DNA from: a virus | Lineage: Duplodnaviria > Heunggongvirae > Uroviricota > Caudoviricetes | Length of the DNA: 19,016 bases | IMG/VR virus record: IMGVR_UViG_2636416161_000001 | Coordinates: 1 to 19,016 of that record | Direction: 5' to 3' (one strand) | Shown here: one piece after another, positions 1 through 19,016 of the stretch | Layout of the letters: each line of letters begins with the position of its first letter | How positions within the stretch are numbered: position 1 is the first letter of the stretch | Translations under genes and position numbers: made by a program | The notes under the pieces: generated by a model | What the model was told of the DNA's origin: nothing | The model's input: only the letters and a program-made list of their open reading frames with translations | Databases searched by the model: none

Positions 1-2382
1 ACCGCTGTCATACATGCCTGCAAACGGAACCGCAGCAGCCGCTGCTCCACCAACCACCTGCACCTGTGCTTTGCCTTGTGTTTTATTATTTCCGGTCATC
101 CAGTCAGGCAGATAATCGGTGACTGAGGAAAGCTTGCTTTTTAGTGTCTCCCATTTGGCATTAATTCCATTAAGAATACTGTCAATAATGGCGCTGCCCA
201 TGTCCTGAAACTTCGCAGGAAGCGCGGCAACATCAGCCAAGATCGAATTCCATTTATCACTAATAGATTGCCTGATATTAGCCCACGCCTCAGAAACGCC
301 AGATTTTATTGCATCCCAATTTTTAGCTATTAATCCCGGCAAGGTATAATTAAAGAACAGTGATTTAATCCCCTCCCATGCGGCGCTGGCCTTTTCTTTA
401 ATCCAATCCCATGCCGTACCTGTGGCATTACATACGGCATCCCACATGGCCTTGAACTTTGGCCCAAGCGTGTCCCAATTGTGCCAGATATAAATAGCAC
501 CAGCGGCGATCAGCCCAATGACAGCCAGTATAGGATTTGCAAACATCAATCGGCCCAGCCATATAACTGACTTGCCAACAGAACTGATTGCTTTCCCAAT
601 AAGACCAAATGCAGATGAAAATTTTAGCCCCATCACCCCTGCGCTCATTCGCACTACTGCCATCGGCCCTAACACGGACGCCAGCGCCAGTGAAACAACC
701 CCAGCGGCGGTGGCAACAATGGCAAAGCCAGCTGCCAGCTTAAACAGCGCAGAGGTCAATTGTGGGTGTCGTTTAACAAAACCATCCAGACGCGAAGCCA
801 GTTCACCCAACCAGTCAGCCAGCTTCTTTAATGCAGGGGCAACTGTTTCACCGATACTAGCCATAGCATTGGTAAAGGAACCTGTAGCGGCTTCCCATTT
901 ATTACCAAGAGTATTTAAGGAGGCATCAACACGCTCGCGCAGAGAAGCCTGATTTTGTAGCTTTGAAGCCGTTTCACGATACCCTGAGATGCCTTTGGTA
1001 ATCATAATATTTAGCACCTGCAGCGTTTCCGCATCATCCCCAAAAATACCTTTTAACGTAGCTAACCTTTTCTCAGTATTAAGCTTTTGGAGTTGAGCTA
1101 ATTGCGTGTACATTTTCTCCAGCCCGCCAAACTCCCCCTTTCCATCAGTAAAATCGAACCTAACGCCAGTGCCTTTTAGTTCATCATTAGCATCCTTCAC
1201 TTTTTCCGTATTCATGACGGACTGAAATACTTTTCGGTAGGCATTACCAGCTGACTCTCCAGCCATACCAGCCTGATCAGCCATAACTAATAGAGGAGCA
1301 AATGTCTTAGCCGCGTCCAATCCCTTTTTATGAATAATATCCATCGCGCTGCTGATTTTTGAGAACCCCTGCAGCATATTTCCTGAATCTACCCCCGCGT
1401 AGAATCCTTTCTGGATCACGTCCATCAGATTCATCATATCTTTTTCTGAGGTCTGAGTAGCATCTTGTAACTTAGCCGCAAACTCAGCTGCTGCAGTGGG
1501 AGCCATCTGTAACTGCACGCCAAGATAAGCTGCTGACTCTCCCAAGCCGCCCAGGATGACCTGCGCCGACATACCCTGACGGCGTAGCATAGTCATCATG
1601 TTCTGAAAGTCGGCTGTTGTTCCCGGTAGCTTATCGCCCAAAGCAACTGCAAGCCGGTTAATTTTTTCAAATTCAGGCGCTACCTTTCCGCCCGGTCCCA
1701 TCATTGAACCGGCGAGCTGATTCGCTGCATTTTCTGATTCTGAATAGGCTTTTACTGGAGCCAACAACGTCATGCCAGTAGTTACCCCAGCCGCCATCGC
1801 CCCTGCACCATTACCTGCCAGAGAGTTCCTTAACTCGCGGGTCTTTTCAGCCTTGGCTTTGATGGCGTTGAGCTTTCGCTGACGCTCGCCAACGTCACGC
1901 AGCCTGCGCTCCTGCTCAGCCAACTGTCGGTTATACCGCTCAGTTTCTCGTGCAATCCGTGCCGTCTCACGCGCTCCGCCCCCAGCAGATAACCCCAGCC
2001 GATAAAGCTCAGCCCTGGCTGCCGCCATCTGGCGAGTTTCCTGTTGCTGTTTTTGTTCAAGACGTGAAACAGCACGCCACTGAGCTTCAAGCGCCTGCGT
2101 TTGTTTTTTTGTCGGGGATTCCAAAGATGACATTTCGCGCGTCATCATTTGAGCACGTAGCCTCGCCTGATCCAGTTCGGCACCAGTACGGCTAACACTT
2201 TGAGTTAGCTGATCGAAAGATTTAAGCTGACCTCCAGCATCACTCAGCTTTTTAATCTGATCGCGGGTTTGTCGAATAGCTGATGCCAGCTCCTTAGAGC
2301 CAGCCTGTGCATTTTTAAATGGGCGGGTTAACTTATCCACCGCCCCCAGAACTACCTGCAGTCGCAGGTTATTATCACTCAT
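1..2382 (-). CDS. T: Tail tape measure protein (gpT-like), 3' end outside the window
   Basis: ATG at 2382..2380; my by-eye translation reads MSDNNLRLQVVLGAVDKL... with no stop down to position 1 (about 794 codons). Not in the ORF track because it runs off the window edge. Position directly after E/E' matches P2 gene order. Trp/Gly/Ala-rich low-complexity C-terminal part. Confidence 0.75.
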   Translation of the reverse strand, partial: MSDNNLRLQVVLGAVDKLTRPFKNAQAGSKELASAIRQTRDQIKKLSDAGGQLKSFDQLTQSVSRTGAELDQARLRAQMMTREMSSLESPTKKQTQALEAQWRAVSRLEQKQQQETRQMAAARAELYRLGLSAGGGARETARIARETERYNRQLAEQERRLRDVGERQRKLNAIKAKAEKTRELRNSLAGNGAGAMAAGVTTGMTLLAPVKAYSESENAANQLAGSMMGPGGKVAPEFEKINRLAVALGDKLPGTTADFQNMMTMLRRQGMSAQVILGGLGESAAYLGVQLQMAPTAAAEFAAKLQDATQTSEKDMMNLMDVIQKGFYAGVDSGNMLQGFSKISSAMDIIHKKGLDAAKTFAPLLVMADQAGMAGESAGNAYRKVFQSVMNTEKVKDANDELKGTGVRFDFTDGKGEFGGLEKMYTQLAQLQKLNTEKRLATLKGIFGDDAETLQVLNIMITKGISGYRETASKLQNQASLRERVDASLNTLGNKWEAATGSFTNAMASIGETVAPALKKLADWLGELASRLDGFVKRHPQLTSALFKLAAGFAIVATAAGVVSLALASVLGPMAVVRMSAGVMGLKFSSAFGLIGKAISSVGKSVIWLGRLMFANPILAVIGLIAAGAIYIWHNWDTLGPKFKAMWDAVCNATGTAWDWIKEKASAAWEGIKSLFFNYTLPGLIAKNWDAIKSGVSEAWANIRQSISDKWNSILADVAALPAKFQDMGSAIIDSILNGINAKWETLKSKLSSVTDYLPDWMTGNNKTQGKAQVQVVGGAAAAAVPFAGMYDSG

Positions 2383-2811
2383 CGCTGGCCCCGCTTCTCT
2401 GAATTGCCTTATGCCGCCACTCCAGCACATCAGTCAGCGGCATAACGTCAGTGATGGACGGCGACCAGTGAAAGATGGTGGCAATATCTGCCACCAGATC
2501 ATCAACCGTCAGGTTGTCGGCAAATCGGCAAGCACCGACTTCGGCAACAAAAAAGTCACCACCTCTACAGCCATTGCTGTCAGATCGGCGGGGTCCAGCT
2601 CTGCCATTTCCTGCGCGGTCAGCGTCGGAGTGGAGATTCGCGGGATCACAGTCATCATCGCGCCCACGTCCATATCCATAATGGCCTGCAGACGGGTGCC
2701 ACGCAGTGCGCCGGACTGCGGCTTGCGCAGCACAATTTCGGTAATTTCAGTTTTACCGCGCATGATGGGAGTATCCAGTTTTACGGTCTTTTCAGTCAGT
2801 TTGTCGCTCAT
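2375..2811 (-). CDS. E+E' tail assembly chaperone fusion made by programmed -1 frameshift (about 145 aa)
   Basis: Slippery heptamer T_TTT_TTG in the zero frame at 2554..2548 of the minus strand. The -1 frame, translated by hand, stays open for 57 codons (VAEVGACRFADNLTVDDLVADIATIFHWSPSITDVMPLTDVLEWRHKAIQRSGASDE) to TGA at 2377..2375, overlapping the T start. Analogous to P2 E/E' and lambda G/GT. Confidence 0.6.
2509..2811 (-). CDS. E: Tail assembly chaperone gpE (zero-frame product, 100 aa)
   Basis: ORF-track ORF MSDKLTEKTVKLDTPIMRGKTEITEIVLRKPQ...; ATG at 2811; lies between FII and T as in P2. Confidence 0.8.
   Translation of the reverse strand: MSDKLTEKTVKLDTPIMRGKTEITEIVLRKPQSGALRGTRLQAIMDMDVGAMMTVIPRISTPTLTAQEMAELDPADLTAMAVEVVTFLLPKSVLADLPTT
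2548..2554 (-). promoter_or_regulatory. -1 ribosomal frameshift slippery site TTTTTTG (X_XXY_YYZ phase)
   Basis: Plus strand shows c-aaaaaa-g at 2548..2555; the minus strand reads AC-T TTT TTG in the E frame (codons ACT 2556..2554, TTT 2553..2551, TTG 2550..2548). Confidence 0.6.
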
Positions 2812-2836
2812 GTTCGTTTCCTGTTAATAAACTACT

Positions 2837-2854
2837 GGCGCGGCTGCCCGCGCC
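2837..2854 (-). terminator. GC-rich hairpin between FII and E (possible attenuating terminator or mRNA stabiliser)
   Basis: ggcgcgg (2837..2843) pairs with ccgcgcc (2848..2854) around a 4-nt loop. On the minus-strand transcript it is followed by AGUAGUUUAUUAAC, an interrupted U tract. Confidence 0.35.
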
Positions 2855-2865
2855 GTTAAGGTTAA

Positions 2866-3381
2866 TCAGAGGCCGAGGGCGTTACGGTGTTCTTCCATCA
2901 GGTCCACGCCGTCAACGATTTCAACCATGTTGACCAGATCGACCTCATAGAGCACTTCGCCGTTAATGGTCAGCTTCGCGTAGCTGTTGGTGCTACTGAC
3001 CTTGGTGCTGCTGCTCTCGCCGGTTTTCCACTCGCCGGAATCCACTTCTTTATGACGCCCGCGCACAACCAGCTCAACAGCCTGCACTTCGCCGGTATCG
3101 TCGCGCTGAATGGAACCGGTGAAACGCAGCTGGATGCCGTCAACGGTGGCCTTGCCCATCTGCTTGAATAACAGCAGTTCGGTGCCGCCGATTGAAAATT
3201 CCGTGTCCAGTGCGCCGTCATCCAGCCCCATGTCCACGTCCACCGCGCCCGGCATACCGCCGCCGCGATACTTCTCAAACTTGCGGGTGAATTTCGGCAG
3301 GGTCAGAGACTCAACGATCCCCTGCCAGTTGTTCCCGTCGTTGAACAGGTTCAGATGTTTTAACTTGCGTGGTAAAGCCAT
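2866..3381 (-). CDS. FII: Tail tube protein FII
   Basis: 171 aa ORF MALPRKLKHLNLFNDGNNWQG... with a C-terminal ...MEEHRNALGL, recognised as P2 FII-like; starts 9 nt after the FI stop. Confidence 0.9.
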   Translation of the reverse strand: MALPRKLKHLNLFNDGNNWQGIVESLTLPKFTRKFEKYRGGGMPGAVDVDMGLDDGALDTEFSIGGTELLLFKQMGKATVDGIQLRFTGSIQRDDTGEVQAVELVVRGRHKEVDSGEWKTGESSSTKVSSTNSYAKLTINGEVLYEVDLVNMVEIVDGVDLMEEHRNALGL

Positions 3382-3390
3382 GGTGTCCCC

Positions 3391-4563
3391 TTACGCGCTG
3401 ACCTGGCTGGAGAAATCCAGCAGGTACTGATCGGTGATGCGCTGGCGCAGCATCAGGTTTTCAAGCGGCGGCACCGGCGTGTAGTCGTAGTCGATGGTGA
3501 GCTTCCCGGCTTTCAGGGAGTCTTTATCGTTCACCGACTCATCCAGCCAGCAGTCAGCGCCGATGATGTAGCCCTGCGTTTTCAGGCTGCGCAGCTTGGC
3601 GCGGATACCTTCGATAATGTCACGGGCCAGCGACGGGTTAAGCACGCCATCCACCGCCCACATGTGCGCTTCTGCGATGGTGTCAGCCAGCACCTGCGCC
3701 GTGCGGGTGTAGTTCTCAAAGGCAAACAGCGGATCGTCACTGAGGCAGCGGGAACCCCAGAAGCGGAAGCCATCTTTGCGGATAAGCGTGGTGACATCAT
3801 TCTGGTTCAGCAGCCCCGCATCGGTTGCCGGGTCCTGCAGGTCCCAGAACACATCTGCAGAAATGCCGGTGACGCCATTCACGCCCACGTTGGACAGGGT
3901 TTTGTGCCAGCCGGTCTGCTCGTCAATTTTGGCACGCAGGCCGAGCGCACGGGCGGAGGCGTAAGCCGTCGCGTCTGCATTCAGCACGGTGTCAAAGTTG
4001 ATGAAGTCAGGCCAGATCAGCATCCCCTCGCGCTGACTGAAATTGTCACGGTAGGCAATCGCTTCTTCTACCGTTTTGCAGCCATAAGCGGACAAGTAGG
4101 CAAACCCGCGCAGGCTCTGCGCCACGCTCAACAGCTCAGTAGCAACCGCCTGCGTGTCATGCCCCGGCACGCCGAGAATGCGCGGCTTGACGCCCAGCTG
4201 CGACTGCGCCGAAAGCAGCGCTTTCATACCCGTTTTTTTACCGTCAGCGGTCACGCCGCCGATAATGTTGGAGGTTGTTTCCGCTTCGGTTTCGCCCTGT
4301 GCCACGCGCACAACGACGGTCACGGGTTTAGCCTGGTCGGCAATGGCATCCAGCGAGCGGGCCAGCGTGCCGGACTCACCCGCTTTGCCGCTGGCGGTCA
4401 GCACATCGGTCAGCAGGACCGGCTTATTGAGGGGAAACATGGACGCATCAGCATCATCGCCGGTGCAGACCATGCCCACGATGGCGGTGCTCACCGTGGT
4501 AATGGATCGGGTGCCCTCGTTGACTTCAACAACGCGCACCCCGTGGTGGTAATCCTGAGCCAT
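3391..4563 (-). CDS. FI: Contractile tail sheath protein FI
   Basis: ORF-track ORF 3391..4665; the likely real start is the internal ATG at 4563 ([19 protein letters not shown]...), preceded by GGAGAG. Recognised as P2 FI-like along its length (...[25 protein letters not shown]...). Confidence 0.9.
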
Positions 4564-4636
4564 AAGGCAGTCTCTCCGGTTACAGGGGGTCTGCTTATGT
4601 TCTGAATGATGAGCACATAACGCACGCATCCTGCTA

Positions 4637-4654
4637 TGTGTCAGGCATGGCACA
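4637..4654 (-). promoter_or_regulatory. TGT-N12-ACA dyad, candidate Ogr/Delta-dependent late promoter element for the FI operon
   Basis: tgt gtcaggcatggc aca; centre lies 82.5 bp upstream of the FI ATG, in the 104-bp gap between the invertase stop and the FI start. Confidence 0.5.
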
Positions 4655-4667
4655 ACAAGCGGCAAAA

Positions 4668-5234
4668 CTATTGAGTGGAAGCTAACGGAGTGGCAGGGAA
4701 TTTTTTATAAAGCGTAGATACCCCCACATCAAAAATAAGGGCCACTCTTTGCCGGGTTTCGCCTGCAGCAATTAACCGCCCGGCTTGCTCCCACTGTTCC
4801 GGCGTTAACTTAGGCCGCCGTCCTCCTATTCTTCCTTGTACTCTTGCAGCAGCTAATCCCGCACGAGTTCTCTCAACGATTAACTCACGTTCCATTTCAG
4901 CCAGGGCGCCCATGATGTGAAAGAAAAAGCGCCCCATGGGTGTCGAGGTATCAATGCTGTCCGTCAGACTGCGGAAATTAACAGCCCGCTGCCGCAGTTC
5001 CTCCACGAGAACCACCAGATGCCGCATACTGCGCCCAAGTCGATCAAGCTTCCAGACAACCAACGTATCTCCCGGTGACAGGGTTTTAAGCAGCTTTTTT
5101 AATCCGGGGCGGTCCGATGTTTTACCGCTCATTTTGTCCTCAAAAATCAGCTCACATCCTGACCGCTCCAGCGCATCACGCTGCAGCGCCGTGTTTTGTT
5201 CATTTGTTGATACGCGCACATAGCCAACCTGCAT
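4668..5234 (-). CDS. Serine DNA invertase (Hin/Gin/Cin/Pin family)
   Basis: [38 protein letters not shown]...[15 protein letters not shown]...[35 protein letters not shown]...GVSTLYKKF: catalytic-serine N-terminal motif, resolvase core and C-terminal HTH. Start taken as ATG 5234 (the ORF-track start 5252 is TTG). AAGGGAA precedes the ATG. Confidence 0.9.
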
Positions 5235-5288
5235 CTGTTTTCCCTTATGCAAAAGCCCGAATGATGCCAGCCAGGCAGGAAAACTGCA

Positions 5289-5314
5289 TTTTCTTAAACG
5301 TTGGTTTAGGAGGA
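5289..5314. repeat. Invertase crossover site 1 (gix/hix-like)
   Basis: ttttcttaaacg TT ggtttaggagga; the right half resembles the gix half-site as I recall it (GGTTTACAGGAA). The core TT occupies codon positions 2-3 of the alternative fibre frame. Confidence 0.55.
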
Positions 5315-5644
5315 GCCGCTAAGTTAGATGCAGCAAGTGCATCATTTGGAGAAAATGGCTGGTTGAGATTACCTGTGCTACTTGGCACTGATAAAAAGAC
5401 GCTTATCATTCAATGGGCATACGGCACAGCTGGAGGATCAAATTCTACAGGGCTTGTTTGTAACTTCCCTTTCACCTTTCCAAATCAGGTATTTACAGTT
5501 ATGACTGGTAATGTCGATCAGACATATACGTCAACCTCTATTCCTGGAGCGATAGGGTTCTGCAATGTTACAAGGGCGTCAATTATTGCAAAAAGCACCT
5601 TGTCATCATCAGAACAATTCTATTATCTGGCTATAGGTTATTAA
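5300..5644 (+). CDS. Promoterless alternative tail-fibre C-terminal segment (Sv'-like), expressed only after inversion
   Basis: Open frame ...VGLGGAAKLDAASASFGENGWLRLPVLLGTDKKTLIIQWAYGTAGGSNSTGL...QFYYLAIGY, homologous to the present H C-terminus (...[18 protein letters not shown]...FNYLAIGY). No start codon of its own; in frame with H across the crossover core. Confidence 0.7.
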   Translation, partial: VGLGGAAKLDAASASFGENGWLRLPVLLGTDKKTLIIQWAYGTAGGSNSTGLVCNFPFTFPNQVFTVMTGNVDQTYTSTSIPGAIGFCNVTRASIIAKSTLSSSEQFYYLAIGY

Positions 5645-5645
5645 T

Positions 5646-6077
5646 ATGGATAAGTTTTTTTATAGTCCTTCCAAAAATGAGTTTTATCTTTCTGATTTAA
5701 GATCTGAATACCTTAAATCAGGGGCGTGGCCTGAGGATTCAGTGGAAGTTAGCGATGATATTGTATTTAACTTTATTCAGACGCCTGCTGAAAAAGGAAA
5801 GATGAGAATAGCAGGTGATGACGGCCTTCCGGCATGGACAGATATACCAGCACCAACTCAAGAAGACATAATTGCTGCAAATGAAGACAAAAAAGCAGCC
5901 CTGCGCGTTATTGCAGATTCAGAAATAGCATGGCGACAGGATGCCGTTGATGTAGGCATCGCGACGGAAGTTGAAACCGCCGCGCTTACTGAATGGAAAA
6001 AATACCGGGTGCTGCTGATGCGTGTTGAAACAGCAGACCCGGAATGGCCTACGCCTCCGGCGACTCAGGCCAGTTAA
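5646..6077 (+). CDS. Tail fibre assembly protein (alternative copy, lambda Tfa-like)
   Basis: MDKFFYSPSKNEFY... N-terminus and ...TEWKKYRVLLMRVETADPEWPTPP C-terminus; ATG lies 1 nt after the alternative fibre stop. Confidence 0.8.
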   Translation: MDKFFYSPSKNEFYLSDLRSEYLKSGAWPEDSVEVSDDIVFNFIQTPAEKGKMRIAGDDGLPAWTDIPAPTQEDIIAANEDKKAALRVIADSEIAWRQDAVDVGIATEVETAALTEWKKYRVLLMRVETADPEWPTPPATQAS

Positions 6078-6483
6078 TATCTGGTGCGCCGGAGGTGTCT
6101 ACGGCCTCCAGCGCATCGAGATAATCCAGCCACAGATTATATTGCCCTTTTTCCACGTCTTTCAGGCGACCTAAAGCGGCTTTGCCGGGCCACTGCTTAC
6201 TATTGATGTAATTGTTCGCTTGTTCAATAAGGTATTGTTTTTTTGCTTCAGCATTTGCAATTAACTCATCTTGTGTAGGTTCAGGGCGCAGAACCCAGAC
6301 TGGCATGTTTTTATCGCTAACCCCACGAATCATTCCCTCAGGTGGAATTCCTGTGAACTCTATAAAAATAGAATCTTCTACATCAACTCCATCCTCCGGC
6401 CATGAGTCTGTTGCTTCGTATGAAGTTTTTAGCTCAAACGGATAGAAAGCATTTTTTGATGGACTAAAAATATAATTTCCCAT
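6049..6483 (-). CDS. Tail fibre assembly protein (copy expressed in the current orientation)
   Basis: MGNYIFSPSKNAFYPFEL... (ATG 6483, 1 nt after the H stop; the ORF track extends to 6495). C-terminus ...DINWPESPEA. Its 3' end overlaps the convergent tfa' by 29 nt. Confidence 0.8.
   Translation of the reverse strand: MGNYIFSPSKNAFYPFELKTSYEATDSWPEDGVDVEDSIFIEFTGIPPEGMIRGVSDKNMPVWVLRPEPTQDELIANAEAKKQYLIEQANNYINSKQWPGKAALGRLKDVEKGQYNLWLDYLDALEAVDTSGAPDINWPESPEA
6052..6097. other. Dyad symmetry at the overlapping 3' ends of the two tfa genes, near the centre of the invertible segment
   Basis: cgcctccggcg (6052..6062) and cgccggaggtg (6087..6097) form an 11-bp inverted repeat with one mismatch, with inner ccag/ctgg pairing. 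Dyad centre 6074.5 versus segment centre 6067.5. Confidence 0.4.
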
Positions 6484-6484
6484 G

Positions 6485-7882
6485 TCAGTACCCAATCGCT
6501 AAATAGTTAAAGGCATCCGAGTTAGCTGCGGCTGACTTCGCAATAAACCCAGTGGTAGTGGGCGACGAAATACCGACTGCTGCTGGCTGTTGTTCTGAAG
6601 TATAAGAGGGGTCAATCTGCCCGGTCGTAATGATGATAATCCCTGACGGGAATGGAATTGGGAACGTATTAGATATTCCCGTTGATGCTGAGTTACCTGC
6701 ATTCGCAGATCCCCACTGCAAAATGTATCCTCCCGGTAGTTTTTGATACCCAGATCCTGACGCGAAGGCGGACATGTCCGGTATCTGATTTGCCCCCGTC
6801 CCGACATTCCTTTTCGATGCCGTTCCCAAACCAAGGTATGCGAGAAGACCAGCTACATCCTTTCCACTCAAATGAGTCAGCGTATTGTCCAGCGGTTGTT
6901 TACCTGCCAGTGCATTAAGCATTGTCGTGGCAAAGTTCGGGTCATTCCCCAGCGCCGCCGCCAGTTCGTTCAGTGTATCCAGTGCCGCAGGTGCAGAACC
7001 CACCATTGCCGCAATCGCCGATTTCACAAAAGCCGTAGTGGCAATCTGTGTATTGTTGACCGACTGTGCCGCCGTGGGGGCTGTTGGCGTTCCGGTGAGT
7101 GCCGGACTCGACAACGGTGCTTTTAGTGCCAGCACATTGTTAATGGTGGTACTGAAATTCGGATCATTGTTAATGGCTGCGGCTATTTCTTTCAGCGTGT
7201 CCAGCGTGGCTGGCGCACCATTAATAAGGGCCGTCAGTGCCGCCTGTACAAACGCGGTGGTCGCAAGCTGCGTGGTATTATTCCCCGCCGCTGGCGTTGG
7301 CGCTTTGGGGGTTCCGGTAAACGTTGGACTTTCTTTGGGTGCATACTGTGAATGCGGGTCCGGCGCGGCAAGATGTTTTGCCATCAGGTCATCCACGTAC
7401 ACCTTCAGCTCCAGTGCCTTGTCATCCACATACTTGCGGGTTGCCAGCACTACAGCAGGGTCGATTTTCAGGGTGATATTGTCCGTGCTGCTGGTAATCA
7501 GCACCATGCGCACGGTCTGGGTACGCCCGCTGCCTTCAGCCAGTTGCGGCTTATAGCTTTCCGGGCAGTTGCCCACGGCAATCAATGCCCCGGACTCATC
7601 AAACAGACCCACTTCACGTATCCACCAACCACCCTCATTTTCAGGGATCACCTGTTCAGCAATAATCTGGCTGCTGTTCTGCGGGTCGATATAGAGCATA
7701 TTCAGCGCAGCCCGGCGTTTCTCATTTACCAGTGCCGTCTGCTTTGCGTCCGGCGTCGGCAATGCTCCGCCGCCATCGCCCACCGCCATATGGGTAATTT
7801 TTAGCGGCACACCGAGCGCGGCGGCGCTGGCAAGTTTCGCCGCGCCAATATCCGTCAGCAGGGTATAAAATTTTGTGCTCAT
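6485..7882 (-). CDS. H: Tail fibre protein gpH (constant N-terminal part plus currently fused variable C-terminus)
   Basis: 465 aa [42 protein letters not shown]..., recognised as P2 gpH-like at the N-terminus. Start overlaps the I stop (ATGA). C-terminus ends ...NYLAIGY. Confidence 0.9.
6821..6846. repeat. Invertase crossover site 2 (gix/hix-like), inside H
   Basis: cgttcccaaacc AA ggtatgcgagaa; left half close to the gix-type half-site TTCC..AAACC. Core is inverted relative to site 1 and in the same codon phase (H codons TAC CTT GGT TTG GGA = YLGLG). Confidence 0.55.
6887..7327 (-). repeat. Tandem duplicated module of about 74 aa (about 222 bp) inside H
   Basis: [72 protein letters not shown] and [72 protein letters not shown], visible also as diverged nucleotide repeats. 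Confidence 0.5.
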
Positions 7883-8484
7883 GGATTCACTCTCATTGTG
7901 TCAATAACATGGACCGCCCCGCCTTCATGCGCGGTGCCGCCGGAAATAATTGTTTCGTTGATATACGGATAGATCGTGATTTCTTCGCCAAGATAGCTGG
8001 CGGCCCCCACCCAATGCGGACCGCTGGTCTGCAGATTGATGGACATGCCGATCATGTGACGGCTACATGGTTTGGCATCGCTTATCAGCCGCTCAAGTTC
8101 CAGATAGGTATCTTCAGTGATGCCCTGGTCCTGCACGCCGATATCCAGGCGAAACGTGCCCGGTGTTTCTCCGGTCTGCCACCACTCAATAATGCGGATC
8201 AGGAAGCCGAACGGCTCCACCACCCGCCGTACGGCACTGGTGGTTCCTTTGTGCTGATGAATATAAAAAGCATCCTTCACTACCTGGCGTTTGACGCTTT
8301 CTGTCCAGCCCTCGTCCCAGCGATCCACAGAGAACGCCCAGGCGAGATAAGGCAGGAAACTGACCGGACAGGTTGCCGGATTCCACAAGTCACGAAGCGG
8401 CACCTGCAGATCAGAAATCCCGCTGCAGGTTTGCGCCAGTCGGCGCTCCAGTGAAGTTGAACCCGGTGGCAGCAGACTATTCAT
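7879..8484 (-). CDS. I: Baseplate assembly protein gpI
   Basis: 201 aa ORF ...[29 protein letters not shown]...GTFRLDIGV..., recognised as P2 gpI-like; ATG 8484; stop overlaps the H start. Confidence 0.85.
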
Positions 8485-9385
8485 CCGTTCCTCCGTTGGT
8501 TACGCTCCACTGCGTACATGATGCGGCCTGTGTTTTGTTCAGGACCACATCCGCCAGCGGTGAAGCCAGCTCCACACGTTGAACCCCCTCAACATGCAGC
8601 GCGGCAAAAATGGCACTACGGCGAATATCCCGACCAAGCCGCGTCTGACTGGCGATGTACTTCTGCAGGCTGGCTTTTGCCGCTGCCATTACCGGCTCCG
8701 CTTCCGGTCCCGGATAGAGAAAAATGGAGGCTTCCACACGTTACGGGATGATTTCTGCACTGCGAACCGTCAGACGGTCAGCCACCGGGCGGACGTTCTC
8801 ACTGTTCAGGGCTTTTTCCACCACATCCAGCAGGTCTTTTTCTGCTGTTCCGTCGCCTTCGCGGCTAAGGACTGTCAGCACCACCTCTGCAGGTGCCGGA
8901 CTGGTTGCACTGGCATCCGCCACCCGACCGTCGGCGCTTCGGGCATGAAATTCATAAGCTGCAGTTGGCCCCGCAACTGAAAGCCCCTCAAAGGCTGCAG
9001 GCACACGCAGGCGTAACGCTTCATCGCTTTCCATCACAGCTGCAACGGGCGGCACAGCGTCATCATCAGCAGGCGTCACCGTCAGGCGTTTCACGTTGTA
9101 GTTGGCAGCGAGCTGGTCAAGATCGCTGCCCATCGCGTAAGCCACCATCACAGCCTGCGCGGCTTCGTTAATGCGCTGGCGCAGAAGCAACTCACGGTAA
9201 GCGTTCTCCTGCAGCAATTTGGTGACGGGTTCAGATTCCAGTTCCAGCGTGCGGATCACTGCTTCCTGCTCATCTTTCGGATGAAGCGCCACAAATTCGG
9301 CCTTGCGTTCGGCAAGCAGCGTCTCAAAGTCCGGCACATCCACAATCTGCGGCGCAGGCAACTGCGAAAGGTCAATCACTGCCAT
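8477..9385 (-). pseudogene. J: Baseplate protein gpJ interrupted by an in-frame TAA (ochre) at 8743..8741
   Basis: Two ORF-track ORFs, 8741..9424 and 8477..8737, are in the same frame, separated only by TAA plus one codon: ...RLTVRSAEIIP * RVEASIFLYPGPEAEP.... Likely start MAVIDLSQLPAP at 9385 (AGGAG upstream). Joined length is about 302 codons. Confidence 0.7.
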
Positions 9386-9731
9386 TCTCTGCTCCTGTTG
9401 ATACGGAAAGGGAAACAGGCACACCGTTATTACGCCGCCCGGTCAGCTCCACCACCATAGAACCGTCAAAGTTGCTGTTGATGGTGATGGAATCAAGCGT
9501 CAGCCGTGGCTCCCAGCGACTCAGCGCCGCATACACTGCCGACATGACCTGCAGGCGTAATGCCGGATTTTGTGGCTGGTCTATCAGTGCCGACAGCAGG
9601 GAACCATATTCCCGACGGGCAATGCGGCTACCCTGTGGCGTCAGCAGAATGTCCCGCACCGACTGGCGCAGATGGTCAATATCAGTAATGACTTTGCCGC
9701 TGGTATTGTTCATCCCGCTATAAAGCGTCAT
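9372..9731 (-). CDS. W: Baseplate wedge protein gpW (gp25/GPW family)
   Basis: 119 aa ORF MTLYSGMNNTSGKVITDIDHLRQSVRDILLTPQGSRIARREYGS...; ATG 9731 overlaps the V stop. Confidence 0.85.
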   Translation of the reverse strand: MTLYSGMNNTSGKVITDIDHLRQSVRDILLTPQGSRIARREYGSLLSALIDQPQNPALRLQVMSAVYAALSRWEPRLTLDSITINSNFDGSMVVELTGRRNNGVPVSLSVSTGAENGSD

Positions 9732-10306
9732 ACCGGGCCTCCGGTTGTATCGCCGCCTTTCAGGACGCCGGTATGCTGATGCGCATCAACCACGATCCCG
9801 TTAGAACTCATCGCTCCGCCGCCCTGGGTAACGCCACCATTGATCACCACTTCGCTGTTAATGCGCGTGCGGTCAGCCTCCAGTACAAACTCACTGGTTT
9901 TCATGGTGATGTTGTCAGCGGCCTCAATGACCATTGATTTGATGCCCCTGACATACCAGCGCCCGGTGGCGGGTTCGTATTCAAACCAGCCACCGTCAGG
10001 ATGTTCTGTCACGCAGGCGTCCGCCGACGTCGACGGTGGCGCGAACTGATTCGAATAGATGGCGGGTAACGCAAAGGCGGTTTCCAGATTGCCGCCCAGA
10101 CTCAGCAGCACCACCTGCTCACCTTCCGATGGTCGCCACCATGTGCGGGCATTCCCGGCACGCAGCGTCAGCCAGCTGATCCAGTTGGTTTCAAGCTCGC
10201 CCGTTTTCACCCGGCAAAGCCAGTTTTCCCTGTCCACTTCGGTGACTACCCCAGTGCGGATCAGGTTGGTGATAAGGCGCATGATTTCGGTTAATTGTGC
10301 GTTCAT
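9728..10306 (-). CDS. V: Baseplate central spike protein gpV
   Basis: 192 aa ORF MNAQLTEIMRLITNLIRTGVVTEVDRENWLCRVKTGELETNWISWLTLRAGNARTWWRPSEGEQ..., recognised as P2 gpV-like. Confidence 0.85.
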   Translation of the reverse strand: MNAQLTEIMRLITNLIRTGVVTEVDRENWLCRVKTGELETNWISWLTLRAGNARTWWRPSEGEQVVLLSLGGNLETAFALPAIYSNQFAPPSTSADACVTEHPDGGWFEYEPATGRWYVRGIKSMVIEAADNITMKTSEFVLEADRTRINSEVVINGGVTQGGGAMSSNGIVVDAHQHTGVLKGGDTTGGPV

Positions 10307-10352
10307 AGGGAAAGGTTGCCATCAGGGGAAGAAAGGCGGCAGTGCTGCAACT

Positions 10353-10370
10353 TGTATCAGTGCTGATACA
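10353..10370 (-). promoter_or_regulatory. TGT-N12-ACA dyad (perfect 20-bp palindrome TTGTATCAGTGCTGATACAA), candidate late promoter element for the V operon
   Basis: Located in the 68-bp S-V gap; centre is 55.5 bp upstream of the V ATG; no Shine-Dalgarno evident before V. Confidence 0.5.
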
Positions 10371-10374
10371 AAGA

Positions 10375-10821
10375 TCACTCCGCCAGCCATTGCAGAATCA
10401 TGTCGCGGGTCATTGCCTCAACATCATCATTTACACCCAGCAGGCGGCGCTCTGCGTAACGGACCTCCGGTCCTTTGCGACTGACGCGATCACGCAGGCC
10501 GTAATGGTGAACACGGGCAATACGCTGCACCTTGCCTTCAAACTGTACGCTGGCAGAGTCGGCGCTGGCGGCAGTTTTCAGGTATTTTGTGGTGCGCAGC
10601 TTTGCAAACATCTGACGTTTGATGCGGCCTTTTTTACTGCGTGCTGTTACCCGTCGCGGTTCATAGCTGCTGCCGTCAGGGTTGCGCTGCATCCTGATGT
10701 TCTGCTGCTGTGTCCGGCGCAGTTCCTGCGCCAGCTGGCGCATCATGCGACTTCTGGCGGCTGGCTCCAGATTCGCCAGCAAGGCACTCAGCCAGTCGTC
10801 CACTTTCTGCAGTTCAGCCAC
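10375..10821 (-). CDS. S: Tail completion / virion morphogenesis protein gpS
   Basis: 148 aa ORF ...RNPDGSSYEPRRVTARSKKGRIKRQMFAKLRT...; start codon at 10821 is GTG, overlapping the R stop. Confidence 0.8.
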   Translation of the reverse strand: MAELQKVDDWLSALLANLEPAARSRMMRQLAQELRRTQQQNIRMQRNPDGSSYEPRRVTARSKKGRIKRQMFAKLRTTKYLKTAASADSASVQFEGKVQRIARVHHYGLRDRVSRKGPEVRYAERRLLGVNDDVEAMTRDMILQWLAE

Positions 10822-11245
10822 GTTTCACCGTCCACATTTCTTCAGGTTCATCAGGTTCCGCTACAGCTTCAACGCTCGACACACTGCCGTCAGTGCTGAC
10901 CAGCACACGCTCCGTCAGTTGCAGGTTCAGGCTGATATCACAGACATCGTTGCGCAGAATATCCACCTCAAAGGTGAATAGTTTTTCCCGTAACGCCGGG
11001 TTATTGATGGCATCGGGCTGGTTATCCCTCAGCCACAGCAAAACCGGGGCCATCAGCAGATTCTGGTCGCCGCTGAAATCCTCAATCACCGCATTCAGGG
11101 TGTAACGGTACTCCCACGACATGGAGCTGGCCCCCGTGGCAACCAGCGAACCGTTATCCACAAACAGATGCAGTTTGTCCGGGTTATTGCGGACATAAGG
11201 CACCGCTTTATTGAGGGCGTGGCGCAGGGATTGTGGTTTGTTCAC
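10814..11245 (-). CDS. R: Tail completion protein gpR
   Basis: ...LHLFVDNGSLVATGASSMSWEYRYTLNAVIEDFSGDQNLLMAPVLLWLRDNQPD...; the ORF-track start 11266 is TTG. Preferred start is GTG at 11245 (VNKPQSLRHAL), preceded by AGGAG at -8. Confidence 0.75.
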   Translation of the reverse strand: MNKPQSLRHALNKAVPYVRNNPDKLHLFVDNGSLVATGASSMSWEYRYTLNAVIEDFSGDQNLLMAPVLLWLRDNQPDAINNPALREKLFTFEVDILRNDVCDISLNLQLTERVLVSTDGSVSSVEAVAEPDEPEEMWTVKRG

Positions 11246-11498
11246 TGTTTCGCTCCTGACACGCAATAATCATGTCCACTTTGTCTGCACAGACCGCCCA
11301 GGCGGCCTCCGTTTCATCCAGCAACGCGTCCAGATCACCGTTAGTGCGCGGCGTTGCCTGCTCCAGCCGACACGGCGTCACTCGCGGACAACCACTGACG
11401 GTAAGCTGCACCTCCGGTGAGTGTCGGACGTTCCCGCAGCCGGATAATGTCAGCAGGCAAAGGAGTATCAGCCCAGCGGCGTAAATCCTCGTTCTCAC
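11208..11498 (-). CDS. Rz1-like outer-membrane lipoprotein o-spanin (LysC-like), embedded out of frame in lysB and running into R
   Basis: MRTRIYAAGLILLCLLTLSGC... has a lipobox LSGC and a Pro-rich mature part. GTG start at 11498 preceded by GAGGAG. Overlaps lysB (11341..11769) in another frame. Confidence 0.65.
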   Translation of the reverse strand: MRTRIYAAGLILLCLLTLSGCGNVRHSPEVQLTVSGCPRVTPCRLEQATPRTNGDLDALLDETEAAWAVCADKVDMIIACQERNSEQTTIPAPRPQ

Positions 11499-11769
11499 GT
11501 TTCAGCTCCTCGATCCGGTGTTGTCGTTGTCTCAGCAGCGCGCTGGTCTGTTCTGCTTCGGCATAGAGCCGCGCCTGCTCCCGGTTATTTGTTTCAGTCA
11601 GAATGGACAGGCTAATAAGCTGGCTGTTGCTCTTTGCCAGTGCCTGGCTTTTGCTCTGCAGCTCGTCTGACTGCGTGCTGATGGTCTGGCTGGCATCAGC
11701 CAGCCGCCACGTCTGCCAGCCCAGCGCCGCCAGTAATAACGCCAGCACAACCAGCAGCAACCGGTTCAT
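11341..11769 (-). CDS. Rz-like i-spanin (LysB-like)
   Basis: N-terminal TM segment MNRLLLVVLALLLAALGW, then a coiled-coil-type charged region (...QRQHRIEELKRENEDLRRW...); ATG 11769 overlaps the lysA stop. Confidence 0.75.
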   Translation of the reverse strand: MNRLLLVVLALLLAALGWQTWRLADASQTISTQSDELQSKSQALAKSNSQLISLSILTETNNREQARLYAEAEQTSALLRQRQHRIEELKRENEDLRRWADTPLPADIIRLRERPTLTGGAAYRQWLSASDAVSAGAGNAAH

Positions 11770-12143
11770 GCTGCTACCTGTTGCGCCATCTGATTACGGG
11801 TGATCCAGAAGGCAATAACGGTCAGCAGATAAAAGACCAGGGTAATAGCCCACCCCGTCCAGGCGAGACTTACGACAACCAGCAATCGCATCACCCAACT
11901 GATAAATACGTTTTCTTTTCGGGTAATTGTCTTCAGCAAAGATGCCCTTAACTCCTGCCAGAGCGGGCTATTCTTAATTAACGCAGCCAGTGCTACCGGA
12001 ATTACCGCCCATGTCAGCAAACAGGCTACCCAAACGCCGGACGCTGCCAGTACCGGAAAAATCCCCTGCGGATACACCATTGCTGCGATTAACAACGCCA
12101 TCCATAACATCAGAAACAGTCCGCTGATTAATTTCTTTTTCAT
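11766..12143 (-). CDS. LysA-like polytopic membrane protein (lysis timing; function inferred)
   Basis: MKKKLISGLFLMLWMALLIAAMVYP... with about 4 hydrophobic segments. ATG at 12143 is 1 nt after the endolysin stop and preceded by GGGAG; the ORF-track start at 12215 is an upstream extension into the endolysin. Confidence 0.6.
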   Translation of the reverse strand: MKKKLISGLFLMLWMALLIAAMVYPQGIFPVLAASGVWVACLLTWAVIPVALAALIKNSPLWQELRASLLKTITRKENVFISWVMRLLVVVSLAWTGWAITLVFYLLTVIAFWITRNQMAQQVAA

Positions 12144-12144
12144 T

Positions 12145-12657
12145 TCAGTTTGCTCCCTGTAAACACCAGGCCATCTCCCGCGCACGGCGGTTATCCAGCC
12201 CCTGATTAAACACACCTTTTACATAAACCCAGCGCGGCAACTGTCGGCACGCATCCGCCCAGCGCCGCTGATTGAGCAATTTCACCAGCGTGGAGCTGCA
12301 GGCATTGCCTGTCCCCACGTTGAAGGCAAACGACACCACCGAGTCATACACCTTTTGTGGCGGCTGTTGCTTCACACATCTTTCCAGCGCCCGCTCCACA
12401 CGCAGCACGTTGGAGATAAGCCCTTCTGCTGCCTGTCGTTCCGTAATGGTTTTGCCGGGAATGACGCCCGACGTATTACCAATGCCGTCAGTCCATACAC
12501 CCGCGCTGCACTGATACGGCTGCAGACGACAGCCTTCGTAATCGGCAATCAGTTTCAGTCCTTCCACGGAGGTGTGAAGCTGCTGAAAACCCGGCAGCGT
12601 GGCAGCAATAGCCAGCACGGTCCCGACAAGGCAGCGTTTAACGATTGATGGATTCAT
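12145..12657 (-). CDS. SAR (signal-anchor-release) endolysin, T4-lysozyme-like
   Basis: N-terminal weakly hydrophobic Gly/Ala-rich segment KRCLVGTVLAIAATLPG, then a lysozyme catalytic region (VEGLKLIADYEGCRLQPYQ...GVWTDGIGNT) resembling the phage 21 R / P1 Lyz type. Confidence 0.8.
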   Translation of the reverse strand: MNPSIVKRCLVGTVLAIAATLPGFQQLHTSVEGLKLIADYEGCRLQPYQCSAGVWTDGIGNTSGVIPGKTITERQAAEGLISNVLRVERALERCVKQQPPQKVYDSVVSFAFNVGTGNACSSTLVKLLNQRRWADACRQLPRWVYVKGVFNQGLDNRRAREMAWCLQGAN

Positions 12658-12853
12658 AGTCCTCCCGCGTGATCTGCCCGTCGCGCAGAAGCTGGTAGGC
12701 TTTGTGTTTGTAGTACCAGTTGATAGCCAGCATCAGCACACCGATCATCAGGCCGCCCAGCGTTGAGGCATCCTTGATGGACAAATCGCCCAGCCAGGCC
12801 AGCACGACGGCGATGCAATACGTGATAAAGGCGCTGATTCGCTCAAGCGTCAT
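12638..12853 (-). CDS. Small two-TMD holin (pinholin-like)
   Basis: 71 aa with two hydrophobic segments (ISAFITYCIAVVLAWLG; LGGLMIGVLMLAINWYY) and a charged C-terminus. Overlaps the endolysin start by 20 nt and sits directly upstream of a SAR endolysin. Confidence 0.7.
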   Translation of the reverse strand: MTLERISAFITYCIAVVLAWLGDLSIKDASTLGGLMIGVLMLAINWYYKHKAYQLLRDGQITREDYESINR

Positions 12854-12856
12854 AAT

Positions 12857-13060
12857 TCAGTCCCATAGCTGGACGGTCTGCACGGTGGTGGTTGTCGGAA
12901 TGTCCGGCAGCTCCACCTGCAGCCCGTGAGGTAAAAAGGGGCCATATTCGGCAAGCCCCGGATTTGCCTTCAGTACCTGCTCCGTGACACCCTGCGTGCG
13001 CCCGTAATGACGCCAGCAAAGCGCGTCCACCGTGTCATACTGATGCGCACGCACTTTCAT
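12857..13060 (-). CDS. X: Tail protein gpX
   Basis: 67 aa ORF MKVRAHQYDTVDALCWRHYGRTQGVTEQVLKANPGLAEYGPFLPHGLQVELPDI... recognised as P2 gpX-like; ATGA overlap with L. Confidence 0.8.
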   Translation of the reverse strand: MKVRAHQYDTVDALCWRHYGRTQGVTEQVLKANPGLAEYGPFLPHGLQVELPDIPTTTTVQTVQLWD

Positions 13061-13524
13061 CAGATAAGCTCCACTGTGCAGTGCGGCGCGTCCTGTACCC
13101 GGCTGATGGCCCAGCGGGCGTCACGCCATAAATCACCGCTGGCTTCCGCCAGTTCCTCGCCCCGCTTCACACCGGATGCCGTGGCGTCATAGTCCTGGTA
13201 ACGTTCGTTGAGCATGGCGCGTGCCCAGCAGTAAACCGCGTTGAAATAGTGCTGAATGCGCTCACTTTTGCCGTCCAGCTGTTCCGCCGGAACCTCTGCC
13301 AGCGAGGCATACCCCAGCATCTGCTGGCGTCTGCGAAACTCATACAGCTCTGCGTTGACCTCCGAAATTGCCGACAGCGCAACCTGCTTTAAACGCGGCT
13401 GCGTCACCGTGCCGTCAGTGCGCATGACACTGCGAAACTCCGACAGGTCCACATCAGGCCAGAACGGCGTATTTCTGATGATTTCCGCCTGTTCCGGTGC
13501 CTGTTCTGGCGCAACAAACTTCAT
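13060..13524 (-). CDS. L: Head completion / stabilisation protein gpL
   Basis: ...FWPDVDLSEFRSVMRTDGTVTQPRLKQVALSAISEVNAELYEFRRRQ...; preferred start ATG 13524 (MKFVAPEQ...) with AGGAGA at -8. The ORF-track start at 13587 is GTG, giving 175 aa. Confidence 0.8.
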   Translation of the reverse strand: MKFVAPEQAPEQAEIIRNTPFWPDVDLSEFRSVMRTDGTVTQPRLKQVALSAISEVNAELYEFRRRQQMLGYASLAEVPAEQLDGKSERIQHYFNAVYCWARAMLNERYQDYDATASGVKRGEELAEASGDLWRDARWAISRVQDAPHCTVELI

Positions 13525-13619
13525 GCTGCTTTCTCCTGAAATAGAGGGCGGTGGACGGGGTTTTGATGTGGCAGTGCCTTTCGCCACCCCGTGCCGCCCG
13601 TGCGCGGGGGCACGTTCTG

Positions 13620-14270
13620 TCAGCGGCTGTCATTGCGCAGTCTGCGCTCCAGCTGCTGTTTGTCTTTTTTCACGCCACAGCGGGGATCGAGCTGTAACGC
13701 ATGGTTGAGATGATTAAGGGCAGACGCCGGATTGCTTTCACTCAGGACCGCGCCAATCGCTTTATGCAGACGCGCCCGTGACTGGTCCGGCATATCCAGA
13801 CCGTCTGTCAGCTCCAGCGTCTGCAGCAACAGATCGGCATCAAAGCCGGTGGTGGCAAGCATTGCGCTCTGCGCGGCGTCTGCCATTTCCTCTGCCAGCA
13901 CGGTCTGCACGTTGCGGTTACCCAGCGGCATCACCCAGCCATGACGCAGGGCATGACGCCCGATCTCCAGCGCTCCGGCATAATCTCCGGCATCAATGCG
14001 CCACAGCATCACGTACATCAGCACGTCATCCTGTTGAGCGCCTCCGGCAGCCAGGACACCCTCTGCCCAGGCGGCGTACTTCGGCAGCAGCTCCACCTTG
14101 ATTTCCGCTTTTTTGACCGTGGACTGAACGCCCTTGAGACGGCGGCGGTCTTCCGCCAGTTGCAGCAGCATCAGGTCATAGCCCGATGCGTGGCGAACAC
14201 TGCCGCCCTCGCGGGCGGCCTGTTCAGCCTGAACGCGCAGGCGATGCTGCCGTGCGGGACTCAGGCTCAT
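13620..14270 (-). CDS. M: Terminase small (endonuclease) subunit gpM
   Basis: 216 aa ORF MSLSPARQHRLRVQAEQAAREGGSVRHASGYDLMLLQLAEDRRRLK...GAQQDDVLMYVMLWRIDAGDYAGALEIGRHAL... recognised as P2 gpM-like. Confidence 0.85.
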   Translation of the reverse strand: MSLSPARQHRLRVQAEQAAREGGSVRHASGYDLMLLQLAEDRRRLKGVQSTVKKAEIKVELLPKYAAWAEGVLAAGGAQQDDVLMYVMLWRIDAGDYAGALEIGRHALRHGWVMPLGNRNVQTVLAEEMADAAQSAMLATTGFDADLLLQTLELTDGLDMPDQSRARLHKAIGAVLSESNPASALNHLNHALQLDPRCGVKKDKQQLERRLRNDSR

Positions 14271-14273
14271 GGA

Positions 14274-15332
14274 TTACGCTCCGGTTTCGGCTGCGGCGGC
14301 GCTGAAATCACCAATCTGGATGTTTTCCACCAGTGCGGCGCAGCGGTAGTCCTCAACCACATAGGCTTCGTTAACGGATTCAAAGTTTTCAATCCGGTCA
14401 CGTTTCGGGTTGTCGATAACTGAACGGCGGCGGGTGTCTTCCTGCCAGTAGATGGACAGGTTATCCAGACGGGTGATCAGCAGCGCATTCGGCGGGAAGA
14501 ACGGCGCACGCACGGCCTGCAGACCGCCCATGCGTTTCTGACTGATAATCATATCGGCAGCCAGTTTTTCACTGTTTTCCTGCTCTTTGTTGACCAGCGG
14601 GAAATACTTGTCAGACAGCAGTTCACGCCCGCAAATCACCACCAGATCGTCATCGTCCTGGTAGACCACGTCGATAAGCTCATTAACGGCATCCATCACC
14701 ACGGCGTCCAGGTTGGCATATTCGCCACCTTTACCGACTTTCACCGCGCCCGGTGTGGTTTCACCGCCCGTGGTGGTGCTGCCCATGACGTGATCCGGTG
14801 CATCCTCACGGATTTTCTGTAACCAGCCTTTGTTCACATCCTGCAGCAGCGGGTTTTCGCTACGGTTGGAGGTTTTCGCACGCTTCACGCCGTTAAAGCC
14901 GATCATGATGCGGTCCAGTGCCTGACGTTTCACGATGGCGTCACGGATACGCACCTGGAAATCCTGAAACTTCGCCCACAGGTCCAGCTTCGCGTAGGTC
15001 AGCACCGTGTCAAAGTTAGTCTGCTCGCATTTATATTCCACATCGACCATCAGCGTCGGATCGACAGGCTCACGCTCTTTAGCTGTGGTATCAGTGGTTC
15101 CGGCAATGGTGCTGCCAACACCCAACCCCAGCAGCTGACCGGACTGCTCAGTCACTGGCGTGACGTTAATCAGCGTCAGGAATGCGGCGGACTGCTGGAT
15201 CTGATCTTCCAGCGTCTGCTGCACAGACGGCTCTACAGTGAACTTGCTGGACAGTTCTTCAACGGCCACACCGTTCAGACGCGCCAGCTGCTGCAGGTAA
15301 GCGTTAAAAGCAAAGCGGGTATTCTTCTTCAT
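14274..15332 (-). CDS. N: Major capsid protein gpN
   Basis: 352 aa ORF MKKNTRFAFNAYLQQLARLNGVAVEELSSKFTVEPSVQQTLEDQIQQSAAFLTLINV... recognised as P2 gpN-like. Confidence 0.9.
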   Translation of the reverse strand: MKKNTRFAFNAYLQQLARLNGVAVEELSSKFTVEPSVQQTLEDQIQQSAAFLTLINVTPVTEQSGQLLGLGVGSTIAGTTDTTAKEREPVDPTLMVDVEYKCEQTNFDTVLTYAKLDLWAKFQDFQVRIRDAIVKRQALDRIMIGFNGVKRAKTSNRSENPLLQDVNKGWLQKIREDAPDHVMGSTTTGGETTPGAVKVGKGGEYANLDAVVMDAVNELIDVVYQDDDDLVVICGRELLSDKYFPLVNKEQENSEKLAADMIISQKRMGGLQAVRAPFFPPNALLITRLDNLSIYWQEDTRRRSVIDNPKRDRIENFESVNEAYVVEDYRCAALVENIQIGDFSAAAAETGA

Positions 15333-15348
15333 CGGGTTTTGTGCTCCA

Positions 15349-16182
15349 TCAGCAATTGGTCAGAGTGTCAGCGGGGGCGTTACCGCCTGTTGCACGCTGG
15401 CGGTAGTCCTGGCGGCTGTCTTCATGACTCAGCTTATTCACCAGTTCGTTAAAGGCGGTCTGCTGTGCCTGCAGGGCAGTCTCCAGCTCAGACAGACGTT
15501 CTTCCTGCTCAGACAGGGATTTTTCGGTGCGTACGCTCAGGTTTTGCTGCTCAGTGGCGACCAACTCCACGGCCTTATGCACATCAGAGAACCGGGCATC
15601 GTCGGACTGCTCTTTTTTGGTGAACAGTGCCGTGACGCGGGCAAACAGGGACGGCTTGTCCTCCTGGATTTCTTCCAGTTCGATCACCGTTTCCTCTGCG
15701 GCGGTAAAGAGATTGGCGGGATTCTGCTTGCGGTTTGCCAGCGGGTTATGGGCTGCACTGGCGCTGAATGTCAGCATTTCAGTGCCCAGACTGGCAGGAT
15801 CATCAGTGGCAGCCAGGCCGACCAGGTAGGCTTTGCCCGTATCAGCAAACTTCGGGCTGACTTCCATAGAGGTGAATAATTTCTGGCCTTTTTTCACCAG
15901 TTCCACCAGGGATTCCGTTGGCTCAACGTCGGCATACAGCGCCATCTTGCCTGCCAACGGACCTTCTGTGATTTCTTCAGCAAACAGCGCCGTCACCTTG
16001 CCGTAGCGGTTAAAGGTGCTGTCCGGCAGATAAGACTTGATGTGCTCAAGGTTAATCAGCGCGGTATACACCGCCGGGTTGTAGCTGGCTGCCATCTGTT
16101 CCAGCCATTCACGCTGGATTTCGCGTCCGTCGGTGGTGGCACCTTCCACCCCGATGCGAAAACGCTTTGCTTTCACTGTCAT
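15349..16182 (-). CDS. O: Capsid scaffolding protein gpO
   Basis: 277 aa ORF MTVKAKRFRIGVEGATTDGREIQREWLEQMAASYNPAVYTALINLEHIK... recognised as P2 gpO-like; GGAG precedes the ATG. Confidence 0.9.
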   Translation of the reverse strand: MTVKAKRFRIGVEGATTDGREIQREWLEQMAASYNPAVYTALINLEHIKSYLPDSTFNRYGKVTALFAEEITEGPLAGKMALYADVEPTESLVELVKKGQKLFTSMEVSPKFADTGKAYLVGLAATDDPASLGTEMLTFSASAAHNPLANRKQNPANLFTAAEETVIELEEIQEDKPSLFARVTALFTKKEQSDDARFSDVHKAVELVATEQQNLSVRTEKSLSEQEERLSELETALQAQQTAFNELVNKLSHEDSRQDYRQRATGGNAPADTLTNC

Positions 16183-16260
16183 GAGCCGTGCTCCGTTAGA
16201 AAAAACTTACTGGAGCCTTATGGTTGCGGTGATGGGGGCAGTGAAACAATGCGCGGTATT

Positions 16261-16278
16261 TGTACCGACAACCACACA
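16261..16278. promoter_or_regulatory. TGT-N12-ACA dyad in the divergent O/P intergenic region (candidate late promoter element for O, P or both)
   Basis: tgt accgacaaccac aca; centre is 87.5 bp from the O ATG and 55.5 bp from the P ATG. It is the only perfect dyad in the 142-bp gap. Confidence 0.5.
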
Positions 16279-16324
16279 AACCGCAGGCGGGGAAAGCCTT
16301 CATTCAAGGCTGTAGGTTTGTGCC

Positions 16325-18091
16325 ATGAACACCACACTGACACCCGCAGATCTCGATCCCCGTCGGCAGGCCATGCTGCTGTACTTTCAGGGATACCGCG
16401 TAGCCCGCATTGCTGAAATGCTGGGCGAGAAAGTTGCAACCGTTCACAGCTGGAAAAAACGCGACAAGTGGGGTGACTATGGGCCGCTGGATCAGATGCA
16501 GCTCACCACCGCCGCACGCTACTGCCAGCTCATTATGAAGGAGCACAAAGAAGGGAAAGATTTCAAAGAGATTGACCTGCTGGCGCGCCAGTCGGAGCGC
16601 CACGCGCGGATCGGCAAGTTTAACAATGGCGGCAACGAAGCCGACTTAAACCCTAACGTCGCCAACCGCAACAAAGGCCCGCGCCGTCAGCCGGAAAAGA
16701 ATGTTTTCACCGATGAGCAGATTGAGAAGCTGGAAGAAATCTTCCATTCCTCCATGTTCAACTACCAGCGCCACTGGTGGGAAGCCGGAAAAGCCAACCG
16801 CATCCGCAACCTGCTGAAGTCACGCCAGATCGGCGCGACCTTTTACTTTGCCCGTGAAGCCCTGATTGACGCCCTGCTTACCGGACGTAACCAGATTTTC
16901 CTTTCCGCCAGCAAGGCACAGGCCCACGTCTTTAAGCAGTACATCATCGACTTCGCCAAAGAAGTGGAGGTGGAGTTGAAAGGCGATCCGATGGTGCTTC
17001 CTAACGGGGCCACGCTTTACTTCCTCGGCACCAATGCCCGCACTGCCCAGAGTTATCACGGCAACCTGTATCTGGATGAATATTTCTGGATACCGAAATT
17101 CCAGGAGCTGCGCAAAGTGGCTTCCGGTATGGCTATTCACAAAAAATGGCGACAAACCTATTTTTCCACGCCATCCAGCCTGACTCACAGTGCTTATCCG
17201 TTCTGGTCCGGTGCGCTGTTCAATCGTGGGCGCAACAAAGCCGATAAGGTGGACATCGACCTGTCCCACAGCAATCTGGCCCCCGGCCTGCTGTGCGCAG
17301 ACGGGCAGTACCGCCAGATAGTCACTGTGGAAGATGCGGTGCGCGGCGGCTGTAACCTGTTCGACCTCGACCAGTTGCGCATGGAGTACAGCCCGGACGA
17401 ATACCAGAACCTACTGATGTGCGAGTTTGTGGACGATCTCGCGTCCGTGTTTCCGCTCAGCGAGCTGCAGGCGTGCATGGTGGACAGTTGGGAAGTCTGG
17501 ACCGACTTTCATGCTCTGGCCCTGCGCCCGTTTGGCTGGCGCGAAGTGTGGATCGGTTATGACCCGGCAAAAGGTACGCAGAACGGCGACAGCGCCGGAT
17601 GCGTGGTGGTGGCACCGCCAGCCGTGCCGGGCGGTAAGTTTCGCATTCTTGAGCGTCACCAGTGGCGCGGGATGGACTTCCGCGCCCAGGCTGACGCAAT
17701 CAAAAAACTGACCGAGCAGTACAACGTGACCTACATCGGCATCGACTCAACCGGCGTTGGTCACGGGGTTTACGAGAACGTGAAAGCGTTCTTTCCTGCC
17801 GTCCGGGAGTTTGTCTACAACCCCAACGTTAAAAACGCCCTGGTACTCAAGGCCTACGACATTATCAGCCACCGCCGTCTGGAGTTTGACGCCGGACATA
17901 CCGACATTGCGCAGTCATTTATGGCAATCCGTCGCGCCACCACCGCCAGTGGCAACCGCCCGACCTATGAAGCCAGCCGCAGCGAAGAAGCCAGCCACGC
18001 CGATCTGGCATGGGCAACGATGCACGCACTGTTTAACGAACCGCTGCAGGGCGAATCCGCCAATACCAGCAATATTGTGGAGATTTTTTGA
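16325..18091 (+). CDS. P: Terminase large (ATPase) subunit gpP
   Basis: 588 aa ORF MNTTLTPADLDPRRQAMLLYFQGYRVARIAEMLGEKVATVHSWKKRDKW... recognised as P2 gpP-like; stop overlaps the Q start (ATGA). Confidence 0.9.
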   Translation: MNTTLTPADLDPRRQAMLLYFQGYRVARIAEMLGEKVATVHSWKKRDKWGDYGPLDQMQLTTAARYCQLIMKEHKEGKDFKEIDLLARQSERHARIGKFNNGGNEADLNPNVANRNKGPRRQPEKNVFTDEQIEKLEEIFHSSMFNYQRHWWEAGKANRIRNLLKSRQIGATFYFAREALIDALLTGRNQIFLSASKAQAHVFKQYIIDFAKEVEVELKGDPMVLPNGATLYFLGTNARTAQSYHGNLYLDEYFWIPKFQELRKVASGMAIHKKWRQTYFSTPSSLTHSAYPFWSGALFNRGRNKADKVDIDLSHSNLAPGLLCADGQYRQIVTVEDAVRGGCNLFDLDQLRMEYSPDEYQNLLMCEFVDDLASVFPLSELQACMVDSWEVWTDFHALALRPFGWREVWIGYDPAKGTQNGDSAGCVVVAPPAVPGGKFRILERHQWRGMDFRAQADAIKKLTEQYNVTYIGIDSTGVGHGVYENVKAFFPAVREFVYNPNVKNALVLKAYDIISHRRLEFDAGHTDIAQSFMAIRRATTASGNRPTYEASRSEEASHADLAWATMHALFNEPLQGESANTSNIVEIF

Positions 18092-19016
18092 TGGGAAAGA
18101 GTAAGAAGAACCGAGCTGCGGCGACGAAACAGATCCAGCTTAAAAGTCAAACTACAGCCGAAGCATTCAGCTTCGGCGATCCCGTTCCTGTTCTGGACCG
18201 CCGTGAACTGCTGGACTATGTGGAATGCGTACAGATGGACCGTTGGTATGAGCCGCCCGTCAGCTTTGACGGACTGGCGCGCACCTTCCGCGCCGCCGTG
18301 CATCACAGTTCCCCGATTGCAGTAAAGTGCAACATTCTGACCAGTACCTATATCCCTCATCCGCTGCTCAGCCAGCAGGCTTTTTCGCGTTTTGTGCAGG
18401 ACTATCTGGTATTTGGTAACGCCTACCTGGAGAAACGCACGAACCGATTCGGTGAAGTTATCGCCCTTGAGCCAGCCCTGGCAAAATACACCCGACGTGG
18501 ATTAGACCTGGATACCTACTGGTTTGTGCAATACGGCATGACAACGCAACCGTATCAGTTCACGAAAGGCAGCATTTTTCACCTGATGGAACCGGATATC
18601 AACCAGGAGATCTACGGCCTGCCCGGTTATCTTTCTGCCATTCCGTCAGCCCTGCTCAACGAGTCCGCCACGCTGTTCCGTCGAAAGTATTACATTAACG
18701 GCAGTCATGCAGGCTTCATCATGTACATGACCGACGCCGCGCAGAACCAGGAGGATGTAAACAACCTCCGTAACGCGATGAAAAGCGCCAAAGGACCAGG
18801 TAACTTCCGCAATCTGTTTATGTACTCGCCTAACGGCAAAAAGGACGGACTTCAGATCATCCCATTGTCAGAAGTCGCGGCGAAGGATGAGTTTCTGAAT
18901 ATCAAAAATGTCAGCCGCGATGACATGATGGCAGCGCACCGTGTGCCACCGCAAATGATGGGGATTATGCCGAATAATGTTGGGGGGTTTGGGGATGTGG
19001 AGAAGGCAAGCCGTGT
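18091..19016 (+). CDS. Q: Portal (capsid vertex) protein gpQ, 3' end outside the window
   Basis: ATG at 18091, then an open frame to the window end (MGKSKKNRAAATKQIQLKSQTTAEAFSFGDPVPVLDRRELLDYVE...); position after P matches the P2 P-Q operon. Confidence 0.85.
   Translation, partial: MGKSKKNRAAATKQIQLKSQTTAEAFSFGDPVPVLDRRELLDYVECVQMDRWYEPPVSFDGLARTFRAAVHHSSPIAVKCNILTSTYIPHPLLSQQAFSRFVQDYLVFGNAYLEKRTNRFGEVIALEPALAKYTRRGLDLDTYWFVQYGMTTQPYQFTKGSIFHLMEPDINQEIYGLPGYLSAIPSALLNESATLFRRKYYINGSHAGFIMYMTDAAQNQEDVNNLRNAMKSAKGPGNFRNLFMYSPNGKKDGLQIIPLSEVAAKDEFLNIKNVSRDDMMAAHRVPPQMMGIMPNNVGGFGDVEKASR

Follow-up and report, generated by a model that had tools for sequence, protein, structure and literature searches.

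Organization of the tail chaperone locus

The DNA analysed here is a 19,016-nucleotide stretch of a tailed-phage genome (the window), and all of the features described below lie on its minus strand. Gene FII (2866..3381) encodes the tail tube protein (Pfam PF04985 Phage_tube, E = 8e-61). It is followed by gene E (2811..2509, with its ATG at 2811 and a TGA at 2511..2509), whose zero-frame product, a tail assembly chaperone of 100 aa, matches Pfam PF10109 Phage_TAC_7 (E = 6e-18) and PHROG 103 (tail protein) and whose Fels-2 counterpart is labelled 'P2 gpE-like tail protein'. The tail tape measure gene T (1..2382) is represented by 793 codons, its 3' end lying beyond the window; it matches Pfam PF10145 PhageMin_Tail (E = 2e-26) and is labelled as tape measure in the records of relatives as well. 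Between E and T lies an extension in the -1 frame, E' (2375..2548). The resulting order of FII (PF04985), E (PF10109), E' (PF06528) and T (PF10145) is the P2 gene order, and it is common to Fels-2, RE-2010 and P2, all of which have an E homologue between the tube and tape-measure genes.

A slippery heptamer, T_TTT_TTG, is found near the end of gene E at 2554..2548, where the codons ACT TTT TTG specify T86, F87 and L88. The heptamer starts on the third base of codon 86, which gives the X_XXY_YYZ register, and it is placed inside the two-frame overlap of E and E', as in P2-type pairs. From G2548 the -1 frame translates as VAEVGACRF...SGASDE, and joining E residues 1-88 to E' yields a 145-aa product, E+E'. 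The initial annotation had placed an in-frame T_TTT_TTG 12 codons upstream of the E stop and described a -1 frame open for exactly 57 codons and ending 5 nt into gene T. Both the register and the coordinates hold: 12 sense codons separate the heptamer from the E stop, and the 57 codons of the -1 frame are closed by TGA at 2377..2375.

The E' stop overlaps the tape-measure ATG (2382..2380) and ends 5 nt past it, so that the two genes share the 8-nt sequence ATGAGTGA (2375..2382). This octamer is identical in 80/80 and 79/80 related loci from two IMG/VR sets, and the same overlap with T is seen in 159 of these 160 loci. Translation of T via termination-reinitiation by frameshifted ribosomes was considered and set aside, since T has its own SD-like pairing (anti-SD-like duplex of -7.0 kcal/mol, comparable with that of other genes).

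Conservation and coding potential of the -1 frame

The E' extension matches Pfam PF06528 Phage_P2_GpE (E = 2e-17), a match that is obtained only with the fusion and reached through the -1 frame, and it also corresponds to PHROGs 1756 and 6416. A scan of NCBIfam with the E+E' fusion returned no match, and a sequence search of the PDB turned up no solved structure for any relative. In a comparison of 58 distinct close DNAs, variable sites upstream of the heptamer number 57/85 at frame-0 third positions. After the E stop, they number 22/42 at third positions of the -1 frame, as compared with 5/42 at its second positions. Codon-position variability follows frame 0 before the heptamer and the -1 frame past it. 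Purifying selection acts on the -1 frame, and with the Pfam match and the conservation described below this marks the extension as real coding sequence.

The heptamer itself is strongly conserved. It is unchanged in all 80 loci of the close set (58 distinct DNAs), including at four synonymous positions, and its flanks are also invariant; a further 80 loci comprise 75 with TTTTTTG and 5 with TTTTTTA. Across the 160 close IMG/VR loci the arrangement is retained and the heptamer kept in every case, and the extension is 57 codons long in 158 and 58 codons long in the other two. A locus search seeded with the E' alignment returned mostly close relatives. A tblastn search with the fusion matched 405 phage records, 348 of which cover at least 80% of the query; among the matches listed, every full-length one is split into two pieces, as a change of frame predicts.

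More distant relatives were also compared. T_TTT_TTG is present at the homologous Phe-Leu position in P2, phiCTX, Milagro, RS-AB1, Alfacinha1, phiT5282H, SI22 and SEN4, and the distant relatives that carry it include phages of Burkholderia, Ralstonia and Acidovorax. In these relatives the codon preceding the two slippery codons always ends in T, whichever of G, T, S, P, D and L it specifies. Across distant relatives frame-0 conservation collapses after F87, which is where -1-frame conservation starts. Other heptamers occur at the homologous junction in a Mannheimia phage (G_GGA_AAG) and in P88_4B11 (A_AAT_TTT). Throughout the family, a slippery heptamer of some kind is retained where the frames join. 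The initial annotation had held that an extension absent from, or not conserved in, relatives would refute a frameshift; all of the relatives that were compared retain it.

Comparison with known frameshift systems

Among the closest known counterparts is Fels-2 (STM2699 / STM2697.1, NC_010463.1), with 92.8% nucleotide identity over the locus. Lengths, heptamer position and T overlap are identical in Fels-2 and other Felsduovirus prophages, and Fels-2 differs by point substitutions only (for example, E' reads VAEVG...ADNLTV here and VEEVG...TDSLTI in Fels-2). Both CDSs in the Fels-2 record carry the remark 'forms functional gpE+E' if translational slippage occurs'.

The E/E+E' frameshift of P2 was described by Christie et al. 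(2002, J Bacteriol 184:6522), as relayed in PMC3091744 and PMC3931495. According to these later accounts, the products made with TTTTTTG in P2 are a 91-aa E and a 142-aa E+E' (PMC3091744, with reference to Christie 2002 and Xu 2004; PMC3931495), and E+E' is described as being made at several percent of E and as essential for tail assembly (PMC3091744, PMC5009743). The locus analysed here resembles that of P2 in its FII-E-E'-T order, in having TTTTTTG at the aligned Phe-Leu, in its 57-codon extension, in its Pfam families, and in the overlap of the E' stop with the T start (ATGAGTAA in P2). However, amino-acid identity is only ~48%, E is 100 aa rather than 91 aa, the heptamer is separated from the E stop by 12 codons rather than 6, the fusion is 145 aa rather than 142 aa, and P2 is without the small downstream hairpin of the Fels-2 clade. 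The proposal of a P2 E/E' (lambda G/GT-like) arrangement is therefore supported by gene order, Pfam families, the Fels-2 record and the P2 heptamer. The feature is a programmed -1 frameshift of a P2-type tail chaperone, which is ordinary and already documented, and this locus adds no new biology.

The lambda G/GT tail chaperone frameshift is reportedly the work of Levin (1993) and of Xu, Hendrix and Duda (2004, 2013 and 2014). Like the present locus, lambda places a pair of overlapping ORFs between its major tail gene and its tape-measure gene, with a frameshift site close to where the first ORF ends. Tail assembly in lambda is sensitive to how much fusion is made relative to the short product, as would be the case for E and E+E'. 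In lambda, G outnumbers GT by 30:1; the tape measure is bound by G and the tube protein by T (PMC5009743). In contrast to the present locus, lambda uses G_GGA_AAG and has a non-contractile tail, and there is no amino-acid sequence similarity between the lambda and P2 systems (PMC3931495). HIV-1 gag-pol has a near-identical heptamer, U_UUU_UUA, that likewise spans Phe and Leu codons, but it is read by a eukaryotic ribosome, has a defined downstream stem-loop stimulator, and stands in an unrelated protein context.

Proposed mechanism of E+E' synthesis

Based on sequence comparison, gene E of this Fels-2-like (P2-family) prophage very probably directs the synthesis of both E and a -1-frameshifted 145-aa E+E'. 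Most ribosomes would read gene E through to the stop at 2509, producing the 100-aa chaperone, while a minority would shift back one nucleotide at U_UUU_UUG and translate the 57 codons of the -1 frame. That slippage occurs in this element, and at what frequency, we infer from sequence and homology. In a tandem route, tRNA-Phe would re-pair perfectly (UUU to UUU) and tRNA-Leu (UUG) would re-pair with UUU at 2/3 positions; alternatively, tRNA-Phe may slip alone with the A site empty. Both routes, tandem slippage and P-site slippage under limiting Leu-tRNA, are documented at the HIV-1 U_UUU_UUA (PMC6547452). Since there are two such routes, the junction residue (L or F) is unreadable from the DNA, and slippage of the P-site tRNA alone could make the junction peptide ...VTFF-VAEVG instead of ...VTFL-VAEVG.

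Following the lambda G/GT precedent, the portion common to both products may bind the tape-measure protein T, the presumed client of both E and E+E', and the E' domain may recruit the tail tube protein, FII being its presumed partner after the example of lambda gpV. The frequency of frameshifting would then fix the chaperone-to-fusion ratio needed for tail assembly.

Candidate stimulators of frameshifting

Frameshifting efficiency is ~3% in lambda and 2-3-fold higher in the P2 family (PMC5009743). In E. coli reporters, U_UUU_UUG is a weak heptamer: frameshifting reaches 0.118% without a stimulator and 0.765% when the strong IS3 pseudoknot is supplied (Sharma 2014, Table S3). The initial annotation had suggested RNA folding downstream of 2548 as a check for a stimulatory structure. 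In the Fels-2 clade, a candidate 8-bp hairpin, AAGUCGGU-GCUU-GCCGAUUU (2522..2541), begins 6 nt past the heptamer and appears in both MFE and centroid folds, with a z of about -2. Pairing is kept in 95% of cells across 32 distinct sequences of the clade, but a test for covariation was negative, with neither compensatory changes nor an excess over shuffles. The hairpin is not conserved beyond the clade, and RNAalifold on 14 diverse lineages gave 0 pairs and no consensus downstream structure. An Rfam scan of 2200..3000 produced sub-threshold noise only.

Upstream of the heptamer, an SD-like GAGGUG was considered as a stimulator and rejected: it ends 5 nt before the heptamer, too close in view of the spacing of about 6-17 nt for upstream SD-like stimulators (Sharma 2014), and it is absent in phiCTX, Milagro and others. 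E. coli dnaX offers a useful contrast. There too, bacterial ribosomes undergo programmed -1 frameshifting at a homopolymeric heptamer (A_AAA_AAG), but the upstream SD and downstream hairpin of dnaX are well defined, whereas the GAGGUG here is unconserved in the wider family and is joined by no conserved hairpin.

Because the heptamer is weak, no downstream structure is conserved and the hairpin is without covariation, the efficiency is not explicable from the sequence. An unrecognised stimulator that sets the E : E+E' ratio is one tentative, rather doubtful explanation, given the weakness of U_UUU_UUG relative to a P2-family shift 2-3 times that of lambda. Within the Fels-2 clade the candidates are the 8-bp hairpin, an effect of the nascent chain, or P-site slippage under limiting Leu-tRNA, which would leave F-F at the junction.

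Alternative explanations for E+E' and E'

E+E' could also arise if RNA polymerase lengthened the U6 run by one U and the edited mRNA were translated normally, giving the junction ...VTFF-VAEVG. Consistent with this, the T6 homopolymer is strictly retained, including the third base of the preceding codon, T7 is found at the homologous junction of a Zymomonas phage and in Smp131 and xanthomonad prophages (PMC3931495), and avoidance of U7 and A7 has been ascribed partly to transcriptional slippage (Sharma 2014). At 6 nt, however, the run here is short, since E. coli RNA polymerase needs about 8-9 or more identical bases to slip appreciably. A long homopolymeric A/T run, the mark of programmed transcriptional slippage, is not shared by all members: the homopolymers at the Mannheimia (G_GGA_AAG) and P88_4B11 (A_AAT_TTT) junctions are too short, and only tRNA re-pairing fits them. 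These non-homopolymeric heptamers at the same junction favour tRNA slippage over polymerase slippage, and the literature treats the P2 event as translational (PMC3091744, PMC3931495, PMC5009743). Polymerase slippage is therefore improbable, and translational frameshifting is the preferred reading.

Less probable still is that E' is an independent 39-aa protein initiated at the GTG at 2494..2492. This start is the one used by annotation pipelines, which call the product a 'GpE family phage tail protein'; RefSeq PGAP and GenBank annotate separate CDSs in RE-2010, MLG42 and an E. coli chromosome, and many relatives have ATG or GTG at the homologous codon. However, that codon is GCC in RS-AB1, GTC in phiT5282H, ATC in Alfacinha1 and ATT in Mannheimia. 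The anti-SD duplex at the GTG is only -3.0 kcal/mol, with no SD-like 4-mer in the 20 nt upstream, an absence seen in 14 of 15 lineages, and P2 E' is without a ribosome binding site (PMC3931495). Furthermore, the stretch from the E stop to the GTG already shows -1-frame residue conservation ((V/I)(D/E)(D/N) and residues upstream of it) together with third-position variability. We judge the GTG start not to be real. RefSeq PGAP and many GenBank records divide the locus between a 'tail assembly protein' of 100 aa and a free-standing 39-aa 'GpE family' ORF that is spurious, and they omit the 145-aa product of frameshifting. Accurate E+E' models are of practical value for annotating prophages and for engineering P2-type tails and tailocins.

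Finally, the heptamer and open -1 frame might be a coincidence, or a relic in a defective prophage from which nothing is made, as in-register X_XXY_YYZ heptamers number 18 in the 5,741 codons of the window's genes, but this is extremely unlikely and effectively refuted by the conservation data, the arrangement being conserved across hundreds of phages; the Pfam match of the extension and the purifying selection on its frame also stand against it. Even with homology and conservation left out, the joint chance expectation is about 0.014 per 100-codon gene: the -1 frame is open for at least 57 codons at only 4.6% of in-frame positions, and the longest -1 extension among the 18 heptamers is the one at the E site.

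The E/E' locus and its products

The tail assembly chaperone gene E lies on the minus strand, from an ATG at 2811 to a TGA at 2511..2509, and encodes 100 aa. Near its 3' end is the slippery heptamer TTTTTTG (2554..2548, minus strand), read T_TTT_TTG across T86, F87 and L88; codon 86 (ACT) supplies the first T as its third base, and 12 sense codons separate the heptamer from the E stop. From G2548 the -1 frame stays open for 57 codons (E', VAEVGACRFADNLTVDDLVADIATIFHWSPSITDVMPLTDVLEWRHKAIQRSGASDE), ending at a TGA (2377..2375, minus strand) past the start of the following tape-measure gene T (ATG 2382..2380, minus strand); that start and the E' stop are both contained in the octamer ATGAGTGA. 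The initial annotation had proposed a programmed -1 frameshift of the P2 E/E' type here, and its heptamer position and register, 12-codon spacing, 57-codon extension past the T start and all other figures were correct on recheck.

E matches Pfam Phage_TAC_7 (PF10109, 6e-18); joining E 1-88 conceptually to the 57 residues of the -1 frame gives 145 aa and adds a match to Phage_P2_GpE (PF06528, 2e-17) over residues 107-142. Upstream lies the tail tube gene (PF04985) and downstream the tape-measure gene (PF10145), with PHROGs assignments consistent with the Pfam ones. On every defining feature open to testing, the locus belongs to the P2 E/E+E' system. Its DNA is 92.8% identical to that of Salmonella phage Fels-2, and identity to E. 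coli chromosomal prophages reaches 98.5%. The Fels-2 record notes a functional gpE+E' from these two CDSs upon translational slippage, and the frameshift is therefore already known, even in this clade of Fels-2-like relatives.

Conservation and chance expectation

Heptamers of the form X_XXY_YYZ are no rarity in register (18 in 5,741 codons of window genes), and at none of the others does the -1 frame extend as far as at the E site. A -1 frame that stays open for at least 57 codons follows just 4.6% of in-frame positions in window genes; for a gene of 100 codons, the two together are expected ~0.014 times, homology left aside.

The initial annotation had staked its reading on conservation of the -1 extension in close relatives, and this was found. 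All 80 IMG/VR loci of a first set have a 100-aa E, a 12-codon interval between heptamer and stop, the 57-codon extension and ATGAGTGA. A second set of 80 loci, retrieved via an E' motif, carries TTTTTTG in 75 and TTTTTTA in 5, with extensions of 57 (78 loci) or 58 codons (2 loci) and ATGAGTGA kept in 79. Variability was compared across the 58 distinct DNA versions in the first set, without indels. Before the heptamer, 57/85 third positions and 2/86 second positions vary in frame 0; past the E stop, 22/42 third and 5/42 second positions vary in frame -1. The heptamer and its immediate flanks are invariant, including four synonymous positions. When the fusion was searched by tblastn against 50,697 phage records, 405 matched, 348 of them with at least 80% query coverage, and each full-length match listed falls in two pieces, as a frame change would give.

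At the aligned Phe-Leu of E, T_TTT_TTG is in register in P2, phiCTX, Burkholderia Milagro, Ralstonia RS-AB1, Acidovorax Alfacinha1, Enterobacter phiT5282H, and Salmonella SI22 and SEN4. The corresponding heptamer is T_TTT_TTT in a Zymomonas element and T_TTT_TTC in Yersinia phage 42.18. The third base of the codon preceding the T run is always T, though the residue is G, T, S, P, D or L. Across the E alignment, conservation collapses directly after F87, and the -1 frame is conserved from F87 onward. At the homologous E/E' junction, Mannheimia phage 2256AP1 has G_GGA_AAG (1094-1100), the lambda G/GT heptamer, and P88_4B11 has A_AAT_TTT (1055-1061). Thus, the heptamer has been replaced in evolution while the frameshift arrangement was retained.

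Mechanism and alternative origins of E'

RNA-polymerase slippage at the T run could also give E+E'. However, the non-homopolymeric heptamers of two lineages favor tRNA re-pairing, and a six-nucleotide homopolymer is short for transcriptional slippage. It is unlikely that E' is instead an independent protein initiated at GTG 2494 (2492-2494, minus strand), as PGAP and several GenBank records annotate it, since this codon has no SD-like sequence upstream (anti-SD duplex only -3.0 kcal/mol), its homolog is GCC, GTC, ATC or ATT in four lineages, and -1-frame constraint is visible already upstream of it. PGAP labels the stand-alone 39-aa ORF 'GpE family phage tail protein', the Fels-2 record gives E' a CTG start, and RefSeq/GenBank relatives with the split model leave the 145-aa product unannotated; the Milagro record has a joined frameshift CDS. 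What matters most in practice is that automated pipelines continue to model this locus wrongly, as two genes.

Ribosomal -1 slippage on U_UUU_UUG is the best-supported reading, as described for P2, where TTTTTTG yields E (91 aa) and E+E' (142 aa) (PMC3091744; PMC3931495). Tandem slippage would give the junction ...VTFL-VAEVG and P-site-only slippage ...VTFF-VAEVG, the two regimes reported for HIV-1 U_UUU_UUA (PMC6547452); the junction residue (L or F) is not readable from DNA. By analogy with lambda G/GT (PMC5009743), which works similarly without sequence relatedness, E would bind the tape measure, E' would recruit the tube protein, and shift frequency would set the E : E+E' ratio.

Stimulators and shift efficiency

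The initial annotation had suggested folding the RNA downstream of 2548 in search of a stimulatory structure. A candidate 8-bp hairpin (2541..2522, minus strand; z ~ -2) begins 6 nt past the heptamer. Over 32 distinct clade sequences 95% of its cells are paired, which shuffles equal, with no compensatory changes (all are one-sided wobble). RNAalifold over 14 diverse lineages gave no consensus pair, in agreement with the reported absence of downstream structure at P2-type sites (PMC3091744); per-sequence z-scores ranged from -2.9 to +1.1 (P2, +1.05). An Rfam scan of the locus found nothing. An upstream GAGGUG, 5 nt from the heptamer, was considered as an SD-like stimulator and rejected, being too near the heptamer and not conserved in the wider family. 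Separately, a perfect 7-8-bp stem, GGUGGCA-GAUAU-UGCCACC (2476-2496, minus strand), overlies the most conserved E' codons (LVADIATI) and the annotated GTG; at ~45 nt downstream of the heptamer, it is too distant for direct stimulation.

U_UUU_UUG ranks among the weak heptamers in systematic E. coli reporters: it shifts at 0.118% on its own, at 0.247% when the IS911 stimulators are added and at 0.765% when the IS3 pseudoknot is (Sharma 2014, Table S3). Lambda's ratio is 1:30, and the shift in the P2 family is put at 2-3 times that (PMC5009743). The source of this raised efficiency is not evident from sequence, a family-wide question not special to the window.

Other features of the window

Judged by ORF layout and by eye, 12145-18091 appears to be an ordinary P2-type late region, with putative endolysin, holin, gpX-like, head completion, small terminase, capsid and scaffold genes and a putative large terminase on the opposite strand; nothing unusual was noticed across it.

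An invertible tail-fiber host-range switch is predicted at 4668-7882 (both strands). A serine DNA invertase (4668..5234/5252, minus; Resolvase + HTH_7) adjoins tail-fiber gene H (6485..7882, minus), with tail-fiber-assembly genes in opposite orientations (6049..6495, minus; 5646..6077, plus) and a promoterless alternative fiber C-terminal cassette (~5300..5644, plus; Gp53-like_C). Between the candidate crossover sites at 5291-5312 (TTCTTAAACGTTGGTTTAGGAG) and 6843-6822 (TCGCATACCTTGGTTTGGGAAC), 18/26 positions match at the optimal offset. In the Fels-2 record the layout is the same and the invertase is called Cin/Gin-like, and this switch is therefore also already known.

For sheath gene FI (3391-4665, minus), the mechanical ORF opens at TTG 4665 and would encode 424 aa. 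Translation almost certainly begins at ATG 4563 instead (MAQDYHHG..., 390 aa), which fits the 1173-nt FI of Fels-2.

Follow-up and report, generated by a model that had tools for sequence, protein, structure and literature searches.

The window analyzed here is a stretch of 19,016 nt (IMGVR_UViG_2636416161_000001, positions 1 to 19,016), to which all coordinates below refer. It carries the P2 late genes in the set and order of Q, P / O N M L X, lysis, R S V W J I H G, then FI FII E E' T, and its open reading frames match the Pfam families Phage_cap_P2, Phage_GPO, Phage_GPL, Phage_term_smal, Phage_tail_X, Tail_P2_I, Phage_tube and Phage_TAC_7. In the near-identical loci L009 and L010, the portal, gpR, gpS, V, W, J, GpE, tape measure, U and D were seen. 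All of the P2 late genes being intact in the window, including those for terminase, scaffold, capsid, head completion, lysis, baseplate and tail, the element has the appearance of a complete phage. The accessory hotspot of this P2-like prophage, between G and FI, is the site of a serine invertase gene and of an adjoining segment composed of two convergent cassettes (Sv' with tfa', and tfa with Sv) flanked by inverted crossover sites (Table 1). P2 itself carries fun(Z) between G and FI and no invertase there, which agrees with the original prediction that P2 is without such a switch.

Table 1. Features of the invertible tail-fibre locus, in window coordinates.
Feature	Position	Strand	Remarks
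Serine DNA invertase, Gin/Pin/Cin/Hin ('Din') group	4668..5234	-	188 aa; ATG start at 5234
Candidate Fis-dependent recombinational enhancer	5145..5216	-	putative; invertase gene nt 19-90, position as in P1 record
Crossover site L, invertase-proximal	5289..5314	+	TTTTCTTAAACG-TT-GGTTTAGGAGGA; core 5301-5302
Sv', silent alternative H C-terminal part	5300..5644	+	Gp53-like_C 5.4e-11; stop 5642-5644; 113 residues past core codon
Invertible segment	5303..6832	.	1530 bp between the two core dinucleotides; flipped in L011, L009, L003
tfa', silent tail-fibre assembly protein paired with Sv'	5646..6077	+	Pfam Caudo_TAP 3.6e-29
tfa, tail-fibre assembly protein, the one expressed at present; equivalent of P2 G	6049..6483	-	Caudo_TAP 1.1e-32
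H, tail-fibre protein	6485-7882	-	465 aa; Phage_tail_fib and Gp53-like_C domains
Sv, variable C-terminus of H expressed at present, Leu350 to Tyr465	6485..6835	-	Gp53-like_C 2e-13, H residues 381-465
Crossover site R, inside gene H	6821..6846	-	reverse complement TTCTCGCATACC-TT-GGTTTGGGAACG; core 6833-6834
Hc, constant N-terminal part of H, residues 1-349	6836..7882	-	Pfam Phage_tail_fib 2.9e-65

The invertase matches the Pfam families Resolvase (PF00239, 2.8e-50) and HTH_7 (PF02796, 5e-14) as well as PHROG 125, 'DNA invertase' (1.7e-92), and its residues 1-182 align with the solved Mu Gin structures 3uj3/4m6f (1.3e-86), the YVRVSTN catalytic-serine motif included. Together with its sequence identity to PinE of the E. 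coli K-12 element e14 (83%, the closest invertase compared), P1 Cin (78%) and Mu Gin (72%), these matches bear out the serine invertase that had been predicted here. Alignment with gin, pin and cin places the start codon at 5234 and not at a TTG at 5252, so that 54 bp separate it from site L. The 5' end of the gene, where an enhancer is annotated for P1, may also hold a recombinational enhancer. The candidate stretch is identical to the P1-annotated enhancer (cin nt 19-90) at 57 of 72 positions, a comparison that is confounded by coding constraint, and it includes a perfect match to the Fis-consensus 15-mer GNNYRNNWNNYRNNC at invertase nt 71-85 (window 5150-5164); this 15-mer is kept in gin, pin and cin and lies inside the coding region. 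Inversion would presumably depend on Fis and the enhancer.

Both crossover sites are 26 bp in length, display imperfect dyad symmetry, lie in inverted orientation and, if both are read in one direction, have a common TT core. A half-site weight matrix, derived from the annotated-record sites of Mu gix, e14 pix and P1 cix, scores site L at 25.6 bits and site R at 20.1 bits, whereas the runner-up position in the window reaches 9.3 bits and the maximum over 100 shuffles is 14.0. The original prediction had described two inverted 26-bp gix/hix-like sites and had set the comparison with site models beforehand as a possible refutation; the gix/pix/cix matrix clearly matches both. Sites L and R are also the sole two matches to AAACCNNGGTTT at no more than one mismatch in the 19-kb window, a count that carries little weight by itself because at least two matches also arise in 18 of 200 shuffles. 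Each site departs from AAACC..GGTTT, site L by having AAACG and site R by having GGTAT, and the same departures are present in the functional e14 pix and P1 cixR sites, the GGTAT half of site R being common to P1 cixR. Parental and recombinant sites differ only outside a shared TTGGTTT (5301-5307), and cleavage would be expected exactly at the TT. The crossover point is narrowed further by locus L014, whose homology with the window breaks off right behind the core (5302). A multi-site shufflon of the kind seen in p15B Min and in the second E2348/69 prophage was considered and ruled out, no third site scoring above background; with two sites only, the locus represents a simple switch and not a shufflon.

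Site R lies within the H coding sequence, where it codes for LLAYLGLGT with its core at positions 2-3 of Leu350, and in either frame the core dinucleotide makes up codon positions 2-3, as had been claimed. When the segment is inverted in silico, the result is an in-frame H' of 463 aa with tfa' directly after its stop codon. Hc is identical in H and H'; the core codon is codon 350 (Leu, CTT), and the 115 residues after it in H are exchanged for 113. The prediction that inversion would swap some 114 C-terminal residues of H and bring in the alternative end's own tfa' thus holds on both counts, and so does its description of the layout as nearly mirror-symmetric around convergent, overlapping tfa genes, since tfa and tfa' converge with a 29-bp overlap (6049-6077). 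At the protein level, Sv and Sv' are 42% identical, and the products of tfa and tfa' 37%. Real proteins that run on in frame from Hc into Sv' are known (P0062-P0065). For annotation purposes, the RefSeq 'gp53-like domain-containing protein' at 5300-5644 is in fact the alternative C-terminal end of H in its silent state. A promoter/terminator scan of 4400-7000 returned counts matching shuffle expectation, and Tandem Repeats Finder reported no DNA repeat in H. The repeat of the H shaft is visible at the protein level only.

Comparison between isolates shows that both orientations of the same prophage occur in nature. An E. coli assembly, GCA_036437145.1 (L011), harbors the same prophage, in which the invertase protein is identical and the segment flipped: window 1-5311 aligns at 99.94% (3 mismatches over 5311 bp), 5298-6834 at 99.94% on the opposite strand (1 over 1537 bp) and 6824-10234 at 99.88% (4 over 3411 bp). 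With so few mismatches, this flip must be very recent. Inversion predicts two 46-bp recombinant junctions, and both are exactly present in L011. The flipped junctions are marked by GCATACCTTGGTTTAGGAGG and TTAAACGTTGGTTTGGGAAC, and by GCATACC-TT-GGTTTAGGAGG and TTAAACG-TT-GGTTTGGGAAC. The segment, within which Sv falls, is also flipped in L009 (99.8% segment identity) and L003 (97.5%), and the alignments of all three copies switch strands in overlapping intervals, namely 5298-5311 at one end and 6824-6834 (L009, L011) or 6824-6837 (L003) at the other. In L009, the H-side junction equals the prediction at 46 of 46 positions and H' is one residue off the predicted protein. The complete genome of E. 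coli E47, which with L009 makes two flipped genomes besides GCA_036437145.1, has the recombinant junctions a-TT-d and c-TT-b, while the window's orientation is found for the same prophage in L010, L012 and L016. GCA_012374675.1 is another isolate that has this prophage. We are highly confident in reading the locus as a tail-fibre switch that an invertase drives between two states, of the type known from the Mu G segment, the P1 C segment and the e14 P segment, and residing in a P2-like E. coli prophage; on the evidence of the compared genomes, the switch is real and has been active recently.

According to the mechanism we propose, the serine invertase would bind both inverted 26-bp sites, probably with the assistance of a Fis-bound enhancer at the 5' end of its own gene, and would cut both at the central TT/AA dinucleotide and rotate the 1530-bp segment. 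The 349 constant residues of H stay in frame through the exchange, owing to the placement of the core at codon positions 2-3 in either frame. In the present state, Hc would be joined to Sv and followed by tfa (H, 465 aa); in the flipped state, it would be joined to Sv' and followed by tfa' (H', 463 aa). Expression would be restricted to whichever cassette faces the late promoter that lies upstream of H, and a lysogenic population would consequently release particles with one or the other of two receptor-binding tips, the orientation of the segment deciding which tip a phage carries. By analogy with related systems, the two tips may confer different host ranges; the label 'host-range switch' in the original prediction overstates what is an argument from analogy.

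A real switch might also serve a purpose other than phage host range, for instance by diversifying a domesticated, tailocin-like particle or through some other function beneficial to the host. Such a role gains some plausibility from L009, which carries the same switch in a prophage without window 12868-15784 (X, L, M, N and part of O) and would therefore be head-less and make tail-like particles at most, and from the P2-related tailocins with invertible fibres cited in the literature, which include carotovoricin (reference 46 of PMC4272514) and the Xenorhabdus tailocins (PMC13280938). For the element in the window, whose full P2 late gene set is intact, we nevertheless regard this role as quite improbable.

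The orientations seen elsewhere might, alternatively, record old events, the switch in this isolate being a frozen relic whose anatomy is intact and whose inversion has ceased, e.g., through a defective enhancer or defective invertase expression. In line with this suggestion, loci with the identical invertase are mostly parental (L010, which represents five assemblies, plus L012 and L016), only L011 being flipped, and the enhancer is putative. However, the invertase reading frame is intact with its catalytic motif, and the flip in L011, as judged from the mismatch counts above, is very recent. Moreover, several draft contigs bearing this invertase (L015, L013) begin 16-220 bp into the segment, and many database H proteins labelled 'partial' end at residues 345-348, right at the site; contig starts near the site and truncated H proteins of this kind are expected if mixed orientations break assemblies. 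On this evidence, a relic is very improbable, and draft assemblies are likely to break at the switch locus. Finally, that the opposite orientations reflect homologous recombination between prophages or misassembly, and not invertase-catalyzed site-specific recombination, is scarcely credible: it is common for an E. coli genome to contain several P2-like prophages whose H genes are alike (matches at up to 5-6 places per genome) and L009 and L011 are draft assemblies, but the two sites share just a 7-bp run of identity (TTGGTTT), far under the needs of RecA-dependent exchange, the junctions lie exactly at TTGGTTT in three independent genomes, the complete E47 among them, the two junctions are reciprocal, as conservative inversion predicts, and an invertase of the right family adjoins the segment.

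The distribution of the invertase-driven switch was surveyed in several collections. Hc-like sequences are present in approximately 1300 of 5426 complete E. coli genomes, and the best-listed Hc matches end at the site or about 20 bp beyond it. Among the GTDB species representatives scanned, neither H-side junction and no relative of Sv' turned up, and the cassette pair is rare outside E. coli isolates. Scanning metagenomes for either junction yielded two contigs, both in parental orientation, which lend no further support to inversion. One metagenome contig, L007, ends approximately 40-55 bp inside the segment. In a megablast of a phage collection, only Hc and gene I found matches, the cassette and the invertase having none, and the switch is absent from all sequenced phages of that collection.

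Tail-fibre segments that invert have belonged to the textbooks since Mu, P1 and e14, and the switch described here is an ordinary case of this well-described class, with nothing conceptually new. Its value is that of a clearly resolved case, whose junctions are exact in natural isolates, for cataloguing the receptor-binding cassettes of P2-like phages. The most similar sites are those of e14: counted by eye, pix TTTTCATAAACG-TT-GGTTTGGGAGAA matches site L at 23 of 26 positions and pix CTCTCGAAAACC-TT-GGTTTGGGAGAA matches site R at 21 of 26, with a TT core in every case. The layout fibre-tfa-[tfa'-fibre']-invertase is also the same, tfaP and tfaE of e14 converge with the same 29-bp overlap as tfa and tfa', and the 54-bp gap between site and start codon is alike in the window, Mu and e14 (by coordinate arithmetic for the latter two). 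However, e14 is a defective lambdoid-type remnant with a pseudogenized stfE, whereas the window's switch resides in an apparently complete P2-like prophage, and the variable cassettes of the window, which encode Gp53-like_C tips, are of a different type from those of e14. In cultured cells, the e14 segment has been demonstrated to invert (PMC4272514).

The Mu G/Gin and P1 C/Cin systems belong to the same mechanism class, and they share with the window 26-bp sites centred on AAACC-NN-GGTTT and an alternative fibre C-terminus with its own assembly protein. They differ in that the invertible segments of Mu (G) and P1 (C) are 3-4.2 kb in length as compared with 1.53 kb, and in that the variable parts of the Mu and P1 fibre proteins (S/U) are unrelated to those of the window. 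The Mu core is GA/TC in place of TT, and in P1 cixL overlaps the end of cin, whose orientation differs from that of the window's invertase. Among P2-like elements, Fels-2 of Salmonella encodes the Fin invertase. Fels-2 and the P2-like prophages of E2348/69 resemble the window in host phage family and, as described, in principle. Sequencing and PCR of the E2348/69 prophages identified a two-variant inversion in one and a three-repeat shufflon in another (Goldberg et al. 2014, PMC4272514), and both rearrangements alter the C-terminus of one protein (PMC4272514). More generally, DNA invertases are often located in the Z/fun hotspot of P2-like phages, where adjacent genes are inverted (Egorov et al., bioRxiv 10.1101/2024.10.15.618418).

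We further suggest, tentatively and with more doubt than conviction, that the 26-bp sites may also act as portable junctions through which whole receptor-binding cassettes are swapped between prophages. If so, invertase-mediated recombination between elements, or with quasi-sites, would drive the shuffling of tail-fibre modules; the idea is an old one for P1 and p15B, and the gain would be modest for that reason. Three observations are consistent with such exchange. Among the best-listed E. coli matches to Hc, as noted above, similarity breaks off at the site or some 20 bp beyond it. The same cassette (96-100% identical) is found beside two invertase alleles that have 73% DNA identity and whose flanking spacers fail to align, and in locus L014 a half-site is fused, exactly behind the TT core, to the end of a foreign tfa gene.

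Decisive evidence for inversion at sites L and R comes from a lookup of contigs encoding exactly the window's invertase protein, which recovered the same prophage in both orientations. Whereas the contigs L010, L012 and L016 are colinear with the window at 99.98-100% identity, contig L011 (GCA_036437145.1) is colinear only in the flanks (99.94% identity over window 1-5311, 99.88% over 6824-10234) and carries the segment 5298-6834 on the other strand at 99.94%. Both predicted 46-bp recombinant junctions occur in L011 as exact strings, and the parental junctions are absent (0/2). E. coli E47, a complete genome, has the segment at 97.5% identity, reversed with respect to the sequence on either side; its two junctions are exactly the reciprocal recombinants, in which TT links the outer half of one window site with the inner half of its partner. 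A search with the tail-fibre protein predicted after inversion (H') also showed that such 463-aa proteins exist in E. coli (P0062 to P0065); of these, P0062 comes closest, being one residue off the prediction, and its contig (L009, GCA_017057915.1) carries the flipped segment at 99.8% identity with an H-side junction as predicted at 46/46 positions. The original prediction of an invertible tail-fibre switch therefore stands, in observation and interpretation alike, and the feature is real and recently active, but ordinary.

Feature coordinates in the window (Sv, variable C-terminus of H; Sv' and tfa', the silent alternative pair)
Feature	Position	Strand	Description
T (partial), then E/E'	window start		tape measure; first genes in window order
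FII	2866-3381		tube
FI	3391-4563		sheath; followed by the switch
Invertase	4668-5234	minus	Resolvase and HTH_7 domains
Site L	5289-5314		TTTTCTTAAACG-TT-GGTTTAGGAGGA
Sv' open frame	5300-5644	plus	same Gp53-like C-terminal domain as H
tfa'	5646-6077	plus	tail-fibre assembly protein
tfa	6049-6483	minus	tail-fibre assembly protein
H	6485-7882		465 aa; P2-type N-terminal collar domain, Gp53-like C-terminal domain
Site R	6821-6846		as reverse complement, TTCTCGCATACC-TT-GGTTTGGGAACG
I	7879-8484		after the switch; then baseplate J, W, V, then S, R, lysis genes, X, L, M, N, O
P	16325-18091	plus	large terminase

Since the heptamer TTGGTTT (5301-5307) is common to parental and recombinant sites, which can be told apart only by the bases beyond it, the crossover maps to these 7 bp. 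RecA-dependent homologous exchange could be invoked for the flipped copies, but such exchange needs much more than 7 bp of common sequence; misassembly, for its part, would not produce junctions that are reciprocal and exact to the site in three genomes independently. In a further locus, L014 1-160 (GCA_032027565.1), matching window 2285-5302, the invertase is identical, site L is reduced to its outer half and identity stops exactly after the TT at 5302, a break that fits cleavage at the central TT dinucleotide. Beyond the core, L014 is unrelated to the window and carries the 3' terminus of another tfa-like gene (ending in IDELKALDIAEPVTWPSLPA), with its stop codon abutting the core; the locus resembles a derivative, locked or with a deletion, that may have arisen through quasi-site recombination.

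When up to one mismatch is allowed, AAACCNNGGTTT matches the window at sites L and R and nowhere else, but this count alone is not significant, since 18 of 200 shuffles reach at least two matches. A 12-bp half-site weight matrix, trained on Mu gix, e14 pix and P1 cixL/cixR from the annotated records (L004, L005 and L006, respectively), scores the two sites at 25.6 and 20.1 bits (known sites, 28-31), against 9.3 for the next best window position and 14.0 for the top of 100 shuffled windows. Their deviations from consensus are also seen in functional sites (AAACG in an e14 pix site, GGTAT in P1 cixR). Because the scan yields exactly two sites in the window, the switch has two states, and a shufflon was rejected on the same count.

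Within H, the TT core supplies codon positions 2-3 of Leu350, and it occupies positions 2-3 in the Sv' frame as well; when 5303-6832 is inverted in silico, the result is an uninterrupted frame for a 463-aa H' with tfa' immediately after it. The original prediction was base-accurate in placing the 26-bp sites and correct in calling them gix/hix-like, in its reading of the core's codon phase in both frames and in expecting that inversion would swap the H C-terminus together with its own tfa'. The convergent tfa and tfa' overlap by 29 bp (6049-6077), and identity is 42% for Sv versus Sv' and 37% for tfa versus tfa'. From this geometry, only the cassette facing the constant part of H would be expressed; a promoter and terminator scan added nothing on cassette expression. 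By analogy with Mu, P1 and carotovoricin, and given the 42% Sv/Sv' identity, the two tips may confer different host ranges. Separately, the H shaft (window 6880-7318, residues 189-335) contains two tandem 73-74-residue repeats with 44 residues identical, which Tandem Repeats Finder did not detect at the DNA level; H of the prophages L001 and L002 (391 aa) has a single hybrid copy, the form that unequal crossing-over of the two repeats would be expected to leave.

Among NCBI entries for H, many that are marked 'partial' (P0018, P0020, P0022-P0025) end at residues 345-348, a short way before Leu350 (codons 345-349 correspond to window ~6836-6850); one such sequence is present on 148 contigs, and several draft contigs with the window's invertase start 16-220 bp inside the segment. 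Both patterns hint, circumstantially, at mixed orientations in the cultures sequenced. Draft assemblies appear to break at site R, as would be expected if cultures hold both orientations or if the constant part of H is common to several prophages.

The invertase aligns with crystallised Mu Gin over 182 residues (E = 1.3e-86), including the YVRVSTN catalytic-serine motif; its identity is higher with PinE (83%) than with Cin (78%) or Gin (72%). For Gin and Hin, dimer binding, synapsis, staggered cuts, serine linkage, subunit rotation and religation are established (Gin tetramer structure, PMC3575834). By homology, invertase dimers would bind both sites and then synapse them, cut the TT/AA core with a 2-bp stagger to form covalent serine linkages, and rotate subunits by 180 degrees before religation. 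Invertase nt 19-90 match the equivalent annotated P1 enhancer at 57/72 positions, a likeness confounded by coding constraint, and a Fis-consensus 15-mer at nt 71-85 is common to gin, pin, cin and the window gene; under the same confounding, the stretch is compatible with a candidate Fis-dependent enhancer. The gap between site and start codon is 54 bp in Mu, e14 and the window (record coordinates), so that invertase and proximal site form one inherited unit.

The feature belongs to the Din group of invertible segments. It comes closest to the P-segment of e14 and its PinE invertase, as judged from the identity of the invertases, the sequence of the sites, the TT core, the spacing and the 29 bp by which the tfa genes overlap. 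An overlap of this length recurs in e14 tfaP/tfaE (L005 3518-3546) and in L001-L003 (L003 being the E47 locus); Mu U and U', unlike tfa and tfa', do not overlap. In E. coli E2348/69, sequencing and PCR have demonstrated tail-fibre inversions within P2-like prophages (PMC4272514), and programmed inversions across bacteria are enriched in genes for tail fibres, for their assembly proteins and for 'phage tail protein I' (PMC9881135). In the literature, we found no description of this cassette pair, and the feature is therefore filed as a further case of a known class.

The window corresponds to the late-gene region of an E. coli prophage of the P2 type, mostly on the minus strand, with matches to P2-specific Pfam families throughout and a gene set also present in near-identical loci; 4/4 feature proteins have exact sequence matches in NCBI E. 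coli records (e.g. CDP75840-CDP75843). Since the G-to-FI interval of P2 itself is occupied by fun(Z), the V-operon terminator and the pF promoter and contains no invertase, the switch module is an accessory addition at a known hotspot of P2, Z/fun, where invertases were previously noted (bioRxiv 10.1101/2024.10.15.618418). The invertible cassette (window 5303-6832) is 96-100% identical in four other E. coli prophages (L001, L002, L003 and L009), whereas across window 4668-5288 their invertase is ~73% identical in DNA and 80% in protein and the 54-bp spacer is unalignable; their sheath gene is 86% identical. Two invertase alleles thus serve one and the same cassette, and homology in this sharply mosaic region breaks off at site L. 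At 3015/3016, the flipped L009 lacks 2.9 kb equivalent to window 12868-15784, a stretch with the genes X, L for head completion, M for the small terminase, N for the capsid and part of the scaffold gene O; this prophage is predicted to be unable to make heads, its tail genes and switch being retained. At the other end of the window, positions 1-45, inside the tape-measure gene, have a 97.8% identical copy ~145 bp past the window end in related loci, positioned ~189 bp beyond the match end in L010-L013, which suggests that gene T contains a short internal repeat.

Follow-up and report, generated by a model that had tools for sequence, protein, structure and literature searches.

Anatomy of the invertible tail-fibre cassette

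The window, i.e. the whole stretch of 19,016 nt that was analyzed, belongs to a P2-like prophage and carries an invertible tail-fibre cassette of the Pin/Gin type, whose two convergent tfa genes share their last 29 nt (Table 1). Profile matches place baseplate genes upstream and sheath genes downstream of the cassette, which is the P2-like setting. As in Hin/Gin/Cin/Pin-type systems, the gene of a serine recombinase (resolvase/invertase family) neighbours the segment, crossover sites in inverted orientation bound it, one of the two within the fibre gene, and both orientations occur. The invertase gene is transcribed in the same direction as the tail-fibre operon and points away from the segment. 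The crossover sites (AAACGTTGGTTT at 5296-5307 and AAACCAAGGTAT at 6828-6839) match the inversion breakpoints relative to Escherichia coli E47, and the two cores set the midpoint of the segment at 6067.5. That the segment is invertible, as originally predicted, was borne out by the flipped copy present in E. coli E47, which is 97.5% identical and lies in the opposite orientation relative to both flanks (window positions 5298-6837 are colinear with E47, while both flanks are reversed). The tail-fibre gene has its constant part upstream of the crossover site at 6824-6837 and its variable C-terminus within the segment; in E47 it is the alternative C-terminus that is fused to the constant part.

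Both convergent genes are indeed tfa genes, with products that match the Caudo_TAP profile (PF02413) with 102 and 113 bits (gathering cut-off 22.1) over positions 3-130 and 3-131 of its 131 positions. In the present orientation the type B gene, which follows the tail-fibre gene on the same strand, is the expressed copy; its open reading frame extends over 6049..6495 (-) with a probable ATG at 6483. The predicted overlap of 29 nt, with stop codons at 6075-6077 (+) and 6049-6051 (-), proved correct by the open reading frame coordinates. The type B TAG is the antisense of P-T codons (CCT ACG) in the type A gene and the type A TAA that of I-N codons (ATT AAC) in the type B gene, and each stop codon is thereby written opposite conserved codons of the partner. 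The overlap owes its existence to the W-P-x-P-P-like motifs at the ends of both proteins, for which the two strands provide the codons around a single CCGG. It is widespread, as a stop-to-stop distance of -29 was found in 38 of the 69 convergent tfa pairs. Conservation within the cassette is highest around the junction (61-85% identity vs. 30-50% in the gene bodies; for the E. coli homologues 95% vs. 78-81%). Promoter-like matches around the junction were no more frequent than in shuffled sequence, and the sole match in a search against Rfam was IS009 (RF02111), with 29.2 bits (threshold 117) in a stretch that is tfa coding DNA.

Table 1. Coordinates of genes, crossover sites and predicted structures of the cassette in the window
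Feature	Coordinates	Strand	Description
Serine DNA invertase	4668..5234	-	Resolvase domain (E 2.8e-50) and HTH_7
Left crossover core	5298..5311		Within 5289-5314 (TTTTCTTAAACGTTGGTTTAGGAGGA); inversion breakpoint vs. E. coli E47
Alternative promoterless tail-fibre C-terminus	5318..5644	+	Gp53-like_C
tfa' (type A)	5646..6077	+	PF02413, E 3.6e-29; ends ...WKKYRVLLMRVETADPEWPTPPATQAS*; TAA 6075-6077; silent in present orientation
U tract UAUUUUUU	5997..6004	-	Directly 3' of H_A on - RNA; antisense of K-K-Y codons AAA AAA TAC
H_A	6005..6042	-	12-bp stem, one bulge, 13-nt loop; -20.4 kcal/mol, z -5.3, 0/200 shuffles
H_C	6045..6072		Quasi-palindrome TGGCCT-N16-AGGCCA, centre CC/GG 6057-6060; pair probability 0.94-0.96
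tfa (type B)	6049..6483	-	PF02413, E 1.1e-32; ends ...WLDYLDALEAVDTSGAPDINWPESPEA*; TAG read as 'cta' 6049-6051
tfa overlap, 29 nt	6049..6077		ORF coordinates and translations
Central dyad	6051..6098		Arms 6051-6062 / 6087-6098, 12 nt with one G.T
H_B	6078..6123	+	19-pair interrupted stem; covariation; synonymous-recoding z -3.4
Tail-fibre gene	6485..7882	-	Phage_tail_fib and Gp53-like_C
Right crossover core	6824..6837		Inside tail-fibre gene; inversion breakpoint vs. E. coli E47

Predicted fold of the tfa junction

When 156 nt of context were folded, both strands gave three hairpins, H_A, H_C and H_B, with -67.0 kcal/mol (z -5.0) and -67.6 kcal/mol (z -5.4). H_C consists of the W-P-x-P-P and W-P-x-S-P motifs of the two proteins on opposite strands around the shared CCGG and was found in every -29 junction obtained by protein homology. 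H_A is located within the last codons of the type A gene, where RVLL codons pair with TADP codons (synonymous-recoding z -2.2), and on the - RNA it begins 6 nt past the TAG of the expressed tfa gene. Being a stable stem-loop that lies downstream of a stop codon and is followed by the U tract UAUUUUUU, H_A looks like an intrinsic terminator in the present orientation as judged from these sequence features, with the qualification that its loop of 13 nt is unusually long and that the U tract is made of default AAA AAA Lys codons that are equally present in solitary genes. A consensus terminator scan, whose match count was at chance level, listed nothing at the junction; H_A went unlisted because its loop exceeds the limit of 3-8 nt set in the scan.

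H_B lies within the last codons of the type B gene, where YLDALE codons pair with TSGAPDI codons, and on the + RNA it begins 1 nt past the type A TAA. Its stem is followed by AUCCAGCCACAG instead of a U tract. A U tract is likewise missing from the hairpins of the most frequent cassette type, that of E. coli K-12 e14 included, so neither these nor H_B are classical terminators.

Recurrence, covariation and reading direction of H_A and H_B

Homologues were sampled from viral contigs and by a DNA pattern scan, while a tfa-protein search of genome contigs contributed only 8 loci; the DNA pattern used for part of the sample fixes 17 bases of the overlap, none of which lie in H_A or H_B. Both hairpins are recurrent in this family and tied to overlapping gene pairs. 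Among 66 distinct junctions the flanking structure had a mean z of -4.4 after the stop of the type B gene and of -2.6 after that of the type A gene, in shuffles that ignore kinship. Genes with the same peptide motifs folded better on the antisense strand when convergent than when solitary, both for the KYR type (z -2.37 vs. -0.43) and for the LDxL type (z -4.04 vs. -1.56). The same was true in comparison to synonymous recodings of the same peptides (-2.21 vs. -0.54) as well as for recoding z-values taken by clusters of 85% identity (-1.68 for 70 convergent vs. -0.38 for 58 solitary clusters, Mann-Whitney p 2.5e-7, kinship ignored). H_A was missing in about 8 of 30 convergent KYR-type genes. 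Hairpins of the H_A/H_B type were lacking or only weakly formed in solitary tfa genes, and likewise in Mu, P1 and the loci L112 and L157. Solitary tfa genes have an intergenic hairpin straight after the stop codon, often GTCCCCGCACCTGCGGGGATTTTTTT, and the non-overlapping convergent pairs (Mu, P1, L112 and L157, which represent only two independent lineages) likewise carry an intergenic hairpin and have unstructured coding 3' ends.

Covariation was observed for both stems. In H_B 84% of the cells were paired compared to 77% after shuffling (score 0.268 vs. 0.170), with none of 500 shuffles scoring as high when kinship is ignored; 7 pairs had changed on both sides, and slid controls were paired in 32-46% of cells. 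For H_A explicit pair counts were used because RNAalifold, run on the H_A alignment, did not recover the stem as a consensus; these gave 83% vs. 80.6% in shuffled alignments (score 0.152 vs. 0.114, 0/500 shuffles), mainly through differences at the level of clades. Cells with G.U exceeded cells with A.C in the reading direction of the partner gene, by 28 to 14 in H_A and by 81 to 25 in H_B.

These data bear on the view that H_A, H_B and H_C have no function and arise from conserved protein motifs, common descent and the mosaic exchange of a block conserved at the 3' end of tfa, a view that we regard as unlikely. It would account for the strong conservation of the junction and for H_C, which the W-P codons of the two strands produce by themselves, and the covariation, being partly clade-level and measured by tests that ignore kinship, leaves some room for it. 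Protein motifs and ancestry would not, however, explain why synonymous recodings fold worse in the convergent context only, nor why solitary genes encoding near-identical peptides do without the hairpin (e.g. L068 and L074 vs. L063). The H_B pairs that changed on both sides and yet stayed paired, the excess of G.U over A.C in one reading direction and the gene pairs that have an intergenic hairpin and no embedded ones argue against it as well.

Alternatively, each hairpin could work in the sense mRNA of the gene that encodes it, through ribosome pausing, co-translational folding of the Tfa C-terminus or control of mRNA decay, instead of serving as the 3' structure of the partner. The sense strands are structured too, with a sense z of -3.6 for convergent LDxL-type genes and a synonymous-recoding z of -4.3 in sense for the type B gene of the window. 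On average, however, the antisense strand is better paired (mean recoding z -2.21 vs. -1.72 in sense), the G.U excess of 2-3 to 1 favors the direction of the partner, and an invariant G.U of H_B turns into a C.A mismatch in sense. Given that a sense role also offers no account of the missing hairpins in solitary tfa genes with the same motifs, we consider it very unlikely.

The central dyad

A functional 3' structure had originally been sought in the dyad at 6051-6098, proposed to serve whichever tfa gene is expressed in either orientation. Its location was predicted accurately: the centre at 6074.5 is 7 bp away from the segment midpoint, and the arms enclose a nested pair (ccag 6070-6073 / ctgg 6081-6084). 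Folded alone in 60 nt, the dyad reached -29.8 kcal/mol (z -3.5) on the + strand and -26.0 kcal/mol (z -3.0) on the - strand and ranked within the top 0.13% and 1.3%, respectively, of all 60-nt windows across the full window. Stability on both strands thus held for the isolated fold but not for the 156-nt context, in which the ensemble probability of the dyad was 0.0013 (+) and approximately 0 (-), and the combination of H_C and H_B was more stable than the dyad, by 4.2 kcal/mol for the + RNA and by 6.3 kcal/mol for the - RNA. The right arm of the dyad is one half of H_B, and the dyad as a whole is a lineage-specific alternative pairing of the left half of H_C with the 5' arm of H_B.

Complete pairing of the arms (12/12) was present in only 1 of the 66 distinct homologous 29-nt junctions, that of the lineage of the window. 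Mean arm complementarity across these junctions was 6.7 of 12, compared to 6.8 for shuffled left and right arms (p 0.94). Mismatched combinations of arms pair 12/12 at a rate of 0.26%, corresponding to 0.17 expected cases among 66 junctions. In cassettes similar to e14, 9 of the 12 pairs are retained, a gap of 3 nt interrupts the pairing, and nothing compensates for it; compensatory changes were not seen among the other junctions either. The dyad is thus absent from homologous cassettes, the outcome named beforehand as one that would refute its proposed role, and the family mean is at the level of shuffled arms. The dyad also differs from an intrinsic terminator, as had been correctly noted, in that neither strand has a U run after it (CTACGGCC after 6098 on +, AGGCCAUUCC after 6051 on -), and it lies partly or wholly in translated sequence in both orientations. 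Ribosomes would unwind it, since on the - RNA the type B gene holds it within its final 16 codons, and on the + RNA its 5' arm consists of TPPA codons and its loop contains the stop codon.

A strong local hairpin on both strands so close to the midpoint, which could fold briefly in the nascent + RNA as long as the 3' arm of H_B is yet to be transcribed, is what speaks for the dyad as a functional element. In view of its single complete occurrence, its break in e14-like cassettes and the folds that out-compete it, such a role is highly improbable. The dyad is an accidental complementarity of one lineage, neither a conserved element nor the preferred fold, and as such a coincidence without importance in itself. 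An origin as a trace of homology between the two tfa C-termini was rejected as well, as one arm encodes TPPA in one gene and the other DTSGA in the partner, in frames that differ and at positions that do not correspond by homology.

That the palindromes act as DNA, in the form of a cruciform, protein-binding site or recombination hotspot aiding inversion or module exchange, would suit three adjacent palindromes near the segment centre and the 3' ends of tfa genes, which are known mosaic joints in tail-fibre gene mosaicism, but is barely conceivable, considering that the sequences vary while pairing is kept, unlike in a protein-binding site, that the G.U/A.C asymmetry points to RNA and that the Fis-dependent Hin/Gin/Cin enhancer sits in the 5' part of the invertase gene, as annotated for P1 cin, and not at the segment centre.

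Comparison with known systems

The 29-nt overlap is not new, as it is already annotated for tfaP/tfaE of the e14 P segment in E. coli K-12. This segment (stfP-tfaP / tfaE-stfE, pinE) shares with the window its architecture and the TGGCCTAC-N4-CCGG-N7-GGCCA module, which hairpins flank in both. Its inversion has been demonstrated experimentally (PMC12529663), and tfaP/tfaE is included as a convergent excludon in an RNA-seq-based list (PMC12288877). In contrast to the P2-like prophage of the window, e14 is a cryptic K-12 prophage; its tfa bodies differ (K-12 tfaP is of the LDxL type), both of its flanking hairpins are without a U tract, and the central dyad is absent.

The G segment of Mu and the C segment of P1 (S-U / U'-S', gin or cin) also contain mirror-image fibre ends and tfa genes next to a serine invertase, with a central hairpin between the two tfa genes. 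Their U and U' genes, however, do not overlap but are separated by a 28-nt spacer in which a GC hairpin (AAGGCCCGATAGCGGGCCTT) is placed between an A run and a T run, and their coding 3' ends are unstructured, whereas in the window the hairpins are inside coding sequence. With its 29-nt overlap and no spacer, the window does not have the central intergenic bidirectional hairpin of the Mu type.

In layout, H_A and UAUUUUUU resemble the terminator of solitary tfa genes of P2-like phages, a stable hairpin a few nt from the stop codon of tfa, where the tail-fibre operon ends. The P2-type terminator is intergenic and has a short GC stem, a 4-nt loop and T7. H_A, by contrast, arises within the partner's coding DNA; its stem is bulged and closes a loop of 13 nt, and its U tract lies antisense to K-K-Y codons. 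Convergent bacterial genes with bidirectional terminators or excludons likewise have overlapping 3' ends and structures read from both strands; the window differs from them in having two separate hairpins, one per direction and each in the open reading frame of the partner, in a module that flips with the segment.

Proposed role of the embedded hairpins

Based on their position and sequence, H_A and H_B are probably embedded terminators or 3' stabilizers, one for each orientation. Each is embedded in the final ~25 codons of one tfa gene and follows immediately on the other gene's stop codon, such that H_A with its U tract would serve the tfa gene on the - strand and H_B that on the + strand, both from within the coding sequence of the partner. 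Most likely these hairpins replace the intergenic hairpin or terminator of solitary tfa genes, Mu and P1, because the overlap leaves no intergenic DNA. What is retained of the original proposal of a 3' structure in either orientation is a separate hairpin, H_A or H_B, after each expressed tfa stop; the single central dyad is not. As an overall explanation, the combination of the overlap anatomy, a dyad arising by chance and H_A and H_B acting as embedded 3' elements of the partner tfa gene appears rather likely to us.

The hairpins may terminate transcription of the tail-fibre operon, shield the 3' end of its RNA or do both, and they would also limit antisense read-through toward the invertase. 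We give an even chance to a broader proposal, according to which the last ~25 tfa codons are of dual use, encoding the C-terminus of the chaperone as well as an antisense terminator or 3'-protective hairpin for the partner; the segment would then carry a transcript end in either orientation and shield the invertase from late-operon read-through, under joint selection on protein and antisense RNA. In the literature, no central terminator was found described for the G, C or P segments, the tfa overlap appeared only in gene lists, and no description of one embedded hairpin per direction in invertible tail-fibre cassettes was found. The arrangement would represent a case of doubly constrained coding sequence, in which one strand has to encode a protein and the opposite one an RNA structure, and suggests how compact invertible cassettes may end their transcripts without intergenic DNA. 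If so, the engineering of tail-fibre and tfa genes, as in host-range swaps of P2-like phages or tailocins, would have to keep the structures encoded at synonymous sites. After inversion H_B, with no U tract, would be at best a 3' stabilizer or a weak terminator. The 3' ends would hence be unequal between orientations, a U-tract terminator in one and a bare hairpin in the other, and fibre expression or read-through into the invertase could therefore depend on orientation.

Organization and inversion of the tail-fibre cassette

A P2-like prophage is represented in the window by its tail region, which lies on the - strand. In this region two tail-fibre assembly (tfa) genes, type B (expressed in the present orientation) and type A (the silent copy), meet tail to tail between two crossover cores resembling those of the Hin family. 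Inversion of this segment in nature is a fact that goes beyond prediction: in E. coli E47 the stretch 5298-6837 is colinear with the window at 97.5% identity, whereas the alignment of both flanks (6824-8000, 4693-5311) runs the opposite way. These breakpoints place the crossovers within 5298-5311 and 6824-6837 and the segment midpoint at 6067.5.

Features of the invertible tail-fibre cassette and of the junction between its tfa genes
Feature	Position	Strand	Domain, sequence or remark
Tail fibre	6485-7882	-	Phage_tail_fib + Gp53-like_C
tfa (type B)	6049-6483	-	Caudo_TAP
Second tfa (type A), convergent	5646-6077	+	Caudo_TAP
Alternative fibre C-terminus	5318-5644	+	Gp53-like_C; promoterless
Serine invertase	4668-5234	-	Resolvase + HTH_7
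Tail sheath gene			part of same tail region
Crossover core	5296-5307		AAACGTTGGTTT
Crossover core	6828-6839		AAACCAAGGTAT
Flagged dyad, arms	6051-6062/6087-6098
Hairpin H_A	6005-6042
Hairpin H_C	6045-6072		TGGCCT-N16-AGGCCA
Hairpin H_B	6078-6123
Inverted repeat, 27 nt	5929-5955/6378-6404		81% complementary
Inverted pair	5876-5894/6241-6259

Between the window and E. coli E47, identity is 97.5% in the segment but only 72% in the neighbouring invertase genes (4693-5311 versus L003, 3679-4298), and segment and invertase therefore have different histories. A P2-like prophage of E. coli MS6192 (L001, 2313-3549) carries the same two-tfa cassette with its 29-nt overlap, without an invertase between cassette and sheath gene, and is apparently locked in one orientation. 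The 27-nt inverted repeat joins both tfa genes and is not mirror-symmetric about the segment centre; the inverted pair is centred exactly on 6067.5.

The 29-nt overlap

The stops originally placed at 6075-6077 (+) and 6049-6051 (-) were confirmed as TAA and TAG, giving an overlap of 29 nt. For comparison about 290 related loci were fetched, roughly half of them by a DNA pattern that fixes 17 overlap bases, none of which lies in the hairpins. Protein homology yielded 69 convergent tfa pairs, of which 38 had a stop-to-stop distance of -29 nt; most of the others overlap by a different short length (14 to 53 nt, in some cases a frame artefact), and two loci had a distance of +25. Though real, the overlap is an ordinary and widespread feature that the annotation of the best-known E. 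coli genome already contains: tfaP (1208132-1208545, +) and tfaE (1208517-1209119, -) of the K-12 e14 element share 29 nt. A published list of convergent pairs whose transcription overlaps includes this K-12 pair (PMC12288877).

Both proteins end in W-P-x-(P/S)-P, coded on opposite strands around a single CCGG (6057-6060), and these codons account for the overlap geometry and give rise to the quasi-palindrome H_C. The type B TAG is the antisense of type A CCT-ACN (P-T), the type A TAA or TGA that of type B ATT-AAC (I-N), and the type A tail QAS that of type B NWP. Convergent tfa junctions fall into discrete classes, further ones being -20 (L080, L083), -14 (L018, L041), +25 (L112, L157) and +28 (Mu, L170; P1, L171). 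The -20 class is a symmetric version of the -29 module in which PPE(A/V)* ends both genes, and the non-overlapping classes have a GC hairpin in the spacer.

The flagged dyad

The dyad that was flagged from the sequence exists, with arms of 12 nt including one G.T and an inner ccag/ctgg pair; its centre (6074.5) is indeed close to the segment midpoint, and it has no U tract behind it. As an isolated 60-mer the + strand folds at -29.8 kcal/mol (z -3.5) and the - strand at -26.0 kcal/mol (z -3.0), which puts them among the most stable 0.13% and 1.3% of all 60-nt windows of the stretch. The sequence facts originally stated are thus all confirmed. An origin as an echo of tfa homology was rejected, as the left arm consists of type A TPPA codons and the right arm of type B DTSGA codons in another frame.

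The symmetry was not kept in other cassettes. Across 66 distinct 29-nt junctions, in-register complementarity of the arms averaged 6.7/12 (+ RNA) and 6.5/12 (- RNA), compared with 6.8 and 6.6 after shuffling left and right arms among junctions (p 0.94 and 0.84; statistics ignore kinship). In e14-like homologues, whose junction is 95% identical, the right arm reads CGCTGGATATGT and three inner pairs are gone with no compensating change. The window lineage was the sole case of 12/12 pairing, and since 0.26% of mismatched arm combinations reach this value, corresponding to 0.17 expected cases in 66, one such case is unremarkable. Within 5985-6140 the dyad had a pair probability of 0.0013 (+) and about 0 (-), and the best fold constrained to hold it was worse by 4.2 kcal/mol (+) and 6.3 kcal/mol (-). 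Its right arm falls within the 5' arm of H_B and its left arm makes up half of H_C, which makes the dyad an alternative pairing open to the window lineage only. The flagged dyad is thus a real string feature without sign of function. The original prediction of a 3' structure serving either orientation fails for the dyad, which is unconserved and outcompeted, but as an idea is better fitted by H_A and H_B.

Two recurrent hairpins beside the flagged region

The region 5985-6140 folded into H_A, H_C and H_B on both strands, with energies of -67.0 kcal/mol (z -5.0) and -67.6 kcal/mol (z -5.4), matched by 0/200 shuffles, and pair probabilities of 0.91-1.0 for all three. Over the 66 junctions, mean z was -4.4 for the 60 nt that follow the type B stop and run antisense to the end of type A tfa, and -2.6 for the 60 nt that follow the type A stop, with only -0.8 for the stretch across the junction itself. 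It is H_A and H_B that are conserved.

The H_A stem pairs RVLL codons with T-A-(K/D/A)-P codons and is kept in variants such as CTGCTG/CAGCAG, TTGCTG/CAGCAA and TTGTTG/CAACAA. Its positions were 83% paired (80.6% in shuffles, 28-55% in slid controls), and the covariation score of 0.152 versus 0.114 was reached by 0/500 shuffles (statistics ignore kinship). RNAalifold did not recover the H_A stem, which is missing from about 8 of 30 convergent genes with the KYR type of 3' end. H_A alone folds at -20.4 kcal/mol (z -5.3) with a 13-nt loop; it starts 6 nt 3' of the - gene TAG and is followed on the - RNA by UAUUUUUU (6004-5997), the antisense of AAA AAA TAC. Judged by sequence, H_A with UAUUUUUU has the predicted layout of an intrinsic terminator except for the 13-nt loop, and the U tract reflects ordinary Lys codon usage. 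Promoter-like matches around the junction were no more frequent than in shuffles; one sigma-70-like site (6165-6136, -; CTGAAA, 18 nt, TATAAT; 10/12 matches) lies within type B tfa facing the junction, and a transcript from this putative site would be an RNA of about 130 nt comprising H_B, H_C and H_A and ending at the U tract.

H_B pairs Y-L-D-A-L-E codons with T-S-x-A-P-D-I codons and starts 1 nt 3' of the + gene TAA, without a U tract; in most cassette types, K-12 e14 included, neither hairpin is followed by one. H_B was 84% paired (77% in shuffles, 32-46% in slid controls) with a covariation score of 0.268 versus 0.170, reached by 0/500 shuffles (statistics ignore kinship), and 7 of its pairs were changed on both sides, in 30 such cells (0/500 shuffles). 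In a sub-family of type B 3' ends (L012, L069, L196, L201, L264, L269), the codons for A-V-D-T-S-T-A of the AVDTSTAP terminus form an almost perfect palindrome, GCCGTCGA...TCGACGGC, with TTTT behind it on the strand of the partner; L269 preserves it via two synonymous compensatory changes (GTTGA/TCAAC).

Dependence on a convergent partner

Antisense z averaged -2.37 in convergent (n = 52) versus -0.43 in solitary genes (n = 38) for the KYR type of 3' end, and -4.04 (n = 101) versus -1.56 (n = 18) for the LDxL type; the shared peptide motifs are unstructured in solitary tfa genes, those without a convergent partner. Locus L063 has a z of -3.6 compared with +1.4 and +1.0 in L068 and L074, the peptides differing by one residue. 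When each peptide was recoded synonymously for comparison, convergent genes scored -2.21 and solitary genes -0.54, or -1.68 (70 clusters) and -0.38 (58 clusters) when grouped at 85% identity (cluster-level Mann-Whitney p 2.5e-7; statistics ignore kinship). The antisense recoding scores of the window's own genes were -2.2 (type A) and -3.4 (type B). G.U cells outnumbered A.C cells by 28 to 14 in H_A and by 81 to 25 in H_B; this wobble bias is in favour of the RNA transcribed in the partner's direction.

Probable role at the 3' end

Behind solitary tfa genes the stop is directly followed by an intergenic hairpin, which in many loci is the canonical GTCCCCGCACCTGCGGGGATTTTTTT. Mu and P1 differ from the overlapping pairs in that 28 nt separate U from U' and hold the hairpin AAGGCCCGATAGCGGGCCTT between an A run and a T run; L112 and L157 differ in having a 25-nt spacer with a GC hairpin. 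The coding 3' ends of these four are unstructured (recoding z +0.66 to -0.76, the non-overlapping control comprising two lineages). Solitary genes and spacer loci alike thus carry a hairpin behind the tfa stop, which makes it a general feature; where the genes overlap and leave no spacer, it sits within the partner's coding sequence. H_A and H_B are probably 3' end elements and would belong with the hairpins or terminators known from the ends of convergent genes, in this case lying inside the partner's reading frame. The embedded hairpin would likely end or stabilise the operon transcript, and would likely restrict antisense read-through towards the downstream invertase, a gene on the same strand.

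The 3' part of type A tfa (5882-6037, +) also gave a sub-threshold match to Rfam IS009 (RF02111; 29 bits, gathering score 117). The 3' end of the IS009 consensus reads as the tfa codons W-K-K-Y-R-V-L-L, suggesting that this putative sRNA family rests on a fragment of a tfa gene.

Follow-up and report, generated by a model that had tools for sequence, protein, structure and literature searches.

The locus described here raises a simple question. Gene J of a P2-like prophage is divided by an in-frame ochre codon, and either the prophage has lost a working baseplate gene or the deposited sequence is in error at this point. P2 J is an essential baseplate gene, and its nonsense (amber) mutants are classical, giving no functional tails in non-suppressing hosts. 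The stretch of DNA analysed, referred to throughout as the window, is 19,016 nucleotides long and is the whole of contig CCCR010000126.1 (19,016 bp) from assembly GCA_000723325.1 of Escherichia coli D6-117.29, an ST10, phylogroup A strain isolated from severe bovine clinical mastitis (PMC5519002).

Gene J and the late region that surrounds it

The contig spans the late-gene region of a P2-like prophage (Peduoviridae, Elveevirus-like), and its DNA is ∼95–96% identical to that of two Elveevirus phages, Klebsiella phage 4LV2017 and Escherichia phage Cartapus. Its genes run in the order Q, P / O, N, M, L, X, holin, lysozyme, LysA, LysB/LysC, R and S, continuing with V, W, J, I, H, the fibre chaperones, a DNA invertase, sheath, tube, E/E′ and T. 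When the MB51 reference late-gene proteins were compared with the window, stop-free products were found for 25 of the 26 that had a match, J being the sole exception. For most of those 25 products the alignment is full-length; T and Q are truncated by the ends of the contig, and the match is partial for the invertase and a fibre chaperone. No tRNA or tmRNA gene was found in the window by ARAGORN, and no Rfam family has a match there. In P2, a −1 frameshift in the tail chaperones yields E+E′; the corresponding pair in the window (2375-2811) is intact and has a P2-like arrangement, with E (100 aa) at 2509-2811 and a 39-aa ‘GpE family’ ORF at 2378-2494. The coordinates of gene J, its neighbours and the other features discussed below are collected in Table 1.

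Table 1. Positions of gene J, its two changed codons and other features within the window
Feature	Position	Strand	Remarks
Tape measure gene T	1-2382		794 of 925 codons present; interrupted by contig end
Resolvase/Hin-type invertase	4668-5252	minus	Fibre switch
Alternative fibre C-terminus	5261-5644	plus	Fibre switch
Crossover-like site AAACGTTGGTTT	5296-5307		Inverted relative to AAACCAAGGTAT
Fibre-chaperone gene (first)	5646-6077	plus	Opposed to the second chaperone gene
Fibre-chaperone gene (second)	6049-6483	minus	Opposed to the first chaperone gene
Fibre gene H	6485-7882	minus	Fibre switch
Crossover-like site AAACCAAGGTAT	6828-6839		Inverted relative to AAACGTTGGTTT
Gene I	7879..8484	minus	201 aa, intact; wedge partner of J; ATG overlaps the end of J by 8 nt; own GGAGG (ΔG of −9.5)
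Whole gene J	8477..9385	minus	P2 gpJ / Baseplate_J / pyocin PA0618-type wedge protein; 302 codons + TAG
C-terminal ORF of J	8477..8737	minus	86 codons from GTG (codon 217); deposited as CDP75845.1, ‘Protein of unknown function’; precomputed Pfam Baseplate_J_C
Second private change	8728	minus	ACC to TCC, Thr220Ser; transversion, 13 nt downstream of the stop
Ochre codon TAA	8743..8741	minus	Codon 215 of gene J, numbered from the ATG at 9385
N-terminal ORF of J	8744..9385	minus	214 codons; deposited as CDP75846.1, ‘Baseplate J family protein’; precomputed Pfam Baseplate_J_N + Baseplate_J_M
Gene W	9372..9731	minus	gp25-like sheath initiator, 119 aa, intact; upstream of J in the V-W-J-I-H operon
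Portal gene Q	18091-19016		308 of 348 codons present; interrupted by contig end

Read on the minus strand in the frame of the gene, positions 8760..8720 give ...GCA GAA ATC ATC CCG TAA CGT GTG GAA GCC TCC..., and translation of 9385..8477 gives 214 sense codons, the TAA, 87 further in-frame sense codons and a TAG at 8479..8477. The total of 302 codons is the length of the annotated homologues that were fetched (909-nt CDS, named ‘baseplate assembly protein’ or ‘baseplate J protein’). In a tblastn comparison, residues 1-302 of the intact J of E. coli MB51 align to 9385..8480 of the window with zero gaps and one internal stop, and the change is therefore a substitution, neither an indel nor a frameshift. 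Thus the sequence-only reading of the locus, which had placed two J ORFs in one frame parted by the TAA, put their joined length at about 302 codons, that of full gpJ, and proposed a single nonsense substitution rather than a deletion or frameshift, was correct on each of these points.

As deposited, J is a pseudogene: it lacks an uninterrupted frame of ∼300 codons and is annotated as two CDSs. J homologues are carried by 1,039 of 5,426 complete E. coli genomes. Since the frame is conserved in more than 1,000 complete genomes of the species, and J is the only stop-bearing product among the 26 matched, this is no chance break in an open reading frame.

The identity of the gene follows from profile matches, full-length homology to a solved structure and operon position. 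The Baseplate_J profile (PF04865) matches the J of an intact relative with E = 6.6e-24 and 85 bits (cut-off 21.1); it also matches the 214-aa piece from the window, with E = 7.9e-14 and only up to position 205 of the 255 in the profile. The pyocin protein PA0618 (6U5B) aligns with J residues 3-302 (E = 3.6e-106), and its C-terminal domain (5CES) with J 209-302; the query used here was the intact J of BE311, which differs from that of the window at residues 87, 215 (the stop) and 220 only. Genes V, W, J, I and H lie in this order on the minus strand, with overlapping starts and stops as in the annotated relatives. On these grounds J is a member of the gpJ / Baseplate_J / gp6-like family.

Relatives of the prophage and a pair of private changes

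Codon 215 encodes tyrosine throughout the relatives examined. It is TAC in BE311, D9 and the three close relatives L014, L015 and L016 described below, and TAT in phage Cartapus (DNA alignment); one or other of these codons is present in all 15 relatives fetched. Tyrosine also occupies the aligned position in PA0618 (IVPYQV) and, as judged by eye, in J homologues of 45-70% identity. The expectation from the sequence alone that homologues would have Tyr here, with TAY to TAA a single step, is thus borne out.

The stop itself appears to be private to this contig. The TAA allele was not found in the 5,426 complete E. coli genomes, when searched with a 40-mer whose 28-mers all span the stop; the TAC version of the same query matches 143 of these genomes, which shows that the 28-mer search works. 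The TAA context was likewise not found, as exact or degenerate patterns, in the GTDB species representatives, the JGI metagenomes or IMG/VR, and among 15 billion proteins the 214-aa product occurs on one contig only. A second change, Thr220Ser, lies close to the stop (Table 1). The same kind of search did not find Ser220 (TCC) in the 5,426 complete E. coli genomes, and in an exact look-up a protein with Tyr215 and Ser220 is absent among the 15 billion, while that with Tyr215 and Thr220, in which both changes are reverted, is matched exactly on 10 public contigs.

The closest relatives were chosen by means of the window's rare tail-fibre protein H, which is present on seven contigs, and three independent contigs were compared: L014 (GCA_012374675.1), L015 (GCA_017891385.1) and L016 (a Logan assembly of SRR25248512). 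In none of the three is J interrupted, and its product has 302 aa. Both L014 and L016 can be aligned to the window over 1..17882 free of gaps, and over 1..15124 they differ from it at exactly two positions, 8741 (TAC in place of TAA) and 8728 (ACC in place of TCC); L015 agrees with the window wherever it is aligned. The remaining 48 differences between the window and L014/L016 all fall in 15125..17758. There is thus a sharp mosaic boundary, with 2 differences in 1-15124 and 48 in 15125-17758 (genes N, O and P), and the pattern indicates a recombinational replacement of the capsid/terminase segment.

At 8741 the changed base is G to T on the plus strand, or C to A on the coding strand. Both J changes are transversions that alter the protein, and for two independent differences placed in 15,124 nt a separation of 13 nt or less has a chance of ∼26/15,124, or ∼0.002; the pair was accordingly treated as one event. 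From its spacing and its absence elsewhere, it looks like one private event, either a fresh clustered mutation or a local read or assembly error. A single genuine mutation can also produce two clustered substitutions at once, as in a short patch of error-prone repair. Gene conversion or template switching from a donor within the window, as the source of both changes, was considered and rejected: the 19-mer, with up to three mismatches allowed, matches only its own site there. By eye, the changes destroy, and do not improve, a small GTGG/CCAC hairpin.

Over a wider panel of 10-12 relatives (94-97% identity), the window has 74 panel-private differences, comprising 58 synonymous, 13 non-synonymous and 3 intergenic changes, or 53 transitions and 21 transversions. 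Judged from this distribution, these differences are real divergence under purifying selection, unlike random error. The remaining panel-private differences beyond 15125 are all synonymous (9 of 9). The contig is therefore not generally error-prone, and the J pair is an isolated anomaly in clean sequence.

The relatives also differ in other parts of the late region. Across the whole window the closest complete-genome relative is E. coli ET734, in which (L006 14868-16577) M, the terminase small subunit gene, and N, the major capsid gene, are annotated as frameshifted pseudogenes; these frameshifts reflect either another decaying copy of this type of prophage or homopolymer errors of assembly. 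Window 4668-7882 has the layout of an invertible tail-fibre switch in the style of the Mu G segment and the P1 C segment, and from L015 the segment with the invertase and the alternative tip (window 4721-5839) is missing. In E. coli E41 (L007 12073-13296) a SIR2-family gene is inserted between S and V, and an IS1 adjoins the fibre genes; in other relatives DUF262, PIN, AIPR or reverse-transcriptase genes lie just past the portal gene. These genes look like defence-type cargo at P2 hotspots. The S/V junction in the window has no insert.

A lesion in the strain or an error in the draft

The genome of D6-117.29 is a ‘direct submission’ in 980 contigs, with an N50 of 9,488 bp and a largest contig of 69 kb; it has 19 annotated tRNAs, compared with 57-66 in sister strains, both contig 21 and contig 854 have the same wca genes, and later users of the genome noted an excess of singleton ORFs and the need for assembly by hand (PMC5422975 and its supplements). 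Illumina HiSeq 2000 sequencing and Velvet assembly were used for two sister strains, which come from the same laboratory and have adjacent accession prefixes; the genome announcement describing them omits D6-117.29 (PMC4392153). The papers on the strain give assembly statistics only, and no sequencing method, coverage, or mention of a prophage or of induction was found in them. Illumina, used for the sister strains, was probably the platform here too. Genes interrupted at both contig ends, together with the number of contigs, the N50 of 9.5 kb and the duplicated wca genes, mark the assembly as fragmented and partly redundant.

We put at about even the chance that the deposited sequence is a J null allele present in the DNA of the strain, in which a single event changed two bases 13 nt apart. 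The change from Tyr215 to ochre requires one step and no indel, and the relatives keep the tyrosine. The other 25 matched late-gene products are stop-free, so that the stop would be the earliest damage to a phage that was active until recently, and nonsense mutations are a normal way for prophage decay to begin. In addition, the identity of the window with L014 and L016 at every other position of 1..15124 means that the other bases are perfectly accurate over 15 kb. At good depth, the Illumina HiSeq 2000 rarely gives consensus substitution errors. Counted against a real lesion are the presence of the stop in one assembly only, the resemblance of an isolated pair of transversions to a bad read or a wrong graph path, and the poor quality of a draft with 980 contigs and duplicated wca genes that was never formally described.

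It is also quite possible, with a probability that we place slightly short of even, that J is intact in the strain (TAC, ACC) and that the two wrong bases come from one low-quality read or an erroneous de Bruijn path. The error would then lie in a thinly covered part of a poor draft, and no biology would follow. The J pair is the sole difference from independent assemblies in 15,124 nt, at a spacing improbable for independent events, and consists of two non-synonymous transversions, neither of which was found in the collections searched for each. The form with both changes reverted is known, and the intermediate with Ser220 alone is absent from the 15 billion proteins. A spacing of 13 nt, shorter than a read or a k-mer, is what a single bad read or graph path typically produces and independent mutations typically do not. 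The state of the draft (contig number, N50, tRNA count and the wca genes on contigs 21 and 854), the omission of the strain from its authors' genome announcement and the many singleton ORFs flagged by later users all point the same way. However, an error would have had to occur in a contig with zero other differences over 15 kb, in which the nine remaining panel-private differences beyond 15125 are all synonymous, and at a site in mid-contig, 8.7 kb from the nearer end, in sequence that is unrepeated within the window. Consensus substitution errors would also be uncommon if the platform was Illumina, and a nonsense mutation is an ordinary opening of prophage decay.

The sequence-only reading had named a tail-defective prophage and a sequencing or assembly error as the two main alternatives, and exactly these survive the tests. 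It overlooked the linked transversion 13 nt away and the very fragmented state of the source draft, and an artefact is likelier than it had implied.

That the stop is real and the function of J nevertheless kept, by ochre suppression through a host tRNA, by readthrough or by a two-piece J restarted at GTG217 or ATG233, we consider very improbable. Still less probable is the specific proposal that the phage builds its tails from a two-piece J restarted at one of these codons, with the C-terminal dimerisation domain docking non-covalently; if true, a gp6-like baseplate protein would here be naturally divided at a domain edge. The GTG that begins the 86-codon ORF is only 3 nt past the TAA, but it has no Shine–Dalgarno match (duplex ΔG of +0.2 kcal/mol), so that restart there would depend on termination-reinitiation alone. 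ATG233 has a modest match (ΔG of −5.8, compared with −6.6 for the J start). The break falls between the Baseplate_J_M and Baseplate_J_C models (precomputed Pfam), and the homologous C-terminal domain of PA0618 folds alone (5CES); however, the crystallised domain aligns from residue 209, and products started at GTG217 or ATG233 would lack its first 8 or 24 residues. An AlphaFold model of the 86-aa piece alone has a mean pLDDT of 49.9, too low for use. Suppression or readthrough finds no encouragement in the relatives, in that no homologue has a stop at this position, and hence there is no sign of selection for recoding, nor in the window, which has no tRNA gene.

The lengths of homologous proteins bear on the same point. 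The 214-aa piece was searched against 1.84 billion cluster representatives, giving 2,633 matches; the best 150 of these have a median length of 299.5 aa and include 99 proteins of 285-340 aa, so that a short or split J is not conserved, and intact homologues do not end at the residue equivalent to the stop, as the sequence-only reading had allowed they might. The few J proteins of 213-240 aa that were examined mostly have unrelated tails, as in frameshifted or contig-end fragments, and the short members of the 90% clusters are labelled ‘partial’. We therefore rejected a naturally split, two-gene J, which has no conserved short or split form among the homologues examined. Programmed readthrough or recoding was rejected with the stop conserved in none of the 15 relatives and the TAA context absent from the collections searched, and a phage-borne suppressor tRNA with no ochre-reading tRNA gene found in the window by ARAGORN. 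Outside the window, two deposited 86-aa C-terminal J fragments (P0024 and P0026) start at the same GTG/Val217 (VDATIFLYPG...). One is from a 9,193-bp JGI contig and the other, labelled ‘partial’, from Salmonella Teshie; possible origins are truncation at a contig end or an independent disruption just upstream.

Expected effects of the stop and comparison with known systems

Each baseplate wedge of this type contains two gp6-like proteins and one gp7-like protein (PA0619, P2 gpI), joined by an N-terminal helical core bundle, and the C-terminal domains of gp6-like proteins in neighbouring wedges dimerise, closing six wedges into a ring (PMC10457771, PMC11329794, PMC10811340). In the pyocin the wedge is (PA0618)2-PA0619, fastened to its neighbours by this C-terminal dimerisation (PMC10457771, PMC11329794), and it is PA0618 dimers that link the wedges into the ring (PMC10457771).

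If the stop is real, translation would end after residue 214. The N-terminal helical part, the builder of the (J)2-I wedge core bundle by comparison with PA0618-type and T4 gp6-type proteins, would be kept, and residues 215-302, which correspond to a C-terminal domain that folds on its own in the PA0618 homologue, would be lost. Of the part of J (209-302) that matches the C-terminal domain crystallised alone, only the first six residues come before the stop. Without this domain the wedges would not be fastened into the baseplate ring, and neither polymerisation of tube and sheath nor attachment of the fibres would follow. Homology to the gp6-like proteins thus leads us to expect a defect in assembly. 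An induced lysogen would lyse and release DNA-filled heads, with no tails and no infective particles; heads and lysis are still expected because the head, packaging and lysis genes are intact.

The stop would also leave ∼260 nt of untranslated mRNA ahead of gene I. Rho-type polarity on I, H and the fibre chaperone is plausible, and expression of these genes may be lowered by it. Nonsense polarity was a classical tool for mapping the P2 late operons. A promoter and terminator scan of 7800..9500 gave nothing bearing on restart or polarity.

P2 gene J is the same gene, in the same V-W-J-I-H late operon of a P2-type myovirus, and relatives of the window's gene are annotated as ‘P2 baseplate protein J homolog’. 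In contrast to the P2 J mutants, the window has an ochre and not an amber codon, in a prophage of a natural isolate and not in a laboratory mutant, and the allele is known from one assembly; the phage is Elveevirus-like and is not P2 itself. R2-pyocin PA0618 (Tri1; PDB 6U5B and 6U5K) is a full-length homologue with the tyrosine aligned, but it is an intact tailocin protein, whereas the J of the window is interrupted. A gp6-like role is common to T4 gp6, Vibrio phage XM1 gp16, diffocin CD1371 and phage Milano BW2 (PMC10457771, PMC11329794, PMC10811340); T4 gp6 and the gp6-like proteins are much larger or more diverged than J, and are linked to it through the equation of PA0618 with gp6 in the literature. 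Point-mutated, defective prophages of enterobacteria likewise have one structural gene inactivated by a single change and are otherwise complete (compare M and N of ET734). The present case differs from these in having one nonsense codon with a linked neighbour in a copy that is otherwise identical to intact ones and, if real, would mark the very start of decay.

Whichever reading holds, the event is of a known kind and involves no new mechanism, and its significance beyond the strain is very small. If it is an artefact, it illustrates that nonsense codons seen in a single assembly of a fragmented draft need read support before they are counted as pseudogenes, a warning that is strongest for stops with a second private change a few bases away. 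If the stop is real, the P2-like prophage of mastitis isolate D6-117.29 would be unable to form infective particles while still able to kill its host on induction, and would be a clean instance of prophage decay at its very first step, a single event in an otherwise perfect copy.

Follow-up and report, generated by a model that had tools for sequence, protein, structure and literature searches.

Predicted leaderless mRNAs for V and P at dyad-bearing late promoters of a P2-like prophage

Introduction

What fixes the distance between a late-promoter dyad and a start codon that has no evident ribosome binding site, and where does the mRNA of such a gene begin? The question is raised by two late genes of a P2-like prophage, V and P, each of which has its ATG exactly 55.5 nt from the centre of a dyad of the form TGT-N12-ACA, the partial dyad that is quoted as the consensus of P2-type late promoters. 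An initial annotation of this DNA had proposed that the V and P mRNAs are leaderless or nearly so, and that one dyad serves the divergent promoters of O and P.

E. coli and its relatives rarely have leaderless mRNAs, and among the few classical examples is that of P2 gene V. Late activation in P2 requires an activator and RNA polymerase's alpha subunit. Christie & Calendar 1985 is the work cited for P2 where the few leaderless genes of E. coli are named, together with those of lambda and Tn1721. The annotation of the P2 record NC_001895, which carries the mapping of the 1980s, places the start of the V operon at 10308, where the V coding sequence begins, and an activator site at 10239..10266. 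The same record has one 'activator binding site; pO, pP' at 3057..3087, with the P start at 3016 (minus strand) and the O start at 3127 (plus strand), and the record of phage 186 has one B-protein site (3798..3817) for its divergent promoters pV and p12. A leaderless V and a dyad shared by O and P are established P2 biology, and what is new here concerns P only.

Materials and Methods

The window is the whole stretch of 19,016 nt (19 kb) that was analysed. The comparative survey covered P2, 186, the window and 80 loci that surround the capsid gene N, the latter taken from a one-genome-per-species collection; as these loci are related, the counts taken from them are not counts of independent events. 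The identity of N among the survey loci was 57-100%, and the starts of V, P, O and FI were located by tblastn. Phage phiCTX was left out of the survey; its V ATG is about 57 nt away from a TGT-N13-ACA-like dyad, the -10 is ambiguous and P has a GTG start. Anti-SD (Shine-Dalgarno) duplex energies over positions -21 to -3 separated the classes of P promoters poorly owing to G-runs far from the ATG, and were replaced by a spacing-aware count of core SD 4-mers. The relatives returned by scans of IMG/VR viral contigs were all 98-100% identical and were used for polymorphism within the lineage only.

Results

Gene order and relatives

The window covers the late-gene region of a P2-like prophage of the Peduoviridae, near Wadgaonvirus and Felsduovirus. 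The ORF map and Pfam matches give the gene order of P2 in reverse, and the region is syntenic with P2, 186 and phage 500465-1. Escherichia phage 500465-1 (Peduoviridae, Wadgaonvirus) and many Klebsiella prophages match the V-S-R segment at 97% identity. In the O-P intergenic region the identity is 100% with phage 500465-1 and 93% with the Salmonella phages SopEPhi and RE-2010. The genes that concern us are, in window order:

FI ATG at 4563, minus strand: FII and FI (ORF map)
After FI: invertase/tail-fibre segment, then G, H, I, J and W (ORF map)
9728..10306, minus strand: V, baseplate spike, 192 aa (PF04717 and PF18946)
10375..10821, minus strand: S, tail completion, last gene of the O operon (PF05069)
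Between S and O: the remaining O-operon genes (ORF map)
15349..16182, minus strand: O, capsid scaffold, used as a leadered control (ORF map)
16325..18091, plus strand: P, terminase large subunit, 588 aa (PF03237, PF17289, PF06056)

The stop codon of S lies 68 nt upstream of the V ATG. The window ends within the tail genes, and the region in which an Ogr-type activator gene would stand is outside it. In phage 500465-1 (97% identical), a gene after the D homologue, in the position of ogr in P2, codes for an Ogr_Delta zinc-finger protein of 72 aa (PF04606, E 9e-21).

Between G and FI there is a gene for a serine DNA invertase (Resolvase and HTH_7; 4668..5252, minus strand), and two tail-fibre/assembly ORFs (5117..5644 and 5646..6077, plus strand) adjoin it in the opposite orientation. 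Positions 4668..6077 look like an invertible host-range segment of the Gin/Cin type, and one of the dyads described below (pF) lies just downstream of the invertase stop codon.

Dyads ahead of the late operons

Three dyads are found ahead of late operons, and by analogy with P2 they are the predicted sites of the phage's own late activator, a zinc-finger protein of the Ogr/B type.

4637..4654, centre 4645.5: pF dyad TGTGTCAGGCATGGCACA, perfect TGT-N12-ACA, upstream of FI
10353..10370, centre 10361.5: pV dyad TGTATCAGTGCTGATACA, perfect TGT-N12-ACA
16261..16278, centre 16269.5: O/P dyad TGTACCGACAACCACACA, perfect TGT-N12-ACA

The pV dyad can be written TGTATCAG-TG-CTGATACA, with perfect 8-bp arms, and it begins 4 nt past the stop codon of S. 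From its centre to the A of the V ATG (10306, minus strand) the distance is 55.5 nt, and from the centre of the O/P dyad to the A of the P ATG (16325, plus strand) it is again 55.5 nt, so that the coordinates and distances from which the initial annotation had argued are correct. The same is true of the two genes that it had set apart: the dyad centre is 87.5 nt from the A of the O ATG (16182, minus strand) and 82.5 nt from that of FI (4563, minus strand), and both genes have GGAG, at 16191..16194 and 4574..4577, respectively. The dyad at 16261..16278 is the only one for the divergent promoters pO and pP, in an intergenic region of 142 bp.

The initial annotation had further counted three dyads in the window. 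The three positions are right, but the motif TGT-N12-ACA occurs 7 times, where shuffled sequences lead one to expect 4.66; as 7 is attained in 34 of 200 shuffles, the number of motifs by itself does not exceed what chance would give. The remaining matches, four in all (761, 2054, 3330 and 16319), lie within or overlap coding sequence. To judge from the sequences compared here, the non-random part is the three matches ahead of late operons and the conservation of their placement, not the number of motifs. One of the four, TGTGCCATGAACACCACA at 16319..16336, overlaps the start codon of P; most relatives have TGGGCC at this place, and the match is probably fortuitous.

The V promoter

10313..10321, minus strand: predicted extended -10 of pV, with TG at -15/-14 (10321, 10320) and the hexamer CAACCT at -12..-7 (10318..10313)

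The sequence upstream of V, ...GGCAACCTTTCCCT ATG, has no SD-like stretch and no SD 4-mer. All six bases between CAACCT and the ATG are pyrimidines, which leaves the A of the ATG as the sole purine available as a start. The A at 10306 is the predicted start of V transcription, and the V mRNA is predicted to be leaderless.

In the gap between S and V we found no convincing terminator, only a weak terminator-like hairpin (10398..10377, minus strand), and transcripts of the O operon that read through would thus also carry V as an internal gene. The hairpin has 7 pairs, of which 3 are G-C, overlaps the end of S and runs with its T-rich tail into the pV dyad; it could be a partial terminator of the O operon, and the chance expectation is 0.3 per region. 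V promoters of the P2/186 type (loci L238, L239, L224, L230, L222 and others) have an inverted repeat rich in GC, ATTGCCGCC...CCCGGCGGC, which lies about 15-40 nt ahead of the V ATG and is flanked by their imperfect dyad and a CATCCT hexamer. This repeat, which is absent in the window's clade, may be an O-operon terminator embedded in the pV promoter.

The P promoter

16313..16318, plus strand: predicted -10 hexamer of pP, TAGGTT, at -12..-7 from the A of the P ATG

The P2 hexamer for pP, TAGCCT, lies at -12..-7 of the annotated start, and the dyad of the P2 O-P region, TGG-N12-ACA with its centre at 3071.5, is exactly 55.5 nt from both annotated starts, 3016 and 3127. When P2 and the window are aligned from the dyad, no gap is needed for TAGGTT to fall on the TAGCCT of P2 and 186: on the P2 side TGG-N12-ACA is followed by 46 nt, ...GTAGCCTTGCCGT, and then G(+1)TATTCATCACGGCGAGGTATTCATG, and on the window side TGT-N12-ACA is followed by 46 nt, ...GTAGGTTTGTGCC, and then ATG. 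The mapped +1 of P2 pP thus coincides with the A of the P ATG in the window. This alignment strongly supports transcription of P from the A at 16325, which would make the P mRNA leaderless.

The view that neither gene has a visible SD is accurate for V, and for P it needs a qualification, as a weak AGGT is present at -11..-8. This 4-mer is part of the predicted -10 hexamer TAGGTT, for which relatives have TATGTT, TAGTCT, TAATCT or TAGCCT instead, and it could serve as a weak SD, given a longer transcript.

The leaderless V and P proposed from the distances alone thus gain support from several sides: the annotated V start of P2 coincides with the beginning of the coding sequence, and for P the geometry is identical to that of P2 pP and is invariant among relatives (below). 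A comparison with the mapped late starts of P2, which had been suggested as a check, comes out in favour of the proposal, the P2 dyad being at the same 55.5 nt from the starts of pO and pP. The proposal of one dyad for divergent O and P is likewise borne out by the single shared site annotated in P2 and by that of 186 for pV and p12.

Sigma-70 promoters, mRNA structure and start codons

A scan for sigma-70 consensus promoters returned none in 10200..10500 and none in 16120..16400, which fits activator-dependent promoters that have no -35 element in both intergenic regions. The first 45 nt of the predicted V and P mRNAs are weakly structured, with the AUG unpaired. CA-rich downstream sequence has been reported to favour leaderless translation, and the C+A content of codons 2-8 is 0.71 in V and 0.74 in P, against 0.59 in O and 0.54 in FI, although leadered P genes are also CA-rich.

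Both V and P start with ATG, as E. coli requires of leaderless mRNAs, and these start codons are sound by comparison with their homologues. The N-terminus of V, MNAQLTE, aligns with MNTLANI of P2, the first codon is ATG in 70 of 71 distinct V sequences, and the second is AAT, AAC or AAA in 67 of the 71. For P, the reading frame is closed upstream by a TAG (16313..16315), and the ATG at 16325 is the sole start codon ahead of the conserved motif DPRRQA. The RefSeq coding sequences of V and P in 500465-1 have the same lengths as those of the window and the same distances from their upstream neighbours.

O and FI as leadered controls

With the GGAG sites given above, the predicted start of pO transcription falls near 16210..16214, which gives a leader of about 30 nt, and that of pF near 4587..4590. 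For pF of P2, the annotated start is 57-59 nt away from the centre of the site, and the FI ATG is 83 nt away. A block that is conserved in the clade, TTGTTTCAC (16241..16249, minus strand), is found 11 nt downstream of the dyad in the direction of O, at about -35 of the predicted pO, and pP has no counterpart of it. The block resembles a weak -35 (TTGTTT) and also TTGTnTCA, which is the left half of the consensus for the V dyad.

Comparative survey

The distances and motifs found among the distinct promoters of the survey are as follows:

V, dyad to ATG, perfect-dyad promoters: 55.5 nt (24), 56.5 (7), 68.5 (2), 51.5 (1)
P, dyad to ATG, perfect-dyad promoters: 55.5 nt (36), 56.5 (1), 83.5 (1)
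O, dyad to ATG: ten values from 81.5 to 100.5 nt
FI, dyad to ATG: eight values from 78.5 to 85.5 nt
-10 geometry at the ATG (A-11/T-7 or A-12/T-8): V 67/70, P 50/75, O 0/71, FI 3/40
Core SD 4-mer 4-10 nt before the ATG: O 58/71, FI 40/40
Core SD 4-mer 4-10 nt before the ATG: V 0/67 (55-57 class and promoters without a perfect dyad), P 0/37 (55-57 class)

The distance is thus 55.5 or 56.5 nt in 31 of the 34 dyad-bearing V promoters and in 37 of the 38 dyad-bearing P promoters; the single V value of 51.5 belongs to a locus (L200) where the pipeline took as the start a GTG that precedes the ATG by 6 nt. A fixed distance for V and P next to drifting distances for O and FI is what would be expected if the start codons of V and P are tied to the start of transcription and the leaders of O and FI are free to vary.

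The sequence between dyad and ATG has not been kept along with its length. The 46-nt spacers of V form 13 clusters that share less than 60% identity, and the median identity between pairs of spacers is 0.35. In V promoters of distinct relatives aligned on the ATG, A-11 and T-7 are present in 23 of 23, T-15 in 16 and G-14 in 19, and in the P promoters T-12, A-11 and T-7 are invariant in 36 of 36 relatives. The window's hexamers, CAACCT and TAGGTT, are only weakly -10-like, with A-11 and T-7 alone retained. A pyrimidine at -1 followed by an A at +1 is found in 22 of 23 V and in 36 of 36 P promoters.

Near-identical IMG/VR loci, which speak to polymorphism within the lineage only, have the V dyad 54.5-56.5 nt from the ATG in 80 of 80 and the P dyad at 55.5 nt in 80 of 80. 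Several of these loci (among L003-L082) have a V that is at least 98% identical and yet wholly unrelated DNA upstream of it, with a dyad of its own 54.5-56.5 nt from the ATG; the unrelated DNA is probably a moron inserted after S, like orf30 of P2.

A dyad 68.5 nt from the V ATG occurs in just two V promoters, those of a Tatumella locus (L178) and a Scandinavium locus (L188). Just before the V ATG they have purine-rich, SD-like stretches, AGAAGGG and AGAGGA, respectively, and the predicted leader is about 13 nt. They appear to be natural conversions from a leaderless to a leadered V.

The P promoters divide more evenly. Those without a perfect N12 dyad have a core SD 4-mer in 23 of 35, and 14 resemble P2 and 186 in that their hexamer is 29 nt ahead of the ATG. 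These P promoters and the two V promoters with the dyad at 68.5 nt serve as natural controls, and both agree with the leaderless reading. The leaderless type makes up 50 of the 75 distinct P promoters and includes the SopEPhi, Wadgaonvirus, Photorhabdus, Pectobacterium and Yersinia lineages; loci from Pectobacterium, Brenneria and Yersinia have GTAGCCTTGCCGTC ATG at P. Both classes of P, leadered and leaderless-type, occur among phages whose terminase is nearest to that of 186 or P2, which means that the leaderless state of P is not confined to the clade of the window.

Transcript data

Salmonella SL1344 carries SopEPhi, and the dRNA-seq tables published for this strain (PLoS One 2014) list no starts at the V, O and P promoters of SopEPhi. 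The SopEPhi starts that they do list belong to accessory and early genes, apart from one AT-rich start upstream of the sheath gene. The lack of late-promoter starts in these tables is what one would expect of late genes that are silent in a lysogen.

Discussion

Our data favour, with a probability of about 0.8, an account in which the late operons of this prophage have activator-dependent promoters, V and P are leaderless, O and FI are leadered, and one dyad serves both pO and pP. The geometry of the promoters, its match to the annotated starts of P2 and its conservation are shown here, and the 5' ends in this phage, the dependence on the activator and the rationale are inferred from them. An activator of the Ogr/B type would bind the three intergenic dyads and, by analogy with P2, would bring in sigma-70 RNA polymerase at promoters that have no -35 element, with the start of transcription set 55-56 nt from the centre of the dyad. 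At pV and pP the hexamers stand at -12..-7 from the A of the start codon, in the place that an SD takes in leadered genes, which implies that transcription would begin on that A, and the first cistron of each operon would then be translated from a 5'-terminal AUG without an SD. The promoters pO and pF would be of the same type and would be followed by a leader of roughly 25-30 nt with GGAG, and the genes downstream in the operons (W and those after it; Q) would use ordinary or coupled initiation. As a suggested rationale, inefficient leaderless initiation may suit the terminase and the baseplate spike, which are needed in low copy, as opposed to the abundant scaffold and sheath.

The only serious rival is translation of V and P from transcripts with a leader, those of V by read-through from the O operon and those of P from an upstream start that has gone unrecognised, with SD-independent or weak initiation and a distance of 55.5 nt that is incidental to translation. 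The lack of a convincing terminator between S and V and the AGGT at -11..-8 of the window's P are in keeping with such transcripts. Leaders of this kind would leave unexplained, however, why the spacing and the A-11/T-7 pair are locked to the ATG across unrelated spacers while the leaders of O and FI drift; the AGGT ahead of P is not conserved, P diverges from O so that nothing upstream can read into it, and the V start of P2 is annotated on the ATG. We consider leadered V and P transcripts unlikely on this evidence. Still less likely is a mis-assignment of the start codons, in which the true starts would be internal ATGs (codon 9 of V, 10282; codon 17 of P, 16373) behind short leaders. Both ATGs are in frame, but neither has an SD, and the residues ahead of them are conserved with P2 (DPRRQA before Met17 of P, MN... 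at the N-terminus of V), where the residue equivalent to Met17 is Ala. The RefSeq lengths of V and P in 500465-1 match the upstream starts, and so do the near-constant first and second codons among the 71 distinct V sequences.

A further objection would be that TGT-N12-ACA carries so little information that two distances of 55.5 nt could coincide by chance, and the motif count, equalled in 34 of 200 shuffles, lends itself to this argument. The same placement recurs, however, in dozens of diverged relatives and matches the sites annotated as functional in P2 and 186, and the comparative data effectively refute a coincidence. Activator-dependent late promoters with leaderless V and P thus stand as the preferred account.

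Compared with pV of P2, the window has much in common: in both, the operon runs V W J I H G..., the activator dyad is about 55 nt from the ATG, and a hexamer of the CAAnCT type (CAATCT in P2) stands 6-7 nt before an ATG that has no SD, with the P2 start annotated on its A. The differences are that the P2 dyad is imperfect (TGT-N11-ACA) whereas that of the window is a palindrome with perfect 8-bp arms, that P2 has a terminator and the moron orf30 between S and the dyad where in the window only 4 nt separate the dyad from the stop codon of S, and that the window's hexamer is one base nearer to the ATG. The divergent promoters of P2 and 186 are also like those of the window, in that one O-P dyad lies 55.5 nt from both starts and the pP hexamers, TAGCCT and TAGGTT, have an equal offset from it. 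P2, 186 and PSP3, however, have a P leader of 23 nt with a GGCGAGG SD, which puts the dyad 78.5 nt from the ATG, whereas in the window this leader is absent and the ATG is at +1; the O-P intergenic region is 173 bp in P2 and 142 bp in the window. A direct check of SopEPhi places its two dyads, like those of the window, 55.5 nt from the ATGs of V and P. SopEPhi, RE-2010, the Fels-2-type phages (Felsduovirus) and 500465-1 are sequence variants of the window, with records that carry no annotation of promoters or starts.

The predicted V and P mRNAs also resemble the cI mRNA from PRM of lambda and that of tetR of Tn1721, which lack an SD and have their AUG at the 5' end, with a -10 hexamer directly upstream of it. 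Those are regulatory genes with repressor-controlled or autoregulated promoters, whereas V and P are genes for structure and packaging that would depend on an activated late promoter.

Our limited literature searches found no relevant report of a leaderless terminase in P2-like phages, and a leaderless P operon appears to be an unremarked variant that is common among P2-like prophages. If the promoters of the survey are read in this way, most sampled enterobacterial P2-like prophages probably express their terminase/portal and baseplate operons from leaderless mRNAs, and P2 and 186 would belong to a minority with a 23-nt, SD-bearing P leader that was possibly acquired.

No new mechanism is revealed by these findings, and their practical value is modest: start codons of V and P that lack an SD can be trusted in the annotation of Peduoviridae, and the dyad allows the start sites of late operons to be predicted. 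For the family, they describe an arrangement that very diverged P2-like prophages have kept to the single nucleotide and that appears to include the terminase operon in many of them. If this is true, the same gene behind the same promoter would be available as a natural pair, leadered and leaderless, and could be used to probe selection for leaderless initiation in a gamma-proteobacterium, for example through a limiting dose of terminase and spike. P2 and 186, with a leadered P, and phages of the SopEPhi type, with a leaderless one, would then amount to a natural experiment on the costs and benefits of leaderless translation.

Follow-up and report, generated by a model that had tools for sequence, protein, structure and literature searches.

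Phage P2 carries its lysis genes in the order Y-K-lysA-lysB-lysC between the tail genes X and R of the late operon, the same place that is occupied by the locus described here. P2 Y is a three-TMD class I holin (PF04550/phrog_175; PMC3091744), P2 K is a soluble endolysin (phrog_90) with no PF00959 match, and lysis timing is altered in P2 lysA mutants (PMC3091744; P2 record note). Other phages use endolysins with an N-terminal signal-anchor-release (SAR) segment. HP1 Hol, the type member of the PF16080 holin family, is partnered with a Sec-dependent SAR endolysin and kills cells without lysis and without β-galactosidase leakage, and these experiments suggested that it behaves as a pinholin (PMC7312051). 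Nanometer-scale holes that depolarize the membrane while blocking folded proteins have been shown only for S21, the phage 21 holin (PMC9636201). Among Peduoviridae, the lysis cassette of Klebsiella phage KP12 has been treated as one of P2 type that combines a SAR endolysin with overlapped spanins (PMC9902359). Here we compare these systems with a lysis locus in a 19,016-nt stretch of viral DNA (IMG/VR record IMGVR_UViG_2636416161_000001, positions 1 to 19,016), referred to as the window.

Layout and setting of the lysis module

The locus is very probably the five-gene lysis module of a Fels-2-like P2-family (Peduoviridae) prophage, predicted to lie within a late O-operon-type transcription unit (Table 1). 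All five lysis ORFs are on the minus strand and have strong family matches in profile searches. An earlier note on this DNA had described a lysis cassette here, and the profile matches bear it out, returning a class II holin, a P1 Lyz-like endolysin, a LysA-family protein, and an Rz/Rz1-type spanin pair. Its ORF limits and junction details also agree with our ORF coordinates (a 1-nt gap, a +1 frame, a GTG start, and a 38-nt overlap with R). The orthology of the upstream flanking gene to P2 X places the cassette in the P2 late operon order L-X-lysis-R-S. Downstream, the GTG start of R is preceded by AGGAG and agrees with public annotations.

Substitutions relative to the cassette of Yersinia phage MLG42 (76% identical) fall mostly at third codon positions, and those in the endolysin gene number 12/6/60 by codon position. 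Purifying selection is visible in every frame of the cassette. We rejected the possibility of chance ORFs in GC-rich DNA because of the strong family matches and this bias toward codon position 3. Scanning positions 10300 to 13700 for regulatory signals yielded 3 promoter-like sites, against 1.4 expected, and 7 terminator-like sites, against 3.2 ± 1.7 expected. No site coincided with a minus-strand gene boundary, and a counterpart of the P2 lysC attenuator was sought in the same scan and not found.

Table 1. Predicted genes and features of the lysis module and its flanks
Feature	Coordinates	Strand	Start; stop	Basis
Late-operon gene order L-X-holin-endolysin-lysA-lysB-lysC-R-S		-		
Tail protein X (P2 gpX orthologue), upstream flank	12857..13060	-		PF05489 E=2.2e-34; 61% identity to P2 X
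Class II (two-TMD) holin, 71 aa, HP1-holin family	12638..12853	-	ATG 12853; TAA 12638	PF16080 36.7 bits
Holin TMD1, aa 6-22	12788..12838	-		Hydropathy
Holin TMD2, aa 29-48	12710..12769	-		Hydropathy
GH24 (T4-lysozyme-like) endolysin, P1 Lyz type, 170 aa	12145..12657	-	ATG 12657; TGA 12145	PF00959 E=2.7e-39
N-terminal signal-anchor (SAR-like) segment, aa 9-24, CLVGTVLAIAATLPGF	12586..12633	-		Sole hydrophobic segment of endolysin
Catalytic motif E41-G-C43-...-C50-5X-T56 (Glu-8X-Cys-5X-Thr)	12490..12537	-		Regex match and alignment
LysA-family membrane protein, 125 aa, four predicted TMDs	11766..12143	-	ATG 12143;	phrog_162 E=4e-43
LysB, Rz-like i-spanin, 142 aa	11341..11769	-		TIGR03495 phage_LysB 175.5 bits (cut-off 92.75)
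LysB N-terminal TMD, aa 3-20	11710..11763	-		
LysC, Rz1-like o-spanin lipoprotein, 96 aa	11208..11498	-	GTG 11498; TAA 11208	NF038368 P2_Rz1 123.5 bits (cut-off 27)
LysC signal peptide and lipobox LSGC, aa 1-21	11436..11498	-		
Tail completion protein R, downstream flank	10814..11245	-	GTG 11245;	PF06891 E=4.1e-46; 53% identity to P2 R

A two-TMD holin of the HP1 family

The holin scores above the PF16080 cut-off of 28.8 bits and, at 23.1 bits, below the cut-off of 26 for PF04971, the P21 S family. It belongs to phrog_20 (E=1.9e-26), as does S21, and PGAP names it "HP1 family phage holin." Pairwise BLASTP and phmmer comparisons with S21 or HP1 Hol were not significant (phmmer against S21, E=0.0016 in a 13-sequence database), and only profiles connect these proteins. 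Hydropathy gives two hydrophobic segments, which agrees with the number of TMDs given earlier and places the protein in class II and not in the three-TMD class. The last 20 nt of the gene lie within the endolysin gene. A dual-start antiholin isoform was looked for and not found, the ATG standing alone with no in-frame start upstream.

TMD1, ISAFITYCIAVVLAWLG, has a Gly/Ala/Ser/Thr content of 35%, versus 65% for TMD1 of S21, and its summed biological-scale energy over 17 residues is -0.6, versus +6.2 for S21. By these measures, TMD1 appears to be far more hydrophobic than its releasable counterpart in S21. The holin also aligns to TMD2 of S21, with the G-G/S-x3-G and N-x3-K positions kept.

The earlier note had called this protein a pinholin. 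Its two TMDs are borne out, but the pinholin label stays putative, given the match below the PF04971 threshold, the hydrophobic TMD1, and the single start; we take "pinholin" to be a functional label that sequence cannot establish. The same three features suit a canonical large-hole class II holin that works with a SAR endolysin, the combination seen in phage P1 (LydA with Lyz), since the TMD1 here would be a normally hydrophobic helix, unlike the releasable one of S21. A SAR endolysin does not require a pinholin, and the Center for Phage Technology labels the related Midge protein only "holin class II." We regard a large-hole holin as unlikely, if well worth keeping in mind, because the protein is a member of PF16080, whose type member acted as a pinholin, because it has phrog_20 in common with S21 and keeps the small-residue motif of TMD2, and because most phages with SAR endolysins encode pinholins (PMC9239132).

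A P1 Lyz-type endolysin with a SAR-like segment

The endolysin start is preceded by GGGAGG. In a PDB sequence search, the best solved relative was P1 Lyz (1XJT; E=5.7e-26), and R21 (3HDE) was matched at E=1.7e-17; identities are 36% to P1 Lyz, 35% to R21, and 33% to HP1 Lys. The enzyme is 92% identical at the amino acid level to that of MLG42, with changes mostly at codon position 3. A single-sequence AlphaFold2 model was unusable (mean pLDDT, 45.6). For the near-identical KP12 endolysin, a confident AlphaFold model has a TM-score of 0.83 to 1XJT, and the purified protein reportedly made lysis zones in spot tests, although the discussion section of that paper describes the activity as not yet verified (PMC9902359).

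Previous work has defined the Glu-8X-Asp/Cys-5X-Thr motif and what the catalytic Cys does in P1 Lyz (PMC3556154). Here the Cys43/Cys50 pair aligns with Cys44/Cys51 of P1 Lyz. The N-terminal hydrophobic segment directly follows K7 and R8, has a hydrophobic core of 13 to 16 residues, and contains Cys9. This residue is also present in MLG42, Fels-2, and Midge and corresponds in alignments to Cys13 of P1 Lyz and Cys12 of HP1 Lys. The Gly/Ala/Ser/Thr content of the segment is 35%, versus 47 to 59% in the anchors of P1 Lyz and R21. The triad, the Cys43/Cys50 pair, and the anchor Cys are common to relatives at 61 to 93% identity as well as to P1 and HP1. The layout of cysteines and triad therefore appears to be the P1-type pattern of a disulfide-caged SAR endolysin, and the signal-anchor-like segment reported earlier is supported by its being the only hydrophobic segment and by the conservation of Cys9. 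Release by a pinholin is what definitively identifies a SAR endolysin (PMC9239132).

An ordinary cleavable Sec signal peptide at this position is improbable, in our judgment, and so is its corollary, that the cleaved enzyme would be soluble in the periplasm and restrained only by the disulfide or the energized membrane, like fOg44-type secreted endolysins. Only 13 residues of hydrophobic core separate K7R8 from P22, and they include a small-x-small motif (A16-I17-A18); there is also a precedent in T4 RI, whose presumed SAR domain is reportedly cleaved (PMC8385771). However, cleavage would remove Cys9; relatives both close and distant all conserve this residue along with Cys43/Cys50, and this joint conservation makes sense only if the segment is retained, as in P1 Lyz. 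The candidate cleavage site, L-P-G|F, is not conserved, Midge having M-P-D|F. The SAR domain of P1 Lyz also contains A-I-A, and P1 Lyz was reportedly found not to be cleaved in the 2004 work of Xu et al. A retained anchor is thus the reading adopted below.

The annotation of Escherichia phage vB_EcoM-813R9 uses a GTG start for the endolysin, corresponding to position 12618. We rejected this start because it has no Shine-Dalgarno sequence and deletes the conserved N terminus MNPSIVKRC. The RefSeq annotation of the Fels-2 endolysin is truncated in much the same way.

Overlapped spanin genes

LysB belongs to phrog_89 (E=1.1e-45) and is 33% identical to P2 LysB over its C-terminal half, and its N-terminal TMD, placed at aa 3-20 or, more widely, at aa 1-21, is followed by a helical periplasmic domain. 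LysC also matches PF23793 (E=5e-15) and is 42% identical to P2 LysC over 92 aa. LysB and LysC are orthologues of the P2 spanins. The lysC start has GAGGAG 7 nt upstream, and the signal peptide consists of an n-region, MRTR, and an h-region leading to the predicted lipid-bearing Cys21, with Gly at +2. The lipoprotein signal that had been proposed for the Rz1-like ORF is thus upheld by the lipobox and by the above-cut-off match to NF038368. Both the start and the signal peptide are conserved in MLG42. A CTG start (82 aa) and an internal GTG start (57 aa) were rejected because the signal peptide is lost.

Relative to lysB, lysC is in the +1 frame and begins 0.63 of the way along that gene; 158 nt of lysC fall within lysB, and the other 133 nt run past the lysB stop. 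This architecture is overlapped, as defined in PMC6139136, and not embedded as the earlier note had it. P2 lysC likewise has 96 codons, the +1 overlapped arrangement, and a 38-nt overlap with R.

A LysA-like protein in a variable slot

The LysA-like ORF starts exactly 1 nt past the endolysin stop (TGA-A-ATG), and lysB follows with an ATGA overlap. Hydropathy shows two long blocks of about two TMDs each, with a basic cytoplasmic loop, which we read as four TMDs with a predicted N-in/C-in topology by the positive-inside rule. The protein shares phrog_162 with P2 LysA (E=1.8e-67 for the latter), scores 119.7 bits against NF038378, and is 22 to 27% identical to P2 LysA; it is a diverged relative of that protein. 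The family assignment, hydropathy, and junction all agree with the four-TM LysA-like protein noted earlier. By analogy, it is a putative antiholin or lysis-timing modulator; even in P2, the putative antiholin role rests on the timing phenotype.

This gene is set apart from its neighbors by composition and distribution. Its GC content is 48.9%, versus 55 to 60% in neighboring genes, and LysA identity among relatives is bimodal, at 95 to 99% or about 39%. LysA is not a core component, since it is absent from the Cartapus cassette, which is otherwise 93% identical. In Fels-2, the slot holds a different family (phrog_7356, a membrane protein of ~124 aa), split into two ORFs. The most mosaic gene within the lineage is LysA and not the holin or endolysin.

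The low GC content, the bimodal identities, and the foreign or empty slots in Fels-2 and Cartapus would also suit a passenger membrane-protein gene in a recombination-prone slot, outside the lysis mechanism. We consider this doubtful, as we do the related idea that the passenger could serve superinfection exclusion or another lysogen function. Against a passenger stand the profile-level homology of the protein to P2 LysA, which occupies the same position, the apparent translational coupling on both sides through the 1-nt gap and the ATGA overlap, and the changed lysis timing of P2 lysA mutants (PMC3091744). The slot between the endolysin gene and lysB has four states among cassettes that are otherwise 76 to 94% identical (the allele found here, a ~40%-identical LysA, phrog_7356, and empty). 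We speculate, with some hesitation, that it serves as a lysis-timing cartridge whose content is exchanged rapidly. In that case, LysA-type proteins would act in trans as anti-pinholins in place of the absent dual-start antiholin, selection on them would be diversifying or modular, and the natural variants would provide an allelic series with which to study the role of P2 LysA.

Proposed lysis mechanism

In the mechanism that we favor, the class II holin would build up in the inner membrane while Sec exports the endolysin. A weak N-terminal anchor would hold the exported enzyme at the membrane, and a disulfide between Cys43 and the catalytic Cys50 would keep it caged. At the trigger time, the holin would depolarize the membrane, most likely via small holes like those of HP1 Hol and S21. 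The anchor would then exit the bilayer, and the disulfide would isomerize to Cys9-Cys43, with Cys9 in the part that Cys13 plays in P1 Lyz. The muramidase would refold and degrade murein. Lastly, a spanin complex of LysB in the inner membrane and the outer-membrane lipoprotein LysC would destroy the outer membrane. The LysA-family protein may act as a dispensable, antiholin-like timing modulator, as reported for P2 LysA, and would substitute for the dual-start antiholin that the holin is missing. Holin accumulation, endolysin export and caging, and the spanin step are modeled on homology to characterized proteins, and we infer the triggering and release steps and the role of LysA.

The holin-endolysin pair and the distribution of the cassette

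The earlier note proposed that the module replaces Y and K of P2 through mosaic exchange. The holin and endolysin here are indeed not homologous to P2 Y and K: no Pfam or PHROG family is common to the two pairs, and BLASTP of the endolysin against P2 K gave E=0.09. The holin matched P2 Y by BLASTP at 28% identity over 54 aa (E=0.001 in an 8-sequence database), a match that reflects TM composition only. The genes around this pair (X, LysB, LysC, and R) are orthologous to those of P2, with amino acid identities of 33 to 61%. A special mosaic event in this element, however, is not upheld; the non-P2 holin and endolysin are the fixed configuration of a whole, very common lineage that includes Fels-2, SopEPhi, and Klebsiella and E. 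coli Peduoviridae. The arrangement is textbook P2-family mosaicism, in which an exchangeable holin/endolysin pair is set among conserved spanins and tail genes.

The cassette is present in 1038 of 5426 complete E. coli genomes (19%) and also in phages deposited with an isolation host. It is an ordinary module of a very common E. coli and Klebsiella prophage type and is already known from RefSeq, many phage records, and the 2023 KP12 paper (PMC9902359); related cassettes have been annotated with a holin, a P1 Lyz-like endolysin, LysA, LysB, and LysC. In practice, the cassette is useful for checking annotations. Published records shorten LysC to 82 or 57 aa, losing the lipoprotein signal, and some shorten the endolysin to 157 to 158 aa, losing the basic N terminus and Cys9. 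Such truncations are the kind of error that has been flagged for spanins (PMC6139136).

Comparison with known systems

The closest counterparts are Fels-2-like Peduoviridae cassettes, which have the same gene order, gene lengths, and overlaps. They include those of Klebsiella phages KP12 and 4LV2017, Escherichia phages 500465-1 and vB_EcoM-813R9, Yersinia phage vB_YpM_MLG42, Salmonella Fels-2, and SopEPhi. Nucleotide identity of the cassette is 99.9% to E. coli chromosomal prophages, 96.5 to 98.3% to the Klebsiella and E. coli phages, and 76 to 84% to MLG42, Fels-2, and SopEPhi, and the closest relatives differ from it by point differences only.

The hol/lys pair of HP1 resembles the pair described here in its PF16080 holin, in its GH24 endolysin with a Cys-containing N-terminal hydrophobic segment and an EGC...C motif, and in its overlapping holin and endolysin genes with no dual-start antiholin. 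It differs in sequence (~18% holin identity and ~33% endolysin identity), in its location after the tail tube gene, and in having no LysA; an unusual C-out topology has been reported for activated HP1 Hol (PMC7312051). Phage 21 likewise combines a holin of 71 codons and two TMDs (class II, phrog_20) with a GH24 endolysin that carries an N-terminal anchor and with a two-component spanin. Nevertheless, the S21 gene has a dual start (S71/S68), and TMD1 of S21 is rich in Gly/Ala/Ser; the triad of R21 contains Asp instead of Cys, and that enzyme lacks caging cysteines; and the Rz1 gene of phage 21 is fully embedded, unlike lysC here. P1 Lyz (PDB 1XJT/1XJU) is the best structural relative of the endolysin, with the same Glu-8X-Cys-5X-Thr triad, a Cys pair (44/51) at the same positions as 43/50 here, and a Cys in its N-terminal anchor. 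The anchor of the endolysin here is shorter and less Gly-rich than that of P1 Lyz, and a 12-residue insertion of P1 Lyz is absent from the enzyme, which in this respect resembles R21.

Organization of the lysis cassette

Curated-family matches were recovered for all five proteins of the minus-strand lysis cassette, which is flanked by tail genes X and R. The cassette of Yersinia phage vB_YpM_MLG42 aligns with the window without gaps at 76% identity; in this comparison, substitutions in the endolysin gene numbered 12/6/60 at codon positions 1/2/3, and the two endolysins are 92% identical. That phage also keeps the GTG start of LysC, the LysC signal peptide, and the extension at the endolysin N terminus.

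Coordinates of features in the window and of the LysA slot in two comparison loci from public records
Feature	Coordinates	Strand	Details	Family match
Holin	ATG 12853 to TAA 12638	minus	71 aa; start 3 nt past stop of tail gene X	PF16080 (HP1 holin family), 36.7 bits (cut-off 28.8); phrog_20
Endolysin	ATG 12657 to TGA 12145	minus	170 aa; GGGAGG upstream; 20-nt overlap with holin	PF00959, E=2.7e-39; phrog_7
LysA-like	ATG 12143 to 11766	minus	125 aa; 1 nt after endolysin stop (TGA-A-ATG)	phrog_162, E=4e-43; NF038378
lysB	11769 to 11341	minus	142 aa; overlaps lysA by ATGA	TIGR03495, 175 bits (cut-off 92.75)
lysC	GTG 11498 to TAA 11208	minus	96 aa; GAGGAG 7 nt upstream; +1 frame of lysB	NF038368 "P2_Rz1", 123.5 bits (cut-off 27); PF23793
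LysA slot	window 11766-12143; L005 3211-3586; L006 859-862
Terminator-like stem-loop, T-rich tail	11838-11857	minus	coding strand; inside lysA
Terminator-like stem-loop, T-rich tail	11740-11756	minus	coding strand; lysB start
Serine DNA invertase gene	4668-5252	minus		phrog_125, E=1.5e-93
Tail-fibre gene H	6485-7882	minus	adjoins invertase gene
Alternative fibre tip	about 5297-5644	plus	promoterless; 39% identical to last 107 aa of H
Fibre-assembly gene	5646-6077	plus	opposed to the next
Fibre-assembly gene	6049-6495	minus
Candidate crossover site, AAACGTTGGTTTAGGA	5296-5311	plus	13/16 positions agree with the next
Candidate crossover site, ATACCTTGGTTTGGGA	6839-6824	minus
Tail chaperone gene E	2509-2811
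Slippery heptamer TTTTTTG	2548-2554	minus	conserved P2-family motif; near end of E

The junctions reported in the earlier note (a 1-nt gap between endolysin and LysA, and an Rz1-like gene in the +1 frame that starts with GTG and runs 38 nt into R) are exact; R itself starts with GTG at 11245. Since coordinates and junctions match, all details of that account are right except the word "embedded": lysC shares 158 nt with lysB and ends 133 nt beyond the lysB stop. The pair is thus "overlapped," because it fits the definitions of Kongari et al., for which P2 is the type example (PMC6139136), and the NCBI note on the lysC gene reads "not fully embedded." P2 lysC has the identical 96 codons and 38-nt overlap with R.

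Public records disagree about two start codons. LysC is annotated as 96 or 94 aa (P2, Fels-2) or as 57 aa (MLG42, Escherichia phage vB_EcoM-813R9, and KP12, a Klebsiella phage with a near-identical cassette), and PGAP begins it at CTG in E. coli EC361, for 82 aa; only the long form carries the lipoprotein signal peptide. The endolysin is cut to 157 to 158 aa in 813R9 and the Fels-2 RefSeq record, with loss of the basic N terminus and Cys9.

Endolysin and holin

By sequence, the nearest solved structures to the endolysin are those of P1 Lyz, a disulfide-caged signal-anchor-release (SAR) enzyme (1XJT, E=5.7e-26; 1XJU), followed by R21, the endolysin of lambdoid phage 21 (3HDE/3HDF, E about 1.7e-17). 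The protein shares about 36% of its residues with P1 Lyz, 35% with R21, and 33% with Lys of Haemophilus phage HP1. The triad E41-8X-C50-5X-T56 is a Cys variant of the T4 lysozyme triad, and Cys43 and Cys50 align with Cys44 and Cys51 of P1 Lyz. Within the sole hydrophobic segment, K7-R8-C9-LVGTVLAIAATLPGF, Cys9, which is kept in MLG42, Fels-2, and Midge, lines up with P1 Cys13 and HP1 Cys12. In contrast, R21 has Asp in the triad and lacks the caging and anchor cysteines. Judged from these alignments, the cysteine and anchor layout is that of the P1-type caged SAR pattern rather than the R21 type; the enzymatic class and the caging cysteines are established by homology to characterized proteins. 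The N-terminal SAR segment that the earlier note had proposed is supported as a signal-anchor-like segment on a P1 Lyz-like enzyme. This anchor would be retained and then freed on depolarization. Its short hydrophobic core (13 to 16 residues), 35% Gly/Ala/Ser/Thr content, and A-I-A motif could instead describe a cleaved signal peptide, a reading that we consider quite unlikely because the conserved Cys9 would leave with the cleaved peptide.

The two hydrophobic segments of the holin (aa 6 to 22 and 29 to 48), its short N terminus of zero net charge (MTLER; MDK in S21-68 of the phage 21 holin), and its basic C terminus are class II features, and the class is likewise established by homology to characterized proteins. 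The earlier note called this protein a pinholin. The two predicted transmembrane domains (TMDs), class II and not three-TMD, bear out part of that claim; the score for the P21 S family (23.1 bits) falls below the cut-off of 26, and the functional label itself is an inference. The protein exceeds the HP1-family threshold and shares the remote-homology family phrog_20 with S21 in PHROGs. In alignment, the S21 TMD2 positions L-G-(G/S)-L-x-x-G...N-x-Y-x-K are kept, but the polar T51 and T54 of S21 correspond to Met and Ile, and TMD1, which is releasable in S21, is here much more hydrophobic and shorter by six residues. The holin gene has no dual start, and neither does that of HP1 Hol (PMC7312051). 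HP1 Hol, the type member of PF16080, kills cells without lysis or β-galactosidase leakage and is needed for release from the natural host, where its partner is a Sec-dependent SAR endolysin (PMC7312051). Because the type member acted so experimentally (PMC7312051), a pinholin is somewhat the likelier reading, and the protein would then form small holes; a live rival is the P1 arrangement, in which a canonical class II holin works alongside a SAR endolysin.

LysA and the spanins

Window LysA and P2 LysA fall in one PHROG and align over their full length at 22 to 27% identity. The window protein begins with MKKK, carries two hydrophobic hairpins and a central loop that is basic, and has Arg at its C terminus, features that under the positive-inside rule predict four TMDs with both termini inside, in agreement with the 4-TM protein described previously. 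P2 LysA is described as a four-TMD antiholin encoded by a separate gene (PMC3091744), and its window counterpart may play the same role.

The proposed Rz-like and Rz1-like spanins are borne out by TIGR03495 and NF038368, respectively, and the pair is established, at the level of sequence, by homology to characterized proteins. LysB has an N-terminal TMD, and LysC has an MRTR n-region, a hydrophobic core, and the lipobox LSGC with Gly at +2. Under the +2 sorting rule, this Gly predicts that LysC reaches the outer membrane. The mature form has 76 aa, 7 Pro, and four periplasmic Cys besides the lipid-modified Cys21. P2 LysB has two cysteines whereas window LysB has none, and therefore covalent spanin linkage, if any, would be LysC-LysC only; intermolecular disulfides are discussed as a general spanin feature (PMC6139136).

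Seven terminator-like sites were seen in the lysis region, versus 3.2 ± 1.7 expected. The attenuator annotated inside P2 lysC had no counterpart in this region.

Other features of the window

Positions 4668 to 6846 look like a Mu G/P1 C-type invertible host-range switch. The candidate crossover sites lie at the constant/variable junction and both encode G-L-G. In tail chaperone gene E, the slippery motif is that of the P2 family (PMC3091744); slipping by −1 at this heptamer yields an E+E' product of 145 aa that extends into the beginning of the tape-measure gene, an 811-aa open frame that continues past the left end of the window. By megablast, the most similar Klebsiella and E. coli phages match about 95% over 2318 to 19011 but give no cover of the tape-measure region (1 to 2317), a further mosaic boundary.

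Relation to P2 and distribution of the cassette

BLASTP identity to the P2 counterparts is 61% for X, 53% for R, 41% for L, 42% for LysC, and 33% for LysB. The same searches gave no significant match of the endolysin to P2 K, and the holin matched P2 Y at the composition level only. P2 Y, a three-TMD class I holin (PMC3091744), belongs to PF04550/phrog_175, and P2 K belongs to phrog_90 without a PF00959 match. The different families and the lack of a K match therefore make the window pair a non-homologous alternative to Y/K. To this extent the suggested replacement of Y and K stands, but it is not peculiar to this element. The five-gene cassette is 96.5 to 98.3% identical in Klebsiella and E. 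coli Peduoviridae and 76 to 84% identical in MLG42, SopEPhi, SEN8, RE2010, and Fels-2, and of 5426 complete E. coli genomes, 1038 carry it, with identity as high as 99.9%. Overall, the observation is confirmed and its interpretation partly supported; the cassette itself is already known and ordinary.

Within the lineage LysA is the mosaic gene, the hypervariable member of a cassette that is otherwise conserved, and only this variability offers a mildly new reading. Against MLG42, LysA is 40% identical, versus 77 to 92% for the holin, endolysin, LysB, and LysC. Its tblastn identity across phages is bimodal (95 to 99% in 30 records, <60% in 18, and none between), and its GC content is 48.9%, compared with 55 to 60% in its neighbors. 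In Fels-2 the slot holds an unrelated phrog_7356 gene, split into two ORFs through an apparent frameshift, and in Cartapus it is empty between flanks 93% identical to the window.

Existing annotations and literature describe much the same module. RefSeq notes for Fels-2 read "putative holin, 2 TMDs," "endolysin similar to P1 Lyz," "P2 LysB-like," and "P2 LysC-like," and for the related phage Midge the Center for Phage Technology lists a class II holin, a SAR endolysin, a putative antiholin, an i-spanin, and an o-spanin. The KP12 endolysin has been cloned and purified (PMC9902359). In Burkholderia P2-like phages, the holin, endolysin, and antiholin are replaced and LysB/LysC are retained (PMC3091744).
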